DNA of 64,000 nt, from the IMG/VR virus record IMGVR_UViG_3300035670_000191, positions 1,540 to 65,539 of that record; one strand, given 5' to 3'. Below, piece after piece: positions 1 to 64,000 of the stretch; position 1 is the stretch's first letter, and every line of letters begins with the position of its first letter. The DNA comes from a virus. Lineage: Duplodnaviria; Caudoviricetes. The notes under the pieces were generated by a model. The model did not search any database and had not been told where the DNA came from. It worked only from the letters and a program-made list of their open reading frames with translations. A program made the position numbers and the translations under genes.

Positions 1-13
1 CCTTGTGCAATGA

Positions 14-277
14 TTATGGATACTCTTCACCGTATGCGGAGGGTAGAACCTCACCACAGGAACAACATAGTTCATGCTTCTCCCATAAAACATCTATCCC
101 AACGCACCCTTTTGAGATATTCTCAATCAGCAGTAACTTGTTATGTCGGGATTTTAGACAATCCCAACAAACCAACCCGTCCCAATCAAAGATATACAAC
201 GGATAGCCCCCCGGCCAGGCATACTTTTCTTCTGCTTTGATTGTTTTAAGGAGTTGCTTTACACTTGTAAATATCAT
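14..277 (-). CDS. small Cys-containing phage protein (WPGGYP motif, CxxC pairs)
   Basis: 87 aa ORF with GAGGTG RBS upstream on the minus strand; CWDC and CCSCG. Confidence 0.6.
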   Translation of the reverse strand: MIFTSVKQLLKTIKAEEKYAWPGGYPLYIFDWDGLVCWDCLKSRHNKLLLIENISKGCVGIDVLWEKHELCCSCGEVLPSAYGEEYP

Positions 278-382
278 CTTTCACCTCTTCGGTTGTTACA
301 CAATGACCAACTTCGGTCATCCAGGAACATACTCTTAGAATATGCTCTTGGATGATGCCACGTCCTTGTGGAATCCAGAGAT

Positions 383-1864
383 TTACTTCTGGTTATTCAG
401 GTCATACAATCTCTTGTACTCCCCCAGCAACTCTAAGAATGCTTCCATATTCTTAGAGTATGTTAGGTTCTCTTTAGCTCTTGTCATAGCCACGTACAAG
501 AGTTGCAGACTTTGGCTTTCCACTAGGTAGTTATACTTTTGAGCATCGCTCATGTTATCCCAACCTGAGTGAGATGATGTTTCTGGAAGAAAATCATCTG
601 TTAGATGTACATTCTTCCACTCTAATCCCTTAGACTTATGCCCTGTTGCGATGACGATTGTTGCCTTATCTTCACTTGTTACCAAACAACTTTTGATCTT
701 TAGGATAGTTGAGTGGATTGGTGTACATTTTTTTGTAATCCTTACATACTTTTGTATTTCCCCATCCGTGGATTCTTCAACTTCTTTCCAAGAATGAAAG
801 GAAGACATCTGTCTATCAGGATACTTTATCTTCGGTTGTCTCCCGGCTACCCAAGCCGACCATAGTTCCGAAAGATGATACATCTTTTTGAATGTATCCT
901 TCATATCGGCATGGCAAAAGATACTCTCTCCATCATTTGCCCCGGCTATGAGAATGTCCATCATTGTCGCGTTGTTTCTGACAAGATATGTTCGTTGGTC
1001 AAACGAACCAACTCCATCATAGTCTTTCCCCCTACCTAGGACTTTCTTTCCAAATGTTTCTAAGATTAGGTTTGCCTTACTTGCCACAATTGGCCCGAAC
1101 CTGAATGATTCTGATAGTTGGCAGCTTTTCCAATCTTTAGGAATGTTGCTAAAGAAGTTCTTTGCCCCTCTAAACCCGTAAATACTCTGACATTCATCGC
1201 CAACTGCGATAAGTTGAGCCTTCTGCGACAAGAAGACCCCAAGACACACTGGGTTAGTGTCCTGGGCTTCATCTAACATAACTCTTGGATAACCTAAGTT
1301 AGGCTTACTTAAAGCCCACAACTTTAAGTAAACATCATGAGTGGAAAACAGTGCAATCTTAGGATTAGACAGGTTCTCCCACAAGGTCTTGGCATCCTTT
1401 CCGAAACATTGGTGTTCCAGAGGAACTTCATGTTCCACGTATTGTTCCAACGTGGTGGCGTTTGAATTACAAAACCCTTTAACAATGTCCACCGCAAAGG
1501 CCAGCATCTTGTTAGCTGTTCCTTCATCCTCTGGTAGAGACTCTTTTAGGATATCCCTTACAAGCGATGAGTCATAGAATGTAATTATTAGGCTGTCCTT
1601 ACCTTTCCTGAATTGACTCCCAAACTTCGCAAAGGCCAAAGCATGTATTGTCTTGCAGGTTACATGGTTCGGAAACTTGGTTGAGGCTTCTTCGGCAATA
1701 CTCTTGTTAAAAGATATGTAAAGTGTATTCACCGAGTCCTGCCCGGCAATCATCTGCAATGTTGAAGTCTTACCTGTCCCGGCAAGTGCCTGAATGGCGA
1801 TGTTTTTCTTGGATGCAACTGCATCTAAGATAGCCTGCTGCTCAGAAGTCGGTTTAAGTTTCAT
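383..1864 (-). CDS. SF1 UvrD/Rep-like DNA helicase
   Basis: Walker A ALAGTGKT, Walker B LDEAQD, VGDECQSIYGFRGA, HKSKGLEW, LYVAMTRAK. Confidence 0.93.
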   Translation of the reverse strand: MKLKPTSEQQAILDAVASKKNIAIQALAGTGKTSTLQMIAGQDSVNTLYISFNKSIAEEASTKFPNHVTCKTIHALAFAKFGSQFRKGKDSLIITFYDSSLVRDILKESLPEDEGTANKMLAFAVDIVKGFCNSNATTLEQYVEHEVPLEHQCFGKDAKTLWENLSNPKIALFSTHDVYLKLWALSKPNLGYPRVMLDEAQDTNPVCLGVFLSQKAQLIAVGDECQSIYGFRGAKNFFSNIPKDWKSCQLSESFRFGPIVASKANLILETFGKKVLGRGKDYDGVGSFDQRTYLVRNNATMMDILIAGANDGESIFCHADMKDTFKKMYHLSELWSAWVAGRQPKIKYPDRQMSSFHSWKEVEESTDGEIQKYVRITKKCTPIHSTILKIKSCLVTSEDKATIVIATGHKSKGLEWKNVHLTDDFLPETSSHSGWDNMSDAQKYNYLVESQSLQLLYVAMTRAKENLTYSKNMEAFLELLGEYKRLYDLNNQK

Positions 1865-1994
1865 GTTATCACCTAGGATGTTGTAAGTTCACTTTCTCAC
1901 CTTGCCAAACTTCAGGCAAGGTTATGGCCAGCTTGCCACAAGTTCCGGCAAGTTCCAGGCATGACCTGGGCCAGCAATCCGGCTGGCAACCATT

Positions 1995-2023
1995 ATTATA
2001 AAGGGTGACTTGACGGTGTCAAG
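1995..2023 (-). promoter_or_regulatory. leftward sigma70-like promoter with an operator-like palindrome over the -35
   Basis: minus strand TTGACA-16-TATAAT; palindrome CTTGAC-GGT-GTCAAG at 2009-2023. Confidence 0.6.
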
Positions 2024-2086
2024 GCCCAGGCGGAATTATTCCAGTCTGGCAGCTGTACGCCACGTGCATATAATATAATAAGGTAT

Positions 2087-2102
2087 TGCATAATCCATGC
2101 CA
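2087..2102 (-). promoter_or_regulatory. sigma54-like -24/-12 site
   Basis: minus strand TGGCATGGATTATGCA; shares AATCCATGCCAC with sites near 20637 and 20689. Confidence 0.45.
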
Positions 2103-2112
2103 CGCCGACCGC

Positions 2113-2164
2113 AAAAAAAAATTAAAAAAACCGCTTGACGCGCCGCATATTATTATTTTATTAT
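2113..2164 (+). promoter_or_regulatory. rightward sigma70-like early promoter with UP element
   Basis: A-tracts 2113-2130, TTGACG(2135)-18-TATTAT. Confidence 0.65.
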
Positions 2165-2294
2165 AACCACCACAGCCAGGGCAGGCCGTTTTAAGCCAAA
2201 AAGCCTAAAGCCAAAAAAGCAAAAGGCCAAAATCTTTCCAGGACTTTCCCTTATAACAGTGTGGTTCGCCATAAAACTTTTCCAAAGGTCAAAC

Positions 2295-2645
2295 ATGAAA
2301 GACTCAAATTCCCTGTCGTTCGACGAAAGAATGAAGCTATGCTGGAACTTGCCCCAAGAAATCCAAGATGCTGTCTATGCAGAGATAGATAAACAAAGGG
2401 CCGAAGCGGCTGCCCATGAAGCAGACTACGTTGCCGCGCAAAGACAGATGGAGATTGTTGAGGAGCAAAACTACTTTGCAGAAGAATTGCTGGACAACAT
2501 AAGTCTTCTTCTTCAAGAGACAGAGGTGGATATGTTCAACACTCGAAAGTCAGCACAAGCAGTAGCTTTGATAAAGTCTATTCGGGACGCCATGCAAACA
2601 TCGTCTTTTGAAAAAGGTCGCAACAAACCCACAACCAAGAGGTAG
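2295..2645 (+). CDS. hypothetical protein
   Basis: ORF with AAGG RBS before ATG 2295; first gene of the rightward operon. Confidence 0.65.
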   Translation: MKDSNSLSFDERMKLCWNLPQEIQDAVYAEIDKQRAEAAAHEADYVAAQRQMEIVEEQNYFAEELLDNISLLLQETEVDMFNTRKSAQAVALIKSIRDAMQTSSFEKGRNKPTTKR

Positions 2646-2650
2646 TAACA

Positions 2651-3055
2651 ATGTCAACGATACTTATAGCAATCCGCAAGACGGAAACCGGACAAACAAA
2701 CCGCATATACCTGTCCCATCATTGGTTCGACGACTTAAGCCTTCGGTGGAAGTTTGGCCAACTCTACCAGACCACGGATGGTTCATGCGCCCGGACATTA
2801 AACTTAAACATCACAGTCCCGGAGTTCGTAGAACTTATACGCCAGGAAATATGGGCGGGAGTGTCACACCTAACTGTCAAAGACCCGATCAAGTTCATGA
2901 CAGACCTTGCAGACTTAATGGCCTTCGACAGAGCAATCGACGTATACAGACGCCGACCCGAACTTGAGGATGATGCAGCTATGCCAGAATGGCTGTCAAG
3001 CGACTTCAAGATTCTACTTGACTCCCTCTGGGTGTCTATTGGCGGCGACAATTAA
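2651..3055 (+). CDS. hypothetical protein
   Basis: 134 aa, GAGG RBS, tightly packed. Confidence 0.65.
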   Translation: MSTILIAIRKTETGQTNRIYLSHHWFDDLSLRWKFGQLYQTTDGSCARTLNLNITVPEFVELIRQEIWAGVSHLTVKDPIKFMTDLADLMAFDRAIDVYRRRPELEDDAAMPEWLSSDFKILLDSLWVSIGGDN

Positions 3056-3087
3056 CAACATAACAACGTAACAACGTGAGGTGAAAC

Positions 3088-3336
3088 ATGTTTAACAATC
3101 ATTCAGAATACATGCAATACATTGCGACAGAGATGGATGTTGAGGAAAGAAACAGGAACAGTGGATTCAAGGATGAGTATGAGATACGGGGATTCCTTGA
3201 CAGGGCAATGTACCTACGATTTTTAACCCACGCATATCCTGCTGAAAGCGTTTACGAACTCTCTAATAAACTTGGAAGTCAACACGACTTCGGCGAACTA
3301 ATAACCCAGTTGAAAAAGCTGAAAAACAACTCGTAA
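3088..3336 (+). CDS. hypothetical protein
   Basis: 82 aa, GAGGTG RBS. Confidence 0.7.
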   Translation: MFNNHSEYMQYIATEMDVEERNRNSGFKDEYEIRGFLDRAMYLRFLTHAYPAESVYELSNKLGSQHDFGELITQLKKLKNNS

Positions 3337-3386
3337 CCACCGCCTTTGGCGCAAGGACGCGCCTAACCCACGTCCATAAACCCCTT

Positions 3387-4757
3387 ATGCTAAACACCGA
3401 CCAACAAAAAGCCCTAACATTTCTTCGGGCATGGTGGACAAGTCCTGAGATGTTTGCCGTATTGACTGGCCCCGGTGGGGTCGGTAAGACATACATCTTG
3501 GAAGCCTTCATTCAAGAAGTTTCGAGCAAAGACACCGTAAGCCCCTTGTTCCTGGCCCCAACGCATGAAGCCCTTTTACAACTTAGGCAACGTATAAGCG
3601 GTGACTACCCCTTCAAAACTATACATTCCTCTCTTGGGATTGTTCCAACAGGGGAGAAAGAAGTTAGTTTCTCAAAGCTCTCGGGCAAGCTCCCAGATAT
3701 ATGGGAACAGGTTAACCTGTGCATTGTTGACGAAGCGTCAATGATTCCAGAGGACATCCTCAACCTACTTATGTCAACTAAGGTCAAGACCCTGTTCGTC
3801 GGCCATGAGTCACAACTTCCACCTGTAGTGCCGTCACGTCACCGGAATGACCCTTGTATAAGTCCGGTTTTTGCCCAAACCCCGGAATCTTCTCGCCCAC
3901 AATCGCGGTTTGGGTGGGACTCCGTGGCGAACATTCCAAAGGTTGCGCTAACTATTCCGATGCGAAACTCCGGGGACTTATGGGCTTACACACAACAAGT
4001 TGAGGCAAGTCTCGCAAACCCGGCCCAAACTGATATAAAGTCAGTTTTCGACTGCACAAAAGGTGTTTTCAACCGTTACATTCGCTCAACCGAGGGCCAG
4101 GACTCTATCCGTGCTGGCGACACCAAAGTTATTCTATGGTCGAATAAGGGCGTGGCGGCCTATAACGATATTATTCGCCAGGAACTTTTCGGTGAGAAAG
4201 CCTTACTCTCTCGGTTTTTGCCCGGTGACAAGATTCTGTTAACAGAACCCTTGTTCCAGCCGAGTCTGGCAGACTATACAGAAGCCAGGCTCTCACGGCT
4301 TAACAAAGCCCAAACAGACTACTACTTTAGTAATGCACAGGCAACAATCCTTGGATTCTATCCAAAGACCCTTGTTTTCAACAAAGCCTTTTCACTTGAC
4401 GTAACAGTTGCAAAGGTTGCTTTCGTAGACTCCGAAGCTACCATTGTTATTCCGAACAATCCCATGCAAATGGCGGCACTTGCAGCATATTTGGAACACG
4501 TAGCTTGGAACGCCCCCACACCGTCTGATAAGAAGCGGGCCTATGAACGTCGCCGTTTTATCCTATCGTGTTTTGCCAGCGTACTGCACGCTTATGCAGT
4601 AACAACTCACCGTGTCCAGGGCAAGACCATCGACACCGTATTTGTGATGCTGGCTGACATCCGCCGGAATCCAAACCCCATTGAGACAAAAAAGTGCTGG
4701 TATACAGCGGTTAGCCGCGCAAAAAGGCAACTTTTCGTATACAAAGGGGTTGCATAG
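3387..4757 (+). CDS. SF1B Dda/RecD-like helicase
   Basis: GPGGVGKT, APTH, VDEASM, QLPPV, YAVTTHRVQG, YTAVSRA. Confidence 0.9.
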   Translation: MLNTDQQKALTFLRAWWTSPEMFAVLTGPGGVGKTYILEAFIQEVSSKDTVSPLFLAPTHEALLQLRQRISGDYPFKTIHSSLGIVPTGEKEVSFSKLSGKLPDIWEQVNLCIVDEASMIPEDILNLLMSTKVKTLFVGHESQLPPVVPSRHRNDPCISPVFAQTPESSRPQSRFGWDSVANIPKVALTIPMRNSGDLWAYTQQVEASLANPAQTDIKSVFDCTKGVFNRYIRSTEGQDSIRAGDTKVILWSNKGVAAYNDIIRQELFGEKALLSRFLPGDKILLTEPLFQPSLADYTEARLSRLNKAQTDYYFSNAQATILGFYPKTLVFNKAFSLDVTVAKVAFVDSEATIVIPNNPMQMAALAAYLEHVAWNAPTPSDKKRAYERRRFILSCFASVLHAYAVTTHRVQGKTIDTVFVMLADIRRNPNPIETKKCWYTAVSRAKRQLFVYKGVA

Positions 4758-4778
4758 CGCAATTCAGCGTGTTAAACT
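4750..4778 (+). promoter_or_regulatory. sigma70-like promoter
   Basis: TTGCAT-17-TAAACT with extended -10 TG. Confidence 0.55.
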
Positions 4779-4910
4779 ACTATCCATGCAGTCCAGAACG
4801 GACGGCATCCGGCCCCGGTCAACCGCCCCCACCCCAGGTAACAACATGAAGCATCAACCCACAACACGTTACGCACTACGTTACTACAACTTTCCCGGAG
4901 AAACCATTAT

Positions 4911-5315
4911 ATGCTTGAAACAGAAACCCCAACCCCTGTTTACGATTCAGGGTATACTGACGAACGTAAGCATGAACTTGAAGTTGCTTACAAGAAACTT
5001 GAACGACGTGTTGCACGTGGTGAGGGAGAAGTTACACGGACAGAGTTTCGTAATGTCGTTGTTCCTTATATGCGCTGCAAGCGTGTATCTGACTTTCTTC
5101 TGAAAGAACCTAAGCCAAAGCCTGTCAAACCACCCCGGGTCAAAAAGCCCAAGAAACTCACAAAGAAACGTCTGAAAGAGATACTTCCGGGAATAATGGA
5201 GAAGCTGGCAACCGGACAACCGCTGGATGCCGAAGAAATCCAAGCAAAAGAACAGTTTGGATTGGCTTTGCCGGAGGCAGACACGGACACGGACACGGAC
5301 ACGGACTTACTATAA
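4911..5315 (+). CDS. hypothetical basic protein
   Basis: 134 aa, K/P-rich middle; DT tail from an ACACGG tandem repeat. Confidence 0.7.
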   Translation: MLETETPTPVYDSGYTDERKHELEVAYKKLERRVARGEGEVTRTEFRNVVVPYMRCKRVSDFLLKEPKPKPVKPPRVKKPKKLTKKRLKEILPGIMEKLATGQPLDAEEIQAKEQFGLALPEADTDTDTDTDLL

Positions 5316-5360
5316 GCCGCAACACCCAAAGCACACTTTGCAACCCACTGAAACACTAAC

Positions 5361-6227
5361 ATGACAAACACATACACCGCAGAAATCATCGCAGACTCGC
5401 TGTCTGAACATGGCGCAAGAATAACTACACTTAAGTGCCGTTACCCCCTGTTTATCCATGCTGAACTTCTGACTCACAGGATGTTTTCCAGAAACTCAGC
5501 TTCTAGTCGGGCAATCCCAACAACGTCCTTACTCTATGACGTGGAGTCAAACCCTGTTATCCCTGAAGTCCTGTTCAAGAACTGTATCGGGATGCAGGGA
5601 ATGGAAGTTTTGGATGACTCTATCAAAGAGATAATTGCCACAGGACTTGTCAAACACTTATCCCGGACACTTAAACTTGTCAAAGGTCTGCAAGACTATG
5701 GCCTGCACAAACAATCAGCTAACAGATACTTAGCCCCTTTCCAGCACATTGATACACTTCTAACTGCAACAGATTGGACAAACTTCCTAAGTCTGCGCCT
5801 TGCCCCTGATGCTCAACCTGAAATGCAGATGCTTGCCAGGGCTATCAAAGAAGCCCTCGACACGTCCACCCCAGTAAGACTTAAACAAGGCGAATGGCAC
5901 TTGCCTTTTGCAAAAGACTTGCCTCCGATGGACTTATCCCGGCTTAAAGATATTTGTGTCGGAAGGTGTGCCAGGGTAACTTATGGAACAGGGACAGGAC
6001 ACTACACCCCAGAACAGGATGCTAGTCTTGCGAAAAGATTGGCCTCAGCAGGACATGCTTCACCTTTTGAACACATTGCCAGACCCTTTACCGGAAGTGA
6101 ATGGCAGTTAGCCCGGGATATACAGACACTTGCCAGACATTCCCCGCATGGACTAATGTTTAACAATCCAATGTATAGTAGGAATTTGTTTGGATGGGTT
6201 TCTTATAGAAGAGAGATGGGGCTATGA
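5361..6227 (+). CDS. thyX: flavin-dependent thymidylate synthase (phage ThyX-like)
   Basis: ELLTHRMFSRNSASSRAIP, HKQSANRYL, LRLAPDAQPEM, HASPFEH. Confidence 0.85.
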   Translation: MTNTYTAEIIADSLSEHGARITTLKCRYPLFIHAELLTHRMFSRNSASSRAIPTTSLLYDVESNPVIPEVLFKNCIGMQGMEVLDDSIKEIIATGLVKHLSRTLKLVKGLQDYGLHKQSANRYLAPFQHIDTLLTATDWTNFLSLRLAPDAQPEMQMLARAIKEALDTSTPVRLKQGEWHLPFAKDLPPMDLSRLKDICVGRCARVTYGTGTGHYTPEQDASLAKRLASAGHASPFEHIARPFTGSEWQLARDIQTLARHSPHGLMFNNPMYSRNLFGWVSYRREMGL

Positions 6228-6320
6228 TTGTCAGCCATGCCGGTGGCCCTCAGCCAACAGAAATACTTGGCTTAGTGTAGCATTCAAATAGTAAGACTTA
6301 GACATCAAGAGGTAACAACA

Positions 6321-6623
6321 ATGGCAAAAGTAATAACACTTTACGCTGCGGCACGGGATAAGCGCAAATTCACCGAAGGGGAAGCACGGAGCCTCCTATA
6401 CATACTCGGAAAGTATTGCAGTGCCGACATAAAAAACAAACTTAAGGCAGCTTTTGAGGCTATGCCAACCGAGCCAACTATAAGAAAAGCCTTAACAACT
6501 ATGGACGAGTCAAACAGCCTTAAACTTTACGAAACAGATGCTTTTTATGAACCCGAAAACTCGTACAAAGATGAAATCCGCAAGATTCGCCAAGCATTCC
6601 TAACGCCCCGGAGCCAAAAATGA
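6321..6623 (+). CDS. hypothetical protein
   Basis: 100 aa, GAGG RBS, overlaps the next start. Confidence 0.7.
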   Translation: MAKVITLYAAARDKRKFTEGEARSLLYILGKYCSADIKNKLKAAFEAMPTEPTIRKALTTMDESNSLKLYETDAFYEPENSYKDEIRKIRQAFLTPRSQK

Positions 6624-7639
6624 CACTACAAACCCTATTCCCCTTCCACTTCTCCCCATCCACTATGTCAGACCTTTGGTCATGCGAGTTCGCTTTCTAC
6701 CGTAAGCACATCCAAAAACTCAGACCAATGGCCCAAACTGACAGTAACTTGTATGCAGGGGGGTTGTTTGCCTCAGCTTGTGAAATCACGCGCAAGGCTT
6801 TCTTCAACGATAAGGTTCCAGAAGATACGGCTATCCAACTTGGCAAAACCCACATTCTGGAAGCAGATTCAACCGAAGATGACTTGAAGTCTAACGAACG
6901 CCTTGCATACGTCTTTGAGAAATACTTTCAACACTACCCGGTTGACAAAGACCTTACACCTTGTGAACTGGAAGATGGGACATACGCCATCGAGTATTAC
7001 TTCGACCTAGGCTTGGGGATTCCACATCCTGACTTTCCAGACAAGGAACTGTCATTTGTTGGGCGGCTGGACTTTTTGGGTGAACGACGCGAGAGTGGCA
7101 AGACCGTCAGATACGTTGTGGACGATAAAACAACCAAAGCTGTGCGTCGTATTACTGGGACAAAAATCCCGGACGTGGCCACAGAGGAAAAAATAGAGTC
7201 TACCCGTGGTCAGTTCATGGCGTACATATACGCGGCCCGTGCAATCGGCGTCAAGGGCATAAACAAGGCACTGATTCGCCGGGTTCCGATCCTGGCAACG
7301 TATGAAAAGCCTTACGAAATCCCACTAACGTATACAGACCACGCCCTAGAATCATGGTTTACGTCCACCACTGATAAAATCATGGACGTACTGGAGCGGT
7401 ATAAATGGCTAAAAGCCAACGGTGAAGAAAATGCGATAAAAGCGTTCCGGCCTGTTTACAATGACGCCTGCAATAGCTATAATCGCCCCTGTACATACAA
7501 AGTAGGCTGCCTTCACCGAGAGGGCGAAGAAATCCTGGCACAAACATGTGAACAGACTGTGCATACTAAGGTTGGGGATACTTGGGTAAACCTGCCCCTA
7601 AAACAAGTTCTGAAAGACCTAAGAGGCACTCCGACGTAA
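6620..7639 (+). CDS. PD-(D/E)XK (RecB/Cas4-like) exonuclease
   Basis: SPS..CE N-terminus, IEY..FVGRLD..VVDDKTT, QFMAY, C-terminal cysteines (DAC..RPC..GC). Confidence 0.8.
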   Translation: MTLQTLFPFHFSPSTMSDLWSCEFAFYRKHIQKLRPMAQTDSNLYAGGLFASACEITRKAFFNDKVPEDTAIQLGKTHILEADSTEDDLKSNERLAYVFEKYFQHYPVDKDLTPCELEDGTYAIEYYFDLGLGIPHPDFPDKELSFVGRLDFLGERRESGKTVRYVVDDKTTKAVRRITGTKIPDVATEEKIESTRGQFMAYIYAARAIGVKGINKALIRRVPILATYEKPYEIPLTYTDHALESWFTSTTDKIMDVLERYKWLKANGEENAIKAFRPVYNDACNSYNRPCTYKVGCLHREGEEILAQTCEQTVHTKVGDTWVNLPLKQVLKDLRGTPT

Positions 7640-7739
7640 CAAGTTACTACCTCCCTTGGGGACATGGATGTTCCTCTTTTTACAAGGATGCAAGCAGCGC
7701 ATAGCGCATCCCCCCAAACACAAACACAAAGGTTAAACT

Positions 7740-8396
7740 ATGAACGCAAACACAACATTCCACATCCCCTGCACGTATCGCGCCCTCCGTGAGTTTTTGA
7801 AACTCAGCAAGGACAGCGCAAGGCTCAAACTTGTAGTTACAAAGAAATACTGCATACTTGCCTCAAGTCCGATAATTATACGGATTCCGCATGAGAAGCC
7901 CCTAGCCCTCAAGGCTGCATTTGAGATAGACTTCGACGATACGAATAATAAGGTTGTTTTTGACACCATAAAAACTCTCCAGGCAAGACTTGCAAAAGAG
8001 TTTATAGGTTTTAGATACTTGGACGACACAACTTCTCCCAAACTGTTAGTTGACACAAACCCGGATGTTGCCTTCGACACAAGAAGTGTAGGGGTCTATC
8101 AACAGGGCAAGGATTGGTACACCCATACAGCAGACTCATACATTGAAAGTGCAAATGGTAACAAAGCTGCACCCGGGATGTTCGAGACATACGCTTACAA
8201 CTGGGAGTATCTGGCTTTTGTCGTGGACTTATACTCTGAAATTAACGCCCCAGTCCAACGACATAAAGCTATCACACCAAGAGACTTCATATACACAACA
8301 ACACAATTCCCTGGGACTAAAGCCCAAAGTCTTATAATGACAACCAAAGGTTCGCATGAACCTTACGAAGCAATCATTGCGCCTGTTACGCTGTAA
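7740..8396 (+). CDS. hypothetical protein (possibly a remote sliding-clamp-like fold)
   Basis: 218 aa ORF; C-terminal YEAIIAPV is only weakly clamp-like. Confidence 0.55.
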   Translation: MNANTTFHIPCTYRALREFLKLSKDSARLKLVVTKKYCILASSPIIIRIPHEKPLALKAAFEIDFDDTNNKVVFDTIKTLQARLAKEFIGFRYLDDTTSPKLLVDTNPDVAFDTRSVGVYQQGKDWYTHTADSYIESANGNKAAPGMFETYAYNWEYLAFVVDLYSEINAPVQRHKAITPRDFIYTTTQFPGTKAQSLIMTTKGSHEPYEAIIAPVTL

Positions 8397-8436
8397 ACCC
8401 TGTTACGCTGCAACCACATACTAAGAGACAAACACC

Positions 8437-8763
8437 ATGAAAATTATTCTGACAAATGCTTTCTCCCTCAACATGCTTGAAGATAACTGTCAGTTGGACG
8501 TATTCACGCTCAACATCGAACAAGTCAAACTTATACTTGAGCAAATTCCTTGGGAGTCAGCCATTGGACACGCTGACACGGCTGCCATGGTCGGGAACCT
8601 GCTCGGAATCGACATTCCCTGTAACCGTGTTAATATAACAATGGAGAGAGGGAATCCCATCATTGTCGCACAATATGTTGGCCCCCGTCTTCCGGAAGGA
8701 ACAACGGTACTCCCAGAAGGCAGCAGCATAGTTTTCAAAAGAGTAGAGAAGTTCTACGCCTAA
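8437..8763 (+). CDS. acrIII-1: DUF1874 / STIV B116 family protein, AcrIII-1-like viral ring nuclease
   Basis: NAFSLNML, SAIGHADTA, NRVNI, QYVGPRLPEG family motifs; 108 aa. Confidence 0.88.
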   Translation: MKIILTNAFSLNMLEDNCQLDVFTLNIEQVKLILEQIPWESAIGHADTAAMVGNLLGIDIPCNRVNITMERGNPIIVAQYVGPRLPEGTTVLPEGSSIVFKRVEKFYA

Positions 8764-8819
8764 CCCTATTGCCTACCTTTCTTTGAAGGGTAGGCTTCCC
8801 TGCAACCCTTGGTGCATCC

Positions 8820-9701
8820 ATGAACAAACAACTTAAAGAACAAACCCCTGACATCCCGGATTCCTCCGTTAAGAAAATAATTCTGTATGGTGCGGGTGGT
8901 ACGGGTAAGTCCACGTCCATAGCAACAACCTTGATTGACGCTCCGGCAAACCGCAGAATAGTTTATCTGATGACAGAACGGAATGCTGTTAGTGGCCTAG
9001 AATATGGTTTGCAGAAACATGGGATAACCCCAACGCCTGGACAAATAGTCTATGTGTTTCCCCAAGAAAAAAAGAAGGCTTTTGTAGACTTGGAGCGGGC
9101 TTTTGCCTTGTACGAACAAACAAGCAAAACCGAAGCCCTCAAAGGTCAGTCTGCAACAACTCAAGGCAAGGAGAACTACGGCTACATCAACAAGATTCTC
9201 AAAACACTCGCAAAATTCACTGGCCAAGACTTTGCCACCGGAGAAACAATCGAAATCGGCAACGTAGGGGACTTGACTTCGTCGGATATACTTGTCATTG
9301 ACGGATTGTCGCCGATTGGCAACGAAATATGGAACAGCATGGTAGGGGATAAGCTTGCTATAAGTATGACAGACTATCGCCCTCCCCAACGCTCAATGTA
9401 TCTTCTGTTTGCCGCTATTGCAAAACTCGATTGCCATGTTATACTGCTCGCCCATGAGAAAGAAGTCTTGAATGATTCAGGTACACTTGACTGCCTCAGA
9501 GTCAATACCTGGGTTGGCAATAGTAACTATGAGACGCTCATGGGCCTCTGGACAGATGTTGTCTATGCGTATAAGCAGGGCAATGCCTTTAAGTGGGCAG
9601 GCCAGCGTCCCAAAACATATACTATTGCACGCAACATCCCTGCGAAAGATAACCTTGAACCTTCTTTTCACACTCACGGAGTATTTTCTACGAAACAGTG
9701 A
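8820..9701 (+). CDS. AAA_24 / Sak4-like ATPase (putative recombinase)
   Basis: LYGAGGTGKST, LVIDGLS, VILLAHE; lies between the exonuclease and the SSB-like gene. Confidence 0.8.
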   Translation: MNKQLKEQTPDIPDSSVKKIILYGAGGTGKSTSIATTLIDAPANRRIVYLMTERNAVSGLEYGLQKHGITPTPGQIVYVFPQEKKKAFVDLERAFALYEQTSKTEALKGQSATTQGKENYGYINKILKTLAKFTGQDFATGETIEIGNVGDLTSSDILVIDGLSPIGNEIWNSMVGDKLAISMTDYRPPQRSMYLLFAAIAKLDCHVILLAHEKEVLNDSGTLDCLRVNTWVGNSNYETLMGLWTDVVYAYKQGNAFKWAGQRPKTYTIARNIPAKDNLEPSFHTHGVFSTKQ

Positions 9702-9761
9702 TGCCAAAGCACTTACGCACTCACACAAACCTACAACCCTAACCCAAACCGAGAAACAACA

Positions 9762-10025
9762 ATGTTCAAAATCTTTCCCATCAAAAATAAGCCCTTGCTG
9801 CCAAAGACTTCTGACCAAGACTTCGCAGACGGTTTGTCAGAGACTTTCCTCTTTTACTTCGTAGATTCTGCGGAAGACTACGAAGCAACAGCCGACTTCT
9901 TATACGCATCACAAGATGATTCACCTGCCTTTATCCAGGGCAGCCGCAAAGCACTAGAATTTATACGGGAGGCGCGAGCAAACGCTAAAAAAGTTACAGA
10001 CATCAAAACCACACTTTCACTTTAA
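9762..10025 (+). CDS. hypothetical protein
   Basis: 87 aa ORF with GAGA RBS. Confidence 0.6.
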   Translation: MFKIFPIKNKPLLPKTSDQDFADGLSETFLFYFVDSAEDYEATADFLYASQDDSPAFIQGSRKALEFIREARANAKKVTDIKTTLSL

Positions 10026-10061
10026 CACACTTCAACACAACACAACCAAAGGTACATTACA

Positions 10062-10730
10062 ATGGGTAGATTTTCAGTTTCAATCGAAGAAATGTCAGAT
10101 AAGGTCGAGATTCTTGACCCGGGTATTTATGCTGCCGAAATAACTGACATCGGCGGTCAAACCCGCGACGGGGACTTCTACATCAAGATTGACGAAGAAC
10201 GGAAATGGAACAGTAAGCTCAAAGCTATGGCATCCACTGGCCAAAAGACTATCCAAGGTGGTTTCACGTACAAGGTTGTGCTGCTTTCTGAAAAAGCCAA
10301 GGCCCAACTTCTTGTTGACGAACCCCAGTTGGTTTGCTTCTTGAACTTACGCTTTGACGAGAAGTATCGCCTTTCTACAAAGCAAAACATTCCGCTGACC
10401 CAGATCATCCGTCTGTTCGACCTAGACTTAACCTCCCTGCTTGAAGAAGCCGAGTCGTCGATTGACTGGGATGAAGTCCACGTCCCGGAAGAATATGAAG
10501 ACTTGCCGGATGCTCAAGCAATGTGGGAATCTGTGGTGTTTCACCGTGAGTTCCTGAATGTTTTGGGCGTGGCTTTGAAGGGCCAAAGGGTACGGGTTAA
10601 AGTAACCCACCGCCCGAACCGCCAGAATAAGTCTGTCATGGAACACGGCATCGACACTGGCGCACCAAGCCAGCCATTCTGCGGACTATTGGCTTATGCA
10701 GACGGCTGTGAGGATGACTTGCAGGAATAA
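10062..10730 (+). CDS. putative ssDNA-binding protein (DUF669-like)
   Basis: LDPGIYAAEI N-terminus, LKGQRVRVKV, acidic tail; position after the Sak4-like gene. Confidence 0.55.
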   Translation: MGRFSVSIEEMSDKVEILDPGIYAAEITDIGGQTRDGDFYIKIDEERKWNSKLKAMASTGQKTIQGGFTYKVVLLSEKAKAQLLVDEPQLVCFLNLRFDEKYRLSTKQNIPLTQIIRLFDLDLTSLLEEAESSIDWDEVHVPEEYEDLPDAQAMWESVVFHREFLNVLGVALKGQRVRVKVTHRPNRQNKSVMEHGIDTGAPSQPFCGLLAYADGCEDDLQE

Positions 10731-10757
10731 TTTTGTAGGGCTTTTGGCCTGACTTAC

Positions 10758-10785
10758 GGGGAGGGGATTAGTCTCCTCCCTTTTT
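10758..10785 (+). terminator. intrinsic terminator
   Basis: GGGAGGGGA/TCTCCTCCC stem followed by TTTTT. Confidence 0.75.
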
Positions 10786-10798
10786 CGTATCCAAACCT

Positions 10799-13381
10799 GT
10801 GGTTAACAACATGCTTAAACGTCCAGCATTCCCAAAACACAAACCCGTTGTTGTTGTCAACGACATTCCTGTAAAGCGAGAAATACTCTCCGGGGACAAG
10901 TTTAGTGAACCAAGTAACCTCTCCCTCCTAACCTCCCTCCGCACTGGCAAAGTAAGTGCAAAGTCTTCTGCGACACCTACACAAGGTTGCTATCCAATAA
11001 ACTCCCTTGACATCCATACGACTTATGTTGACATGACATACTGGGGGGATATAGACCACAATACTGATTGGTGTCAAGAGTTGTCGGCAAAACCCGTAGA
11101 AGGCTGGATTCTGCACGAACATACAAGGGTCTGGTGCAGTCCACGTTTACACGCACAAATAACAGCCTTGGTCGCCGAAATTGAAGCCGTCAAGCCCCTT
11201 ATGGTTATAGTCACCGGGAAATGGGGCTTGTTTTGGTTGTCAGGCTTAGTTCGGTTAAGTGAAACTGCAAACAGCGGGGCGAAACAGAAACCTCTCGGGG
11301 CTTTGGCCAAGTATCGAGCAAGCATTTTATGGCTTGCAGGCAACCCGAGTATCCTACTCTACCCCATGTACCATACAGTGAATGTTCACGGTATGCCTCA
11401 AGCAGCAACAATCATAGAGTTTGACCTCCGACGTGCAGGTGACATCTTACACAATTTGCAGAAGCGCGGCCCTTCTTTCTATAAGAAACCCCCGGTTGAT
11501 GTTGTCCTTGGTACAACACTCCCAGTAGTTCGTGACTTCATAAAGCGAGAAATCCTCCCTGCGCTTGACACTGCTCCCACACTTGTGTCTGTTGACATCG
11601 AAACTATGTTTCACTCGGTGATTGACTGCATAGGTTTGGCCATAACCCCAACACGTGGAATCTGTGTACCGTTTGCCCATCTTGGCAATCCTGTCTACTG
11701 GACACCTGAAGCCGAAATAGAAGTTTGGGACTTGATTCGCAGTGTGTTGCTTCATAAGAACTGTCGGGCATTCGGCCAGAACTTCACTTATGATACGGCG
11801 TATCTAGATAAACTCTATCTTCTCCCTGTTAGAATTGCCCATGATACAATGGTGATGCACCATGCGCTGTATAACACTATGCCGAAAGACTTGGCTTTTT
11901 TGGCCAGCCGCTATTGCCAGCACTACACATACTGGAAGGATGAGATAACTGCGACGGCTGTAAGCCCTGAATCACGTTGGACATACAATGTCAAGGACAT
12001 TCTGTATACATACGAAGTCCTCAAAGAACTACAGGACATTCTTGAAGATGCTGCTGGCCCCAAAGAAGTCTATGACTTCACAGTCAACAGTCTGCTGCCC
12101 GAAGTTGTTAAGACAATGAACCGTGGTGTGTCTGTTGACGTAAGGCGTAAGGAAGACTTGCGGGACTTCTTCTCAAAACTTGCAGACAGTATCTTTGCAG
12201 ATATTCAAAGCACGCTCGGGTTTGAGATAAACCTCAACTCTGTTGCTCAGAAGAAGAAACTCTTTGTAGACTTTTTCGGCATGACCCTGCAAGTCAAGAA
12301 GCGGAAAGACGGAAGTATGGCTGAAACAACAGATGCAAAGGCCATGCTCGAGTATATGGAAACGTATCCTATGTTTCGTCCGTTTCTTGCCCTCATTCTT
12401 GAGTATGTTGCAATAACCAAGTTTACAAACACGTTTCTTGGGATGGGAGTAGATGGGGATAACCGTGTCCGGACACAATACAGAGTATCTGGTACGGCAA
12501 CAGGACGGCTGGCTTCTACTAAAAGTCTGTTTGGAAGTGGCGCAAACCTACAAAATATCCCTACTGGGGGTAAAATCGACCTACAATACGCCGTAGAATT
12601 AGTTGAAGACCACAATGCTATCGAAGACATTGTAACATATACTCAAGAGGGGGCTATTGCGCTCCCAAACATCAAGAGTATCTTTCTCTGTGACCCTGGA
12701 TATGAGATAATGGATTGCGACCTCGGTGGTGCAGACGCCCAGATTGTTGCTGCGGAGTCGGAGTGCAAATGGCTCATAGAATTCTTTGCAAACCCCAAAG
12801 GTAAGTTGTATGCCTACATTGCATCCCAACACTTACAACGGGAGATTACATCCGACAGTCCGGAGTATAAGATATACAAGAGTGTCTGTCACGGAACAAA
12901 CTACAAGCTCGGCATCGACAAGTTGTCCAAGATGCTTGGAATAAGTCTTGACAACGCAAAAGCCCTCCAAGCTTTCTATTTCTCGCTGTGCCCAGAAATC
13001 CCCAAGTGGCACGCCCACCTGGCCACCACCATAGCTCGCCGTGGCTACCTGGAAAATAAGTTTGGTCGCCGTGGCTGGTTCCTGGATAAGAACGACCCTA
13101 ATTTGCTCAACAAGGCGTGTGCGTTCCTGCCCCAGTCTACGGTAGCGGATGTTATAAACCGGGCCTGGATTCGCATTGCAAGCACGCTCCCGGATATACA
13201 GGTGTTGATGCAAGTGCATGACTCGCTTGTGCTTCAATACCCCTTGCAAAAGGCCGCCGAATACCGTAGAATAATCCCCGAACTGATGAGGATTCCCATC
13301 CCGTATAAACCGGTGCTTGTGATTCCGTCTGATTCAAAAATATCCGATACTTCGTATGGCGAAATGAGGAAAAACAAATGA
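10799..13381 (+). CDS. family A DNA polymerase with 3'-5' exonuclease and an N-terminal UDG-like domain
   Basis: VDIET, GQNFTYD, YNVKD exo motifs; TGRLAS, NLQNIP, DLGGAD, KSVCHGTNY, QVHDS; N-terminal EIEAVKP..VTG..YH is UDG-like. Confidence 0.93.
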   Translation: MVNNMLKRPAFPKHKPVVVVNDIPVKREILSGDKFSEPSNLSLLTSLRTGKVSAKSSATPTQGCYPINSLDIHTTYVDMTYWGDIDHNTDWCQELSAKPVEGWILHEHTRVWCSPRLHAQITALVAEIEAVKPLMVIVTGKWGLFWLSGLVRLSETANSGAKQKPLGALAKYRASILWLAGNPSILLYPMYHTVNVHGMPQAATIIEFDLRRAGDILHNLQKRGPSFYKKPPVDVVLGTTLPVVRDFIKREILPALDTAPTLVSVDIETMFHSVIDCIGLAITPTRGICVPFAHLGNPVYWTPEAEIEVWDLIRSVLLHKNCRAFGQNFTYDTAYLDKLYLLPVRIAHDTMVMHHALYNTMPKDLAFLASRYCQHYTYWKDEITATAVSPESRWTYNVKDILYTYEVLKELQDILEDAAGPKEVYDFTVNSLLPEVVKTMNRGVSVDVRRKEDLRDFFSKLADSIFADIQSTLGFEINLNSVAQKKKLFVDFFGMTLQVKKRKDGSMAETTDAKAMLEYMETYPMFRPFLALILEYVAITKFTNTFLGMGVDGDNRVRTQYRVSGTATGRLASTKSLFGSGANLQNIPTGGKIDLQYAVELVEDHNAIEDIVTYTQEGAIALPNIKSIFLCDPGYEIMDCDLGGADAQIVAAESECKWLIEFFANPKGKLYAYIASQHLQREITSDSPEYKIYKSVCHGTNYKLGIDKLSKMLGISLDNAKALQAFYFSLCPEIPKWHAHLATTIARRGYLENKFGRRGWFLDKNDPNLLNKACAFLPQSTVADVINRAWIRIASTLPDIQVLMQVHDSLVLQYPLQKAAEYRRIIPELMRIPIPYKPVLVIPSDSKISDTSYGEMRKNK

Positions 13382-13791
13382 GAAAGATTGAATTGGCGGC
13401 CAAGGAGGCAAGCCTAGTTGACATCACAAGTATGTCAGTTGACGTTTTCATGGAAACCCTATGGTTCATGCACTCGTCCGATACAAGTTTCTCCCAGGCA
13501 ACACTTCTCATAGATGACTTCCTGGTCACGCTTGAGTTTAACTGTAGGGCAAAACCCTACCCGTGCTTGCGCCTGCACAACATAAGTTTGCCAGAAGATA
13601 TGCGTAGCCAAGGATTGTTTACAATGTTCATTAGCAAACTTGAATGTTTGTGTGACTTGATGCCCTTGACACTTGAAGTGTCGTTTTGTCTAAACCCTGC
13701 TTTGTTCAACTACTTTCTAAAGAGGAATTACAATGTCACCAATGAAGACTCAGCCCACCTCCAACGATTCCCCACAGGTTTTCCGGTGTGA
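13378..13791 (+). CDS. putative GNAT-fold acetyltransferase
   Basis: LHNISLPEDMRSQGLF resembles GNAT motif A; N..L..YF.KR.Y. Confidence 0.5.
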   Translation: MRKIELAAKEASLVDITSMSVDVFMETLWFMHSSDTSFSQATLLIDDFLVTLEFNCRAKPYPCLRLHNISLPEDMRSQGLFTMFISKLECLCDLMPLTLEVSFCLNPALFNYFLKRNYNVTNEDSAHLQRFPTGFPV

Positions 13792-13960
13792 ACCCCTTGC
13801 GACACTTGGCCTTGCAATAGTAGTTGTTGCTGCCCTGACCATTGTCATAGTAGTAGGGATGCGAAATGCAACAGAACGGGCTTTCGCCGCACAGGGATTG
13901 CAACAATGTGTTGTAGAAAGGGTTGTTGTGTGGCAGAAAGAATGTTTTAAGTATGAATGA
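13733..13960 (+). CDS. small membrane protein (start uncertain)
   Basis: hydrophobic LGLAIVVVAALTIVIVVG fills the gap between genes. Confidence 0.45.
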   Translation: MSPMKTQPTSNDSPQVFRCEPLATLGLAIVVVAALTIVIVVGMRNATERAFAAQGLQQCVVERVVVWQKECFKYE

Positions 13961-14582
13961 GAGGGCAAGCCTTCGGATTCTAGTTGCTTGTGAAGAATCC
14001 CAAGTTGTTACAGTAGCTTTGCGTGCCCGTGGCCATGAAGCGTATTCCTGTGATATACTTCCTCCGTCGGGGGGGCATCCAGAATGGCACATTCAGCAAG
14101 ATGTTACGGAACTTCTACGTTCCCCACGTGAATGGGATATGTGTATTGCTTTCCCACCGTGTACACATCTTGCTGTAAGTGGCTCACGGCACTTTGCTGC
14201 CAAACAAGCAGATGGTAGGCAAGCAGCCGGTATAGACTTTTTCATGCAATTTGTGCATTCCCCTGTGCCTCTTAAGGCCATAGAAAACCCAGTGGGAATC
14301 ATGTCTACTTTGTACAGAAGACCTGACCAGATAATCCAGCCGTGGATGTTTGGGTATCCTACAACCAAGGCTACTTGTTTATGGTTGTTCAACCTCCCTA
14401 AACTTGTTCCGACAAACATAGTTTCTAAGGGTGAAAATGTCACACTTGGAAGCGGAAAAAAGATGGCGAGATGGCACTATGATCTGAGTTGTCTTAAACA
14501 GTCCGAAAGAGCCAAAGCTAGAAGCAAAACTTTTCAAGGTATTGCAGACGCTATGGCAACACAATGGTCACCCCTTTTATAG
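13953..14582 (+). CDS. phage DNA cytosine-C5 methyltransferase-like protein
   Basis: ILVACEES, SCDI, AFPPCTHL, IENPVG, KATCLWL, RSKTF.GIA.AMA.QW. Confidence 0.85.
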   Translation: MNERASLRILVACEESQVVTVALRARGHEAYSCDILPPSGGHPEWHIQQDVTELLRSPREWDMCIAFPPCTHLAVSGSRHFAAKQADGRQAAGIDFFMQFVHSPVPLKAIENPVGIMSTLYRRPDQIIQPWMFGYPTTKATCLWLFNLPKLVPTNIVSKGENVTLGSGKKMARWHYDLSCLKQSERAKARSKTFQGIADAMATQWSPLL

Positions 14583-14920
14583 CCACAACTATGCGCGAAC
14601 CAGAAGAATCTTACGAACCAACATGCCTTGCAGACCCCGTTGAACTTTATGAAGTATTTAAGCGAACAACAGAAGACTGGCACCCTTCTTATGTTGCTGG
14701 CAACCGCCACCTTGTAAAAGTCCAGCTTTACAAGCCTGTCACTGAACCTGGGGATGTTCCTCGGTGGATTATAAATGTTTGGGGTGCAGATGACTTTGGA
14801 ATGACTGCGGTATTCTACCGGTATACACGGGATGAAGCCTATAGTAAGTTCCTCTACATTCTGATGCAAGACAATATAACCCGCCGCTTTCTTGAATCAC
14901 TTGGCTTTACTGTTGCTTAA
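14564..14920 (+). CDS. hypothetical protein
   Basis: 118 aa ORF in operon; VWGADDFG motif. Confidence 0.65.
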   Translation: MVTPFIATTMREPEESYEPTCLADPVELYEVFKRTTEDWHPSYVAGNRHLVKVQLYKPVTEPGDVPRWIINVWGADDFGMTAVFYRYTRDEAYSKFLYILMQDNITRRFLESLGFTVA

Positions 14921-14974
14921 CCCGGGAAGGGAGGGACAAGTCCTCCCAACCCACTTACACTCTGAGAAACCACA

Positions 14975-15331
14975 ATGACTGCTCCAAACATGAACTTAAC
15001 AACTTATCAAAACCTTGCAATGCGTACCGCGAAGGAACTTCCCTTCACTGAAGCGATGTGCCATGCTGCTCTTGGACTTTCTTCTGAAGCTGGTGAATAT
15101 GCTACGGCTGTGAAGGCAACCATAGTTTACGGGCGTCCTTTGGATGAGGCAAATATCTTTGAAGAACTTGGAGATGTGCTTTGGTTTGTTGCGTATGCTG
15201 CTGCAACGCATGGGTACAATCTGGAAGATGTTGCACTGAACAACATCCGGAAACTACAAAAGCGATTCCCGGAACGGTATTCTGACACTTGTGCTAATGC
15301 ACGTGCAGACAAAACTGAGGGTCAAGTATGA
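14975..15331 (+). CDS. MazG-like NTP pyrophosphohydrolase
   Basis: LGLSSEAGE, EELGDVLWF, NIRKL.KR.P. Confidence 0.9.
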   Translation: MTAPNMNLTTYQNLAMRTAKELPFTEAMCHAALGLSSEAGEYATAVKATIVYGRPLDEANIFEELGDVLWFVAYAAATHGYNLEDVALNNIRKLQKRFPERYSDTCANARADKTEGQV

Positions 15332-15810
15332 ACAACATGAGCCAGGCTTCGTCCACGGGCCAAACTTCGTCCACGGGCCACATTCCCTTTAACTTCCAAC
15401 GAGAACTTGACAGTCTCGGGGCTATGTCAGCCGAAGCCCTCAAAGACCGCGTTACTACACTCGAACGCGACAGACTTATAATGGACAGCCAGCTAACCGG
15501 GTATGAAGAAGGCGTAGACTCTAAGTCAGCCGTTTGGTACAAGCAGGCAAAATATGTTTACCGGGCTAAGGGCTTGTTGATTGAAGCCGCTAACCGGGAG
15601 ATTAAGAAACGGAATGAAAGCTCCCAAGTTGGGAAGTTCGTAGCACTTCTCGCCGAGATGCGCGTGTTTCATAAAGTTGCCGAACGTCAGAACGGGGAGA
15701 CTGGTGTCTTTGTGTGTTTTGGTGAAGGGAAAGATGTTGTGCTTACGTTTGTCAATGGACGTTATACAAATGCCCTGTTCCCGATGCCCATTCCGCGTGA
15801 AACTCTGTAG
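15328..15810 (+). CDS. hypothetical protein
   Basis: 160 aa; 18-bp tandem duplication near the start. Confidence 0.65.
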   Translation: MNNMSQASSTGQTSSTGHIPFNFQRELDSLGAMSAEALKDRVTTLERDRLIMDSQLTGYEEGVDSKSAVWYKQAKYVYRAKGLLIEAANREIKKRNESSQVGKFVALLAEMRVFHKVAERQNGETGVFVCFGEGKDVVLTFVNGRYTNALFPMPIPRETL

Positions 15811-15818
15811 GTGTTTAT

Positions 15819-16721
15819 ATGAATCCGCAAAAAGCCCGGCACCTGTATGTTGAAGAGCAGAAGAAGAAGCCCAACATCAACCATACTTACTTTGTGACTG
15901 AGAAACTGGACGGATGGTATACTTATCTGGATGTTGTCGGCACAGATGTTGGGAGTTTCAGAAGCCGAACTCACAGAGTTATTCCGGCCCTGCTTCCTCA
16001 TCACGCCGAAGCCCGTAGCCTACTACGAAATGCCCTGCCCTTGTTTCAAGACTTCGGAGTTTATAGTTGTAGGGTTTTGTGTGAGACTGTTGTCCCAGAT
16101 ATGGACTTCCATACAGCCAATGGCCTGTTGAACAGGACGGCGAACTTTGCTGAGATAAGCCCAGTGTTCCATATACATGATGTTGTTCCAAGGACAGCAG
16201 AAGGGGCTTGCCCTGGATGGAGTGCCGAAAAGCGATCCCGTTTTGTAGGGATTCTTGGGAGAATTATCCAGACTATGCACTATGATTCTTTTCGCACTGT
16301 TCCGATCCTTGCTGTATCTTCTAAGAAGGATGAGTGGCTTGCAGAGTTCCGTAAAGTAGTTGATGCCGGTGGTGAAGGAGTTGTGTTGAAGCGGGTTGAT
16401 GCGGATTACGCCCCCGGTGTCAGGAACTCTTCGCTCATGAAGATTAAACTTGAAGAGTCTTTTGACCTGTTGTGTGAAGAAGTCGTAGACACCGTGGGGG
16501 AAAAGGGGAATCCTAATAAGAATCTTCGGCTTGTTGATGCAGCCGGAACAAAAGTAGAAGTTAGGCTTGGGGCAGACAAAGACCTTGAGACTATAACAGA
16601 AACTTCACCCGTTGGCCATGTCATAGAGATAAAGTGTATGACAAAGTTGGTCAGTGGTGGATACCGTGAGCCTCGGTTTAAGGCTTTTCGTTGGGATAAA
16701 AGCCCGACAGATATTGACTAG
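15819..16721 (+). CDS. minimal ATP-dependent DNA ligase
   Basis: EKLDG (motif I), FHIHD, EGVVLK, MKIK, REPRF. Confidence 0.9.
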   Translation: MNPQKARHLYVEEQKKKPNINHTYFVTEKLDGWYTYLDVVGTDVGSFRSRTHRVIPALLPHHAEARSLLRNALPLFQDFGVYSCRVLCETVVPDMDFHTANGLLNRTANFAEISPVFHIHDVVPRTAEGACPGWSAEKRSRFVGILGRIIQTMHYDSFRTVPILAVSSKKDEWLAEFRKVVDAGGEGVVLKRVDADYAPGVRNSSLMKIKLEESFDLLCEEVVDTVGEKGNPNKNLRLVDAAGTKVEVRLGADKDLETITETSPVGHVIEIKCMTKLVSGGYREPRFKAFRWDKSPTDID

Positions 16722-16740
16722 AAACTACGGAGTACAGAGT

Positions 16741-17037
16741 ATGAACAAAGTGCAAACAGAAGCCGTTATTCGCGGAATGTTAGAAGAAAGGGGAAGTCGG
16801 TATGGGGACTTTTCAGATGTTGCTGGATGTAGTCAGGGCTTGAAGGCTGTTATGATACAAACCCCTCATTGGTTTGACTTATCAGATGTTCAGAGAGAGG
16901 CTCTTGAGGCCGTTGCTGCCAAAATAAGTAGGATTCTGAGTGGGGATTTTGAGTATAGGGATTCTTGGCAAGATATGGTCGGGTATGTTACACTCGTGCT
17001 TGACAGACTTCCTGACCGTGACAACGGTAATTCTTAA
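16741..17037 (+). CDS. DUF6378-like / nucleotide-modification-associated domain protein
   Basis: LEERGSRYGDF, KISRILSGD..Y.DSW.D..GY. Confidence 0.7.
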   Translation: MNKVQTEAVIRGMLEERGSRYGDFSDVAGCSQGLKAVMIQTPHWFDLSDVQREALEAVAAKISRILSGDFEYRDSWQDMVGYVTLVLDRLPDRDNGNS

Positions 17038-17085
17038 GGCCCGGCCTAGGCGGCATTTGCCAATCTGACTTTGCGGAGTTATCCC

Positions 17086-17475
17086 ATGAAAGCTATAGTT
17101 TTCCTCGTGCTTCTTACAACTACTCAGTATGTTGGGTCAAAACCCCTGTCTCCGGTTGAACAAGATTGTTTAGCCAGGTCACTCTATCATGAAGGTAGAA
17201 GTTTGGGGGCTAGGGATTGGCGAAGGATGTCGAATGTTGTGTTGAACAGAGCAGTGGCGAGACGGAAAAACCGTCGGAAGGTGTTTGGTGCAAGAAGTGG
17301 AAACGTGTGTGATGTTGTTAAGTCAAGTGAGTTTACTACTCGGAGTCGTCTTCTTAGCCGAATCCGTGAGCCGAAGATTTATGAGAAGATACGGCAGTTT
17401 GCTAAGTCTGTTAAGGGGCCGACAGGGCATGAGTTGTTCTTTTCGTCAACGAGAGGGAGGATGCACTACAAGTAA
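17086..17475 (+). CDS. SleB-like cell wall hydrolase (Hydrolase_2), signal peptide
   Basis: CLARSLYHEGR, VVLNR, VCDVV; hydrophobic N-terminus. Confidence 0.75.
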   Translation: MKAIVFLVLLTTTQYVGSKPLSPVEQDCLARSLYHEGRSLGARDWRRMSNVVLNRAVARRKNRRKVFGARSGNVCDVVKSSEFTTRSRLLSRIREPKIYEKIRQFAKSVKGPTGHELFFSSTRGRMHYK

Positions 17476-17538
17476 GCCAGGGCTTGAAGCTCATGAGAGG
17501 CACTTGAGCAAAAAAGTGTGATTTTTTCAAGGAAACTG

Positions 17539-17568
17539 TTGTGCATGGACGCACAAACATGGTAAACT
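17539..17568 (+). promoter_or_regulatory. sigma70-like promoter
   Basis: TTGTGC-18-TAAACT with extended -10 TG. Confidence 0.45.
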
Positions 17569-17633
17569 ACCCCTATCTTTTGGAGATGTTCTCCGAAGAC
17601 CCTAATCCTAGTTTTTGACCCAAGAGGTGAGTT

Positions 17634-18458
17634 ATGAGTGATATTGAACCCGTTGAAGTGGCCGAAGCCACTGGCCGCCCTGTTGTGATGCAAGATGGTA
17701 GTACTGTTGTGTTTGGCGACCGCGCTAACCGTAAGTCTGTTATGGACTTGGACTCGAACAGTATTACGTTCTATATTGCAACGGGTGAGATTATCCGGCA
17801 AGAGTTTGTTGGACTTCAGGCGTTCGATGGACTGGAGAATCTGAGCGTGTTTTTCCGCAGAATTATCCTGGATGGGATTCGTGCGAAGGTTAATAGTCAG
17901 GTTGGGGCTACTCCGCTTGTGAGCGAGGAGTTCATGGAAATTGAAGTAGATGGTCAAAAGGTGAAGAAGCCCACCGGTGGTTTTGTTCACAGTCTGGCAA
18001 AGTCTATTCAGGATTCGTTGGCTGAGATTGCAAGCGGTGTTTATACGAATCGGGCCATGTTGGCTTCTTCGTCACGGCGTAGTTATAGGTCGCTGACTAC
18101 TGAGCAAGAGGCTTATGCTCTGACTGCAATCCACGTGGCTTCTATTTTTGCTGCAAAGCAAGGGACTGTGGAATGGACTGTGGATGGCCTGCATATTCCG
18201 AACGTAACTGCTGATGTTCGTGCCGCATGGGCCGCTTTGCCGAAGGAACAACAAGCTGTTGTCAAAAAGAGCGTTCCGTTCAAGAAGTTTAAGGCTGACC
18301 TGGTGTTTGCGCGTAAGGGTTTTACTGTTGAGTCTCAGGCTGTTGCAACCCCTGTGGGCCTTGTAGCAGTTCCGGACGCCGGACAGTGGGATGTTACTGC
18401 TATGGAACCGGAACCGGAAGCTGACACCGAGGCTGATGCCCTGCCGTTGGCCGCGTAA
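17634..18458 (+). CDS. hypothetical protein, probably highly expressed
   Basis: 274 aa, GAGGTG RBS, own promoter, downstream hairpin. Confidence 0.8.
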   Translation: MSDIEPVEVAEATGRPVVMQDGSTVVFGDRANRKSVMDLDSNSITFYIATGEIIRQEFVGLQAFDGLENLSVFFRRIILDGIRAKVNSQVGATPLVSEEFMEIEVDGQKVKKPTGGFVHSLAKSIQDSLAEIASGVYTNRAMLASSSRRSYRSLTTEQEAYALTAIHVASIFAAKQGTVEWTVDGLHIPNVTADVRAAWAALPKEQQAVVKKSVPFKKFKADLVFARKGFTVESQAVATPVGLVAVPDAGQWDVTAMEPEPEADTEADALPLAA

Positions 18459-18597
18459 GGTTAAGGGCACGGATGCCCTAGCCCCTAGCAAGGTACCTCT
18501 ACAAAGTTGACTTGTAGTCGGGATTTTGGAAACTGGCTTTTTCCCCGGAGCAACTTTTTTCAAATTGACTTGTAGGGTGGGTTATTATAAGGGGCGA

Positions 18598-18690
18598 AGA
18601 GGACACCGGCAAAAGGGGAAATACTAAGCCCCAGTGCCGGTGTCTTGTAGGTGTGGTGAAAAGGCGGGGCTTTAGGGTCTCGCCTTTTTT
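18598..18690 (+). ncRNA. candidate small RNA (stem-loop plus terminator)
   Basis: AGGACACCGGCA/TGCCGGTGTCTT stem with inner GGGG/CCCC; terminator 18659-18690; TTGACT at 18565. Confidence 0.4.
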
Positions 18691-18723
18691 GTGTTTAGCC
18701 TTTGCTTTGGTGTTGGAGTTTGT

Positions 18724-19527
18724 ATGCGTTATCGGTTGTATCAAGGGGATTGCGCCAAAGTTATGGCTTCATTCCCGCCGGGGTCTGTTGACCTTGTTGT
18801 TACAAGTCCACCGTATGATGGGCTTAGGGCATACGAAGGGTATACGTTTGACTTCCCAAAGATTGCTGAAGAACTTTGGAGAGTTGTTACTGAAGGTGGT
18901 ATTGTTGTTTGGGTTATTGGAGATGCTACTGTTAATGGAAGTGAGACAGGAACGTCTTTTAGACAAGTGTTAAAGTTTATGGATGTTGGATTCCGGCTGC
19001 ATGATACTATGATATGGAATAAGGGGAGTTTTACGGCTGTTGGTGCTTTGAAAACACGCTATGGGCCTGTATTCGAGTATATGTTTGTACTGGCAAAGGG
19101 TAAGCCTAGAGTGTTTAATCCGATAAAGGATAGGAGGAATAAGCAAGCGGGAAAAACATCCAACGGACGGCTTCGACTCCCCGACGGTTCCATGAGGCTA
19201 AGAAGTAACCCAGACTATGTTATACCGGAATATGGGCAAAGATTTAACGTCTGGGATATACATCCGGTGAAGACCAACCGAGCCGACGACCATCCTGCCC
19301 CTTTTCCAGAAGCACTTGCAAATGACCATATTGTTTCTTGGTCGAATCCGGGAGACATAATACTTGACCCGTTCGCCGGAAGCGGAACAACATTGTTAGC
19401 GGCTTTGACAAACGGGCGGCAAGCCATTGGAATTGAAACTTCGGAAAAGTATTGTGGTATGATACGTGAGAGGCTGGCAAGACGTGGATTTCTTCCGGGC
19501 GGAAGTATTGTTGCTGTTGAAGGCTAA
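18724..19527 (+). CDS. beta-class DNA methyltransferase (probably N4-cytosine)
   Basis: VTSPPY, HPAPFP, LDPFAGSGTT. Confidence 0.92.
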   Translation: MRYRLYQGDCAKVMASFPPGSVDLVVTSPPYDGLRAYEGYTFDFPKIAEELWRVVTEGGIVVWVIGDATVNGSETGTSFRQVLKFMDVGFRLHDTMIWNKGSFTAVGALKTRYGPVFEYMFVLAKGKPRVFNPIKDRRNKQAGKTSNGRLRLPDGSMRLRSNPDYVIPEYGQRFNVWDIHPVKTNRADDHPAPFPEALANDHIVSWSNPGDIILDPFAGSGTTLLAALTNGRQAIGIETSEKYCGMIRERLARRGFLPGGSIVAVEG

Positions 19528-19573
19528 GGCAAGCCGCAAATTTATGAAAAGTGTTCTTCTGTGAGGTGATGTT

Positions 19574-19654
19574 ATGGTGTTGTTAGATGTTTTTTGGATA
19601 TGTGTTACTGCTTTGGTCACGTTCTCACTGCTCTCGGCGGTTGTAGATGATTAG
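19574..19654 (+). CDS. 26-aa hydrophobic peptide
   Basis: GAGGTG RBS; MVLLDVFWICVTALVTFSLLSAVVDD; below the ORF-track cutoff. Confidence 0.5.
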   Translation: MVLLDVFWICVTALVTFSLLSAVVDD

Positions 19655-20408
19655 GGAGTCAAGCCACGGTAGACTTATACTTGGTAACTGTCTTGACGTG
19701 CTACCCACACTCCGTGATACGTCCGCCGGGATGGTTTTGTGTGATATGCCGTATGGGACGACAGCTTGTAAGTGGGATGTTGTTATTCCTCTTGCGCCAA
19801 TGTGGCGGGAAGTTATGAGGGTTGTGAAGCCAGGCGGTGCAATCGTGCTGACAGCCACACAACCTTTTTCAAGTGTACTTGTTATGAGTCAGCCGGACTT
19901 GTTTAAGTATGCTTGGTATTGGTGTAAGAATTTTAAGACCGGACATTTGAATGCTAAGAAGCAGCCAATGAGGAGCGTGGAAGATATACTTGTGTTTTGC
20001 GATGGGCAGACAGTGTATAATCCGCAAGGGGTTGTGCCGCATGGTAAGGTGAAAGACCGGGGAGTCGGGGCCACGACAAACCGGCCTTGTGGTAGTGTGT
20101 CTTTGCAAACCCACACCGGCTATCCACACCAGCAGTTGTTCTTTGACCGTGACTTACCCTCTGTTCATCCTACGCAAAAGCCTGTTGCACTCTTTGAGTA
20201 TCTTGTAAGGACTTACACCAATCCCGGTGATACAGTAGTTGACTTTTGTTCTGGGAGCGGAACTACTGCTTTGGCGTGCATTGCTTCTGGGCGGAACTAT
20301 GTTTGTGTTGAGAAAGACCCAGGGTTTTATGAAGTAGGGGTTACGCGGGTGGGTGAGGCTGAAGCCATGCAAGCCCTGTGCCAACCGAGCGAATCTCACG
20401 CGCCGTGA
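19647..20408 (+). CDS. beta-class DNA methyltransferase (N6A/N4C)
   Basis: CDMPYG, HPTQKP, VDFCSGSGTT. Confidence 0.92.
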   Translation: MIRESSHGRLILGNCLDVLPTLRDTSAGMVLCDMPYGTTACKWDVVIPLAPMWREVMRVVKPGGAIVLTATQPFSSVLVMSQPDLFKYAWYWCKNFKTGHLNAKKQPMRSVEDILVFCDGQTVYNPQGVVPHGKVKDRGVGATTNRPCGSVSLQTHTGYPHQQLFFDRDLPSVHPTQKPVALFEYLVRTYTNPGDTVVDFCSGSGTTALACIASGRNYVCVEKDPGFYEVGVTRVGEAEAMQALCQPSESHAP

Positions 20409-20412
20409 AAAT

Positions 20413-20607
20413 TTGACAAGTGTGGTTGGGTGTGGTAGGAACGGGTTGACCGCTCTGCTTACCACACTTTTGGCTGTTTGTCAAGAGCCTGTGCCGCCAT
20501 GCACACTTCCGTCGGAATGTCAAGCCGGAAGCTGGCTGTTGACAAAGGGCTTTTGGTGTGGTAGGGCAGGCCAAGCACTTGACACACACCCCAACATGTG
20601 GTAAACC
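20413..20607. promoter_or_regulatory. cluster of sigma70-like sites in both orientations
   Basis: TTGACA-N12-TGTGG-TA at 20413(+), 20484(-), 20539(+), 20579(+); weaker copy at 20523(-). Confidence 0.75.
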
Positions 20608-20632
20608 CCCCCCCCCCACCTGGCCCCCCCCC

Positions 20633-20732
20633 ACAAAATCCATGCCACCCCTCCCTCCCTCCCCCCGGCACGGCCCTTGCACCGTCAAAATCCATGCCAC
20701 CACGCCCGACCCGACCTGGCACGAACCTTGCA
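20633..20732. promoter_or_regulatory. cluster of four sigma54-like sites
   Basis: CGGCACGGCCCTTGCA 20666, TGGCACGAACCTTGCA 20717; TGGCATGGATTTTG twice on the minus strand. Confidence 0.7.
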
Positions 20733-20827
20733 AGTTACCCCGCCACCGATCCGCCACCATAGTAAAGTTCTCGATCAACCTCGTTCTAACTCCCAAAAAA
20801 GTCCAAAAAAGCACCAACTACCCCGGG

Positions 20828-20866
20828 GGCCGCCCACAGCCCCTATCACAAAGCGTGATAACCAGC
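20828..20866 (+). repeat. 39-bp direct repeat, copy 1
   Basis: 31/39 identical to 23467-23505; contains TATCAC-N5-GTGATA. Confidence 0.7.
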
Positions 20867-21049
20867 CCTGAAATTCCCCAGAAAATTCCGGGATAAAAAC
20901 CCTGTAAACCGCATGGTTTTTCCGTGTGGGCAACAAGCGACGCCCAGTGTTGCGCCCACGCAACAATTACAACGGACTGTGATAGGGGGTTGTTGCGCGG
21001 ACGCAACAGCCAAGCCTTCGGCTCCGGTCTCCGACTTTGCATGGCCTGC

Positions 21050-22330
21050 TGCCCAAAGGTTTGCCCAAGTCCGGGTCTGCCTCGCCAAAGGTTTGCCAAA
21101 GTTTTGGTGGAAGGTTTGTCCGAGTCTGCGGCTCCCGGCTCCGGGTGTCAAGTTTCCGACAGGCCCGACAAGCAGGGCCATGGGACTGGTCAGTCCAGAT
21201 CGCCCCACCCAAACATAAACTTGGACTAACTTCCAGGGCTTGGGAGACAAGAACTTAAGGCAAGCCCTGCAAGCCCTGCAAGCCCCAAGTTGAACTTAGT
21301 TGTTGCGGGCCAAGGGCCATGCCCATTCAACAAGTTGAAGTTGGGCCTGTGGCCAAGGGCCATACCCAGTGTCAATTTTCCGACACTTGGACAAGTGGGG
21401 TTTGCCCGGCTGCCCGGCTGCCCGTGTTGCGTGTTTGCAACAAGTGGGCCGGGGCCGAGGGCTTTCCAAGTGGAACTTATTGTTGCCACAGATGTACCTG
21501 CCCACAAGTGGACTTCCAGTTTCACTTGTGGGGCTTGCCAAGTTGGCAACAAATTGACCCCAAGTTGAACTTCCATGAACTTCCATGAACTTCCAGTTGT
21601 TTGCCACAAGTGAAAAGTTAGCCAAGCCTGTTTGCAACAAGGGTGGGGGGGACTTCAATAAGTTGAACCCGGTTGAACCCGGTTGAACCCGGTTGAACGG
21701 CCAAGCCTGTTGGCTTCAATAAGTTTGGTTCCCGCCGGGCAAGCCCTGCCTGCAACAAGTTGAGTCAATGTTGGCTGTGCCATGCAACAAGTTTGGCTCC
21801 CGCCAGTGGAACAATGTTCATGCAACAAGTTAACCCGGTTAACCCTGTTAAACAATGTTTGCCAGTGGAATCCACTGGATTCAACAAGTTGAACACTGTT
21901 CATGGCTTCTTTCAGAAGTTGGGGGGGGGGGGCAATGGGCAGACTTTCAGAAGTGAAACTTATGGGCCAAGGGCAAGGGCAAGCCTGGCCAATCCCGACC
22001 AAGCCTGCAACAAGTTGACCTTGTTGACCCCGGTTGACCCCGGTTGACCCGCCCCGTTCAGCCCTTGTTCAGGTTCATGCGACAGGTTGACAGGGTGACC
22101 TTGTGGCCATGCCCCGGTTGAACCCCGGTTGCCGACAAGCCCACAAGTGTCAGTTTCCCGACAGATGGGCGGGGCAAGCCCGCTGGCTGAACAGACTGAC
22201 TGTTGACAGGCCAAGCCAGGGGCAAGCCCAAAGGGATGGCAGGTGTCAAGTGGGCACAGGGCCAAGCACCGAGGCCAAGCCCTCACGCCCTCACGCTCAC
22301 ACAAGTCGCAGCCCACAGCCCACAGCCCGG
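21050..22330. repeat. non-coding field of short tandem repeats and palindromes
   Basis: CAAGCCCTG, AACTTCCATG, GTTGAACCCG, GTTGACCCCG tandems; TTCAACAAGTTGAA palindromes. Confidence 0.8.
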
Positions 22331-22452
22331 ATTGGCCGAAGGCCTGGCCACGGCCACTTTTTTGCGTGCGGGTGCATGTGTGGATTTATAGTTACCCTAG
22401 TTGTTCTAGTTCGGAGGCCGCCGACCCGCATTCTGCCTAGGGCCGAAGGCCA

Positions 22453-22518
22453 ATAGGTGGGATAAAACAACCAGATAGGGGGGAAAATCCAACCACATAG
22501 GTGGGAAAAAACAACCAC
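22453..22518 (+). repeat. three tandem 22-bp iterons (putative plasmid-type origin)
   Basis: ATAGGTGGGATAAAACAACCAG / ATAGGGGGGAAAATCCAACCAC / ATAGGTGGGAAAAAACAACCAC directly upstream of rep. Confidence 0.85.
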
Positions 22519-22585
22519 AAAAGGGTGAATGGCCCTTGCCCTGCTCACCCCTATCGGCTAGACTGGGGCTTTTTGAGGCAGAGCC

Positions 22586-23422
22586 GTGATCGTGAAAAAC
22601 GTCCCAAGCACCGACAGCAGAATGGTGTGCCCCTTGTTGGCGGGCAACACCCATGCAAGTTTGAGCAACATTTTGTTGAACGGAAGTTTCCCTTTTTCAA
22701 ACACTGAGGCTCTTGCCATTCTTTTGTCACTTGGAGGGGTTAATTCAACTCCGACTGACAACCCTGAAACAGATGCTTACAGGAAGTCAAGAGTTTATGC
22801 GTTCAGCACAAAAGACTATGCGGCTTTGAAAAACTTGGACGCAAGACAGACTTACAGGACTTTTCTGGCAGCAGCAGAGTCCATTTTCAAGAAACACTTT
22901 GTTGTTTTTCCGTCAAAGACAAATAGAGACAAAGTCTTGTGCCGTTGGGTTAGCGAAGTTCATGCTTATGCAGATGCAGACAGGATTGGGTTTGTTTACA
23001 GTCCGACGGTTTACGACTTTATCTTTAACTTGACAGGGGATTTTACGCGGCTAAACACACTTGTGTCTTTGACCATTGAGGGAAAACACCCAAGAAGATT
23101 GTTTATGCTGCTGGAACAACAGCGGTTCAGGGGTCTTGTGGGGCAGGCAGGGTGGGGAATTGAGGAACTTTATGAGTGCTTTGGGGCAACGGAGGCGGCC
23201 AGGGAAGCGAAGGTGTTTTTCAAGGACATTTTCAATCCGTCAGTTGCGGCTTTGAAGGAAGTTGGGTATCTGGATGAGTGCGAAGTTCGGAAGGTTAAGG
23301 CTGGTCGGAACATTTCGGGAGTTGAGTTGGACTTTGTTTTGGCGTCGCAGGAGAAGTTTGCCGAAGTTTACAGGGCAGACTTGGAGCATCTTGCGAAACT
23401 GAAGGCAAGGTGGGGAAGCTAA
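22586..23422 (+). CDS. plasmid-type replication initiator (Rep_3/RepB family)
   Basis: SN.LL....FS..E, FIFNL..DFT, RRLFMLL, IEEL..FG, FFKDIF.PSV, K.GR.I; adjacent iterons. Confidence 0.85.
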   Translation: MIVKNVPSTDSRMVCPLLAGNTHASLSNILLNGSFPFSNTEALAILLSLGGVNSTPTDNPETDAYRKSRVYAFSTKDYAALKNLDARQTYRTFLAAAESIFKKHFVVFPSKTNRDKVLCRWVSEVHAYADADRIGFVYSPTVYDFIFNLTGDFTRLNTLVSLTIEGKHPRRLFMLLEQQRFRGLVGQAGWGIEELYECFGATEAAREAKVFFKDIFNPSVAALKEVGYLDECEVRKVKAGRNISGVELDFVLASQEKFAEVYRADLEHLAKLKARWGS

Positions 23423-23466
23423 CAGCCCCACTCCCGCCTCAAAAAAGCGTCAAAAAACCGACACTA

Positions 23467-23505
23467 GGCCACCCACAGCCAAAATCACATTCCGTGATAC
23501 CCAGC
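23467..23505 (+). repeat. 39-bp direct repeat, copy 2
   Basis: matches 20828-20866; contains AATCAC-N5-GTGATA. Confidence 0.7.
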
Positions 23506-24058
23506 AAAGGGCCGGCAAAGGGACTGTTCAACCTTAGACAAAGCCAGAGGGCGGACAAACTTGTCCAAAGTTCTTGGCGAACAGACAGAGCTATACTCAG
23601 GTTGTGACAGAGCATCATGGCTAAAGTTCCATGAAATCACCGATAGACGACAGTCTACCACAGATTGCCGCCGGGGGGACACGTTTAGGCAACAAACTGG
23701 GAGGGGAGTGTCAAAAAAGTGACACCCAGTGAGGGCGGGGCCGGGCCGGGGCCAAGGACGGACGGGGCAAACCCGTGAAGTGGGAAGCGTGACAGACGGA
23801 CGGGGCAAGCCGGGGGGACAAGCCCCAAAGTCCAACTTAGTCAAAGATTGTGGCGTGGCGAGGCCCAACTTAGTCCAAGTTCGTGCCGAAAGAATGGTAG
23901 ACTTAGTTTGGGGCGAGCCGGGGCAGGCCAGGGTGTACAGGTTTTGTATGGGGGGGGGCTAGCCCTGGGCGGTTGTGTGGATTTTGGCCAAGTGTCAAGA
24001 TTTTGACGGTGGGGGGGGGGGGTGTCGGTGTCCGGGTGTGGGCGGTGGGGTTAGGGTG

Positions 24059-24087
24059 TTGACGGGGAGGAGGGGGTGTGGTAGAGT
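24059..24087 (+). promoter_or_regulatory. sigma70 promoter of the Lcl gene cluster
   Basis: TTGACG-N12-TGTGG-TAGAGT (17-bp spacer, -7 T present). Confidence 0.7.
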
Positions 24088-24153
24088 GTGTGGGAAGGGG
24101 GGGGTGGCCCTCGCCCCAAACAGCAATTCCAAGCACCACCTGGCGAGAGTATC

Positions 24154-24489
24154 ATGACAGACAAATTATACAGCGAGTTTTCTGAAGTCCTAGAAGAAGT
24201 TTTCCTGGAGAGGGAGAAAGTCCCCTTTGAAAAGTCTTCCGTCAATCCTTCTCATGTATGTGTAGCTGAAAGATTTTACAAGGAGGGGTTGAAAGCAGCC
24301 GCCATACAGCTAGGGTATAGCCGGTCTGACTTCTATTTTGCGTGGAAGGTAGCACAAGTAGCAATGTACGAACATAGACAAATGTACAGTTTGCTACTAG
24401 ACAGTGACCGGGCAGACACTATAGCCTACTTTTATGACATTCCGTCATGGAACATGGTTAAAGCAATGATGGATATTTTTACAGAGTAA
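24154..24489 (+). CDS. hypothetical protein
   Basis: ATG 24154 with GAGAG RBS, downstream of the promoter. Confidence 0.65.
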   Translation: MTDKLYSEFSEVLEEVFLEREKVPFEKSSVNPSHVCVAERFYKEGLKAAAIQLGYSRSDFYFAWKVAQVAMYEHRQMYSLLLDSDRADTIAYFYDIPSWNMVKAMMDIFTE

Positions 24490-24500
24490 CAGAAAGTGGA

Positions 24501-24884
24501 GTGAGAGCGGTGCAAAGCATGAGATACGAAACAGTGACAGAAACGGAAGTATTAGACCGAAAGACAGGTTTAATATGGATGAAAGACCCTAAGATTGACC
24601 TAAATTTTGAACAAGCTAAACAATATGCAGAGAGAATTTCTACTATAAATGGAAAATTTTGGAGAATCCCTACAATAGAGGAATTAGTTAGCTTAGTGGA
24701 CTATACATTATGCACACCTAACACACCGGCATCAACATTCCCTAATATGTTACAAAATATCTATTGGTCGTTTTCAAACTATTGGGGTGAGGTTGATAGA
24801 GTCTGGGTCGTAAATTTCTACGATGGTAAGATAATGGATTATGGCCTTGGTGATAATGTTGCATTAGTTCTCCTAGTTCGGTAA
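24501..24884 (+). CDS. Lcl C-terminal / DUF1566 domain protein
   Basis: D.KTGLIW, WRIPTIEEL, YWS, WVVNF.DG, LVR. Confidence 0.88.
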   Translation: MRAVQSMRYETVTETEVLDRKTGLIWMKDPKIDLNFEQAKQYAERISTINGKFWRIPTIEELVSLVDYTLCTPNTPASTFPNMLQNIYWSFSNYWGEVDRVWVVNFYDGKIMDYGLGDNVALVLLVR

Positions 24885-24890
24885 TAAATT

Positions 24891-25292
24891 ATGAATGTCG
24901 AGGTGCAGAGCATGAGATACGTTGAAGTTTCAGAAATACACGACACGCAAACAGGGCTAATTTGGCAAAAAGTATGTCAAGGCTCATTCACTATAGAAGA
25001 AGCCATAGCCTATGTTAAGTCTTTTAACAAAAGCACAGGCATGGAATGGAGAATTCCCACAATCGAGGAACTGAATAGGTTGGTTGACAGAAGCCAATTT
25101 GACCCGGCAACTAAATTCCCAGACAGCCCTAGTGGACTTTTCTGGTCATCTACAAAGTATCTTGGGAGGCCAGAAAGGGTATTCACCAATGAAAACAGCC
25201 ATAGTTATTGGTATATTAACTTCACTAATGGGGAGGTAAGTTTCAACTTAGGGGATTCTGAGTATTACCTAAGGTTAGTCCGTGATAAGTAA
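24891..25292 (+). CDS. Lcl C-terminal / DUF1566 domain protein
   Basis: DTQTGLIWQ, WRIPTIEEL, FWSST, INF.NG, LRLVR. Confidence 0.88.
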   Translation: MNVEVQSMRYVEVSEIHDTQTGLIWQKVCQGSFTIEEAIAYVKSFNKSTGMEWRIPTIEELNRLVDRSQFDPATKFPDSPSGLFWSSTKYLGRPERVFTNENSHSYWYINFTNGEVSFNLGDSEYYLRLVRDK

Positions 25293-25322
25293 TGCGGTTA
25301 AACAGAAACATAAGGCAGAAGC

Positions 25323-25721
25323 ATGAGTAAGTTAAAACAAATTGGTAGGGTAAAAGGTAAGGATTCCGCTAGCGATTCCATTGTATACTTGGAAAAACAC
25401 GCTAAGAGCAATGGGAAACTGTATTACGGTTTAGTTGTTGCAGAGACACCTGACGGAGTGATTAAGCCATATTTAATGGACGACATTATCGCGTCATTTG
25501 ACCTAGATGCACCGCTTATTGGAATGGAGGTTACTGTAGATAACCCACTTGAGTTTATTCAAAGTTGGCGAGACGTTTATAACTTAGAAAGCGTTATAAA
25601 GATGTACCGGAGAAACAACCCAAGCTCCTCTACGTTGCCGTTGTTACAAGCCGACCTGCTAGAGGCTTTAGATAAAATATGGTCTGAATTGACTAATTTG
25701 AAATACCGGAGAAGAATATGA
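25323..25721 (+). CDS. hypothetical protein
   Basis: 132 aa ORF overlapping the next start. Confidence 0.65.
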   Translation: MSKLKQIGRVKGKDSASDSIVYLEKHAKSNGKLYYGLVVAETPDGVIKPYLMDDIIASFDLDAPLIGMEVTVDNPLEFIQSWRDVYNLESVIKMYRRNNPSSSTLPLLQADLLEALDKIWSELTNLKYRRRI

Positions 25722-26086
25722 GATACGTTGAAAAAGCAGAATCAGAAATCCTTGATACCAAAACCAATTTGGTTTGGCAAAGGTCATACGAGACCATGAC
25801 ATTTGATGAGGCTCACGCTTATGCAAAGCGTGTTTCAGATGTTACAGGGCAACAATGGAGGGTGCCGACACTGGATGAATTGACGAGTCTGATTGACAGA
25901 TCAACAAGAAACCCCGCGTCGGCATTTCCTGGTATGCCTCCGGTATGGTTTTGGTCGTCGTCGCCGTACGTCGGCTATACCAGTTGCGTCTGGGGTGTCA
26001 ATTTCGGCGATGGCAGTGTCTACGGCAGCGGCAGCCGTGGCTACGGCTACGGCGCGGTTCGGTTGGTTCGTGATGCAATACCCTAA
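25718..26086 (+). CDS. Lcl/DUF1566 protein with a DGR-type variable region
   Basis: WRVPTLDEL, FWSSS, VRLVR; 3' codons almost all NNY. Confidence 0.88.
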   Translation: MRYVEKAESEILDTKTNLVWQRSYETMTFDEAHAYAKRVSDVTGQQWRVPTLDELTSLIDRSTRNPASAFPGMPPVWFWSSSPYVGYTSCVWGVNFGDGSVYGSGSRGYGYGAVRLVRDAIP

Positions 26087-26169
26087 AGCCCCACATACCC
26101 CGCAATAAGTATTCAAGCCCTGGGTGAGATACCCACGGGAATACCCACGGGAATACCTTTCTGACAAAG

Positions 26170-26215
26170 TTAAGGCCAGCCAATAATACCATGTAAGTAT
26201 TACTGCTGGCCTTAA
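26170..26215. terminator. inverted repeat between convergent operons
   Basis: TTAAGGCCAGC..GCTGGCCTTAA with inner TAATAC/GTATTA. Confidence 0.6.
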
Positions 26216-26222
26216 TCAATCC

Positions 26223-26633
26223 TCACAGGCCAAATTTAGCCTTCTCCGCCCTTCCCCAAGCCCGGATACCCTCCACATAGGCATTGTAGATATTAAACTC
26301 ATCCGAAGGCGCAGTCCGAATAAGTTTAATCTCATCATACAAAGCGTATCGTTCTGCAATCTTTTCCCTAACTCGTGCATTCACCAGAGCAACATGCGGG
26401 CTACTAGCCGAAAGTGCTTCCTTAAGTTCCGGAGTCAGCGTCACAGTTTCAATAGTAATCTGGCTTGGTTGTTCGGGCAATACAAGATTATCAGGTATAC
26501 TTACATACATATATTCGTCAAGTTTTCCAAGAAATGTGGGGAAAGGCCCGTCCATTTCAGTCGAAGGCGTGTATAGTAAGTTGTAGGTAGTATACTCATC
26601 CGATACCGGTATGTATTTAACTATAGAAGGCAT
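26223..26633 (-). CDS. hypothetical protein, possibly a fibre-associated chaperone
   Basis: 136 aa, GAGG RBS, directly after the Mtd-like gene. Confidence 0.75.
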   Translation of the reverse strand: MPSIVKYIPVSDEYTTYNLLYTPSTEMDGPFPTFLGKLDEYMYVSIPDNLVLPEQPSQITIETVTLTPELKEALSASSPHVALVNARVREKIAERYALYDEIKLIRTAPSDEFNIYNAYVEGIRAWGRAEKAKFGL

Positions 26634-26691
26634 TGGTTGTCCTCATTGTGTTAGATTGTGGTAGTTTTGGGCTATCGCTCCAACACTATTT

Positions 26692-28062
26692 TTACAGGTA
26701 AAGGCCGGAGCGGCCGCCCACAGTGTCGTTCGAGTACGACCCTACGTGGCCGAGATAAAACGCCCAAGCCCCGGCACCCGGCCCATGGCCCCAGTAGCCG
26801 CCGGAGATCGGGCACAGGCCGATCGGTTTGTAATCCCCTATCCCGTCTAATCCGAAATGATTAGACCCGGCCCCAGATGCCCCGTCGACCTGCGGTATGC
26901 CCATTCCGGTCAATCGCCAGTTTGGGGTGGTGCGGTCGCTGCTGGCAGCAAATACGCCGTTGGCGGCATTTCCAAACCGCAGGGACTGGTTTGTTCCGGT
27001 CAATGCTCCAGTATCCGTTCCGTATGTGTGGCTGTAAAATACGTCGCTGTTGTACGTAAATGCCGTGTCGGCAGTAATATCCCGACAGGCAACCGCTTCC
27101 TTTAGTAAATACAGCAGTGTGCCGTCTGACGTAATCCCCGGGGTTACTTCCCACATATTTCCGTTTAAGTCAGCTACCCCACAATTCTGACCGTTATGCG
27201 TAGTTTTGGCAAACGGCGTTCCACTGCCAGTTTTGCCGCAGTTGGGGTATCCGTCAGATGTATATTGCACGTTAGTATCGTCAATATCCAGCAGGGCGTT
27301 ATTATTGTTCCCCTTGGGAAAGTTACTGAAACCGCTCGCGTTATACCACGCACACGTTGTGTTACTCGTCACCGCCTGTGCGTGTGCCTGTGCTAGCAAT
27401 GCCAGTGCCGCATATTGATGCCTGAATACAGGGAAAAACTGGGCGCCGTAATACCCGCCCCGAGTTTTACTCGCAGCAAATGCTCCGTCGTATCGGTTCT
27501 GCGCGGAGGTCATCCCGGTCAGGTTGCCCCAGGGGTTATGATCTGCGTGACTTGACAATGGATTTCCATTTTTAATTGAACTAGCCCGGCCTGCATTATT
27601 GGCCCACTGGTATTTATCGACAAAAAATCCGGGTTTTGACACTCCGCCGTCAATAAACCCCCGGTGCAAAGCATATCCTGCCGCATTTGCATCTGTTTCC
27701 GAAGCAAACGTAAAATCGCCAGCAATATCTATGGCATTAGCCCCATATACCGAGTATCTTGGACTACCAGAATTGCCAATTCTATAATAGAATCGGGGTA
27801 TCCAAGCCATGATACTCCCGTCTGTATACATATAATTTCCCCAGTTATCGTGTACTGGGTCATACGTCCCTACCATCGTCGCAAAGTCTGTCGGAACATC
27901 CAGTGGATATGGTGCAATACCAAACCCATAACTCCCGGCAATACCTATGTCACTTGCACCGTGCATATACTGGGGGTGTATCGTGTCCCCCCGTTGTAAC
28001 TCGCTTATTTGCCAAGTCCCGTCTGGTTTTTGAAAAAACTTTAATGGTACTATGTTAGTCAT
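26692..28062 (-). CDS. Mtd-like C-type-lectin (FGE-type) receptor-binding protein with a DGR-type variable region
   Basis: GFFVDKY, THNG..CGVADLNGNMWE, C-terminal ISGGYW..AGAWA..VGGRS. Confidence 0.85.
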   Translation of the reverse strand: MTNIVPLKFFQKPDGTWQISELQRGDTIHPQYMHGASDIGIAGSYGFGIAPYPLDVPTDFATMVGTYDPVHDNWGNYMYTDGSIMAWIPRFYYRIGNSGSPRYSVYGANAIDIAGDFTFASETDANAAGYALHRGFIDGGVSKPGFFVDKYQWANNAGRASSIKNGNPLSSHADHNPWGNLTGMTSAQNRYDGAFAASKTRGGYYGAQFFPVFRHQYAALALLAQAHAQAVTSNTTCAWYNASGFSNFPKGNNNNALLDIDDTNVQYTSDGYPNCGKTGSGTPFAKTTHNGQNCGVADLNGNMWEVTPGITSDGTLLYLLKEAVACRDITADTAFTYNSDVFYSHTYGTDTGALTGTNQSLRFGNAANGVFAASSDRTTPNWRLTGMGIPQVDGASGAGSNHFGLDGIGDYKPIGLCPISGGYWGHGPGAGAWAFYLGHVGSYSNDTVGGRSGLYL

Positions 28063-28071
28063 ACATCACCT

Positions 28072-29484
28072 TTACACTAATGGAATGTTAATACTTGAAC
28101 CGTCAGCCATTTGGCCAGTCAAAGCATAAGTAGGTAGGGTTTGCCAAGTCTTATCCCCACGATAATACTGCAAATTCGTACCTGCTGCAATAGTACCTTC
28201 TTTTGCATCAAGTGCAGTCTGCATAGCAGTAGACACTGGCTTACTTGCATCACTTGTGTTATCCACATTAGCTAAACCAACGTCACTCTTACTTAGAGTA
28301 ACCTCCCCCGTCTTACCCGCTACACTCGTAACAGTATTAACCTGCGCTCCAAGGGCAATTCCAGCCAACTTATCCTTCTCAACTAGCGTGAAATCTTCAC
28401 TTGACAGTCCCTTGCCAGCAATCTTATCAACCTTTTTGTCAAGTTCCGCTTGTGTAGCAGAGCTAACAGGCTTACTTGCATCACTTGTATTGTCAACATT
28501 GGCTAGGCCAACATCTGCCTTCACAAGAGTAACATCACCGGTTTTAGCCGCCACACTTGTAACTACGTTAACCTGTGCCCCTTCGGCAATTCCAGCTAAC
28601 TTAGTTTTCTCAGCCGTGCTGTAGTCTTCTGTAGACAGACCTTTCCCTGCAACCTTATCTACTTTCCCTTCCAGCCCCGTGGTCACACTACCGGAAAGCG
28701 TAGTAATTGCTCCGTCAAGCGAACCATCTGCCGCTTGAAAAGCAGTTACAATCTCACTCAACGAATTCAGTGCCGTTGCATCAACATTTGACAGAATACT
28801 ATCAATCTGTCCTTGCAAAGCAGCATCGCCTGCAACCCGGTTACTTGCCTCCGTTGCAATACTCGTCGTCAGGGTCGCTTCAGCAGATTGCGCTCTAGTA
28901 ACCTCGCTGGCAAGATTGCTTGTAAGCGTAGTATCAGCATTCGCACGTAGCGTAGCTTCATTCGCAATCACCATAGTCATCACGGCTTCGGTCGGAAGAT
29001 AAATTCCATTTACCCTCACGCCTCCGCTGTCCAGCATAACTTCTTCATTCGCTCCGACAATCAAACCTGTCGTTCGAATCTGCGGAACATCAAGTTTCTC
29101 TGGGGCAACTACAATTACAGTCCCAAGGGTAGGGGCGGTGAAGTTAAGCGTAAATGTGTTGAGATTTATATCTGTCTTATTAACAGACAAGATATTACCA
29201 TTCTCATCCTTGACTTGAAACCACAAGTTCTGTGAGTTCAAGTAATGGTTTACCGTCCAGGTTTGTGCAGCCAATCCCTGCGAGTGTATGTAACTTGCCG
29301 TTGCCGTTGCATACGGGTACCAAGTTTCAAGATTCCCGACAAGAATGTAAACGTACATACAGTTATTCTTCATAACCATAGTACCAAGGCGGGGGTTTAG
29401 GGGAAATTCAGTAACTTGACTTACAAGGGCTAGGTTCCCGTGTAAGTCTAAGTCTCCAAGATGATTAACAGTATGCTGTGACAT
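28072..29484 (-). CDS. fibre/whisker-like virion protein
   Basis: two KVDK.AGKGLS.ED and VTSVA.KTG.VTL.K.DVGL.NVDNTSD repeats; coiled coil; WTVNH module. Confidence 0.75.
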   Translation of the reverse strand: MSQHTVNHLGDLDLHGNLALVSQVTEFPLNPRLGTMVMKNNCMYVYILVGNLETWYPYATATASYIHSQGLAAQTWTVNHYLNSQNLWFQVKDENGNILSVNKTDINLNTFTLNFTAPTLGTVIVVAPEKLDVPQIRTTGLIVGANEEVMLDSGGVRVNGIYLPTEAVMTMVIANEATLRANADTTLTSNLASEVTRAQSAEATLTTSIATEASNRVAGDAALQGQIDSILSNVDATALNSLSEIVTAFQAADGSLDGAITTLSGSVTTGLEGKVDKVAGKGLSTEDYSTAEKTKLAGIAEGAQVNVVTSVAAKTGDVTLVKADVGLANVDNTSDASKPVSSATQAELDKKVDKIAGKGLSSEDFTLVEKDKLAGIALGAQVNTVTSVAGKTGEVTLSKSDVGLANVDNTSDASKPVSTAMQTALDAKEGTIAAGTNLQYYRGDKTWQTLPTYALTGQMADGSSINIPLV

Positions 29485-29499
29485 ATTTTACCTGCTTGA

Positions 29500-29913
29500 C
29501 TAGCCAGAATTGTGCGTGATATTAGCCATAACAAGACAAGAACCTGCTGTTGGCCGAAGAAACTGCAAAACAAGTCTTTCAGGCGACACGACTGATTGGC
29601 TACAATCTACTGGCACACCCTCCATATCCTTAACTTGCACCCAACAATCAGTAGCCCCAAGGCCATGTTCGACAGTCCACTGACTTGCAGCCTCCGTTTG
29701 CATGTGAACATAATTCACAGGTATTCGCCCGAATGGACACCAAGCAACGAAGTCTGACTGCGGATTAACCTTAACATAGCCCCAAAACACTCCGTCTTTT
29801 ACAACAAATAATCCTGGCGGAGGATTAGGCGGGAAACTATCTACTTGTGCGAATATCAGCGATGCAACTTCTATATCCGCCAGAATCCGAACATCATCGT
29901 CAGAACTAGACAT
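29500..29913 (-). CDS. paralogue of the N-terminus of the adjacent fibre protein
   Basis: FPPNP..G..V.KD..W.PF, YVH.Q..A..WTVEH.L shared with 28072..29484. Confidence 0.7.
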   Translation of the reverse strand: MSSSDDDVRILADIEVASLIFAQVDSFPPNPPPGLFVVKDGVFWGYVKVNPQSDFVAWCPFGRIPVNYVHMQTEAASQWTVEHGLGATDCWVQVKDMEGVPVDCSQSVVSPERLVLQFLRPTAGSCLVMANITHNSG

Positions 29914-29917
29914 GGGT

Positions 29918-30112
29918 TTAGGTGCTTGTGGGATGTGACAGGCTCTCAGGGTCAGGCGCACCAACGAAAACAACGTCCCCGTTTATGGCCTGCACCATCA
30001 AGTCCAGTAGAAAGTATTGTTCGGACAAAAAAGGGAGGGTTATGGGCGAGTTTTGGATGTTGAAGCGTAACCTCTTAATCCATCCAACAGCTTGACTTGT
30101 CTGAATGCTCAC
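29918..30112 (-). CDS. hypothetical protein
   Basis: 64 aa, tightly packed in the operon. Confidence 0.5.
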   Translation of the reverse strand: MSIQTSQAVGWIKRLRFNIQNSPITLPFLSEQYFLLDLMVQAINGDVVFVGAPDPESLSHPTST

Positions 30113-30327
30113 CCAAGCCCTTCCATTCTTGCCAAAACTTCAAGTCGTTCGTAGTATCGCTTCAGAAAAGCAACATTACTCTTGAATGTATCTGCGTCTT
30201 GTTGGGACATGAAGTCTGTTATTCCAGCAAGTGTTTCCAAGTCACCTAGAGCCTCAATCAATAAGTCCCTAACAACCCGAACACTTGTGATTCCTGAAAT
30301 ATCAACAGACTTCAGTCCCTCGGCCAT
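30109..30327 (-). CDS. hypothetical protein
   Basis: 72 aa in the operon. Confidence 0.65.
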   Translation of the reverse strand: MAEGLKSVDISGITSVRVVRDLLIEALGDLETLAGITDFMSQQDADTFKSNVAFLKRYYERLEVLARMEGLG

Positions 30328-30338
30328 GCTGACGGGCC

Positions 30339-31586
30339 TTAGATGTTAGCCATGCTGGTAACAGACAGGCGAACATTAGCAGCACTCGACAGATAAACAT
30401 CCATCGAGTTAGCATCAGTTGCCTTCACGGAAACAATGTCATTCCGCCAAGAACCATCAGCACGCTGTACCCACACGGTAAAGTCTACAAACTGGCTGTT
30501 CAGATTGTGGGTAACGGTGTGTTGAGTAGCAGCAGAAGCCGAAGCGAACGTGAAACGGCGAGCATTGTAGTCACTCCGAATAGCCGTATCAGCAGCAGTA
30601 CGAGCAGCAACTTCTGCATCAATGTTTGACTGCAAAGTAGTATCAGCAGTCGAACGAGCAGAAGACTCACTAGTAAGGTCAGACTTCAGAGAGTTGATAG
30701 ACCCGACGATAGTCCCTTTTTCAGAAGTAGTAAGAGTGGTCAGGTCACCAATCTTACCATTTACCTGACTTTCAACCGTGGTAACGCGAGTATCAAGAGC
30801 AGTGTCGGCAGCAGCACGAGTTACAAGTTCGGTTGCCAGACCGCTTTCCAGAGTTGATACACGGGCTTTGAAAGCAGTGTCAACGTCTACAACAAAGCCA
30901 GTATCGGTAGAACCGGTTACGCTAATGTAATCCGTGGTACCGGCAACAGCACTATCCGTGTTGTCAATCTTATCAACGCCAGCAGCGGAGTTGAAAACAA
31001 GGCCATCATTCAGGTTGGCATAAAACGGAGTACCGGCTGCACCTACCTTAAAGTAACCAGCAGTTGCTACTTTGTAGTAATCGCCGGTGGCTTTTTGGGC
31101 CAGCGTTTCCATGTCAAGGGCATTGGCGGCATCTGCGCCACCATTGACAGTACCAACATATTCAAAGACGTTACCAAGGGCATCAATCCGTTGTCCCAAA
31201 GCAACTTCGGCAGCCGTTGCACGGGAAACTTCCGTTGCCAGATTAGAAGTCAGGGTAGCTTCGGCAGCGGTGGCACGAGTAACTTCAGCGGCAAGATTGG
31301 TGGTCAGCGTCGCTTCAGCAGCAGTTGCGCGAGCAATCTCGGCATTCAGAGCAGCAGTAACAGTTGCAATGTCAGCAGCCAGGGCTTCAGCAGTTGCAAA
31401 AGTACGAACAACTACTGCACCGGTTGCGTCCAGAGTAGAGTGCTTCCAAACTTTGTCGGTGGTGTTATACCAAGCGCGGCCAGCAGCAACCGGAACCGGA
31501 TCAGAAGCCAACTGCTCTACATGGAAGTTTTCAATGTAAGCATTGGCAGCAAGAGTAATACCGTGATAAATAGGAAAGTCAGCCAT
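30339..31586 (-). CDS. coiled-coil fibre-like virion protein
   Basis: repeated AE..RATAAE..L; C-terminal HTVTHNLNS module; GAGG RBS. Confidence 0.8.
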   Translation of the reverse strand: MADFPIYHGITLAANAYIENFHVEQLASDPVPVAAGRAWYNTTDKVWKHSTLDATGAVVVRTFATAEALAADIATVTAALNAEIARATAAEATLTTNLAAEVTRATAAEATLTSNLATEVSRATAAEVALGQRIDALGNVFEYVGTVNGGADAANALDMETLAQKATGDYYKVATAGYFKVGAAGTPFYANLNDGLVFNSAAGVDKIDNTDSAVAGTTDYISVTGSTDTGFVVDVDTAFKARVSTLESGLATELVTRAAADTALDTRVTTVESQVNGKIGDLTTLTTSEKGTIVGSINSLKSDLTSESSARSTADTTLQSNIDAEVAARTAADTAIRSDYNARRFTFASASAATQHTVTHNLNSQFVDFTVWVQRADGSWRNDIVSVKATDANSMDVYLSSAANVRLSVTSMANI

Positions 31587-31587
31587 C

Positions 31588-31785
31588 TTAAGACCTCAAG
31601 AATTTTTTAAGTGAGAGAAGTTCAAAATCCACTCCCCTGCAACAACTATTGCTGTGCCGGACTCGCCACTCAGATTCAGATAAGTCTGTCTCGAACCAAA
31701 AACACCCACTCTTGTATTCTGTGAATACCGCCCCGTGATACTTCATGTATGCCGCAAGATGTAGGTCTTTGACCCGTATAAGCAT
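31588..31785 (-). CDS. small DUF5659-like protein
   Basis: KDLHLAAYM...G...F.F pattern; GAGG RBS. Confidence 0.5.
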   Translation of the reverse strand: MLIRVKDLHLAAYMKYHGAVFTEYKSGCFWFETDLSESEWRVRHSNSCCRGVDFELLSLKKFLRS

Positions 31786-31789
31786 AGCC

Positions 31790-32050
31790 TCAGTATATTT
31801 CATTTGTGCGTCCAATACCAAACACGACATCGGCATATCCTGCGGTTGGGTAAGTGAATGATAGAATTAACTCATTTGCAGTCAATGTGTGACTTGGTAT
31901 TTGTCTGCGGCCCTGTAAGTCGAAGACTTGATAGTTTAAGAAGTTTGTCCCTCTATTGTGGGATATTGTCCAAGTCTTTTGAGGAAGCGGAAAATGGTAA
32001 CGAGTATTCCCACCGAGGCTTGCTGTAATTGTGCGCTTAATTATACTCAT
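31790..32050 (-). CDS. small protein consisting of the WT..H module
   Basis: TWTISHNRG..QVFD..L.F..PTAG. Confidence 0.7.
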   Translation of the reverse strand: MSIIKRTITASLGGNTRYHFPLPQKTWTISHNRGTNFLNYQVFDLQGRRQIPSHTLTANELILSFTYPTAGYADVVFGIGRTNEIY

Positions 32051-32058
32051 GCACTGCC

Positions 32059-32430
32059 TCAGTATATCTCTGTCACTTTAGCTGCCCCGTCGGCAATGTC
32101 CCATATACAGGACAGGGGGCCAGTATAGGAGAATGTTTCCCACAACAATGTGTCGCCTGGATAAAGCAAGAATGTATATTCTGCCGGGCTTGCTTGCAGG
32201 GCAAACGCTAACCGCATAACCCCAAATTGCGTATCGTTCAACACAACAAATGTTCGTCTCGCGTCATTTGCAGGAAGCAACAGCACAGACGCCGTTGTAG
32301 CCGCGACACTTGTGATTGTCGCATTTGGACACTTTACATCAAGTCCATTAAGATTAAGTGTCGAATCTGTGAAGTTTAGATTAGTCCCTGTTGGAACATC
32401 CGTTGAAGTATATGTTGGTGGGAACGACAT
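32059..32430 (-). CDS. hypothetical virion-associated beta protein
   Basis: LL.AN..RR....N, LYPGD, YTG. Confidence 0.65.
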   Translation of the reverse strand: MSFPPTYTSTDVPTGTNLNFTDSTLNLNGLDVKCPNATITSVAATTASVLLLPANDARRTFVVLNDTQFGVMRLAFALQASPAEYTFLLYPGDTLLWETFSYTGPLSCIWDIADGAAKVTEIY

Positions 32431-32441
32431 ACTTCACACAA

Positions 32442-32681
32442 TCAACCGGCATACATTTCCGTGTCGCGTGCATCTGCTTTCCCTTTCCCAATGTGCAGAC
32501 CATAGACAAATGCCTTATTCACAAGGGCTTGGATTTTCTCTCGGAACTCGGCTTCTGTTTGCGCAAGTGCTGCATCTTGAGCCGGAACAGTAGGATAGGA
32601 GGCAAGTGCTGCCATCTTAACCATGTCAAAGATTGGTTTGAAATCGTCATGTTCGACTTCAACAATATGTTTAACCTGCAT
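32442..32681 (-). CDS. hypothetical protein
   Basis: 79 aa, GGAGAG RBS. Confidence 0.7.
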   Translation of the reverse strand: MQVKHIVEVEHDDFKPIFDMVKMAALASYPTVPAQDAALAQTEAEFREKIQALVNKAFVYGLHIGKGKADARDTEMYAG

Positions 32682-33098
32682 CTATCTCTCCACTGAATTT
32701 GTTTGTGTCGCGGGGACTGCGGGCGCAGACTCTTTGAAGAATTGCATAAACGCCTTAACAGCACTTCGGCCATTATCTGTTAGAATGAACCTGGCCATCA
32801 TATCACTAGCCTGCGAATGTCTGTTTTCCTGCGCTAACCATTGTTGTTCGTCATTTGATAAAACTGAACCTATGGCAAACATAAGGTAGTCTTTCCCAGG
32901 AGCCTTGTCTACCACAGGTTCAGAAGTTGACTTTTGTGCCAGAGCAACAAGCTCTGCTTTCACGACTTCTCGGATTGTATCACGTAGGGCGTCTGGTGTC
33001 AAACTTGGCTGAACCTGTGCGGGGGTCACGACAGGGTTCGTCCGAATCTGACTTTGCAACGCCATTAGTTGTGCTTGGAGTTGGTCTAAGTTTGTCAT
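32682..33098 (-). CDS. hypothetical Q/P-rich protein
   Basis: 138 aa abutting the next gene. Confidence 0.7.
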   Translation of the reverse strand: MTNLDQLQAQLMALQSQIRTNPVVTPAQVQPSLTPDALRDTIREVVKAELVALAQKSTSEPVVDKAPGKDYLMFAIGSVLSNDEQQWLAQENRHSQASDMMARFILTDNGRSAVKAFMQFFKESAPAVPATQTNSVER

Positions 33099-33223
33099 CC
33101 GAGCGAGACTTCTTTGTATATGTTTTAGATTGAGGGGTGGAGTCTTGACCCTCTAGAAGAACAAGACCGTTACGGGTTGTGGCTTTCCTGGTGTCAGGAG
33201 AAGTAGTAGCCTGCTCCTCTCCC

Positions 33224-34084
33224 CTACAGCACTCGCGTATTGGCAGCAGTTTGCTGGCCTGCTTGACCGGTCATCGTGCCCAAGTTTACAACACTTTGAG
33301 TATTGCGCTGAATCTCACCTACAAGTTGTTGCAACAACGTAGTTTGCAGAACTGCCTGCTGTTGTTGCTGCTGCTGTAGCTGGTTCTGGTTAATGTTGTT
33401 GGTAACATTCACCCCACCTGCATCAACAGCCGAACGAGTACGCAAGTCTGCAATTTGATTGTTCAACTCCGTGACGAGATTCGCCATAATCATTGCACGA
33501 GTTTTATCCCCGTCGGCAGATATTTCCCGCGTAACATTGTTGAAGCCCTGCAACATATTAGTGTTGAGAGCATTCATCTGAGACGAAAGGGCAGACTCAG
33601 ACTCGTGAATCTCATTGACGATATTGCCACTTGTGGTAGCGATAGCCGTCTTAATTTCCCCTTGCCCCATCAGGTTGGCAATTTGTGCTTGCAACTGCTG
33701 GATGAGGATCGTCTGATTGCCTTGCGTAATACTAGCGTTAATGGCATTTTCAGCCGCGCTAATAGAAGATATTACTTCTTGGGAGGAGTCCTGGATGTCC
33801 TTCAGAAGCAACATGCTGTTGTTGTTGGCCTGGTTAGCGTTTGCCAAAGCTGCTGAAACTGCGGCATCAATAGCAAGTTGTTGGGCATTCGGATCAATGA
33901 CTCCGCCACCGTTCGGCCCCCAAAGATTACCTCCGTTTCGCAAAAGCGAGCCAAGAATAAGTCCGCCAATTAAACCATTGCTGTCCTGTCCACCAAACAA
34001 ATTACCCATATTTGCACCTTTCAGAAGTGAGTCAAGAGTCATATCGCCTAAACCGGGAGTCGTTCCCGGACTTGCTTCAACCAT
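33224..34084 (-). CDS. Gly-rich, Q/N-rich coiled-coil protein
   Basis: GGLILGSLL N-terminus, poly-Q near the C-terminus; GAGG RBS. Confidence 0.8.
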   Translation of the reverse strand: MVEASPGTTPGLGDMTLDSLLKGANMGNLFGGQDSNGLIGGLILGSLLRNGGNLWGPNGGGVIDPNAQQLAIDAAVSAALANANQANNNSMLLLKDIQDSSQEVISSISAAENAINASITQGNQTILIQQLQAQIANLMGQGEIKTAIATTSGNIVNEIHESESALSSQMNALNTNMLQGFNNVTREISADGDKTRAMIMANLVTELNNQIADLRTRSAVDAGGVNVTNNINQNQLQQQQQQQAVLQTTLLQQLVGEIQRNTQSVVNLGTMTGQAGQQTAANTRVL

Positions 34085-34114
34085 ATAGATACCTCTTAGG
34101 TTGTGGGAGAATCA

Positions 34115-34366
34115 TCACAAGACAATGTGAAGCCTATCCCCGGCTGCTCCAGTAACTCGCACGTGCGTAACCGGGGATAAAATTGCTGCAACAAGAAGTG
34201 GTGCGAGTGTTACATCAGGTCTCACCGAAACAAAGTCTGCTCCACCGTTGGTAGAGACAAATATGTTTCGGGAAGGCGACGAGGAGTTAAGGGTCACAGT
34301 CATTGGAACTGACGCACTCGGAAGATCGAGGGTTAGAGTCGGTGAATCCAATGTATATGACATCAT
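34115..34366 (-). CDS. hypothetical protein
   Basis: 83 aa, beta-rich. Confidence 0.65.
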   Translation of the reverse strand: MMSYTLDSPTLTLDLPSASVPMTVTLNSSSPSRNIFVSTNGGADFVSVRPDVTLAPLLVAAILSPVTHVRVTGAAGDRLHIVL

Positions 34367-34381
34367 GACGGAACTTGCCGG

Positions 34382-34849
34382 TTAGCGTTTGTTTATCTGC
34401 TGCACCAACGTCTCATACGAAAGTTGGAAGTGCATACCATCCGGGCTTTTCCACTCGCCACCCCAGTCAAAACCTGCATCAGTGAAGCACTTAATAAGTT
34501 TTGCAGACATCTTTGAGGGCTTTCCCATACGATTCCATGCGGCATTTATATCTATGGCAACACCCCAGGAATGAAGGGAACGAGTAGTTGCGTTACGTTT
34601 GGGACGTATGTTGAAACATCCGTCCCAAGTGAGTAGTTCATTGACAAGTTCTTGTTGGATAATTGAGGCAAATGCTTGCGAAAGGGGTTCTACCATGTAT
34701 TTGCAGCAATAAAGCCGCTTTGGTATAACCCCTATCTCATACTCTGCTGGGACATCCCATAAGAGCATGTTGGCTTCCTTTTCGGGTCTGCCTAGAAGTT
34801 CGTTACAGTGTTTTGCGGTGAGAAGCATTAGGAGTCTCCGGGAACGCAC
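34382..34849 (-). CDS. endolysin, M15-family peptidase
   Basis: GCFNIR, SLHSWGVAIDIN, WGGEW..DGMHFQ. Confidence 0.9.
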   Translation of the reverse strand: MRSRRLLMLLTAKHCNELLGRPEKEANMLLWDVPAEYEIGVIPKRLYCCKYMVEPLSQAFASIIQQELVNELLTWDGCFNIRPKRNATTRSLHSWGVAIDINAAWNRMGKPSKMSAKLIKCFTDAGFDWGGEWKSPDGMHFQLSYETLVQQINKR

Positions 34850-34867
34850 GTCCTTGTGCAGACAACA

Positions 34868-36565
34868 TTAAGTATACGACAGAGTCAGCAACGTCCCTAA
34901 ACTTTCAGACGCAGATGCCGTGTTTCTGAAAGTAAGGTCACGTGCGGCATAAGAGGCAATCGTACTGTTAGTGATGTTGGTTAATTGAAGTCGATTGAAC
35001 GTAAGCGCAGTCTTACTGTTTCCAGTCATGTAGGCTATTTTCAACTCATGCTCATTCTCAAGTTCTTGTTCCGGTACATAAGCCCCGGTCTTTTGGTCTT
35101 CCAAGATTGTGAATGTGACATCGGACGGGCTTGCTCCTTTTGACCAACTATCATAAGTGCTGACACGAAACCGGTTATACTCAAACCCGGTTAAATTAGG
35201 GGCGGCCAACTTGTCGAACACTACGTTAGAATCCGCGTCAATGTTGACAACAACTTCTTGGCTGTTTACGGTTTTATTTGGCCCTGTTTTCGGCTTCCAC
35301 GTAAATGCGGGAGCCGTACTTCCTTTGTTTGGGTAGATTGGGGTTAATACCAAGCCACCATCAGCATAATTTGCCGCAGGAGTGTTTGCCAAAACAGACT
35401 TTTGTACAATGTCCCAATTCCCAAACGTACCGGAGACACTTACAGTGTCCGTTCTCGCTTCTCCGTCTCCGGAAGCAAGGGTCGCCTCTAGGTCAAATAA
35501 CTTTTTGACTTCAGCCGCAGTCATTTTCGGGGTTATTTTGGCTAGAACGGGATAGAGGGATACCCGACTCAACAAGTAGAGAGTTGAGGCAAAAGTAATG
35601 GTCAATCCCCCGAAAGTAATTATGTCTTCGGCAGCGGGGGCCGTCGCTGTAGGGACAGACAACTCATAGGCTTTTGCTCCCCGTAGTCTCAAAGCGCAAT
35701 TAGTGATGTTTGCAGCCGAAACAGTACCGGTAATGGTCTCTTTCTGCTTTTGAAGTTTTGTCGTGTCTGCAATAACTTTCTTCTTATCTGCAACGCCGCC
35801 ATAATTCCCAAAGAAGTTCCACTTCAGTCTGGGCTTAGTCCCGATAACCATATCAAAGTCAATCGTTCCACGGGCATTAGTCAGTGTGTAGACTTTGTGA
35901 TTGACGGCCATATCTTCTGATGACCTACGTATTTCCAGGGTCATGTAGGCATCAGTATTTTCAATGTTTGAAAACTGCACTTGTTTGTTAGACGTTGTAG
36001 CCTTAAACCCGCAAGTTTCAAACCATTCCTTTGCGATGATGTCGTTATCTGTGGGAACGCCAGTAACTTCGCCAAGAACAGGCAAGAATGTCTCAAAGTC
36101 TACTTTAGCCGTCCAGTCTGTGATAACAGTAGTTTCCGCACGGTCAAGATGACTTCCTGCATACTGGAAGGCTTCTGAACTGATTTCAGACGAACTAAAG
36201 TTCAGATTTAGCACGGCCAAGCAATTCCGGGGGCCAAGACCTACTGAGTAATTTTTTCCGGTTATAGCAGTTGCAAGGGGTTCGACAAGAGTAGCAGCCG
36301 TGTCAGACGTAACTGACGCAATTTGCCCAACCATACTCCCGTCTCCTTGATACAAGTAGGCACCTGGGGTTAATTGTCCGGCATTCTGTACCCCTTCCTT
36401 GCTGTTCTTGAAATAAGTTCCGGTTCCGGTAACTGCCGTTCCAGTCACAGAAATAGTGCCGTGAGACTGCACTCCCGTAATAATTACAGGGATATTTTCC
36501 CCTTTTTGCAATACCCCAAAGATGGCGATTGCACGTTCATGAAACTTTGCCATATCAAACCTCAA
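34868..36565 (-). CDS. major tail tube protein with inserted domains
   Basis: position after the neck genes; ARGTIDF..G..P.L...F.G.Y; 565 aa. Confidence 0.7.
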   Translation of the reverse strand: MRFDMAKFHERAIAIFGVLQKGENIPVIITGVQSHGTISVTGTAVTGTGTYFKNSKEGVQNAGQLTPGAYLYQGDGSMVGQIASVTSDTAATLVEPLATAITGKNYSVGLGPRNCLAVLNLNFSSSEISSEAFQYAGSHLDRAETTVITDWTAKVDFETFLPVLGEVTGVPTDNDIIAKEWFETCGFKATTSNKQVQFSNIENTDAYMTLEIRRSSEDMAVNHKVYTLTNARGTIDFDMVIGTKPRLKWNFFGNYGGVADKKKVIADTTKLQKQKETITGTVSAANITNCALRLRGAKAYELSVPTATAPAAEDIITFGGLTITFASTLYLLSRVSLYPVLAKITPKMTAAEVKKLFDLEATLASGDGEARTDTVSVSGTFGNWDIVQKSVLANTPAANYADGGLVLTPIYPNKGSTAPAFTWKPKTGPNKTVNSQEVVVNIDADSNVVFDKLAAPNLTGFEYNRFRVSTYDSWSKGASPSDVTFTILEDQKTGAYVPEQELENEHELKIAYMTGNSKTALTFNRLQLTNITNSTIASYAARDLTFRNTASASESLGTLLTLSYT

Positions 36566-36570
36566 TCTGT

Positions 36571-36996
36571 TTAAGAAACTCTTGGCATCACCAATCCAAC
36601 TACTTCACTCCACCAAACCTTCTTGTTTGTCTCCGCTTTACAAACCGCCTCGATAAAGGTCAATGACGAATAGTTAGAATCACCTTCAAAGGGACTCCAC
36701 CCGGTATACGCCTTACGTATGTTACTCCGAGTTTCTGCCCAGTTATCCCTCAAGCAAACATAGTTTATCTCAGACACAAGGAGTTCTTGGTTCTCCAATT
36801 CCATGTATCCGTTTGCAAAAAGATTACCCTTATCCTGAAGTTGGATTCCAAGATGCCCAACATACAGACGGGGAAGTGCCTCTGTTGTGTTAATCAAGTC
36901 TACCTGTTTTCCAGGCGACACACTCACAACATACATTGTCTCGGAAGCCAGCCGGGCTACCAATACACTTTCATTATACACTTGTAACATCCTCAA
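36571..36996 (-). CDS. putative tail terminator
   Basis: synteny directly before the tail tube gene; 141 aa. Confidence 0.55.
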   Translation of the reverse strand: MRMLQVYNESVLVARLASETMYVVSVSPGKQVDLINTTEALPRLYVGHLGIQLQDKGNLFANGYMELENQELLVSEINYVCLRDNWAETRSNIRKAYTGWSPFEGDSNYSSLTFIEAVCKAETNKKVWWSEVVGLVMPRVS

Positions 36997-37303
36997 GGGT
37001 TGTTATAACATCCAGCCATCCAGCAAGGGAGTTCTGTACAGAGTTTACAGAGAATGTGTACCTTCGTCCCCTACTTTCGTACCAAAACTCAGTTCCGGGG
37101 GCCAAACCCACGGCTGTTTCAGCCTTAAATATGACGCGAATAGTCTGCTTCTCGACTTCGTAAAGTGCGCTGTCTTCCACAGCCGCCACAGCCGTATACA
37201 GAAACCCCTTCAACACCCCTGTCGGAGCCGCAAATGTAAACTCGTCACCGAGGGCTTCAAGCAACACATCCCTATCTTCTAATTCATGGATACTGGCCGT
37301 CAT
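36974..37303 (-). CDS. putative head-tail joining protein (FII-like)
   Basis: synteny; size; Y.V..V...G pattern. Confidence 0.5.
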   Translation of the reverse strand: MTASIHELEDRDVLLEALGDEFTFAAPTGVLKGFLYTAVAAVEDSALYEVEKQTIRVIFKAETAVGLAPGTEFWYESRGRRYTFSVNSVQNSLAGWLDVITTLEDVTSV

Positions 37304-37974
37304 TTCATAGCCTCTGCAAGTGCAATTTTTTCAATACGCTGAACGGCATTAGCCAGTGCATATTGCAACGGCAATCCGGGTTGTCTCCAACACCATGCAG
37401 CCATGTCTGCCAGACTAGGCCCGAAGATAAGTTTAAGTGGGTAGGGGTCGCGGGTTAACCGGACAAACATTTGGTCAGGATAGCCCTCACGCCGGTACAA
37501 GATATTCCCTTCTTTGTCCCGTGGGGTGAATCCACCGAATCCCTTTTTATTCCGCCAATTTGCCCCATATACTTTTTGCTGCCCGACTTCTGTCAGAATC
37601 CCTGCTAAATGTACCCAACCTTGTCGGCGTTTCTTCTGCCGCAAATTGCCCCAATAGTAGGATATGGGGAACAGGGTTATATTCCGGGGCTTATGTTCGT
37701 ATAGAAACCCACGGGTTATAACCCTTTTAGCCATAGTTCGGTAGTTAGACGTGCGATATGTCTTATACACATCCCCAAGTTTATGCTTGTCACCGAACGT
37801 CTGCTTGACTTGTTCCCGTAAAGCAAAATGGATTTCACGCTCAGAAATAGCAATAGACTTTGCTATTTCCAAGTCCAACTTACTCCGGTTGGCCAGATGC
37901 AACACTTTACGGATGTTGTCAATCTGGCCTTGAAAATCCCTATCCTTCCGTGTGTACGGAGTAAATTGAGCCAA
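37300..37974 (-). CDS. putative tail completion protein (gpZ-like)
   Basis: basic protein with R....YPL..IFGPS motif; synteny. Confidence 0.6.
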   Translation of the reverse strand: MAQFTPYTRKDRDFQGQIDNIRKVLHLANRSKLDLEIAKSIAISEREIHFALREQVKQTFGDKHKLGDVYKTYRTSNYRTMAKRVITRGFLYEHKPRNITLFPISYYWGNLRQKKRRQGWVHLAGILTEVGQQKVYGANWRNKKGFGGFTPRDKEGNILYRREGYPDQMFVRLTRDPYPLKLIFGPSLADMAAWCWRQPGLPLQYALANAVQRIEKIALAEAMK

Positions 37975-37988
37975 TGCCCGCCCCTAAA

Positions 37989-39191
37989 CTACTTAACCTT
38001 CCAAGTCACGAAGCCATTGATGTTCAAATTCCCCATCACAAACGAGGAATGGAACTCCCATTCTTCTTGGCCGGTTTTAGGATTCATCCAGTAGTTCATC
38101 CAACGGGGCATAGCCATCCAGTTTGCTTTCGGGTGCATTATACGTCCGTGGATTTTTACAAAACCACTAGACGGAATAACATTCACCCAGCCTTCTCCGA
38201 TATAACGCTTACGTTCACCGGTGTTGCGGTCATGGTAAACTGCCTTATAAGTATAGATAGGCAGAATCCGACCATTACCAAAGTTAATGGTACGTTGGAA
38301 GTGCAGACTATCAACAGTGTCCAGACGCGGCAAAATGTCACGCTGAATCTGCAACAGAGTCAGGGTTTCAGTGTTTGCCGCTTCTTTGAAATGCGTCTCA
38401 ATGTCAAAGTTAAACATCTCATACGCATCTTGCGACATGTGAATAGCAGTTGCTCTGTCCCATTCATCAGCCGTCTGCACCATTTTCAACACATCCTTGT
38501 ACGGGGTAGCGGTGCCAGCAGTAATGTTGGTTTTGTTCCAAGTCTTCTCACCAGCAGTATACGGTGCAGACGTGGGAACAACCGGAAGTACTACTTGGGC
38601 AGAGTTCCACGGAGCCGTGACCGGATTGGTCGTCAGATTGACAGACGGAATAAGGTCTTGGGCAAAGACAGCAGCAGTAGTACCAACAGTGCGACCGAAG
38701 TCATATACATACAGCGGGTACTTCTCGGAGACCGCCCCATACCCGCCGTACAGCATAATTTCAGCAGCAACTTTCTCAAACAGATTTTCGAACCTCTGCT
38801 CTACCTGTGCTGCTTTCAGATTCCACCGCAGGGCTTTGTTAGCCAAGATATTAGGCTGACCAAACTGCTCACCCAACTGGCGAGAGTTTAACTCCTCAAA
38901 GCCGTCGGATACGAATCCTTCTTTGGCGTATGAGAAACTCAGTTCCTTATGGCCAAAAGTCGGCAACATTACCGGATCAACGTCTGCATTCGGAAGTGCA
39001 AACATACCCATGACATTCCGGGTTGCAAACTGTTGGTCAAAGTTTACGGTCTCGCGGTCAGTCGTTGACGGGGCCGGATAAAAAGATTGCAGCCAATTCG
39101 GGCGTTTGGGTTGCCCATCATTAAGAGCCTTCAGCACCCCGGACAGAATCTTCTGCGAAGTATACGGGTCAGCAAAAATCATCTCACTCAT
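37989..39191 (-). CDS. major capsid protein (lambda gpE-like)
   Basis: 400 aa after the decoration gene; WL..F, E..AAEIM..G, YDFGR. Confidence 0.85.
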   Translation of the reverse strand: MSEMIFADPYTSQKILSGVLKALNDGQPKRPNWLQSFYPAPSTTDRETVNFDQQFATRNVMGMFALPNADVDPVMLPTFGHKELSFSYAKEGFVSDGFEELNSRQLGEQFGQPNILANKALRWNLKAAQVEQRFENLFEKVAAEIMLYGGYGAVSEKYPLYVYDFGRTVGTTAAVFAQDLIPSVNLTTNPVTAPWNSAQVVLPVVPTSAPYTAGEKTWNKTNITAGTATPYKDVLKMVQTADEWDRATAIHMSQDAYEMFNFDIETHFKEAANTETLTLLQIQRDILPRLDTVDSLHFQRTINFGNGRILPIYTYKAVYHDRNTGERKRYIGEGWVNVIPSSGFVKIHGRIMHPKANWMAMPRWMNYWMNPKTGQEEWEFHSSFVMGNLNINGFVTWKVK

Positions 39192-39201
39192 TGTTAAATC
39201 C

Positions 39202-39672
39202 TCAGTACATTTCGCCAGGTTTCAGGATGCCCAACTGTTCAAAGTGGGTGTTTTCGACAAACTTACGTTTCAGCAAGTCAGTGTTGGCTCCGGTGTCGTA
39301 AGCAGTACAAGCCACTTCGGTACCGTCGGCTTTAACAATCTTGTCCGTAGCAACATCCACCTTCCAAACAAGTGCCGAGGCATAGAACGACGCATGAGTA
39401 TAAACTGTTGCGTCCACATCAGCAGCCGAAGCATCAACATCCATCAACAGCACACCGGTGATTTCTTGTCGGGGTGCCGTGGGGTCGGTTTCTACTCCGG
39501 GGTGTGCGATTGCTTTACCGGTAGCATCACTTGCCACAAACGAATGCTTCTTCAGCACTTGGCCCGACTTGACCGTTACGGTCTTAGTATAAGTTGGGAT
39601 TGCGCGAAAGAACGTGCCCTGATAGTTTGCTTTGTCGGCATAAGCCCGAAACCCGCCATTATAGTCTGCCAT
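39202..39672 (-). CDS. head decoration protein (gpD-like)
   Basis: TVKSGQVLK, GVL..DVDAS..D..A.VY....F...L.W. Confidence 0.85.
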   Translation of the reverse strand: MADYNGGFRAYADKANYQGTFFRAIPTYTKTVTVKSGQVLKKHSFVASDATGKAIAHPGVETDPTAPRQEITGVLLMDVDASAADVDATVYTHASFYASALVWKVDVATDKIVKADGTEVACTAYDTGANTDLLKRKFVENTHFEQLGILKPGEMY

Positions 39673-39693
39673 TGTAACCTCCAACGGTCAAAG

Positions 39694-40974
39694 TTATTGG
39701 GTCAGGGATGCGAGTGCCGCATTGCCCTGCATAATAGATTCAAACGGACTCATGGCTTTTGCAGGCGCACTGTCCATACGTTCCGAAGCCGTAGGCTGTA
39801 CAGCAGAAGCAACAGGCGTCGGATTCGACATTTGCATAACTTCTTTGACAGTTTCAAACATGGCAACAACAGCCGATGCGTCCGTTCCGGCACTAATTTG
39901 TTTCATGGCAATGTCAGCAGACATACCAAAGACTTTTGCCGATTCCAGAATTTCATTGCACCGGTTACGTTCAGCCGCTACTGCTTTTGCAACAGCCCCA
40001 CTTGCTTCAAGTTTAACTTTTTCAAGGTCACTTGCCAGCAGTGCATTCTTTTCGATTGCTTCTTCAAGCGTCATAATTACACCTTTTTCAGACATACTGT
40101 ATATGGAGGATGGAATGTGGAAAGAGTTAGTGTAGGGATACCCTTCCACAACTCCGGTTTTAATTATTTCTTCCAGGGTTATATCGTAAGAGTCTATTAC
40201 TTTGTCGATTAACCCGAGGGATAATGCTTCTGTGCCTAGAACCGTTTGACCATTCAGCGTGTTGATTGTTTCTTCTGACAGGCTTTCTCGTTGTTTCGTC
40301 AACAACCCGATCATAAGACTGTCAATTTCCATGACTCTGTCAAAAACTGACAACTCCAACTTACTCGTAAGGGGTTCGTGAGGGTTGCCGAGAGCCTTGT
40401 CTTCCCGGCTCCTGATAACTTTCCAATCGTAGCCGTCCATCTTATCCTTAGCTACTTGTGAAAAGAGTGCTGACAACACCCCAATAGAACCAATCTCTGA
40501 TGAGTTTGTGGCAATAATATACTGGGTTGCGGATGCCAAAACATAGCCAGCCGAACAACATGGCCCGTCAACAAGAGCCAGGGTCTTAACCCCATATTGC
40601 TTTGGCAACGACGTTATGAACTCGGCCAACCCAAAACATCCATTAACCTCTCCTCCATAAGTTGCCATTGAGAACACGAGGGTTGTTGCTCGTGCTTCAA
40701 TCATATTCTTGACAGAATTTGCAATCCCTTCATACGATGTATATCCGCTGTCCCCTGCTCCGGCTTTTGCCACAAGACTTCCATGTACTTTCACAACCCC
40801 TACGTTGTTTCGCACATACGAAGATGACCCGGCGGTGTCCGCAGAGTCAAAGAACTTTGAGGGTTTCTCCCCTGCAAGAAGTTTCAACGTGACATTGCTT
40901 GTTATGATGTCAAGTTTACTTTCTGCAATGAGAAGCGGTGTGTTATACAGCCGACTTAGGATACGTTCATACAT
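39694..40974 (-). CDS. S49 prohead protease with C-terminal scaffold (gpC/Nu3-like)
   Basis: GGEVNG, CSAGY.LAS, GSIGV, GLID; helical C-terminus with an internal Met. Confidence 0.9.
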   Translation of the reverse strand: MYERILSRLYNTPLLIAESKLDIITSNVTLKLLAGEKPSKFFDSADTAGSSSYVRNNVGVVKVHGSLVAKAGAGDSGYTSYEGIANSVKNMIEARATTLVFSMATYGGEVNGCFGLAEFITSLPKQYGVKTLALVDGPCCSAGYVLASATQYIIATNSSEIGSIGVLSALFSQVAKDKMDGYDWKVIRSREDKALGNPHEPLTSKLELSVFDRVMEIDSLMIGLLTKQRESLSEETINTLNGQTVLGTEALSLGLIDKVIDSYDITLEEIIKTGVVEGYPYTNSFHIPSSIYSMSEKGVIMTLEEAIEKNALLASDLEKVKLEASGAVAKAVAAERNRCNEILESAKVFGMSADIAMKQISAGTDASAVVAMFETVKEVMQMSNPTPVASAVQPTASERMDSAPAKAMSPFESIMQGNAALASLTQ

Positions 40975-41005
40975 GGTAGTGGTCAGGCAGAAGGCTCATG
41001 CTCAG

Positions 41006-41035
41006 ATTGTCTCACAAAGGTTTGGATTTTGTCAA
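41006..41035 (-). promoter_or_regulatory. possible internal promoter for the capsid genes
   Basis: minus strand TTGACA-18-GACAAT. Confidence 0.4.
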
Positions 41036-41036
41036 G

Positions 41037-42503
41037 TCAAAGTGACGTTGATTTTGCATTTGCCTCAACATTTGTAGCCTGGTTGGTGGATTGGGGCATT
41101 GCAGCAAAGTCAATCCCAAACTGTTTCAGTTCCTCCCGCCTGCGACAATCTTCAACAATTTCTTCAAAAGTGGTGTGTCTTTCCTGAAGTTTGCTTTCCA
41201 GGGTTGCCATACCATACTGGATTTCGAGAAGGTCGGCTTGTGCATCCTTCAATTCATCTACGCCGTATTGACGCGGCATCTGATACGTCGGTTCCGCAGA
41301 GCCAACATTCTTATACCGGCTTGCGAGGGCTTTGAAATACTTTGTCAGCGGGGCAAGTCCCATTGCAATAGTTTGGGTTTGGTGAACATGCTCCATCCGA
41401 ACCCTAAGTTCTATTGTGATTGCCCGCAGCGTTGAGAAGTCAATGCCGGACGTATCTCCGGTGAGTTGGTGGTAGGGAACTTTGACTGCATTGGCAATTC
41501 GACGTAGTTCTGTTTCGCAGAGTTTGACAAAGTTGGCTCCAATGTCAGCCCCTTGATGAAACACTATATCTTCGTTCTTGTTTAGATACTGGACGTTTGT
41601 TCCTTGAGACTTGAACACAAGTTTATCCTTCTCCTCTTTGTCCTTGACATACGTCGGCACACCTACAGGAACAGGGTTGAGGGGATTGGTGTTTTTGACA
41701 ATCCAGCTTATAGCTTGGGATGCTTTCTGCCTTGCAACAGTGGCATCCATAAGTTCATCCAACTCGTAGAGGGGGATTAAGACCGAAGCCAGGAACGGAA
41801 TGCCTATGAATTGTGCTGGAATGTCACGTTGGAATATGTGTAGGATTTCGTCCGCAGGGATTTCAGTAACACTCATGCCCACAAGCGGGGGACTCCCCAC
41901 TTTGTACCACATATCTTCGTATATGTTGTCCCGGAAGAAGTAAGACACTGGCCGCTTGTCCACAAAACCAATCCCATGTCTAATCATTTGGGGCTTGGTC
42001 GGAGTGTCGCCAAAATACCCCAAGTGGTGAAGTTCTGAGCGAATTGGCTCAAGTTTCAGCGGAACAGTAGAGGGGTTCCCTTTTCGGCGTATGTGCAAAC
42101 GGGTAAAAGCATTACCTGTGGAGAATATGGACGAATGCCATAAGTTCTGCACATTTTCAAGTGTCCCGATACCATCCAGACAAGGGTTTGCGGCGAACTC
42201 GTCCCACATATCCTGCATCCTAAGATGATTCCTGCCTTTCGCATCCTTCCAAACAACTTTGACTGCCCCCAGATTCGTGACGTATTTGTCAAGGGCCGTT
42301 CGAGCATAGCCATTGTTGCGAATAGCATGGGCGGATCGCATTTGCAGCAGCAACAACTCCCGTGATGCAATTTGGTCAGGCGAACCATTGACAAGATTGT
42401 TTCTATCCTCTCGATAGCGTTTGGCCGCACCCTCAAAAGCCGGGGAACTCAATTCACCATACAAGAAGCTATACGGAGTAACGGGAGTTGATTCTGTTGT
42501 CAT
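41037..42503 (-). CDS. portal protein (lambda gpB family)
   Basis: RS.H.IRNNGYA, GI.F....RP..Y, EILHIF, LTGD.S..DFST.R. Confidence 0.9.
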   Translation of the reverse strand: MTTESTPVTPYSFLYGELSSPAFEGAAKRYREDRNNLVNGSPDQIASRELLLLQMRSAHAIRNNGYARTALDKYVTNLGAVKVVWKDAKGRNHLRMQDMWDEFAANPCLDGIGTLENVQNLWHSSIFSTGNAFTRLHIRRKGNPSTVPLKLEPIRSELHHLGYFGDTPTKPQMIRHGIGFVDKRPVSYFFRDNIYEDMWYKVGSPPLVGMSVTEIPADEILHIFQRDIPAQFIGIPFLASVLIPLYELDELMDATVARQKASQAISWIVKNTNPLNPVPVGVPTYVKDKEEKDKLVFKSQGTNVQYLNKNEDIVFHQGADIGANFVKLCETELRRIANAVKVPYHQLTGDTSGIDFSTLRAITIELRVRMEHVHQTQTIAMGLAPLTKYFKALASRYKNVGSAEPTYQMPRQYGVDELKDAQADLLEIQYGMATLESKLQERHTTFEEIVEDCRRREELKQFGIDFAAMPQSTNQATNVEANAKSTSL

Positions 42504-42521
42504 GTGTATATCCTGTGAATG

Positions 42522-42797
42522 TCACGAACCCAACTTACCAACAACAAGTGGCACAGACGCCCCATGTCTGTAGACCGGTGTTGATAGTTCGATGCTTTGT
42601 ATCTGTTGGAGAATCTCGTCCCGGTGTTGTTTGAGCGCGACAAGTGTCACTTCCCCATATCTGTAGCGACGTGAGAAACTACCATTCCCAACAACCAATT
42701 CGAGAATCTGTTTCCCGGCTATAAGATTGCTGATGGCCGTGTTGACCGTCGTTAACTGGGTTTGCAGTTCGGCGAGTGTAAGTGTCCCGGTTGACAT
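42522..42797 (-). CDS. head completion protein (gpW-like)
   Basis: AI..L..GK, R..Y....L..L; between terminase and portal. Confidence 0.75.
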   Translation of the reverse strand: MSTGTLTLAELQTQLTTVNTAISNLIAGKQILELVVGNGSFSRRYRYGEVTLVALKQHRDEILQQIQSIELSTPVYRHGASVPLVVGKLGS

Positions 42798-42805
42798 ATT
42801 GGCCT

Positions 42806-44827
42806 CTATGAGTAGTAATAGCGTTCTAGACTTTCCCAGTGTTCATTTGTATAGTGCCGGATACCAGCAGCAAAACTCGCGTGCAATGCCAGTTTCTCAC
42901 AGTCCATTGCCTCCTTACGTTTGCCAGGTATAAGTTTGTAGACTTCACGTACGTTTCCGTAACGGTCTTCATCAAAGATTTTACGACACGACGTACATTG
43001 TTCTTCATACTGTCCATAGGATTGGTAGTTAAACCAATGGATGTCAGTCTTATAGTCGTTGGGTCTTTCTCTTGCCAACTTTGACAAGTAGATACGTCGC
43101 AAAACTTCACTTTGGGCTTTATGTGCCCCTACTTGGTAAACGGCAATACCAATACGTTCATACAGGGTCTTTCTGACTTGTGATGTTGAACCTATGTCGA
43201 GTCCTGCCGGTTCCTTGTATATGTCGTCGTCTGAAAAGCGAAGTTCACGAACACCACGTGCAGCCATAACACCCTGGTTATGTCTCTGCATCTCACAAAT
43301 CCAACGATATGTTACTTCTGTTGCATACGCTGTATCTACGCTAACATACGAAGGATAGATTGTTTTGCCCGAAGCATGTGGTATTGCCCCAGTAACAACT
43401 TCACGCTCAAGTTCGGCCCAAACGTCCGAATCCGGATTCAACACATCGCCAAAGATTTCTTTCCATGTTATGAGCCAAGAATTACCGTTCCGGCCCCATC
43501 CCCTCTTAACAATAGCAAACCTGTTGTCCTGAACATCCACACCGACAGTAACAACAAGGGCTTCCATTGGACAAACATGCTCAGGATAGTTTAAGCGCAA
43601 CCCTCGCATCTCCTCAGCTTCCATCATAACTTGGCCAGAAGCATAAGGCTCCCCGCGCTTGTTATTCATGTAAGACTTCATCAGAAGTTCCTTTCCAACC
43701 GCAAGTTCCTTTTTGGCTACGATTTCGGCCTTTGCCAATTCTACGAAGTTTGAGCCGTCGAATGGGCTTAACATCTCCGAAAACGAGAACCCAAAAACTT
43801 CAGTTATCTGGGGTTTTAGCGGATGCCAGCCCTTCGAAAAGTTACCCGTGTGGTCGGTGAAACCATGGGCCTTACCTGCAACAATGTTAGCATTCTTCTG
43901 GTCAAATGTCCACTCGACCGAGCAATGCGGACAAATGAACTTGGTGGTTGCCGGGTCATACTTACCATATACTGTGTCAATGAACCGGGCCGGATACTCG
44001 TCATAACGTAAGTTTTCAAAACTTGACCCATCCATCGGCACAAGTTCATGGCAGGCATGGCACTCTGCCTTGAACACAAGATAGTTGCTTTCGCGGATTG
44101 CCTTCTCAACCCGACTTAGGTCTTTGAACGTCGGTGTGCCCCCAAAGATAAACTTTCGGCGTGTCAATGGCACGAGTTTCTGACGTTCCTTAAGGTTGGC
44201 AAACGTGTCACCCTGTCCTGCTACTTCGTCCGGGGCATCGTCTGGTTCTTCAATCTCAATATATTCAAGGTTGACAGACTTTTGGTTAACAATAGACCCT
44301 AGTGTTGCAAAGCGCAAATGTCCACCGGGGAAGTCATAGTCAAATATACTTTTGCGATTCTCTGCAATCCCAAAGTTCACCAAGCCATCCAGCACAGGAC
44401 AGTTTTTCAGAAACTCTACCCACTTCTCCTTTGCAAATATCTTGGCAGCTGTACCTGTGGCAAACCCAACCAGCATTGTTGTTGGGTCAATATGGATGCG
44501 CTTTCCTCGGTAGTTGTTAATGGTTTCCGTCCATGCAATTCGGGCAGACTTCATGGCAACAATCGTTGGGATGCCAGGGTTGTCGAGACAATCGTAAACA
44601 TACTCCATGTAGGGCGTCAGGTCTGGGTTAAACCTACCTTCGCCGAACGAAGTCTCCTTTTTGGTAATAATTCTGTATTTGCGTGACCACTCCATTGTTG
44701 AGACATACGGGGCTTTGTGAAACAACCGGAGTAGTTGGCCAATGAAGCCACGCTCAGATATGTTTGACAAGTCCCGTGGGATTTCAGGAGTTGGCCCCGG
44801 GTTCCCTCCTTCGCTTGCTTCAATCAT
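42806..44827 (-). CDS. terminase large subunit (lambda gpA family)
   Basis: TPYM, KSARIAWTE, GTPT, CHAC/CPHC, GVDVQ, EAMDC. Confidence 0.93.
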   Translation of the reverse strand: MIEASEGGNPGPTPEIPRDLSNISERGFIGQLLRLFHKAPYVSTMEWSRKYRIITKKETSFGEGRFNPDLTPYMEYVYDCLDNPGIPTIVAMKSARIAWTETINNYRGKRIHIDPTTMLVGFATGTAAKIFAKEKWVEFLKNCPVLDGLVNFGIAENRKSIFDYDFPGGHLRFATLGSIVNQKSVNLEYIEIEEPDDAPDEVAGQGDTFANLKERQKLVPLTRRKFIFGGTPTFKDLSRVEKAIRESNYLVFKAECHACHELVPMDGSSFENLRYDEYPARFIDTVYGKYDPATTKFICPHCSVEWTFDQKNANIVAGKAHGFTDHTGNFSKGWHPLKPQITEVFGFSFSEMLSPFDGSNFVELAKAEIVAKKELAVGKELLMKSYMNNKRGEPYASGQVMMEAEEMRGLRLNYPEHVCPMEALVVTVGVDVQDNRFAIVKRGWGRNGNSWLITWKEIFGDVLNPDSDVWAELEREVVTGAIPHASGKTIYPSYVSVDTAYATEVTYRWICEMQRHNQGVMAARGVRELRFSDDDIYKEPAGLDIGSTSQVRKTLYERIGIAVYQVGAHKAQSEVLRRIYLSKLARERPNDYKTDIHWFNYQSYGQYEEQCTSCRKIFDEDRYGNVREVYKLIPGKRKEAMDCEKLALHASFAAGIRHYTNEHWESLERYYYS

Positions 44828-45927
44828 ACTGCCCCCACTGTAAAAGTAGGAACGAAGGGCAGCGTAGAAGATATTTCGTCTACCGGTGTGTCAAGCACAT
44901 GCTGAATAAACTTCTTGGAATCTTCGTCTGCTTCTTCCATAATTGTATCGCCAAAATCTGCAAGATACCGCAAGGCTTCTTCTATTCGGGGGCGGGTAAC
45001 CGGGAAGTCAAGGCTTAGTCCGACAAGTGTTTGCTTGATGAGCATTAGCAGCGGGGTATAGAGTTTGTACAATTCAGACTTAACCAAAAGTTCTTTTCGT
45101 TGCTCGGCAATGGAAAGCCATGCCTTTGTCTCATTCGCCCTGTCCGTTCTGAGTTTCTGCATAATTTGCTTCTTCACCAAAGGGTGCATGGCGTCGTCCA
45201 GCACAAACTCCCCATCTTCTCCGTAGGAAACATCTAAGTTCTTACCAGGTCTGTACCTAGCCTTGTCTCTCGCGTTCAATGGAACCCCATCTCCTCCATC
45301 CCGAATCTTTTGTTCCAACGTAGCGATGCGGGCTTCATAAGTTTTGGCTTCAGACAAACGGGTTGCCTTACTTTCCCGCAAGTTCTCCGCCAGTCTCTCC
45401 ATTTCCTCAAAGGCTCCTGCGAGTTTTGACTCAAATTCCCTAATGGTTGCATGGGCTTTTGTCACGGCATTTTCATCTGCGAGCAATGCACGTTCTTTGA
45501 CTCTGGTGGCTTCAACATCAGCCTCGATAGCCTGCTTCCGGATTTCGGCATCGGTTTTGATCCGTAGCTTTTCCTCTTGAAACAACCGTTCTTCTTCAAT
45601 AGTTTTCAGCCGTGCCAGACGCTCCGTCTCTTCCTTAGCTACTTTTAAGTCTACAGACTTAATCATAGATTGCCGATAGGCATACATAGCCTCCCTGTAA
45701 GTCATTTCTGTCAGGGGCTTTGTACCGTATCGGCCTTGCTGGAACTCTTGGTACAACCCTGATATGTTCTGGCCCCACAAAGCAGCCAACATTGTCGGAC
45801 TTACTTTATCCTCCATGTCTATGACAAATGTCGTAGGGGGAGTTACTGTATCTTCTGGGGAACTTTGAGGGGTTTCAGTGTCTAATATGTTTGTCATGTC
45901 TGTCATATTTGTCTCTCGTCTCACCAC
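44824..45927 (-). CDS. terminase small subunit (Nu1-like, enlarged coiled coil)
   Basis: overlaps the TerL start; N-terminal HTH-like segment; long coiled coil. Confidence 0.65.
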   Translation of the reverse strand: MVRRETNMTDMTNILDTETPQSSPEDTVTPPTTFVIDMEDKVSPTMLAALWGQNISGLYQEFQQGRYGTKPLTEMTYREAMYAYRQSMIKSVDLKVAKEETERLARLKTIEEERLFQEEKLRIKTDAEIRKQAIEADVEATRVKERALLADENAVTKAHATIREFESKLAGAFEEMERLAENLRESKATRLSEAKTYEARIATLEQKIRDGGDGVPLNARDKARYRPGKNLDVSYGEDGEFVLDDAMHPLVKKQIMQKLRTDRANETKAWLSIAEQRKELLVKSELYKLYTPLLMLIKQTLVGLSLDFPVTRPRIEEALRYLADFGDTIMEEADEDSKKFIQHVLDTPVDEISSTLPFVPTFTVGAV

Positions 45928-45942
45928 GTCATAACCTTTGGG

Positions 45943-45971
45943 TTGCCTTGAGCCGACACCCGTGCTATAAT
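45943..45971 (+). promoter_or_regulatory. sigma70 promoter of the rightward tail operon
   Basis: TTGCCT-17-TATAAT with extended -10 TG. Confidence 0.7.
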
Positions 45972-46033
45972 TCTACACAAGTCTGGCGGTAAATGCAACT
46001 GTCTTTGACCCGCAACATCTTTTGGAGTTCCTA

Positions 46034-46303
46034 ATGGAAGCAATATCACCCTGGCAACAATTTGGTTTACCCGGCATGGTTATCGGGGCACTGTTCATAA
46101 CCATTTGGATTATCGGTAAAGGCATAATCCTACGGCTTTTGGAGTTACAACAACAAGAGCGGGCAGAGTGGCGAGAAGCATTCACGGAAGCGATGGGAGA
46201 ACACAATGAAGTGTTGCGTGAGTTGTCAAAAGCAGTTGGGGAGTTGAAGCAGACCCAGTGTCCGAAAGAACCCATTAACTATGTTCACATGAGGCGAGAA
46301 TGA
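46034..46303 (+). CDS. putative holin-like single-TM protein
   Basis: GGAG RBS; FGLPGMVIGALFITIWII followed by a coiled coil. Confidence 0.5.
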   Translation: MEAISPWQQFGLPGMVIGALFITIWIIGKGIILRLLELQQQERAEWREAFTEAMGEHNEVLRELSKAVGELKQTQCPKEPINYVHMRRE

Positions 46304-46743
46304 AGAAGTTATATTTGAAACTTCAAAGCCCGGTTATTGAACTCAAAGTTCAGTGTCGGGATGGCAGTGGTGCGAGTACGTCGTTTGTTGTAGGCTTCAA
46401 TCGTCACGGAAAAACAGAAGCAGAAAACAGACTTAAAGCCTTCCAGGATATGTTTACTGAGGCTGTACAGACAGGTTTGCTTGACAAGTTTATCAAAGAC
46501 GAGATTCTCTATGTTAAAGACATTGAGTTTGATGTCGAGGACACGGAAACTGGGGCTGTTACCCATATACTTGTGAAAGATTCCAGGAAGGAAAAGAAGG
46601 GGGATGCGTGGGAAGACGCCGACGAGTGTTTGGAACTTCTGAAATCCCTGCTCTTTGACTCGAATCCTTATGCAACGGCCATATACGGAGCCTATCCAAA
46701 AGCCCTTGTTAACGTAGACTTGTCAAACGAATTGGGAAACTAA
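46300..46743 (+). CDS. tail assembly chaperone (gpG-like)
   Basis: upstream of the tape measure gene; ends in slippery G GGA AAC. Confidence 0.8.
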   Translation: MKKLYLKLQSPVIELKVQCRDGSGASTSFVVGFNRHGKTEAENRLKAFQDMFTEAVQTGLLDKFIKDEILYVKDIEFDVEDTETGAVTHILVKDSRKEKKGDAWEDADECLELLKSLLFDSNPYATAIYGAYPKALVNVDLSNELGN

Positions 46744-47150
46744 TAGAGGCAGGGGAGGCACTTGCTTATTGCAGCCTCCCCGCACCACATGCAGAAGAAC
46801 AACGTAAACAAGCAGAAGACGAAGAAGCCTTAGACGCCCTTTTCAGAAGTTATGGGGACGACGGGGGCGGGCTGCCCCCAACCCCACAACCGACAGAACC
46901 CGACGAAATCGTAGAAGTACTACTGTTTGAGACAAACAAACCTATCTATGACCTGTATGTTATACTCAGGCACTATTGCAACGCCGAGTATACCTTAGAC
47001 TCTGCAATACTGTTGCGGCTAATTGACGAGTTCAAACTCCCGCTAACAGATACGCTTACCAAAATCCCCTATATCCATTCCGGGTATGTGAATAAGATGC
47101 AGGATTACCATAATGGCCAAAACCGAAAACTCTTTAGTAATCAACATTGA
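46734..47150 (+). CDS. -1 frameshift extension of the tail chaperone (gpGT-like)
   Basis: GGGAAAC at 46734-46740; -1 frame open from 46740 to TGA 47148-47150 with no usable ATG. Confidence 0.8.
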   Translation, partial: GKLIEAGEALAYCSLPAPHAEEQRKQAEDEEALDALFRSYGDDGGGLPPTPQPTEPDEIVEVLLFETNKPIYDLYVILRHYCNAEYTLDSAILLRLIDEFKLPLTDTLTKIPYIHSGYVNKMQDYHNGQNRKLFSNQH

Positions 47151-50100
47151 GAGCAGACTTTCTGGGGAGGATACATACGCTCGGCTGTCAGAAAGGCTGA
47201 AGGCTCTTGGAGTTGAAGTTTCGAGGCTGAACTCTGTCCTAACTTTCAGTGAAGATACGTCAACAACGTATCGGCATAACATTGAAATGCTTGGGGAAGT
47301 TACAAGTAAGTCGGTCAAAGATATAAAGGCCGCAGTATCCGCAATCTTTGGTGACGTTGGTTGGGCACAAGATCAATTTAATCAAGCAAAAAACGCTTAC
47401 ACGGCCAATCTCCAGAAAAGTCATGACGAAATCCTAAGACTCACTCGCAGAGCCGCCCAAGAACGCACGCTTGCAGTAACTCAAGAAGGGGACTTGGAAG
47501 TCGCGGCTGTAAAAGCCAACAACAACATTCGCATTCTGCTCGAAGAAGCAACAAATGCGGCTTTGGAAAGGGAACGGCTGGCCCATAAGAATCGTTTGGC
47601 TGTGCTTATGGAACAAGCAGCGGTTACTGCAACCCCCGAAGCACTTGCAGCCGAAGTAGAAGCAGAAACCGCTTTGTTGCGTCAACGTGAAAAAGCAATA
47701 ACCGAGACATACAAACACCACCTTGAACTTGTAAAAGACGAGGAGTCACTCAACAAGGAACTTACGAACAACTGGGAAGATTCAATCGACCTTCAAGTTG
47801 CTGCAATGCGACATGGTGTTGACAGCATCAAGTATCTTGAAGTCAAGAAAAAGAAGGACATCTTACAGATTGAACGGGAACTCGGGAAAGAACTTGTTGC
47901 TGCCCAACAAACACAAGCCCCGCAAGCAGCCGTCGAAGCAATAATAAACAAGTATCACCAACAGATTGAAGCCGTACATTTGTTGGCTGAAGAACAGATT
48001 GCTGCCCTTAAACAAGTTCAACAAGAGGAAAAGGCGGCTGCCAACAGATTCCGCATAATCCAGAAGGAACGGGCCGATGACCAGATTACGGCTGTTAAAG
48101 AAGGGATGGCCGTTGTCAAACATGGACTAGACTCGGAGGTTGTTCAGAATCTTCACGCTGCCAATGAAATCCGGCGAATCCGTAGAGATTTAGCGCGAGA
48201 CTTACGGGAACTGTCAGCACAGCCTGGCCCTGAAACTGAGAATCTTATAACGCAACGAATCTCCGAAGCTACGCGGGGGATTACATCTTGGGAAGCCGTG
48301 ATTCTGCAAAACCAGCGGGAAGCTGAGGCTTTGCGGGCAGGCCATGCTCAAAGATTGGCTGAGATGGCAGAATATGGAAAGAAGTCGGACGAACAGCAGC
48401 AACAACTATACCGGCTTCGTGAAATCACTGAGCGTAAGGGTGAACAGTCAATCGAAGCCGCCCAAGCCCGTTACAAACTTCGCTTTGTACAAGTTGAGCA
48501 ACGGATTGACACGCACAGAAACAAACTTAAGAAGTCTTATGAAGAAGGGGTTATTGACCTTCAGACTTTTATAAATCGTTATGACCGGCTGCAAAACATA
48601 GAACTTCGGGCCAAGGATGCAACACTTAGGGCTTTGGCACGTAGAAGGAGTGCTATTGCCGTGCAAAAAGAACAGGAAGCAGACTACAAGATTGTAGAAG
48701 AAGGTATCCGCAGCCGGGAGAAAACAGAACTTGCGCGGGCAAAGGCCCATGAACAGGCACAAACAGACGTTGCCCTGTATGCCGCAAAGCAACGCCTAGA
48801 TACTTTTGATGCAGAATGGCGAGCCAAAGTTGCGGCAATGCGGTCTGGCTATGAGACTCAGAAAGCGGTAACGCTGAATGGGGAGACTTCGCTGCAAGCC
48901 CTTCAAGCAGCAGCCGCCGAAAAAGAGAAAAAGATACTTCTAGACTTGGAAAAAGCCAAGGCTGAAATCCGGCAGAAGTATTACAATGAGGGCTTGGGAC
49001 AACCTGCAATGCGGGGCCAGACTACAAAAGCCGTTGGGAAAGCAACAAAAGCCCTTACAGAAGCATATGCCCCTGTCCAACAATACATGGATGAACAGCG
49101 GGTTATAGATTCTTTGTTGGCGGCTCACAAGAACTTAACGCGCTCTCGCCAGCAAGAACTAGAAGAACTTGCACGTTACAATGCCCTTGTCCAGAAGTAT
49201 GGCCCTGAACACCGGCTTGTCCAAGTGGAACTTGTGAACAGGAAAGAGAAAGAGGCACGTCGGCGATACTCTAGCGACATGCTTCAAATTGAACAGGACA
49301 TTCAAAACAAACTTATACGAACGGATGCAGAAGCAGCGGCAAAACGCCGGGCTATCGAGTCCCACTACTACGAAACGCTTAGAGGATTGGCTGCACAACG
49401 TGACATACTGTCCCCTACGAACAATGAGTTTCACCGGCTCAACAGAGGCTTTTCTGGTCTCCTGAAATATGTTTTTGAGACTTATGTTGCGTGGGGTGCT
49501 GTAAACAGAGTTGCAACGGCTTTCTCTACAACAATCCGCGACATTATCCCAGTTGGTATCGCCCTTGACAGTGTCCGAGCAACACTAACTGCTACTATGG
49601 GTTCGGCTGCCGGTGCAGAGGCCGCCATAAATGCTTTGAACAAAGAAGCGTCCCGTACAGGCAAAAACATAAGTGAACTACGTAAAAGTTTCACAACATT
49701 CCAAGCATCTACAAGTCTGGCAGGCATATCCACGGAACGCACGTGGACTATGTTTACGAAGTTGAATGCTGTAATGACGGCTCTGCATAAGTCTGCCGAC
49801 GAAACTCAGCACGTCTATCTTGCGCTCTCACAGATTTTCAACAAGTCCAAAGTTCAATCAGAAGAACTTGTCAAACAGCTAGGTAACCTGTTGCCCGGTG
49901 CCTTCGCGGCATTTGCAGAAAGTATGGGCATACTTCCGTCAGAACTCTCAAAGAAGATGAAGGACGGGATGGTTTTTGCCCAGGAAACTATGGATGGCTT
50001 CATTGACTACATGCACAGGAAGTTTGCTCCCTCATTCGCTATTGCGGCAACAATGTTGAATGCTGACATTGAGCGAATGAAGAATGAGTTGATTCTCCTG

Positions 50101-53100
50101 CAAGAAACCCTCTACAGACTAAGCGAAGATAAAATTCAAGATTTTGTGAGGGCAGTCACGGATGGGATGCGCTCCTTCCGGGAGTTGGCATCCGAGGGTA
50201 AAACCCTGCGCTACATCATCGACGGATTACAAGTTGGAATGCACGGACTTGCAGGGTTGGGAGTTACTATTCTTGCGGTTAAGTTTGCCGAACTTGTCAA
50301 GCACATCATAGAAGCGCAAAAGTACTCAGGGGCACTGCTCGGTACGTTTAAGCAGTTTGCCTCAACCGTGTCGATTATTGGTGCAGCCTATGCAGCCCTC
50401 ACGGAGTCCCTGCACCAATATAATCTTGAGCAAAGTTCGGCTGCCACTGGCACAAAAGATTTCTTCACAAACTTGCGTCGGGAGTTGAAAGAGACAAATG
50501 ATGCAGGGAACATAATTATTCGGCTTGAAGAAGACCCGGATGTTAGGAAACTTGATGCTTTTATGCAGGGACTTGCCGAACGGTCAAAAGACGTCCAGAC
50601 TTGGATAAAGTCAGCCTCCCAAGTAGAAGTTGACGCTTTGCGTGATGCTGCTCTAGCCGCCCAAGATGTTATAACCACTCAACACCGACGGGAAGTCAAG
50701 TCTATTGTAGACTCTATGCGGCCTTTGGCTGAAAAGCAACGAATGTTGAAAGCCCTGCACGAAGAATACACAACAGACCTACAAGATGTAAACACGGCCC
50801 TACAAGCCAACGTCAGAACTGAAAAAGGCTATAGCCTTGCGTCCGCAGCACTCAACAGACTTCTTGGGAAACAACGGGAAACGCTGCTTGATATTGCTGC
50901 CATCAAAATGCGGGACAAAACCGAAGAGGAAGCAACAAAGGCTGCTGAAACTCGCTACAAACCCGACCCAACAACAACACTCAAACGCTCAGACGAACTG
51001 GAAGCCGAGGCAACAATACTTGGTGTTCAGGCCAAACGTATGACAGAAATGGGAGATGCTGCTGGCTACCTTAAGGTTAAACTTGGGGAGTTGGATGTGG
51101 CACGCCAGGCTGCTTCTGCTAAACTCGAAGAGAAGTTTAAGGCTGACATTGCCATTCAGCAAGAGAACATGAAGGCAATGGATGACTATGTTGAAGCCCA
51201 ACGCAAAAAGGGAGTTGCAGAAAGCGTAATATGGAATAAGACTGACCTTGACCAAAAACAACATATCCAAGAGCAAATGCTCCGGCTGTTCAAAGAACAT
51301 GCAGCAGCCCAAGCGAAACTAGAATATGATTTCGGCGAAGAGACACGGAAGGCTCAAGACGACATGCTGAAGATGCGGCTTGACGGTAGTAAGAAGACAC
51401 TTGATGCTGTCAAAACAGACCTGCAAGAGAAACTTAGGCTTGCCAAAGACTATAAGCGTAACGAAGAACAGATACTTCGTACCGAGATTGAGACAGCCGA
51501 CAAAGAATTTGCGGCGGGAACACTTGGATTCACAGACTACTACGAGCGACTCGAAGAAGCAAACAAGCGCATAAACGCAATTCAGCAAGAACGACTCGCC
51601 CAACAACAATCCATAAACACTGCCCTTGAAGCGCAAAACAACATTCTTACAGAAGCCTCTGCTTCGTTTGACAAGATGATTGTTGCTGTTCGGCGGATGG
51701 AGTCTAGCCGGGTTGCCCCACTCCCCGGAACCGAAAACATAACTTCCCCAAAGGGCGCAAGAGGCACTATGCAAGTCACGCCGATTGCATGGAAAGAAGT
51801 TGTTGGGGATGTAAAGGGTTATGCAACCGCCACAGCAGTAGAACTTGACCGTGTTGGACAAGAGTATTTTGCAAAACAATTACGCCGGTTCAAAGACTTC
51901 CAAGTTGCAGTCATGGCTTATAATATGGGGGACACTCGCACAAGTGCCCTGTATAAACGCCTCGGCATTCAAGAAGGAACACTTGACCCAACAGCTTTGG
52001 CTCGTGTGAAAACAGACCCAAGTGTTCCGGAAGAAACCCGTGGGGCTATGGAACGGGCGCAAAACTACTTGTTGGAAGGCAACACGCTCCTGAAGCAACG
52101 CCAAGAAACAATCAGGAACATCAGCAATGAATTAAACATTCAGCAAAACATAGAGGAGACAACCGAAGCAGGTAAGCAACGCCTACTGCAACTTGAGACA
52201 AAACGCTTAGGTGCGCTGGCAAAGTATACAGACCTTACGGAAAAGATGAAAGAACAGGCTGTTGCTTTGTCTGGCGCACAAGCAGAGTCTAGACTCATAC
52301 GTTACGAACGGAGTACTGCGGAATGGCGGAAGATGAATCTGGACTTGCTTGCCAAAGGCACAGCAGAACAGAAGCAAAAAGCCGCAATAGAAGAACAAGT
52401 GTATCAGACGGGCTTGGCCAATGCACGCCTTCTGACAACACTAGATACTTTGTCGGACAAACAGGCGGGGAAACAGGTGGCTTATGAAAGCCAACTGCAA
52501 CGCATCCAAACTTTACAATCACAAGGGTCACTGACAGAGTTAGAGGCCGCTATACAAACAGATGCGATTGTTGCTAAACAAATTAAAGACCAAGAAGCCC
52601 TTATCGCAAAACTCAAAGAGAAACAAGCAGAAGCAGCCAAAGCAATCCCAGGTGGAATGACCAATGTTGAAGTTACAACAGAGATTGGTAAGGCTCAAGC
52701 AACACTTGATAGTTTGCAGCTAAAAAGCACGGAGACTGCCATGGTTATGAAACAAGAGTTGACTCAAGCCTTCCGCCAACCCTTTGAAGCCTTCATCCAA
52801 GGAACCTTGTCTGCCGGGGATGCAGCAAAGCAATTTGCCAGCAATGTCTTGCAATCTTTCCAAAGGATTCTTACTGACAAGATAACACAAAGTTTGGCTG
52901 ATATGTTTATGTCTTCTGGAGCAGGTAAAGGGCTTATGGGGTTTGTTACAGGACTACTTACTGGCTCTCCTACTCCTAGCGCAAAAGGTAACATAGTTCA
53001 AAACGGGAGTATAACCCCATTTGCTTCCGGCGGAATAGTAACATCCCCAACCCTATTCCCACTTGCAAAAGGGACTGGACTTATGGGAGAGGCTGGGCCT

Positions 53101-53340
53101 GAAGCAATCATTCCCCTCAAGCGCAACCGGGAAGGCAAACTTGGGGTTGCAGGCGGACAACAAACATCGTATAATACAGTGAACAACATCTCTGTAACCA
53201 TAGAAAAGTATACGGGTAATGACAATCCTGAAACTACTGCTGCAAAAATCGCTGAAGCAATATCTAGGAAGATTGCAAAAGAGGAAATTGCATCTGCAAG
53301 TCGTAAAGGCGGACGGCTCGCCCCTGTAGGAGCATTCTAA
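47113..53340 (+). CDS. tape measure protein with a lytic transglycosylase domain
   Basis: 2075 aa helical; ALSQIFNK.KVQSEEL..QL; MESS..SPKGARGTMQV..AYN.G; C-terminal GEAGPEAIIPL. Confidence 0.93.
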   Translation: MAKTENSLVINIESRLSGEDTYARLSERLKALGVEVSRLNSVLTFSEDTSTTYRHNIEMLGEVTSKSVKDIKAAVSAIFGDVGWAQDQFNQAKNAYTANLQKSHDEILRLTRRAAQERTLAVTQEGDLEVAAVKANNNIRILLEEATNAALERERLAHKNRLAVLMEQAAVTATPEALAAEVEAETALLRQREKAITETYKHHLELVKDEESLNKELTNNWEDSIDLQVAAMRHGVDSIKYLEVKKKKDILQIERELGKELVAAQQTQAPQAAVEAIINKYHQQIEAVHLLAEEQIAALKQVQQEEKAAANRFRIIQKERADDQITAVKEGMAVVKHGLDSEVVQNLHAANEIRRIRRDLARDLRELSAQPGPETENLITQRISEATRGITSWEAVILQNQREAEALRAGHAQRLAEMAEYGKKSDEQQQQLYRLREITERKGEQSIEAAQARYKLRFVQVEQRIDTHRNKLKKSYEEGVIDLQTFINRYDRLQNIELRAKDATLRALARRRSAIAVQKEQEADYKIVEEGIRSREKTELARAKAHEQAQTDVALYAAKQRLDTFDAEWRAKVAAMRSGYETQKAVTLNGETSLQALQAAAAEKEKKILLDLEKAKAEIRQKYYNEGLGQPAMRGQTTKAVGKATKALTEAYAPVQQYMDEQRVIDSLLAAHKNLTRSRQQELEELARYNALVQKYGPEHRLVQVELVNRKEKEARRRYSSDMLQIEQDIQNKLIRTDAEAAAKRRAIESHYYETLRGLAAQRDILSPTNNEFHRLNRGFSGLLKYVFETYVAWGAVNRVATAFSTTIRDIIPVGIALDSVRATLTATMGSAAGAEAAINALNKEASRTGKNISELRKSFTTFQASTSLAGISTERTWTMFTKLNAVMTALHKSADETQHVYLALSQIFNKSKVQSEELVKQLGNLLPGAFAAFAESMGILPSELSKKMKDGMVFAQETMDGFIDYMHRKFAPSFAIAATMLNADIERMKNELILLQETLYRLSEDKIQDFVRAVTDGMRSFRELASEGKTLRYIIDGLQVGMHGLAGLGVTILAVKFAELVKHIIEAQKYSGALLGTFKQFASTVSIIGAAYAALTESLHQYNLEQSSAATGTKDFFTNLRRELKETNDAGNIIIRLEEDPDVRKLDAFMQGLAERSKDVQTWIKSASQVEVDALRDAALAAQDVITTQHRREVKSIVDSMRPLAEKQRMLKALHEEYTTDLQDVNTALQANVRTEKGYSLASAALNRLLGKQRETLLDIAAIKMRDKTEEEATKAAETRYKPDPTTTLKRSDELEAEATILGVQAKRMTEMGDAAGYLKVKLGELDVARQAASAKLEEKFKADIAIQQENMKAMDDYVEAQRKKGVAESVIWNKTDLDQKQHIQEQMLRLFKEHAAAQAKLEYDFGEETRKAQDDMLKMRLDGSKKTLDAVKTDLQEKLRLAKDYKRNEEQILRTEIETADKEFAAGTLGFTDYYERLEEANKRINAIQQERLAQQQSINTALEAQNNILTEASASFDKMIVAVRRMESSRVAPLPGTENITSPKGARGTMQVTPIAWKEVVGDVKGYATATAVELDRVGQEYFAKQLRRFKDFQVAVMAYNMGDTRTSALYKRLGIQEGTLDPTALARVKTDPSVPEETRGAMERAQNYLLEGNTLLKQRQETIRNISNELNIQQNIEETTEAGKQRLLQLETKRLGALAKYTDLTEKMKEQAVALSGAQAESRLIRYERSTAEWRKMNLDLLAKGTAEQKQKAAIEEQVYQTGLANARLLTTLDTLSDKQAGKQVAYESQLQRIQTLQSQGSLTELEAAIQTDAIVAKQIKDQEALIAKLKEKQAEAAKAIPGGMTNVEVTTEIGKAQATLDSLQLKSTETAMVMKQELTQAFRQPFEAFIQGTLSAGDAAKQFASNVLQSFQRILTDKITQSLADMFMSSGAGKGLMGFVTGLLTGSPTPSAKGNIVQNGSITPFASGGIVTSPTLFPLAKGTGLMGEAGPEAIIPLKRNREGKLGVAGGQQTSYNTVNNISVTIEKYTGNDNPETTAAKIAEAISRKIAKEEIASASRKGGRLAPVGAF

Positions 53341-53712
53341 ATGGCAAACTTCATAGCGTTACCGCTTCCTGAAAAGATACTTGTTGATGCGTCAAAGACA
53401 ACGACCTTTCGGACACTCCGTGCTTCTTTTGGTGACGGCTATAGTCAACGTGCCCCTGATGGCATAAATTCCAGAATTGATAGTTGGACTTTGCGATGGG
53501 GGGCTTTGACGCCTGCGGAACTACAAGTTGTTGAGGCCGCACTCGATTCTGTCGGGGGTTATGGGGTTTTGCTCTGGACACCTATCGGGGAGACTGTGCA
53601 AAAGAAGTTTGTCAACACCAAAGCAACGTACTCACGGACAAGAGTCAATAGCAATGCCTACACGGTGAGCGTAACGCTCGACGAAGTTTTTGACATTCTA
53701 CCGCCAGCGTAA
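53341..53712 (+). CDS. distal tail protein (lambda gpM-like)
   Basis: FGDGYSQR..DGIN, WTP.GE. Confidence 0.9.
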   Translation: MANFIALPLPEKILVDASKTTTFRTLRASFGDGYSQRAPDGINSRIDSWTLRWGALTPAELQVVEAALDSVGGYGVLLWTPIGETVQKKFVNTKATYSRTRVNSNAYTVSVTLDEVFDILPPA

Positions 53713-53724
53713 CAAGGATACTTT

Positions 53725-54222
53725 ATGGCTTCCGTCGAATCTCCCTTCATCGAATTATTTGAACTCCATATCCCTGCGGCCATTCCGCTTACTCCCGGCA
53801 TATCCCGCGACTTCTACTTCTGTAATTCAGGGAATGTTACGTTCACTCGCGGCGGATTACCGCAAGACTATGTTGCCTTTCCAATAGCCATAAGCGGCAT
53901 TGCCCAAACATCTAACGGTGCGCCACCACGGCCTAAACTTAGCCTGTCTACAGTTGACTCGCTGATTAGTCAATTAGCCTTTCTTTACTCCGACATCGTA
54001 GGAACAAAAGTAGTTTACATACGGACATTTAGTGAGTACCTCACTAGCGGGATTGGTTCCTACCCACTAAACATGGAGATACTTGCTAAAACAAGTCATA
54101 ATAAGAATGGCCTTGAATTTGAACTACGGTTTCCAACTGACAGAGAAACAGATTATCTTCCAAAGAAACAGATGCTTAGGAATGAATACCCTGGTATGGG
54201 GACAAATAAGAGGGCGATGTAA
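53725..54222 (+). CDS. minor tail protein (lambda gpL-like), lacking the Cys cluster
   Basis: IELFEL, Y.AFPI..SG, G.PPRP.L, RTF..YL, FEL, LP.KQ. Confidence 0.82.
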   Translation: MASVESPFIELFELHIPAAIPLTPGISRDFYFCNSGNVTFTRGGLPQDYVAFPIAISGIAQTSNGAPPRPKLSLSTVDSLISQLAFLYSDIVGTKVVYIRTFSEYLTSGIGSYPLNMEILAKTSHNKNGLEFELRFPTDRETDYLPKKQMLRNEYPGMGTNKRAM

Positions 54223-54224
54223 CA

Positions 54225-54983
54225 ATGGTTGCAAGTAATGACTTCAAGAACTTGTCGGCTGAAACGTGGGAGCAAATAGCTGAACTAGCCCTGTCCCGCT
54301 TTCCAAAAGAACTATGCGGGGTACTGCATGGCGGTGAGTTTATAGAACTTGAGAATATCGCAGAAGAACCTGAAACATCCTTCAGGTTTGACCCTGCACA
54401 GTATGTTCACTATGAATCTTGCGACGCAATAATCCATAGCCATACGAAGAAACATAAGCGGGCTTATAGGCTAGACCTCCGCACTCCGTCACGTGCCGAT
54501 AGAATTGGCCAGATTGAAAGTAACAAGCCTTGGGGAATAATTGCAACGGATGGAAACAGCGTTATGGAACCTATTTGGCTTCCAAGGACGCCGAACAATA
54601 GCTATTTGGGCCGCCCCTTTATATGGTTTATCAACGATTGCTACACCCTTGTACAAGACTACTACTTACATGAGTTCGGCATCCGTCTGATAGACCATGC
54701 ACTTGAGTTTGACTATATGCAGGGGCACCGTTTGCAAGACAAGGTATTTGAGAAATACATTAGTGCAGCGGGCTTCGTCGAACGGGATGTTGTAGGGGAA
54801 CTTCGCAAAGGAGAGTTGCTGTTGTTGAATCATGCCGGTGTTGAACAGTCCCATCTAGGTATTTATACAGGGGGTACTGTCTTGCATCAAGACATACTGT
54901 CTACAGTAGTTTCCATTGACAGAGTATACCACAAGATAAGTAGAGTGCTGACGCATCCTGCCGTTAAACTGGAGGCTGTATGA
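54225..54983 (+). CDS. tail assembly protein (lambda gpK-like, JAB plus NlpC/P60)
   Basis: E.CG, HSH..PS.AD, DCYTLV.DYY, HLGIY. Confidence 0.9.
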   Translation: MVASNDFKNLSAETWEQIAELALSRFPKELCGVLHGGEFIELENIAEEPETSFRFDPAQYVHYESCDAIIHSHTKKHKRAYRLDLRTPSRADRIGQIESNKPWGIIATDGNSVMEPIWLPRTPNNSYLGRPFIWFINDCYTLVQDYYLHEFGIRLIDHALEFDYMQGHRLQDKVFEKYISAAGFVERDVVGELRKGELLLLNHAGVEQSHLGIYTGGTVLHQDILSTVVSIDRVYHKISRVLTHPAVKLEAV

Positions 54984-55600
54984 TAGTTATGCCTATGGGG
55001 AAATATGATGTTTTTCCAAAGAAAGAAATACCTGCAACCACGCTACGACAACTTCTTGCTGGACTTCGCAGGGAATATGGCCAACACTTTATACAATCTG
55101 TCCGTGGGCACGCAATACTGTTTAGCGGTGACACAAGCGTACCGCCCCTTGCACTTGTCGAGCATGGCTTTGACATTGATATAAGTGCTTATGGGTATCT
55201 TGGGATAGTGCCGGAAGTAACGGGGAATGAGCCATTTTCATTAACTGCTATTGCGGCAAATATAGTAGCCTACTCCGGAGTTGTTTCCGCATTCAGTTTA
55301 TCTGCAAGTACAGCACTTTTTCTTGTTGATGCCGTTGTACTTGTCTTACAAGTAGGTCTTGCAATCGGCCTTGGTATGCTTGCCCAAGCAATATCACCAA
55401 CGCCTACAACAAAAGATGCTAAACAAGCACAAAAGCGTGAGTCTAGCCTATGGAATGGTAACCAAGCAACAAATATAGAAGGTAGTGTGCTACCAATGGT
55501 ATTTGGTAGCCCTTTTTGTGGCGGCGGGGTTATGGTAGCCAATAGTCTTACGACAGAAGACGTTTCACTTATCACGCCAACTACTCCTATACAGCCATGA
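54980..55600 (+). CDS. tail assembly protein (lambda gpI-like)
   Basis: VP.V.G, hydrophobic middle, EG..LP.VFG. Confidence 0.8.
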   Translation: MIVMPMGKYDVFPKKEIPATTLRQLLAGLRREYGQHFIQSVRGHAILFSGDTSVPPLALVEHGFDIDISAYGYLGIVPEVTGNEPFSLTAIAANIVAYSGVVSAFSLSASTALFLVDAVVLVLQVGLAIGLGMLAQAISPTPTTKDAKQAQKRESSLWNGNQATNIEGSVLPMVFGSPFCGGGVMVANSLTTEDVSLITPTTPIQP

Positions 55601-58455
55601 CAAGTCCTTTCACGCACAAAAGCAACACCGGAACCGGGCTAACTATTTACGGTGAGGGTAAAGGTGGTAAAGGCGGTGGAAGTGCCCCGATTGAAGAAGA
55701 TGATACTCTTGCAAGTAAACAAGTATTGCGTGTGCTGTATGCCGTTAGTAATGGGCCAATACACTCCGTGCAAGAAGTTTACATAAATAGAGTTAAACTA
55801 GCACAAGATGCCGACGGGAAGTATAACATACCTGGGGTAATAACAGACTATCGTGACGGGGCTATTGTACAGGCCGTTATACGGGGGTTTTCAGCAGTAG
55901 AAGCGATTTCCGACATAGCGACACCCCTAAAGGTTCGGAAGTCCGGCAACCAGTATAGAATAATACCTGTCCCTGCCTCCCGCGATAGACTTCGCATAAC
56001 TATGGTGTTAGACAGCCTGCGGTTTGTAGATGAAGACGGTAACATTAGGAAGTATGAAGTTAGCTTTTCCTTTGCAACAGGGCTTAACAATACCTATAGC
56101 TCATTCGATATAGGTTCTAAGCAAACTGTTACCAAGTCAGGTAAATCCTCCGGGGCGTACGCATTCGATGTAATCGTTGAAAAGCCATTAGCAGCAGAAC
56201 TTGTAACTACCCCTTGGTACGTCCTGGTTGAGCGTGTCACAGAAGATGATGACGACACTATCACGAAACGAACAAAGTATTCGTCTGCAACGATTGCCGC
56301 CCTCACTGAAATAACAGACGTTAAACTCACATATCCTACTACTGCCCTTATAGGGATGACATTTCTAAAGGCTAAACGATTAGGCGGGGCATTCCCTGAC
56401 CTTATTTATAAAGTACGTGGGATACTTGTGCCTGTGCCGAGTGCAACCTATTATACCCCCGAAACAGGAGTATACTCTGGTATATGGAATCTGACAAGTT
56501 GGGCAAACATAGGCTACCCAAGTGCTAATCCTGCCTGGCAAATACTGTACTTGTTACGCGATACTACTTTCGGGTTAGGTATTAGCGACAGCGATATAGA
56601 CATTGGGGCATTCTATGCTTTTGCAAAGTATTGCGACGAAGCCATACCTATGTATGAGTTTACCCTTAACGAGGCTACGGGCCAATGGACGTATAAGCAA
56701 ACGGGTACAAGAAGACGCTATGAACTCCACAACCAGTTTAATGAAAGGGAACCGGCTATACAAATGCTGGCCTATTTCTATAGTGCAGGTATAGCGCGTC
56801 CAACAATTAGTAAAGAGGGTTTACATTCTGTTGTTTGGGACAGGCCACGGCTTCCATCAATACTTGTGACGAATAACAATGTTGTTGACGGGGTGTTTAC
56901 TTATGGGTCAAACTCACTCGATGAAAGGTATACTACTGTAACGGCCATATACAACGACATAAATGAAGTTGGGAAAACTACTACTGTAACTGTTCCGCTT
57001 ACGCCTTCACAAGATTACTGGGAAGCCGAGGAAAGGATACTGGCAGCAAGATACGGGTACAAGTCCCTAGACTTACCCCTTATAGGCTGTTATAATCGTG
57101 ACCAGGCGATAGTTAAAGCACGTTGGGCACTCTACAGGAACTCTATCCTAACGGAAACATTGGCATTTGCCGTGCTATTTGACGGATTGTCGTTTGAAAT
57201 AGGGGATATTATACAAGTAATGGATGAGTTCCGCAACGCAAGTGCTATGCAGGGAAGGATAGAAATAGCAATGCCTGATAGCAAAGAACTTATGTTGGAC
57301 AGGACGCTTACGTTTGTTGGCGGCACTACGTATACAATTCATTACTATTCTGCCTCATTTGGGCTAACCAGTAAGCAAATAGTGCCGTATAGCGCGGCTA
57401 CTGATACCGCAAACGGGGTTATGCTTGCCTCATGGGTTCCGCCTATCCCGGAATCCCCATTTATAATAACATCGTCTGCAACCGCTGGTACGCTTTGGGA
57501 AATAGTAGGGCTTTCTGTCAGTGAAGACACACAACAAATAGCTGTTAGTTGTGTCGCGTATAGCGATGCTCTCTACGGGTATCTATACCGCCCTGCTCGT
57601 ATGGCAGCCAAACCCATCTATGAATCTGTTGCTGCAAGTTCCTACGCTTGCCCGCCTCCAGAATCCCTCGAAGTCATTATTGACGAAGATGACACGATAA
57701 ATAAGAATATAACGCTGACTTGGGAATGGTTTAACTCGGAAGAAGAAAGGGACAAGTATAAGGCTATGAAAACTGCCGCCCTTAGTAATGCTGACATTAC
57801 CCCGTATATCCCAAACCCTTATAGCCCTGAGTTTCAAGTATGGTATCGGCATGTATCAACCGGCGATACCTATACTAAACTTGAAAACATCGTCAATAGG
57901 TCAGTGGAAATACCAATGGCAAAAGAGGGTGAGTATGAGTTCAATGTATTTGCCATAAACGGTAAAGGTCTTGTGTCGAAAGCAGCAACATACGTTTACA
58001 ACCATGTACTCCGTGATGTTGAGAGCATATCTTTTAATTTTGCAAACATAGCCCCTAATGCAAAAGGCATCCTACAGGGGCAGTTAATAGCAAAACGCTA
58101 CGAAGTTGAACTTGTTAAGGTAAGTGCGCCTTGTAGGCTTAGGCTTTATAAAGAAGTTAAACAAGACACGCAATATACGATACCGTCAAGTGAGCTAGAC
58201 AGGTTGGCAAGTGAAGCAATTATACCTATTGCGGCGGTAACAAATAGCTACGCCCCTTTCCTAGACATTACACTTGAAGAAGGTGGGACGTATGACTTCG
58301 ATGCTGTTAGGTCTAAAGCAATTCCAAAAGGGGCAAGCAGCACCATTTCCTACGACGCGCCACTTTATAACAGAAAAACAACCGTAGTTGTCACTAACAT
58401 TAGTGAAGTAGCTACAAGCATAGACGTAACTGTATGGTATAGGGTATTAGCATGA
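55597..58455 (+). CDS. central tail tip / host-specificity protein (lambda gpJ-like)
   Basis: G.GKGG, S.GPI, L.YP.TA, NPAW, YCDE, N.V.G.F.Y, GC....QA, GD.I.V.D; FN3-like region. Confidence 0.88.
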   Translation: MTSPFTHKSNTGTGLTIYGEGKGGKGGGSAPIEEDDTLASKQVLRVLYAVSNGPIHSVQEVYINRVKLAQDADGKYNIPGVITDYRDGAIVQAVIRGFSAVEAISDIATPLKVRKSGNQYRIIPVPASRDRLRITMVLDSLRFVDEDGNIRKYEVSFSFATGLNNTYSSFDIGSKQTVTKSGKSSGAYAFDVIVEKPLAAELVTTPWYVLVERVTEDDDDTITKRTKYSSATIAALTEITDVKLTYPTTALIGMTFLKAKRLGGAFPDLIYKVRGILVPVPSATYYTPETGVYSGIWNLTSWANIGYPSANPAWQILYLLRDTTFGLGISDSDIDIGAFYAFAKYCDEAIPMYEFTLNEATGQWTYKQTGTRRRYELHNQFNEREPAIQMLAYFYSAGIARPTISKEGLHSVVWDRPRLPSILVTNNNVVDGVFTYGSNSLDERYTTVTAIYNDINEVGKTTTVTVPLTPSQDYWEAEERILAARYGYKSLDLPLIGCYNRDQAIVKARWALYRNSILTETLAFAVLFDGLSFEIGDIIQVMDEFRNASAMQGRIEIAMPDSKELMLDRTLTFVGGTTYTIHYYSASFGLTSKQIVPYSAATDTANGVMLASWVPPIPESPFIITSSATAGTLWEIVGLSVSEDTQQIAVSCVAYSDALYGYLYRPARMAAKPIYESVAASSYACPPPESLEVIIDEDDTINKNITLTWEWFNSEEERDKYKAMKTAALSNADITPYIPNPYSPEFQVWYRHVSTGDTYTKLENIVNRSVEIPMAKEGEYEFNVFAINGKGLVSKAATYVYNHVLRDVESISFNFANIAPNAKGILQGQLIAKRYEVELVKVSAPCRLRLYKEVKQDTQYTIPSSELDRLASEAIIPIAAVTNSYAPFLDITLEEGGTYDFDAVRSKAIPKGASSTISYDAPLYNRKTTVVVTNISEVATSIDVTVWYRVLA

Positions 58456-61400
58456 CCGCATCAATGACAGTGCCCAACCGTGGGCAAACACTTTCGTCAA
58501 TTATATCTTCGGTTAAATCCGCGCTTGGGTCATCAGCCACGCTGGATGTTGGTATAGGTTCGAATGAAGTTCCATTAAATGCTTATCTTGGGGCACTTGC
58601 ATACACAAATGCAGACGAATTAAGCCTAAGCTATTCGCAAATAACAGATGTTCCTGTTGATTTCTCACCAGCAACAAGTGTGACTTCGGTCTCCCTTGGA
58701 ACAGGGAATAAAACTTTTACCATTCAGGCGGCCCGCTCTCTAACTATTGGGATGAGCGTAAAAGTAGCCCTTACAAGTAACCCCTCTACATGGATGCACG
58801 GGGATGTAACGGCCTATAATCCGGTCACCGGAGTCTTGTCTGTAAATGTAAATATGTTTAACGGACAAGGAACTTATGCAGCATGGACAATTAGTCTTTC
58901 TGCCCCACCAATGCCTCTGTTAGGACAACTCGCTTCTGGTGAGGAAATAGACATATCTGCCACGCACGCACTTGCCATTGCCAGCACAACTGCAATACCA
59001 GTGGCAAATGCTACTGCTCCAGGCGGAATAAAGTTAGGGTTTTCCCAGACAGGACTACATTATGCTGTTACATTAAATGAGGCTCTTCAAGCGTACGTGC
59101 ATGTACCTTGGTCAGATACGACGTATAGTTTGTCCGCAGGTGTTGCTAAAGGGACTGTTGTTTTTACAGCGTCCGACGGGACTGCCCAAACCATAAGTAT
59201 TCCGGGATTAGAAAGTGCTGCCTATACACGAGCAGATACATACGTTCAAAAGTGGGAGGCAGGGGCACTTGCTTACAGAAACACAATAGACTATAGTGAA
59301 GTTACAGGAACCCCTGTAATTCCAGTACAGGAAAAAGCTGACTGGGAACAGGTTGCAACTGACCAACTGTCTTACATACAAAACAAACCGAAACTTGCAA
59401 CAATAGCAACAAGCGGTAAATACACTGACTTGCTGGACAAGCCGGACTTGTCAGTTTATGCCGAAGAATGGAAACTAGGGGCACTTGCATACGAAAACGC
59501 CGACGACCTACAGATTGACTACGAACAAATAATAAATGTACCTGTTGACTTCTCTCCGGCAACAAGCACAACTTCACTTACACTAGGCACTGGGGTTAAA
59601 ACATTAACAATCCAGCAGGCACGCTCCCTAACTGTTGGAATGAGTGTTAAACTTGCACTTACCAGTAGTCCTACTGTTTGGATGCACGGAGATGTCACTG
59701 CATATAATGCCACCACAGGCAGCCTTTCTGTAGATGTAAACATATACAATGGACAAGGTACGCATTCTGGCTGGACAGTCAGCCTATCTGCTCCACCTAT
59801 GCCGATACTTGGGTTGTTGGCATCCGGCGATGAAATAGATATATCCGCAACACGTGCGTTAGCTATTGCCAGCACAACTGCTATTCCAGTAGCGAATACT
59901 GTCGCTCCTGGTGGGATAAAAATAGGGTTTGCAGCAACAGGGGTACAATACGGTGTGCAACTCGATGCGGAGTTGAAGGCTTATGTACAAGTCCCGTGGA
60001 CAAATACGACGTATAGTTTTGCTTCCGGTACTACCGACGGCGCATTTACAGTAACGCCTTCTGGAGCCTCGCCTCTCTCAATCCAAATTGCAGGGCTTAA
60101 AAGTGCTGCCTATACCCTCAGCAGTGACTACGCTAAAGCAGAACATAGTCATGAAGTGTATGTTGAAAAATGGGCATTAGGGGGACTCGCCTACAGAGAT
60201 ACCATTGACTATGCAGAAGTAAGTAATACTCCGGCACCACAGGTTAATGCAGATTGGAATAGCGTCGCTACGGATTCGCCTGCGAGAATACTTAACAAGC
60301 CTAGTCTAGCGACTATTGCCACAAGTGGGTTATATGCTGACTTGCAGGGCACACCTGACCTTAGCGTTTATGCTAAAAGATGGGAAATAGGGGCACTTGC
60401 TTACCGGGACAACATTGATTATAGTGAGATTAGCAACACCCCTACTATTCCGGCTGCACAAGTACAAAGTGATTGGAGTGCAGCAAGCACAGACGCCATC
60501 TCTTACATAAAAAACAAACCGATATTAGGAACTGCTGCAAGCCGTAACATAGGTACTACTTCAGGACAAATACCCGTACTAGATGCAAATGGTAAACTTG
60601 TAACAAGTATTCTTCCAGGAATGGCATTAACTAGCGTAACCCCAGTAGCTACTGTGGCGGCTATGAATGCTCTTACCGGAGTAGAAAGCGGTGATGTCGC
60701 AGTAGTAGCAGATGTACGAAAATCATACGTGTATAATGGAAGTGGCTGGACTGAGTTACTTACGCCAACAGATGCAGTAACAAGTGTCGCAGGGAAAACG
60801 GGGGTTGTTACACTTACGAAAAGTGACGTAGGTCTGCATCTTGTAGATAATACAAGTGACGTTGGCAAGCCCTTAAGCACTGCTATGATTGCGGCTTTGT
60901 CTGCAAAACAAGATATTTGGGCTTTAGGAGCTTTAGCCTATCGTGACTGGATTGATTATGCGGAGTTAACGAACTCACCAACAAAACTTAGTTCGTTCAC
61001 GAATGATAGTAGTTTTCTCACAGCGGCTACACTTACAACAGACGTTTTACCCAGTATTCCGCCGAGTAAACTACAAACACTGACAACTGATAAACTCCCG
61101 ACAATTCCTGTAAGTAAACTTGCGACGCTTACAACGGACGTTATACCTAGCCTACCTACAAGTAAGGTAACAGGGTTAGGTACTGCGGCAACGAAAAACA
61201 TTCCTGCAAGTGGGGACGCAGGGACAACTGAAGTAGTTTTAGGGAGCGATAGTAGGCTTGTGAAACCGGTGGATGTTAGTTGGGCATTCGGAGCAATGGC
61301 CTACCGAGATACTATAGAATACAGTGAGTTATCAGGCCAACCTACTATTCCAGCCGCCCAAGTACAAAGTGATTGGAATGCCACGAGTACAAGTGACCTG

Positions 61401-63638
61401 ACGTATATTAAAAACAAGCCAACACTAGGTACTGCTGCAAGCAAAAACACGGGAACAGGTGGTGGTAATGTTCCCCTGTTGGACAGCCTTGGGAAACTTT
61501 CAAGCAGTGTTATACCTTTTGGCATTACCAGTAGTTCTGTTGCTTATGGGAACCATACACATACTATCTATGCAGCTGTTGACCATACTCATACAGGGTA
61601 TTTGTCTGCGGTTCCAACGGCAGCCGATACTGTTACAGGCGGAGTAAGGACAGGATATACTGAATCAGGAACTACTTATGCGGTTAAACTAGACGCTAAT
61701 TCTAAAGCGTATGTAAATGTTCCTTTGGCAAGTCATTCTCATACAGAGTATTCTAGTACGTACCATTCGCATAGCAGTTTTAGCAACGACTTACTTATAA
61801 ATAGCCTGACTTGTGGTAGAGGTAACGGCAATAGTACGTCTAATGTTGCTTTTGGATATAACTGTTTCAAAGCTAATTCAGGAACGCATAATATAGCTAT
61901 AGGAAATGAAGCACTGAAAAATAACACAACGGGCACGCGAAATACCGCAGTTGGAAGCCAAACTTTTGGCTCCCTAACAGCCACTAGTGACAATACCGGT
62001 ATTGGTTACGGGGCACTTAACGGCACGACAGGGACGGAAAATACTTGCGTAGGGTCTTATGCAGGGTATCTTACAACTTCTGGTGGCTATAATACCGTTA
62101 TTGGAAGTAAGGCTTTTTACACAAACACGGCTGGTTACGGCAATACCATTTTAGGCGCATCTGCTGGCAATGCGTTAACAAGTAATTTTAACGTAATACT
62201 AGGTTATAAAGCGGCAGAATTTTTAGGTGCATCAGATAATAATACTATAGTTGGGTATAATACCGCGCAGAACCTAGTTAATGGAACACAAAACACTGTA
62301 ATTGGAAGTAGGATAAATACAGGTAATGTGTCAAACCACGTATTTATTGGTGATGGTGGGGGGAATATAAGGGCAAAACATGACGGCACTGATTGGATAA
62401 TGAATGGTCGCGTGTATGCCACAGGGTTTTCTTTCAATTCGTCTAATATGCTGTTAGGAAGTGGCGCAGGGAACTCAATAACAGCAAATGCAGCAAGAAA
62501 TGTTGCTATAGGTCAAGACGCACTGCGAGCTAACGTACAAGGGTCTGGAAATGTCGCCATTGGGAGCAATGCTCTATACGCCTCTGGTGGGGGTAGTAAC
62601 ATATCCATAGGTGAGAACTCTCTCAATAAGTATACCGGGTCAACATCTATAGCAATAGGGGCTTATGCACTACAGGAAAACATTTGTGATATAGGGAATA
62701 TAGCCATTGGCTATGAAAGCCTAAAAATGGCAAAAGTTAGAAATGCAATAACTGGCTTAATCTCTGTTACAACAGGCAGTACCATAGTAACAGGGCATTC
62801 CACTTTATTTCTATCTGAGTTGTCCGTCAATGCCTTTATTGGTACAACTTCTGGGTATTTTTTAGGGCAAATAGGCTCAATTCAGTCAAACACCCAACTT
62901 ACGCTGAAATCTGTATCAAATTATACCTTGTCTTTTGTAGGGCTAAATAACCCTAATGTTGTATTTGCCTACAATCTTGCTATAGGGAATTACTCTGGAA
63001 ACAGAATCAGCACGGGTACAAATAACTTTATTATAGGCAGTAACTCTGGGAAAAGTTTAACTACAGAAAACAATAATTTAATTATTGGCTCGAATACTTC
63101 AACTGATAATAGTGGGAACTATGGTATAGTCAATGTTGGCGGCAGCACAGGTGGAGGTAATACCGTAATAGGCAGCGACCTATTAAATAACATTAAAATC
63201 TCTACAAACAACAATGTTTTTATTGGGTCTAATGGAACAATCAGAGCTAGATACTACGGCGATACCAGTAAATGGGAGTTTATAGGGCCAATACAAAAAT
63301 TAAGACAAGCCCATAACAGTGGGGTTCTTATAACTTCTGGTGCAATAGAATTAGACTGCTCTGTTTATCAGTCCTTTTGGGTGCATCGCACAGCAAACAT
63401 TACTAGCATAAATATAATCAATGCCCAAGGCCCAGAGTTTATAATTAGAATCTATTTCCAATCCGACTCCGCAGGAACCCTTAGGACAGTATCTTGGCCA
63501 TCATCATTCAGGTGGATGAATGCTACAGCAGATACGCTTACGCAAACGGCAAACAGAGTTGATATAATGGAATTGTCTACATTAAATAATGGAGGTACTT
63601 GGTATGTATTACGCAACAGACAAAATGTTTCTTTGTAA
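58452..63638 (+). CDS. long modular tail fibre
   Basis: duplicated N-terminal module, seven GALAY-type repeats, DW..YI.NKP repeats, N.AIG..AL repeats, C-terminal tip domain. Confidence 0.85.
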   Translation: MTASMTVPNRGQTLSSIISSVKSALGSSATLDVGIGSNEVPLNAYLGALAYTNADELSLSYSQITDVPVDFSPATSVTSVSLGTGNKTFTIQAARSLTIGMSVKVALTSNPSTWMHGDVTAYNPVTGVLSVNVNMFNGQGTYAAWTISLSAPPMPLLGQLASGEEIDISATHALAIASTTAIPVANATAPGGIKLGFSQTGLHYAVTLNEALQAYVHVPWSDTTYSLSAGVAKGTVVFTASDGTAQTISIPGLESAAYTRADTYVQKWEAGALAYRNTIDYSEVTGTPVIPVQEKADWEQVATDQLSYIQNKPKLATIATSGKYTDLLDKPDLSVYAEEWKLGALAYENADDLQIDYEQIINVPVDFSPATSTTSLTLGTGVKTLTIQQARSLTVGMSVKLALTSSPTVWMHGDVTAYNATTGSLSVDVNIYNGQGTHSGWTVSLSAPPMPILGLLASGDEIDISATRALAIASTTAIPVANTVAPGGIKIGFAATGVQYGVQLDAELKAYVQVPWTNTTYSFASGTTDGAFTVTPSGASPLSIQIAGLKSAAYTLSSDYAKAEHSHEVYVEKWALGGLAYRDTIDYAEVSNTPAPQVNADWNSVATDSPARILNKPSLATIATSGLYADLQGTPDLSVYAKRWEIGALAYRDNIDYSEISNTPTIPAAQVQSDWSAASTDAISYIKNKPILGTAASRNIGTTSGQIPVLDANGKLVTSILPGMALTSVTPVATVAAMNALTGVESGDVAVVADVRKSYVYNGSGWTELLTPTDAVTSVAGKTGVVTLTKSDVGLHLVDNTSDVGKPLSTAMIAALSAKQDIWALGALAYRDWIDYAELTNSPTKLSSFTNDSSFLTAATLTTDVLPSIPPSKLQTLTTDKLPTIPVSKLATLTTDVIPSLPTSKVTGLGTAATKNIPASGDAGTTEVVLGSDSRLVKPVDVSWAFGAMAYRDTIEYSELSGQPTIPAAQVQSDWNATSTSDLTYIKNKPTLGTAASKNTGTGGGNVPLLDSLGKLSSSVIPFGITSSSVAYGNHTHTIYAAVDHTHTGYLSAVPTAADTVTGGVRTGYTESGTTYAVKLDANSKAYVNVPLASHSHTEYSSTYHSHSSFSNDLLINSLTCGRGNGNSTSNVAFGYNCFKANSGTHNIAIGNEALKNNTTGTRNTAVGSQTFGSLTATSDNTGIGYGALNGTTGTENTCVGSYAGYLTTSGGYNTVIGSKAFYTNTAGYGNTILGASAGNALTSNFNVILGYKAAEFLGASDNNTIVGYNTAQNLVNGTQNTVIGSRINTGNVSNHVFIGDGGGNIRAKHDGTDWIMNGRVYATGFSFNSSNMLLGSGAGNSITANAARNVAIGQDALRANVQGSGNVAIGSNALYASGGGSNISIGENSLNKYTGSTSIAIGAYALQENICDIGNIAIGYESLKMAKVRNAITGLISVTTGSTIVTGHSTLFLSELSVNAFIGTTSGYFLGQIGSIQSNTQLTLKSVSNYTLSFVGLNNPNVVFAYNLAIGNYSGNRISTGTNNFIIGSNSGKSLTTENNNLIIGSNTSTDNSGNYGIVNVGGSTGGGNTVIGSDLLNNIKISTNNNVFIGSNGTIRARYYGDTSKWEFIGPIQKLRQAHNSGVLITSGAIELDCSVYQSFWVHRTANITSINIINAQGPEFIIRIYFQSDSAGTLRTVSWPSSFRWMNATADTLTQTANRVDIMELSTLNNGGTWYVLRNRQNVSL

Positions 63639-63650
63639 AATAGGTGAAAT

Positions 63651-63971
63651 ATGTTTAAGCAGGCAGAATTAGTTGAACTTAGAAGAAGTAGAAGCCTAGA
63701 GGGGGCTATTACTGGAGTCGCCTTTACTGTAAGAATTGAAGATACCCATAATGGAAGTATCTTATATGAAATAAAGTTGGATGACTCTGAATTGGCCAAC
63801 GTCTTAGCTATAGAGAATAAGCAGCAGCAGGGGGAATATGTTAAGGCTTTACTTGCTCCTAAGATTAAGATGATTTACGCTAATTGGGAACTGACGTTTC
63901 CGAAAGAGCGTATAAATGGGGCAGACGTTGCTGAGATGTTCGGAGTGACTCCCGTTATCACAGCGGAATAA
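63651..63971 (+). CDS. hypothetical protein (possible fibre chaperone)
   Basis: 106 aa, AGGTG RBS, follows the fibre gene. Confidence 0.6.
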   Translation: MFKQAELVELRRSRSLEGAITGVAFTVRIEDTHNGSILYEIKLDDSELANVLAIENKQQQGEYVKALLAPKIKMIYANWELTFPKERINGADVAEMFGVTPVITAE

Positions 63972-64000
63972 CCTTAAAAGGTTGCAGAGGGTTTTGGTAC

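Follow-up and report, generated by a model that had tools for sequence, protein, structure and literature searches.

A Rep_3 initiator gene and three phased iterons form a candidate replication origin in a tailed phage that encodes PolA

A siphovirus genome that encodes its own PolA also carries, at about 22.33–23.43 kb, a compact plasmid-type origin region in which three phased 22-bp iterons stand upstream of a gene, rep. Judged by its sequence and its modelled fold, the Rep protein is a divergent but genuine Rep_3 initiator. We propose that the region may be a working theta-type origin of the phage and that rep may encode the phage's own origin-binding initiator within one replication system, a reading to which we give about an even chance. 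The window, that is, the whole 64-kb stretch of DNA analysed here, spans bases 1540–65539 of a linear, 65,539-bp record whose completeness is estimated at 78%. Positions are those of the window.

A divergent Rep_3 initiator

22586–23422, + strand: rep, gene for a 278-aa Rep_3-family initiator with winged-helix domains WH1 and WH2 (Pfam, PHROGs, AlphaFold2 model, Foldseek)

The rep frame opens with a GTG codon at 22586, and a GAGG motif at 22575–22578 precedes it with a gap of 7 nt. A first-pass annotation of this DNA had called the product Rep_3-like, and the profile search that it suggested bears this out. Rep matches Pfam PF01051 (Rep3_N) at E = 5.2e-13 with 50 bits against a cut-off of 22.4 (51.3 bits in a six-frame scan), the alignment placing Rep residues 27–176 on profile positions 5–140 of 141. 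A further match, at 6.6e-15, is to PHROG 4402, "replication initiation protein." The score against Rep3_C, 16.5 bits, falls under the cut-off of 21.1, so that WH2 is missed at threshold by sequence and recovered by structure, where the model extends over whole RepE54 monomers. This AlphaFold2 model, built on 60 relatives, has a pLDDT of 91.1 and a pTM of 0.87. In Foldseek it matched monomeric RepE54–iteron complexes with TM-scores by target of 0.83–0.88 over 231–241 columns and the Pi–iteron complex with a TM-score by target of 0.74. A profile of the Rep family searched against the PDB found RepE (1e-46), Pi (3e-37), and the WH1 domain of pPS10 RepA (1hkq; 1.2e-35). The Pfam matches, the model, and the fold matches therefore indicate that both winged-helix domains are present in Rep.

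Close relatives are few. An exhaustive HMMER search of 1.84 billion representative proteins returned 108 matches at E = 1e-3 or better and only two at 1e-30 or better, namely, Rep itself and P0002, a protein with 48% identity. After P0002, identity drops to 31% for the next relative and lies at about 17% to 35% for the remainder. The contig that encodes P0002 is 1.7 kb long, and the protein is labelled by its source as a plasmid replication initiation protein; a 25,518-nt contig also carries the Rep cluster. Searching plasmids with Rep by tblastn gave 35 records, 29 of them from Acinetobacter (RepM/RepB), all at 23–28% identity, and the same search recovered none of 50,697 phage records at E = 1e-5 or better. 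A word-indexed protein search with Rep returned the query only. Viral contigs yielded zero matches to Rep or to the Rep and P0002 alignment, metagenome contigs yielded zero matches to that alignment, and a pattern scan of 185,579 species' genomes with the alignment and with the phage's TerL found no relative of either. Rep represents a very divergent, isolated Rep_3 lineage. New here are this lineage and its occurrence in a phage that encodes PolA and in which neither DnaB-type helicase and primase genes nor partition and lysogeny genes were recognised.

Layout of the candidate origin

20409–24087, no strand assigned: G+C-rich (about 54–58%), repeat-dense island, non-coding except for rep (1-kb G+C, tandem repeats, Pfam)
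22334–22344, + strand: first copy of GGCCGAAGGCC, which has only 2 occurrences in 65,539 bp
22377–22387, + strand: first copy of TGTGTGGATTT, which has two copies only in the genome
22389–22411, + strand: A+T-rich stretch, candidate DNA-unwinding element, with three TAGTT units in a 9-nt phase
22441–22451, + strand: second of the only 2 occurrences of GGCCGAAGGCC, abutting iteron 1
22453–22474, 22475–22496, and 22497–22518, + strand: three 22-bp iterons (TRF, consensus comparison, shuffles)
22521–22552, no strand assigned: candidate operator, inverted arms AAGGGTGA (22521–22528) and TCACCCCT (22545–22552), derived from the iteron 5′ block
22536–22564, + strand: proposed rep promoter, TTGCCC–17 nt–TAGACT, read by eye, 8/12 to consensus
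23974–23984, + strand: second copy of TGTGTGGATTT, 552 bp past the rep stop codon

The direct repeats adjoining the genes of Rep_3 initiators measure about 17–22 bp, or roughly two helical turns, and three such copies of 22 bp adjoin rep. They start at 22453, 22475, and 22497, a spacing of 22 nt with zero indels, and the array ends at 22518, leaving 67 bp to the GTG. The first-pass annotation had described them as exactly phased and about 70 bp upstream, as indeed they are; the phasing is exact and the sequences are not identical, the copies being 82–85% identical to the reference copy. Two blocks, ATAGGKGGG and AACCA, are conserved in each copy and stand on either side of an A-rich spacer, and iterons 1, 2, and 3 depart from the consensus at 2, 3, and 0 positions, respectively. 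TRF reports a period of 22, 3.0 copies, 82% matches, and a score of 99. Successive copies match at 36 of 44 positions, which makes the array the top three-copy tandem of period 15–30 in the whole window, and none of 200 dinucleotide-preserving shuffles reached its score (observed 0.818; shuffle maximum 0.706, mean 0.617). A search of both strands of the 65,539-bp record for further copies with up to 7 mismatches found none, inside rep or elsewhere. Extra iterons acting as a copy-control locus are thereby ruled out, the record holding no second iteron cluster. An exact-match scan of metagenome contigs with iteron 3 gave zero matches.

Upstream of the iterons, the GGCCGAAGGCC pair at 22334 and 22441 brackets an A+T-rich segment that contains a T6 run, TGTGTGGATTT at 22377, and the three TAGTT units, with the arrangement TAGTT-N4-TAGTT found at 22389 and again at 22398. 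The 30-nt window at 22384 is 67% A+T and is the joint-richest in the island's non-coding DNA. The TAGTT-repeat stretch lies 41 bp upstream of the iterons. The distance between the two TGTGTGGATTT copies is 1597 bp, and the A+T-rich stretch, the iterons, and rep all fall between them. Within TGTGTGGATTT, the word TGTGGATTT matches at 7 of 9 positions the reverse complement of what we take to be the DnaA-box consensus, which may not be that of the host. The canonical box, TTATCCACA or TGTGGATAA, does not occur near the array.

Downstream of the iterons, the arms of the candidate operator are centred on the proposed −35 element, and AAGGGTGA can be read as a degenerate fourth phased unit. An inverted half-iteron, CACCCCTAT (22546–22554), matches at 8 of 9 positions and falls within the spacer of the proposed promoter; a match this good arose in 49 of 5000 shuffles of the leader and in 0 of 2564 other 67-nt windows of the island. 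A consensus promoter scan lists no site at 22536–22564, which scores below its threshold. The order of elements is thus an A+T-rich stretch, iterons, inverted partial iterons at a promoter-like site, and rep. Cumulative GC skew, taken as an origin marker, turns at about 15, 26, and 46 kb and not at 22.4 kb; the turns at 26 and 46 kb coincide with gene strand switches.

The surrounding island and its variants

The island runs for 3.7 kb from the last DNA methylase gene to the next + strand gene. Its G+C content in 1-kb windows is 0.533–0.553 compared with 0.39–0.51 elsewhere. The non-coding flanks have 56.4% and 58.0% G+C and the rest of the window 46.4%; the rep frame, at 47.3%, is close to the phage value, so that the deviation is confined to the flanks. 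The island is rich in 7- to 10-nt tandem triplets, a GCAACAAGTT-type word, and long runs of C or G. Its frames other than rep have no Pfam match, and blastn of the island against 50,697 phage records gave zero matches. The window as a whole contains no Rfam family at gathering score and no tRNA, and no RNA run is listed among the sequencing runs that contain the region. As a separate matter, the cyanobacterial HIP1 signature, which we take to be GCGATCGC, is absent.

Contigs from four runs (X2, X3, X5, and X9), belonging to four studies, were compared over 18000–27000. From X2, another sample of the study that probably supplied the record, a 4920-nt contig covers 18000–20617 with zero differences and crosses the junction between methylase gene and island, and a 2036-nt contig covers 21922–23957. 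From X3, a freshwater run of a different study, the iterons and rep are both on a 3530-nt contig, and a 29,985-nt contig runs from 23975 into the right-hand + strand genes. The pieces all come in the same order and break at homopolymer or tandem tracts. The X3 version of Rep (P0110) has 1 of 278 residues changed, and its DNA differs at 15 letters over 22286–23552. In the same run, 1481 other letters replace 23552–23750 and the methylase gene at 18699–19530 is missing. X5 and X9 contribute shorter pieces of the rep region at 90–99% likeness. In X3 and X5, an A replaces the T at 22463, which brings iteron 1 nearer the consensus. All contigs with the rep region come from metagenomes. Since the module is shared across samples and studies, it is a stable part of a phage population present in several freshwater and subsurface data sets.

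Replication genes of the phage

The phage is a siphovirus with lambda-type genes (terminase gpA, portal, S49 protease, gpD, and tape measure, with gpM/L/K/J-like tail genes). A block of replication and nucleotide genes lies on the + strand directly before the island, and rep follows directly after it on the same strand. The block encodes a RecD/Pif1-like helicase, ThyX, a PD-(D/E)XK nuclease, a Sak4-like ATPase, PolA, MazG, an ATP-dependent ligase, and three DNA methylases; a UvrD-like helicase is encoded on the opposite strand. The PolA, ligase, helicases, and ThyX that the first-pass annotation had placed in the same genome were all found, and its remark that no integrase is visible agrees with the absence of a tyrosine integrase from six frames. 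Searches of the ESM Atlas gave a DUF669-like lead only for the frame at 10062–10730 and nothing usable for that at 17634–18458.

Genes for maintenance, lysogeny, or a second replication start were sought in two ways. Six-frame scans at E = 0.1 or better found no Phage_integrase, AAA_31 (ParA), ParB_N, ResT/TelK, or HTH_3 domain and no DnaB_C, Prim-Pol, or Toprim_2 domain. Pfam and PHROGs searches of chosen frames of at least 60 aa and of the first 1539 bp of the record found no integrase, partition protein, repressor, or protelomerase and no DnaB-type helicase, helicase loader, or primase; the chosen frames also matched no immunity or toxin–antitoxin family. Repressor families other than HTH_3 were covered by these general scans only. 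The partition and protelomerase genes that the earlier annotation had proposed looking for were therefore not found by either route in a record estimated to be 78% complete. Because the record is linear and incomplete, maintenance genes may sit in the missing part, as may a phage primase–helicase. An exact-match scan of its right end against viral contigs gave no match.

With no other initiator-like gene and no DnaB helicase or primase, Rep is the only recognisable initiator. PolA, the ligase, and the SF1 helicases act in elongation and processing and do not amount to a second way of initiating, and in a polymerase set that has neither initiator, DnaB-type helicase, nor primase, Rep fills the sole empty slot.

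Rep_3 genes in related phages

Terminases 51–65% identical to that of the phage occur on 11 viral contigs. Among 10 such records searched, all of them fragments of 13–50% completeness, one has a Rep_3 gene. This record, G002 (28.5 kb, 34% G+C), encodes a protein scoring 91.6 bits against Rep3_N and 53 bits against Rep3_C that has 19% identity to the Rep studied here and belongs to another lineage. Two perfect 21-bp repeats lie about 200 bp upstream of its gene, directly before a TTGACG–17–TATAAT site. PolA was found in 0 of 5 terminase-related fragments, which have only structural genes in common with the phage or are too short; viral contigs searched with PolA gave zero matches. By tblastn, the G002 protein matched 13 of 50,697 phage records, including Burkholderia phage KS14 and relatives, a Microcystis phage, and a Skunavirus in which a RepB-family initiator is annotated. 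Skunaviruses are virulent. The 19% identity despite related terminases shows that initiators are exchanged, and by G002 and the 13 matches together, Rep_3 initiators recur in tailed phages, are uncommon there, and are swapped between lineages.

Discussion

If the region is the phage's own origin, Rep monomers would occupy the three iterons along one face of the helix, 22 bp being two turns, and the iteron-bound Rep would melt the A+T-rich stretch of TAGTT repeats 41 bp upstream. Rep would then bring in the DnaB helicase and the primase of the host, as genes for neither are present in the phage record. Elongation, processing, and, at a later stage, recombination-dependent replication would fall to PolA and the ligase, together with the Sak4-like and DUF669-like proteins, the exonuclease, and the SF1 helicases. 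Repression of the rep promoter would probably come from Rep dimers acting at the inverted half-iterons whose centre is its −35 element. A single system is favoured by the position of Rep as the sole visible initiator and by the absence of maintenance and immunity genes from the scans.

Several observations support reading the region as the phage's own origin. Rep belongs to Rep_3 by sequence and fold, the array is unique and non-random, and the layout is origin-like. The gene has native G+C content, sits on the strand of the replication genes and directly after them, and is kept in the variants. A related phage, G002, pairs a Rep_3 gene with repeats, and a Skunavirus carries a RepB-family annotation. 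Other observations count against it. There are three iterons only, no canonical DnaA box lies nearby, and Rep3_C scores under its cut-off; the promoter, at 8/12, is not in the scan, and the skew turns elsewhere. Many frames in the replication region could be given no function. In the two published accounts cited here, moreover, the phage Rep and RepA proteins with a stated role act in plasmid-prophage replication and not in lytic growth (PMC3091744, PMC7157519).

The first-pass annotation had instead read the region as belonging to a phage-plasmid or carrier-state phage with two replication modes, or else as a captured replicon. In the former case, Rep and the iterons would keep a low-copy episome from one lytic cycle to the next, and lytic replication would start otherwise, using the PolA module. 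We consider this possible and clearly less probable than an origin of the phage's own. Iteron/Rep_3 replicons are copy-controlled plasmid systems, no integrase was found, and roughly one-fifth of the genome may lie outside the record. The KS14 prophage (PMC3091744) and the RepA of cluster A phages (PMC7157519) give the idea of two modes a precedent. Both precedents have a partition gene beside rep, whereas here six frames contain no ParA (AAA_31), ParB_N, protelomerase, or HTH_3 match, and the Pfam and PHROGs scans of frames contain no partition, immunity, or toxin–antitoxin family. There is also no second iteron cluster, the 185,579 species' genomes hold no relative of Rep or TerL, and another route to the start of lytic replication is not visible. 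What stands of the earlier reading, then, is a Rep_3 initiator with cognate iterons in a PolA phage; its two modes find no positive support, par, protelomerase, and HTH_3 genes being absent from the scans.

A joint reading would make the phage a partition-less phage-plasmid or carrier-state freshwater siphovirus, in which a Rep_3 episome persists, the island is a cis-acting hub, and PolA serves the lytic burst. The hub would comprise the origin, centromere-like or host-factor sites, and switch promoters, replacing protein-coded maintenance genes, and its elements would be the 9- to 10-nt phased arrays, the homopolymer runs, and the promoter-like clusters. We regard this combination as improbable.

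About as unlikely, in our judgment, is a captured or selfish replicon of minimal size, which would have entered the phage when a small Rep_3 plasmid or cassette recombined with a non-coding hot spot. Such an element would give phage replication nothing or would act only in competition with related replicons. The closest relative of Rep, P0002 at 48% identity, is on a 1.7-kb contig and named as a plasmid initiator; the island is structurally variable, as shown by the X3 replacement at 23552–23750 and the missing methylase gene at 18699–19530; and the Rep_3 protein of a phage with a related terminase is only 19% identical, as expected if initiators are exchanged. The only two TGTGTGGATTT copies, 1597 bp apart, enclose the A+T-rich stretch together with the iterons and rep, although one such pair of 11-mers carries little weight in an island so rich in repeats. 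Recent capture is disfavoured by the G+C content of rep (47.3% against 46.4% for the phage), only the non-coding flanks being deviant. The gene is also intact, with 1 residue changed against 15 letters over 22286–23552 in a variant from another study, and the phage shows no other initiator. The captured replicon of the first-pass annotation is accordingly the less favoured of its two proposals.

That the assembler joined a plasmid fragment to phage DNA, the chimera that the annotation had named as its own refutation, is very improbable and can be set aside: the island is deviant in G+C and its long homopolymer runs do break short-read contigs, but X2 and X3 contigs bridge the left and right junctions in the same gene order and with the same Rep, and the Rep cluster recurs on the 25,518-nt contig.

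Our analysis adds a very divergent Rep_3 lineage, found in a PolA tailed phage in which genes for partition, lysogeny, a DnaB-type helicase, or a primase were not recognised. Should Rep start lytic replication, it would follow that an initiator of the copy-controlled plasmid type can work with elongation enzymes encoded by a phage. If the region is instead a maintenance replicon, the phage would be a phage-plasmid without known partition genes. In either case, the origin is compact and well delimited, and a replicon for use in a freshwater host might be built from it. The design is a textbook one, and such replicons in phages are already in print; the gain is therefore incremental.

Comparison with known systems

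The closest structural counterparts are RepE of mini-F (oriS) and Pi of R6K, which have the same fold over about 235 columns and iteron-bound structures in the PDB (1rep, 7sgc, 2nra). As with the phage Rep, direct repeats adjoin the gene in these systems, and the candidate inverted partial repeat at the proposed promoter of the phage would have its parallel in the RepE operator. PDB titles describe RepE monomers on iterons and a RepE dimer on the repE operator (2z9o). The phage system differs in its low identity (14–17% by structural alignment), in having three repeats only and no second control cluster, in its location in a tailed-phage genome, and in the lack of a canonical DnaA box.

In pPS10, 22-bp iterons are accompanied by an inverted half-iteron operator at the repA promoter, an A+T-rich region, and a dnaA box, and the order of elements in the oriV of this plasmid is that proposed for the phage. 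The layout of the F origin resembles it as well. The phage has three iterons compared with four in pPS10, and its DnaA-box-like site reaches only 7/9. Unlike pPS10, which is an autonomous replicon, that of the phage is embedded in 65.5 kb of phage DNA.

Lambda O provides a parallel from within the tailed phages. This initiator recognises a few direct repeats that stand next to an A+T-rich stretch, and it relies on the DnaB helicase of the host; the phage origin would work alike. The latter is not a member of that family, however: its repeats are upstream of the gene and not inside it, the frames scanned have no Pfam match to a lambda O-type domain, and no P-like loader was recognised.

As for phage-plasmids such as P1, N15, and SSU5, a plasmid-type initiator is present, Rep_3 occurring together with lambda-like head, tail, and terminase genes; a partition system and a repressor or protelomerase were not found in the record, estimated to be 78% complete. 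Cluster A mycobacteriophages also encode a family A polymerase. According to the published account, RepA of the parABS members of this cluster (Miko, Rachaly, and Jeeves) is needed and sufficient for extrachromosomal prophage replication (PMC7157519). Miko RepA is needed for lysogeny to be stable, and a Miko repA deletion gives normal plaques and loses stable carriage (PMC7157519). These phages, which we liken to ours by description, are temperate, have parABS beside repA, and have no origin repeats identified (PMC7157519). In KS14, gp37 is described as the RepB-like initiator of a P2-like plasmid prophage that was recovered by plasmid preparations; the phage also has a serine recombinase gene and, close to rep, one for DNA partitioning (PMC3091744). 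KS14, a 32-kb myovirus, differs in having these last two genes, neither of which was found here. Like the phage studied here, it carries a Rep_3-type initiator in a non-integrating tailed phage, and the cluster A RepA is the published form of the two-mode idea, a plasmid-type initiator inside a phage.

Gene-content change at the island

The island and its edges are hot spots for gene-content change, because a variant of the same phage, carried on contigs of an independent freshwater sequencing run (X3), lacks a methylase gene and has 197 nt downstream of rep exchanged for other sequence. Features in and next to the island lie in the window as follows.

18699-19530, first N6_N4 methylase gene
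20409-24087, island, non-coding except for rep
22586-23422 (+), rep, the Rep_3 initiator gene
23552-23750, segment downstream of rep
24501-26086, three small paralogous genes with Lcl_C (PF07603) domains

In the run X3 variant, the methylase gene is missing, with 830 nt skipped, and the 197 nt of the segment downstream of rep are replaced by 1481 nt of other sequence. The Lcl_C gene trio, whose domain matches have E values of 1e-21 to 1e-25, immediately adjoins the right side of the island.

Short tandem repeats

Over about 2 kb without coding (20409-22330), the island carries numerous distinct short tandem triplets with periods of 7-10 nt, together with repeated occurrences of a GCAACAAGTT-type word and runs of C or G at least 9 nt long. 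Tandem-repeat copy number differs among variants of the island; relative to the window, the run X3 variant is 20 nt shorter at 21662 and 10 nt shorter at 22019. A simple promoter scan of 20300-24300 returned only two sites, and neither falls within the island's left edge (20413-20607).

Tandem units within window positions 20409-22330, with copy number
GTTGAACCCG, 3.7
GTTGACCCCG, 2.8
TGAACTTCCA, 3
GCAAGCCCT, 2.9
CAGCCCA, 2.9

Composition and the left end of the record

At about 15-16 kb of the window, GC skew jumps from just below zero to about +0.22, AT skew flips sign in the same stretch (about 15000-16000), and the coding strand remains constant across the GC-skew switch. This switch may mark a mosaic boundary, or it may be related to replication. 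The 64 kb of the whole window contain just 24 GATC sites, a strong depletion: GATC occurs at 0.38 per kb, GANTC at 3.4 per kb and CCGG at 4.3 per kb. This GATC-poor phage has three DNA methylase genes.

Outside the window, a 16-nt unit, CGCACGCACGCGCACC, is repeated in tandem about nine times at the start of the full record (record positions 1-150), and no terminal repeat was found at the record's opposite end. The array may represent either an assembly break point or a genuine genome end.

A related phage fragment

G002, a 28.5-kb viral fragment with a related terminase, has its own repeats and Rep_3 gene, and immediately upstream of these lies a T5orf172/MUG113 (GIY-YIG-type) gene (L015:10738-11190).

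Follow-up and report, generated by a model that had tools for sequence, protein, structure and literature searches.

A phage Lcl/DUF1566 gene with a variable region that matches the template repeat of Methylococcales chromosomal retroelements

The 3' part of a small lectin-fold gene in a tailed phage (positions 25949-26070) is, judging from nucleotide comparison, very probably the product of adenine mutagenesis from a family of template repeats (TR) of the type found in a diversity-generating retroelement (DGR) of G006, an uncultured Methylococcaceae bacterium. For this variable region (VR), the best reading is a rewriting of the phage copy by a chromosomal DGR of the host type, acting in trans, to which we give about an even chance of being correct, and in which the rewriting on the phage copy, the host element as the donor and these bacteria as the host are all steps that we infer.

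The window, i.e., the whole stretch of DNA that was analyzed, comprises 64,000 of the 65,539 bases of an IMG/VR record, which is linear, has no end repeats, and is approximately 78% complete according to CheckV. The Pfam families are those of a tailed phage, with a lambda-type portal, a large terminase, a head-decoration protein, a tape measure, and tail-tip proteins, together with a replication block made up of a family-A polymerase, helicases, a ligase, ThyX, MazG, and three DNA methylases, as well as a Rep3-type initiator, around which the non-coding DNA is rich in iterons. The annotation of the record revealed no integrase, and there are no tRNA genes in it.

The target gene and its codon signature

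The target gene (25718..26086, plus strand; 122 aa) was taken from the ORF list and encodes a stand-alone Lcl_C/DUF1566 domain of the C-type-lectin fold (PF07603, E=1.5e-25), passing the curated cut-off of 34.9 bits with a score of 90.2 bits. It lies upstream of the structural genes, on the same strand as the replication genes, and its product has, by eye, no signal peptide, lipobox, or N-terminal domain, the Lcl_C domain being reached right at the start (MRY). Two paralogues on the plus strand, at 24501..24884 (E=1.6e-21, 77.2 bits; ordinary codon usage) and 24891..25292 (E=4.3e-24, 85.5 bits), are also Lcl_C proteins and have no VR scaffold. None of the three Lcl_C genes was assigned to a family by PHROGs or PADLOC, nor were the ORFs 24088..24489 and 25323..25721.

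The AF2 model of the target protein, which was built on 16 sequences, has a mean pLDDT of 84.6, and its best fold match is the C-terminal domain of the Legionella Lcl (8q4e; Z 11.4, rmsd 3.0, 108 aligned), followed by Bd2740 (Z 10.1), the DGR target TvpA (2y3c, Z 8.7), and Mtd (1yu0, Z 6.9). Foldseek returned nothing for this model at E<=0.001 (all matches had E>=0.02), and the sole match of a sequence profile search of the PDB was again 8q4e (E=0.0017). Based on Pfam, the model, and the fold matches, the VR sits at the C-terminus of a C-type-lectin-fold domain.

From the TAC at 25967, 28 of 29 consecutive codons end in C or T, the remaining codon being TGG, and the recount of this value, which the first-pass annotation had reported, gave the same result. 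It occurs once among 16,907 windows of 29 codons each (59 ORFs, 18,559 codons), i.e., it is the unique maximum genome-wide, with a P of ~1.5e-7 per window given the genome-wide share of 0.518 for pyrimidine-ending codons, and the highest count in any other gene is 26/29. The gene that contains this second-highest window (30339..31586) was considered as a VR and rejected, as it encodes an Ala/Thr-rich fiber protein. In the 41 codons from F78 to R118 (25949-26071), A is found 6, 7, and 0 times at positions 1, 2, and 3, respectively, whereas in the 77 N-terminal codons of the same gene it is found 24, 23, and 24 times. Third-position A is also found 9 times among the last 45 codons of paralogue 1 and 8 times in those of paralogue 2, which bears out the initial description of A-free scaffold codons that set this segment apart from the rest of the gene and from its paralogues.

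The chromosomal template and its fit to the variable region

A 19-base probe taken from the scaffold was searched for in metagenomes and in the GTDB genomes. Among the 66 metagenome stretches listed, 8 loci were true VRs, 2 loci were a distant relative, and the others were chance matches; the 8 true loci have 10 VR copies, often two per contig and with bacterial genes alongside, which have a common nucleotide scaffold and unrelated upstream sequences. In the genomes, 3 of the 41 stretches were true (2 VRs and 1 TR) and 2 were distant, and the true ones were on three contigs of a single MAG, that of G006. A match of the same probe in IMG/VR (L011) was rejected, as it is a chance match within a terminase gene.

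The G006 contig L086 carries a textbook template repeat, which reads FWSSSPYVGNTNNAWNVNFNNGNVNNNNRNNNNAVRLVRGG, and along this contig the end of a VR comes first, followed by an ORF of 140 aa that weakly resembles bAvd (E=7.7e-4, below the cut-off), then by the TR, and lastly by an ORF without a Pfam family. The last 75 nt of this contig are the first 75 nt of another, C79, which encodes a reverse transcriptase (RT; L122) with an RVT_1 match (E=2e-16) and the motifs GIPVGNLTSQ and YVDD. The motif [I/L/V]GxxxSQ is a mark of the RTs of DGRs.

An identical TR core was found in 4 of the 401 genomes sampled from the order of G006, and the cassettes of Methylococcales considered here are those of G006 (L086 and L122), G009 (L125), G374 (L152), and G139 (L153). 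In the latter two, the target, the Avd-like ORF, the TR, a further ORF, which we take for that of a small transposase, and the beginning of the RT are all on a single contig, and the RT of G006 has 63% identity with the fragment of the RT of G374. The G006 genome has at least 5 VR copies and that of G009 at least 6. The first-pass annotation had described a VR of the DGR type with neither an RT nor a TR in the window, and had held that activity would be ruled out if there were no template-like homologue anywhere and no read variation; such a homologue was found in the TR of Methylococcales chromosomes, alongside an Avd-like ORF and an RT.

The VR (25949..26070, plus strand) was delimited by comparison with the TR, with which it shares the scaffold TTT TGG TCG TCG TCG CCG ... 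GCG GTT CGG TTG GTT CG, and the coordinates that had been proposed from the codons (25952..26071) are within 3 bases of this stretch. Over 114 alignable positions, the VR differs from the TR of G006 at 22 of the 34 adenine sites and at 1 of the 80 other sites (Fisher p=6e-14), the compared TR being on another replicon and having runs of 4+4 AAC codons where the window has 5+5. The codon alignment defines a mutable core (25976..26053, plus strand) of codons opposite template AAY/ACC codons, in which the AAC runs flank a CGT (26036-26038). The sole non-adenine departure (25988..25990, plus strand) is a GTC (Val), through a C>T at 25989, where the TR and all of the other copies have GCC, GCA, GCG, or GCT (Ala), and this change suggests drift since the last rewriting.

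Variants in the length of the runs are also found in the chromosomal VRs, with 5+4 and 7+4 codons (L027_2, L029, and L031), and with 5+4 in one VR of G009 (L130); indels opposite AAC are known in DGRs, as described in a part of Wu et al. (2018; PMC5758913). No TR with the 5+5 runs of the window was found. At the 7 sites that discriminate the TR of G006 from that of G009, which has the synonymous variants TCC, TAT GCC, GCA, CGC, GTG, and TTA, the window agrees with G006 at 6 and with G009 at none, and at the remaining site it has neither form. The six VRs of G009 that were compared carry 6 of the 7 forms of their own TR, whereas the seventh, GCA, is GCG in two of these VRs.

The 5' boundary of the VR is sharp. 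In the 30 nt before 25949, the window is identical to the other copies at 3-20 of 30 positions, whereas from 25949 onwards it is identical to every one of them at 25-27 of 27; the sequence upstream of the TR itself is unrelated to the window (10/30), and the conserved block thus starts exactly where the template starts. On the 3' side, the tail comparison identified a constant stretch common to the TR (26054..26070, plus strand), which may represent the first half of the IMH. The agreement of the window with the TR past the last mutable codon extends over 17 nt, whereas that of the host VRs extends over ~29 nt, i.e., the TR and host VRs agree for ~12 bases further (CGC GGC GGT TAG TG) and the window diverges after GTTCG, which means that the VR of the window may lack a full IMH.

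No inverted repeat adjoins the VR of the window, and the nearest (26170-26215) is 100 nt off. A GC-rich inverted repeat just past the IMH was recorded in 127 of 372 DGRs in a part of the survey of Wu et al. (PMC5758913), although the host VRs of the G006-type family have no obvious downstream inverted repeat either, so that this criterion may not apply here. The hairpin in question (26170..26215, no strand assigned), which has 11-bp arms and an inner 9-bp pair (inverted repeats I1 and I3), lies between convergent genes and is probably a bidirectional terminator, and it was not called by the terminator scan; given that it is 100 nt beyond the end of the TR homology, it was rejected as a cruciform of the BPP-1 type.

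Related phages, the missing cassette, and the link to a host

The components of a DGR were sought throughout the record. A search of all 65,539 bases for RVT_1 gave nothing at E<=10, and neither RVT_1 nor an Avd family (bAvd, 23S_rRNA_IVP) was found among 60 ORFs at E<=0.01, in a search that did detect the Avd of the phage relatives. As for a second copy of the VR core (117 nt), the best ungapped match in the record was 53/117, and BLAST placed the core at one site only. The profile, ungapped, and BLAST searches thus agree with what had been noted from reading the window, i.e., no RT, Avd, or template, and the RT-free record leaves 27 kb on one side of the VR and 38 kb on the other.

None of five IMG/VR records drawn from the protein alignment, which are 42, 81, 22, 98, and 100% complete, had an RT; three of these have close homologues and two have relatives at only 33-34% identity, and neither an RT nor a second VR copy was found in the homologue-bearing records G001-G003 (22-81% complete). 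Of 11 IMG/VR phage relatives found through the terminase, 10 were searched and had 0 matches each to RVT_1 and Lcl_C, these records being 13-50% complete and the Lcl_C search having no positive control, so that the zeros carry no information either way. A 24-mer of the 3' scaffold of the window had 0 matches in IMG/VR, and two TR probes likewise had 0 in 2.9 million IMG/VR contigs, in an exact-match search that variants would escape.

A second VR-like stretch is found nearby (26695..26823, minus strand), where the C-terminus of a 456-aa tail-fiber gene (26692..28062) has homology to the TR and VR of a phage-type DGR found in the relatives. This C-terminus, CPISGGYWGHGPGAGAWAFYLGHVGSYSNDTVGGRSGLYL, is the VR counterpart of the TR of locus L138 in G009, to which it aligns at 87/118 by blastn and from which it differs at 17 of 27 template adenines and at 17 of the 87 remaining positions, i.e., there is a bias and no close template. 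At L138, a bAvd-like ORF, the TR (CPISGGNWNNGTNAGVWALNLNNTRSNSNNNVGGRSDL), and an RT lie between the homologues of the fiber gene and of the ORF 26223..26633; the RT has the motifs GIPIGNLLSQ and YVDD and is 32% identical to the chromosomal-type RT. The same order, with a bAvd (E=2e-17), a TR, and an RT (RVT_1 E=1.3e-14) between the tail fiber and the ORF homologue, is found in L154 and L156 of IMG/VR, and a third IMG/VR locus, L155, has the TR, a gap of ~1.3 kb, and the ORF homologue.

In the window, the corresponding site (26634..26691, no strand assigned) consists of 58 nt from the tail-fiber stop to the start of the ORF, and this spacing shows that the avd-TR-RT cassette found here in the related phages is absent. 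The phage therefore lacks a DGR which, in its relatives, is located at a site 0.6 kb away from the target gene. The TR of the cassette of the relatives belongs to the VR family of the tail fiber, which is another family than that of the VR of the target gene.

Three relatives of the target protein were found in the protein database (57-65% identity), and there are three loci with close homologues in IMG/VR, L001, L002, and L003. All four phage genes have the common scaffold TTT TGG TCG TCG TCG CCG TAC GTC GGC ... TGG ... GTC, which continues as ... TTC ... GGC ... GTC ... CGT ... GCG GTT CGG TTG GTT, and they are nearly identical at the third positions and free at positions 1-2 of the intervening codons. 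In pairwise comparisons among the window and these loci, the codons of identical residues agree in 34-61% of cases over the N-terminal 77-78 codons, in comparison with 73-96% in the VR part; for example, these counts are 15/35 and 22/23, respectively, for the window and L003, and 13/38 and 18/20 for the window and L002. Outside the VR, the phage genes are saturated at synonymous sites, while the scaffold defined by the TR is kept codon for codon in the four homologues.

The L001 phage is syntenic with the window over 24.1-36.9 kb, and its terminase is 65% identical. The similarity between the two is uneven, with identity at 116/133 residues in paralogue 2, 71/125 in ORF 25323..25721, and 49/77 in the N-terminal part of the VR gene, and with the same codon at 98/111 identical residues in paralogue 2 and at 40/67 in this ORF (ORF132). 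Such a mosaic indicates that recombination is active in this region, so that the contrast between the window and L001 is weak when it stands alone. The 3' end RDAIP is common to the window, L001, and P0004 and is found in no bacterial copy. The VR of L001 differs from that of the window at A sites and has 4 non-A changes relative to the TR, 3 of which are in the 3' scaffold.

In their non-VR parts, the phage genes are nearest to one host target type and are equally near to one another; over 75-77 aa, the identity to the host target L079 is 73% for L003, 71% for L002, 66% for L001, and 55% for the window. Host targets with very different N-terminal parts (30-45% identity) carry an identical scaffold.

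The population data consist of the contig consensus of four runs (X1-X4) in the parts that these contigs cover, X1, X2, and X3 being from one study, that of the source of the record, which is probably X1, and X4 from another. The phage contig is identical to the window over 25000-26700 in X1 and X2, as is a 231-nt contig of X3 over 25834-26064. In X4, on the other hand, a 30-kb contig of a related phage differs at 6/311 and 11/162 nt in the flanks and at 13/67 in the VR, of which the initial 67 nt were compared. Seven substitutions are listed for this contig (depth 11.6), and they are at codon positions 1-2 facing TR adenines, except for 25989, where it has C, i.e., the base of the TR restored. 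The joints of this contig suggest that its gene order differs from that of the window, which makes the orthology uncertain.

In X2 there are short contigs with host-type flanks, one of which continues into 30 bases that match a part of the L079 VR (G006) exactly, so that an organism similar to G006 would appear to co-occur with the phage, which favors a cellular donor. Only two phage genes, both from the tail module, have homologues in G009, the tail-fiber gene 26692..28062 (48-74% at the amino acid level) and the ORF 26223..26633 (50%). No close terminase match was found in 64 genomes of the family (at most 31% identical), nor any other DNA match or spacer match in G006, G009, G374, and G139 for positions 1-20000 and 40001-60000 of the window, and the sequence link between the phage and a Methylococcales host is thin. 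The closest host relative of the target has no signal peptide and has an extra N-terminal domain without a Pfam family, and in a related contig (L073), the neighbors of a gene of the L079 type, at a distance of a few kb, include an IetA-like ATPase (E=5.8e-27) and a WYL regulator.

Origin of the variable region

Under the best reading, an AAY-rich template RNA would be copied by an adenine-mutagenic reverse transcriptase into the last 41 codons of the target gene. The source of the template would be a Methylococcales chromosomal DGR lineage (target-Avd-TR-mobile ORF-RT) with several remote targets per genome, and the DGR of the host cell would act in trans while the phage DNA is inside the cell, with the cDNA replacing exactly the TR-homologous stretch, 25949-26070. 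Such an action of avd-TR-brt in trans on a phage VR has been demonstrated experimentally for BPP-1 (in part of Guo et al. 2011; PMC3240598), where the requirements of retrohoming for the IMH, the hairpin, and 5' homology are also treated, and the trans targets of Thiohalocapsa match their TR at all non-A sites, as reported in part of Doré et al. (2024; PMC10907252).

This reading is favored because the differences from the TR are adenine-specific and the TR belongs to a real DGR, because the scaffold is the fingerprint of the G006 TR (6/7 sites), and because there is concerted evolution in the phages, in which the scaffold codons are kept and the rest of the gene is saturated. The sharp 5' boundary at the end of the TR is what a replacement limited by the cDNA predicts, and the differences of the X4 contig, which are denser in the VR than in the flanks and of which the seven listed are, with the exception of 25989, at TR-A sites, point in the same direction. 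That the rewriting took place on the phage copy is favored by the residence of the gene in the phage lineage, as seen in the synteny with L001 and the RDAIP end, given that the VRs differ at A sites, and a cellular donor is favored because the TR has been seen only in bacterial genomes (0 in IMG/VR, 4/401 genomes). On the other side, trans rewriting is weakened by the shortened 3' constant stretch (17 vs ~29 nt), the lack of an adjoining inverted repeat, the one non-A change, and the identical consensus in X1-X3, all four of which also speak against activity at present. It is weakened further because no TR with 5+5 runs was found, the host link is thin, the region is mosaic with L001, and the record is only ~78% complete.

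The first-pass annotation had offered two branches, diversification in trans or a frozen capture, and both stand after the analysis. In the second of these, which is possible but on the doubtful side, the VR would have arisen in a bacterial target gene, or else in an ancestral phage to which a DGR was still accessible, would have entered the present phage through capture or recombination, and would never have been rewritten in this lineage since, being a relic that is now slowly drifting. The non-VR parts of the phage genes do group with one host target type (L079, 55-73%), and an unsampled donor would give the same combination of a diverged N-terminus and a perfect scaffold. The shortened 3' recognition stretch and the identical consensus in X1-X3 also favor a VR that is static now, and together with the one non-A change they fit a capture, as do the 4 non-A changes that L001 already has, 3 of them in the 3' scaffold. 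Orphaned VRs would, in addition, be at home in this phage, where the avd-TR-RT beside the VR of the tail fiber was lost or never had, and the mosaic similarity to L001 shows that recombination occurs. However, homologous recombination is disfavored because the flanking homology that it needs is missing, with only 17-20/30 upstream and none downstream, and the high identity begins exactly at the 5' end of the TR and ends inside its 3' constant part. The phage-specific architecture, i.e., the MRY start, the RDAIP end, and the synteny with L001, is common to phages whose VRs differ at A sites, and the synonymous sites of the scaffold are far better kept than those of the rest of the gene.

A DGR of the phage itself, encoded in the ~22% missing from the record or more than 25 kb off and acting on a non-adjacent target, is quite improbable. 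The record is indeed 78% complete and linear, without end repeats, DGRs of phages can have targets that are not adjacent but lie within 50 kb (PMC5758913), and the phage relatives carry a DGR, albeit one of another TR family. Against it, no RT or second copy was found in the 65.5 kb, with its 27 kb and 38 kb on either side, nor in G001-G003 at 22-81% completeness, the TR probes had 0 exact matches in 2.9 million IMG/VR contigs, and the syntenic slot for avd-TR-RT is intact and empty, in addition to which the TR of that cassette serves the tail fiber. That the segment has nothing to do with DGRs, and is either a loop rich in Gly, Tyr, and Ser with a local codon bias or the result of chance, is the least credible of the explanations, and we regard it as already refuted; the segment is in fact rich in these residues and low-complexity loops can skew codons, but it is the unique maximum of 16,907 windows, the bacterial TR matches it with almost adenine-only differences, and its nucleotide scaffold recurs in the 10 VR copies of 8 metagenome loci with unrelated upstream sequences.

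Known systems and significance

Among the known systems, the cellular DGRs with remote or trans targets are those of Thiohalocapsa PB-PSB1 (part of PMC10907252) and of Treponema and 'Lineage 4' (part of PMC5758913), which resemble the present case in having a VR far from the RT and TR and a match at non-A sites. They are also similar in that one TR serves several targets per genome, at least 5 in G006 and at least 6 in G009, and in the mobile-element ORFs of the cassette, and they differ in that the orphan target is here on a phage replicon and not on the TR-bearing chromosome. The Methylococcales cassettes are like the window in the nucleotide scaffold and the TR core, including the synonymous fingerprint of G006 at 6/7 sites, whereas their VRs end in CGC GGC GGT TAG/CAG TG like the TR, and the window ends in CGT GAT GCA ATA CCC TAA; the TR runs of 4+4 codons, rather than the 5+5 of the window, are a further difference.

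The VRs of category 'd'/CLec2 (DUF1566, DUF823, Fib_succ_major; Legionella LdtA) are also located at the C-terminus of DUF1566/Lcl_C, and approximately half of the targets of category 'd' are short proteins of that domain alone, according to a part of Wu et al. (2018; PMC5758913). LdtA is, however, a surface lipoprotein encoded beside its DGR, whereas the protein of the window is borne by a phage and no signal peptide or lipobox was seen. As for the Bordetella phage BPP-1 (mtd-avd-TR-brt), the likeness lies in the adenine-specific transfer from TR to VR, which modifies the lectin-fold tip at the C-terminus of a phage protein, and in the trans supply, given that a plasmid-borne avd-TR-brt rewrites the phage VR (part of PMC3240598). 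In contrast with the phage of the window, which has a shortened 3' stretch, BPP-1 encodes every component in cis and has an IMH of 34 bp next to a GC-rich cruciform, and the BPP-1-like cassette that the relatives of the window phage have beside the tail-fiber gene is missing in the window phage itself.

DGRs are usually treated as self-contained, with phage DGRs for phage genes and cellular DGRs for cellular genes. In the titles and the opening parts of abstracts in the literature, no description was found of a chromosomal DGR that serves a VR located in a phage. Surveys that require an RT beside the VR miss remote targets, as noted in part of Roux et al. (2021; PMC8144416).

An improbable extension of the best reading would have the phage keep the stand-alone binding domain of the DGR-diversified, apparently cytoplasmic lectin-fold proteins of its host, diversified by the retroelement of the host, as a decoy or mimic against DGR-based sensing. 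Were this the case, the phage would parasitize a cellular hypermutation machine, in a natural instance of DGR action across replicons.

Overall, a phage gene carries the exact fingerprint of a chromosomal template, yet no DGR was found in its phage. If the VR is a frozen capture, it still documents that the target domains of DGRs are exchanged between methanotrophs and the phages that infect them. If, on the other hand, the phage copy was rewritten in the cell, the hypermutation machinery of the host would shape the proteins of phages too, and the scaffold of a VR could serve as a mark for the assignment of a phage to its host.

Phage relatives and the empty cassette site

A further VR-like stretch without a DGR of its own forms the end of the window's tail-fibre gene (26692-28062, minus strand), chiefly at 26695-26823 on the same strand. 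In the related contigs L154 and L156 and in G009:C93, from a Methylococcaceae genome, a canonical avd–TR–RT cassette separates the tail-fibre gene from the counterpart of ORF 26223..26633, and the related contig L155 shows this in part; in the window, the same interval (26634-26691) consists of only 58 nt.

Around the VR gene itself, the gene order may differ in a contig of a related phage assembled from run X4, in which 239 other bases take the place of window 25310-25948, and 406 bases separate the positions equivalent to window 26014 and 26053. Over the region corresponding to window 25310-26214, this layout would fit two VR-bearing genes in tandem, with ORF 25323..25721 absent.

Other features of the phage genome

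A non-coding, GC-rich stretch at 20400-24100 (GC content 0.53-0.55) contains many short direct repeats (e.g., CCGGTTGAAC, present three times near 21668, and the motifs CAAGCC and CAACAAGTTGA), is bordered by long homopolymer runs (C at 20606-20655, G at 23940-24110), and encloses the ORF of a Rep3-type initiator (22586-23422, plus strand; Pfam Rep3_N, E=5.2e-13). This arrangement looks like a plasmid-type iteron origin, here in a phage.

Three DNA methyltransferase genes are found at 13923-14582, 18691-19527, and 19647-20408, all on the plus strand, one matching a PHROG methyltransferase (E=7.6e-66) and two N6_N4_Mtase (E=8.3e-41 and 6.2e-23). The 1,728-aa tail protein (58452-63638, plus strand) is internally repetitive, with gene segments paired at 58638/59526, 59376/60288, and 60441/61341 (spacing 888-912 nt, identity 70-75%), and these are repeated modules of approximately 300 aa each. 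Upstream of the window, the whole record (G000) opens within a short tandem repeat (bases 2-271), one frame of which reads ARTRTRTHAHPHARAP three times, and this is probably the point at which the assembly broke.

Bacterial DGR targets

Among bacterial DGR targets, the one closest to the phage gene has both a WYL regulator (PADLOC E=8.1e-26) and an IetA-like AAA ATPase (E=5.8e-27) no more than a few kb away on locus L073 (1630-2589 and 8848-10341), and the gene order on the Methylococcaceae locus L079 is equal. This hints at a defence-type neighbourhood for targets of this kind. In some bacterial targets, Lcl_C modules follow one another in a chain, and each module ends in a VR (L031, 5070-7397; L098, 3909-4652). 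Given that the VR in these chains has no stop codon behind it and reads on as ...VRLVRGGQ..., the 3' recognition stretch must there be located within the coding sequence.
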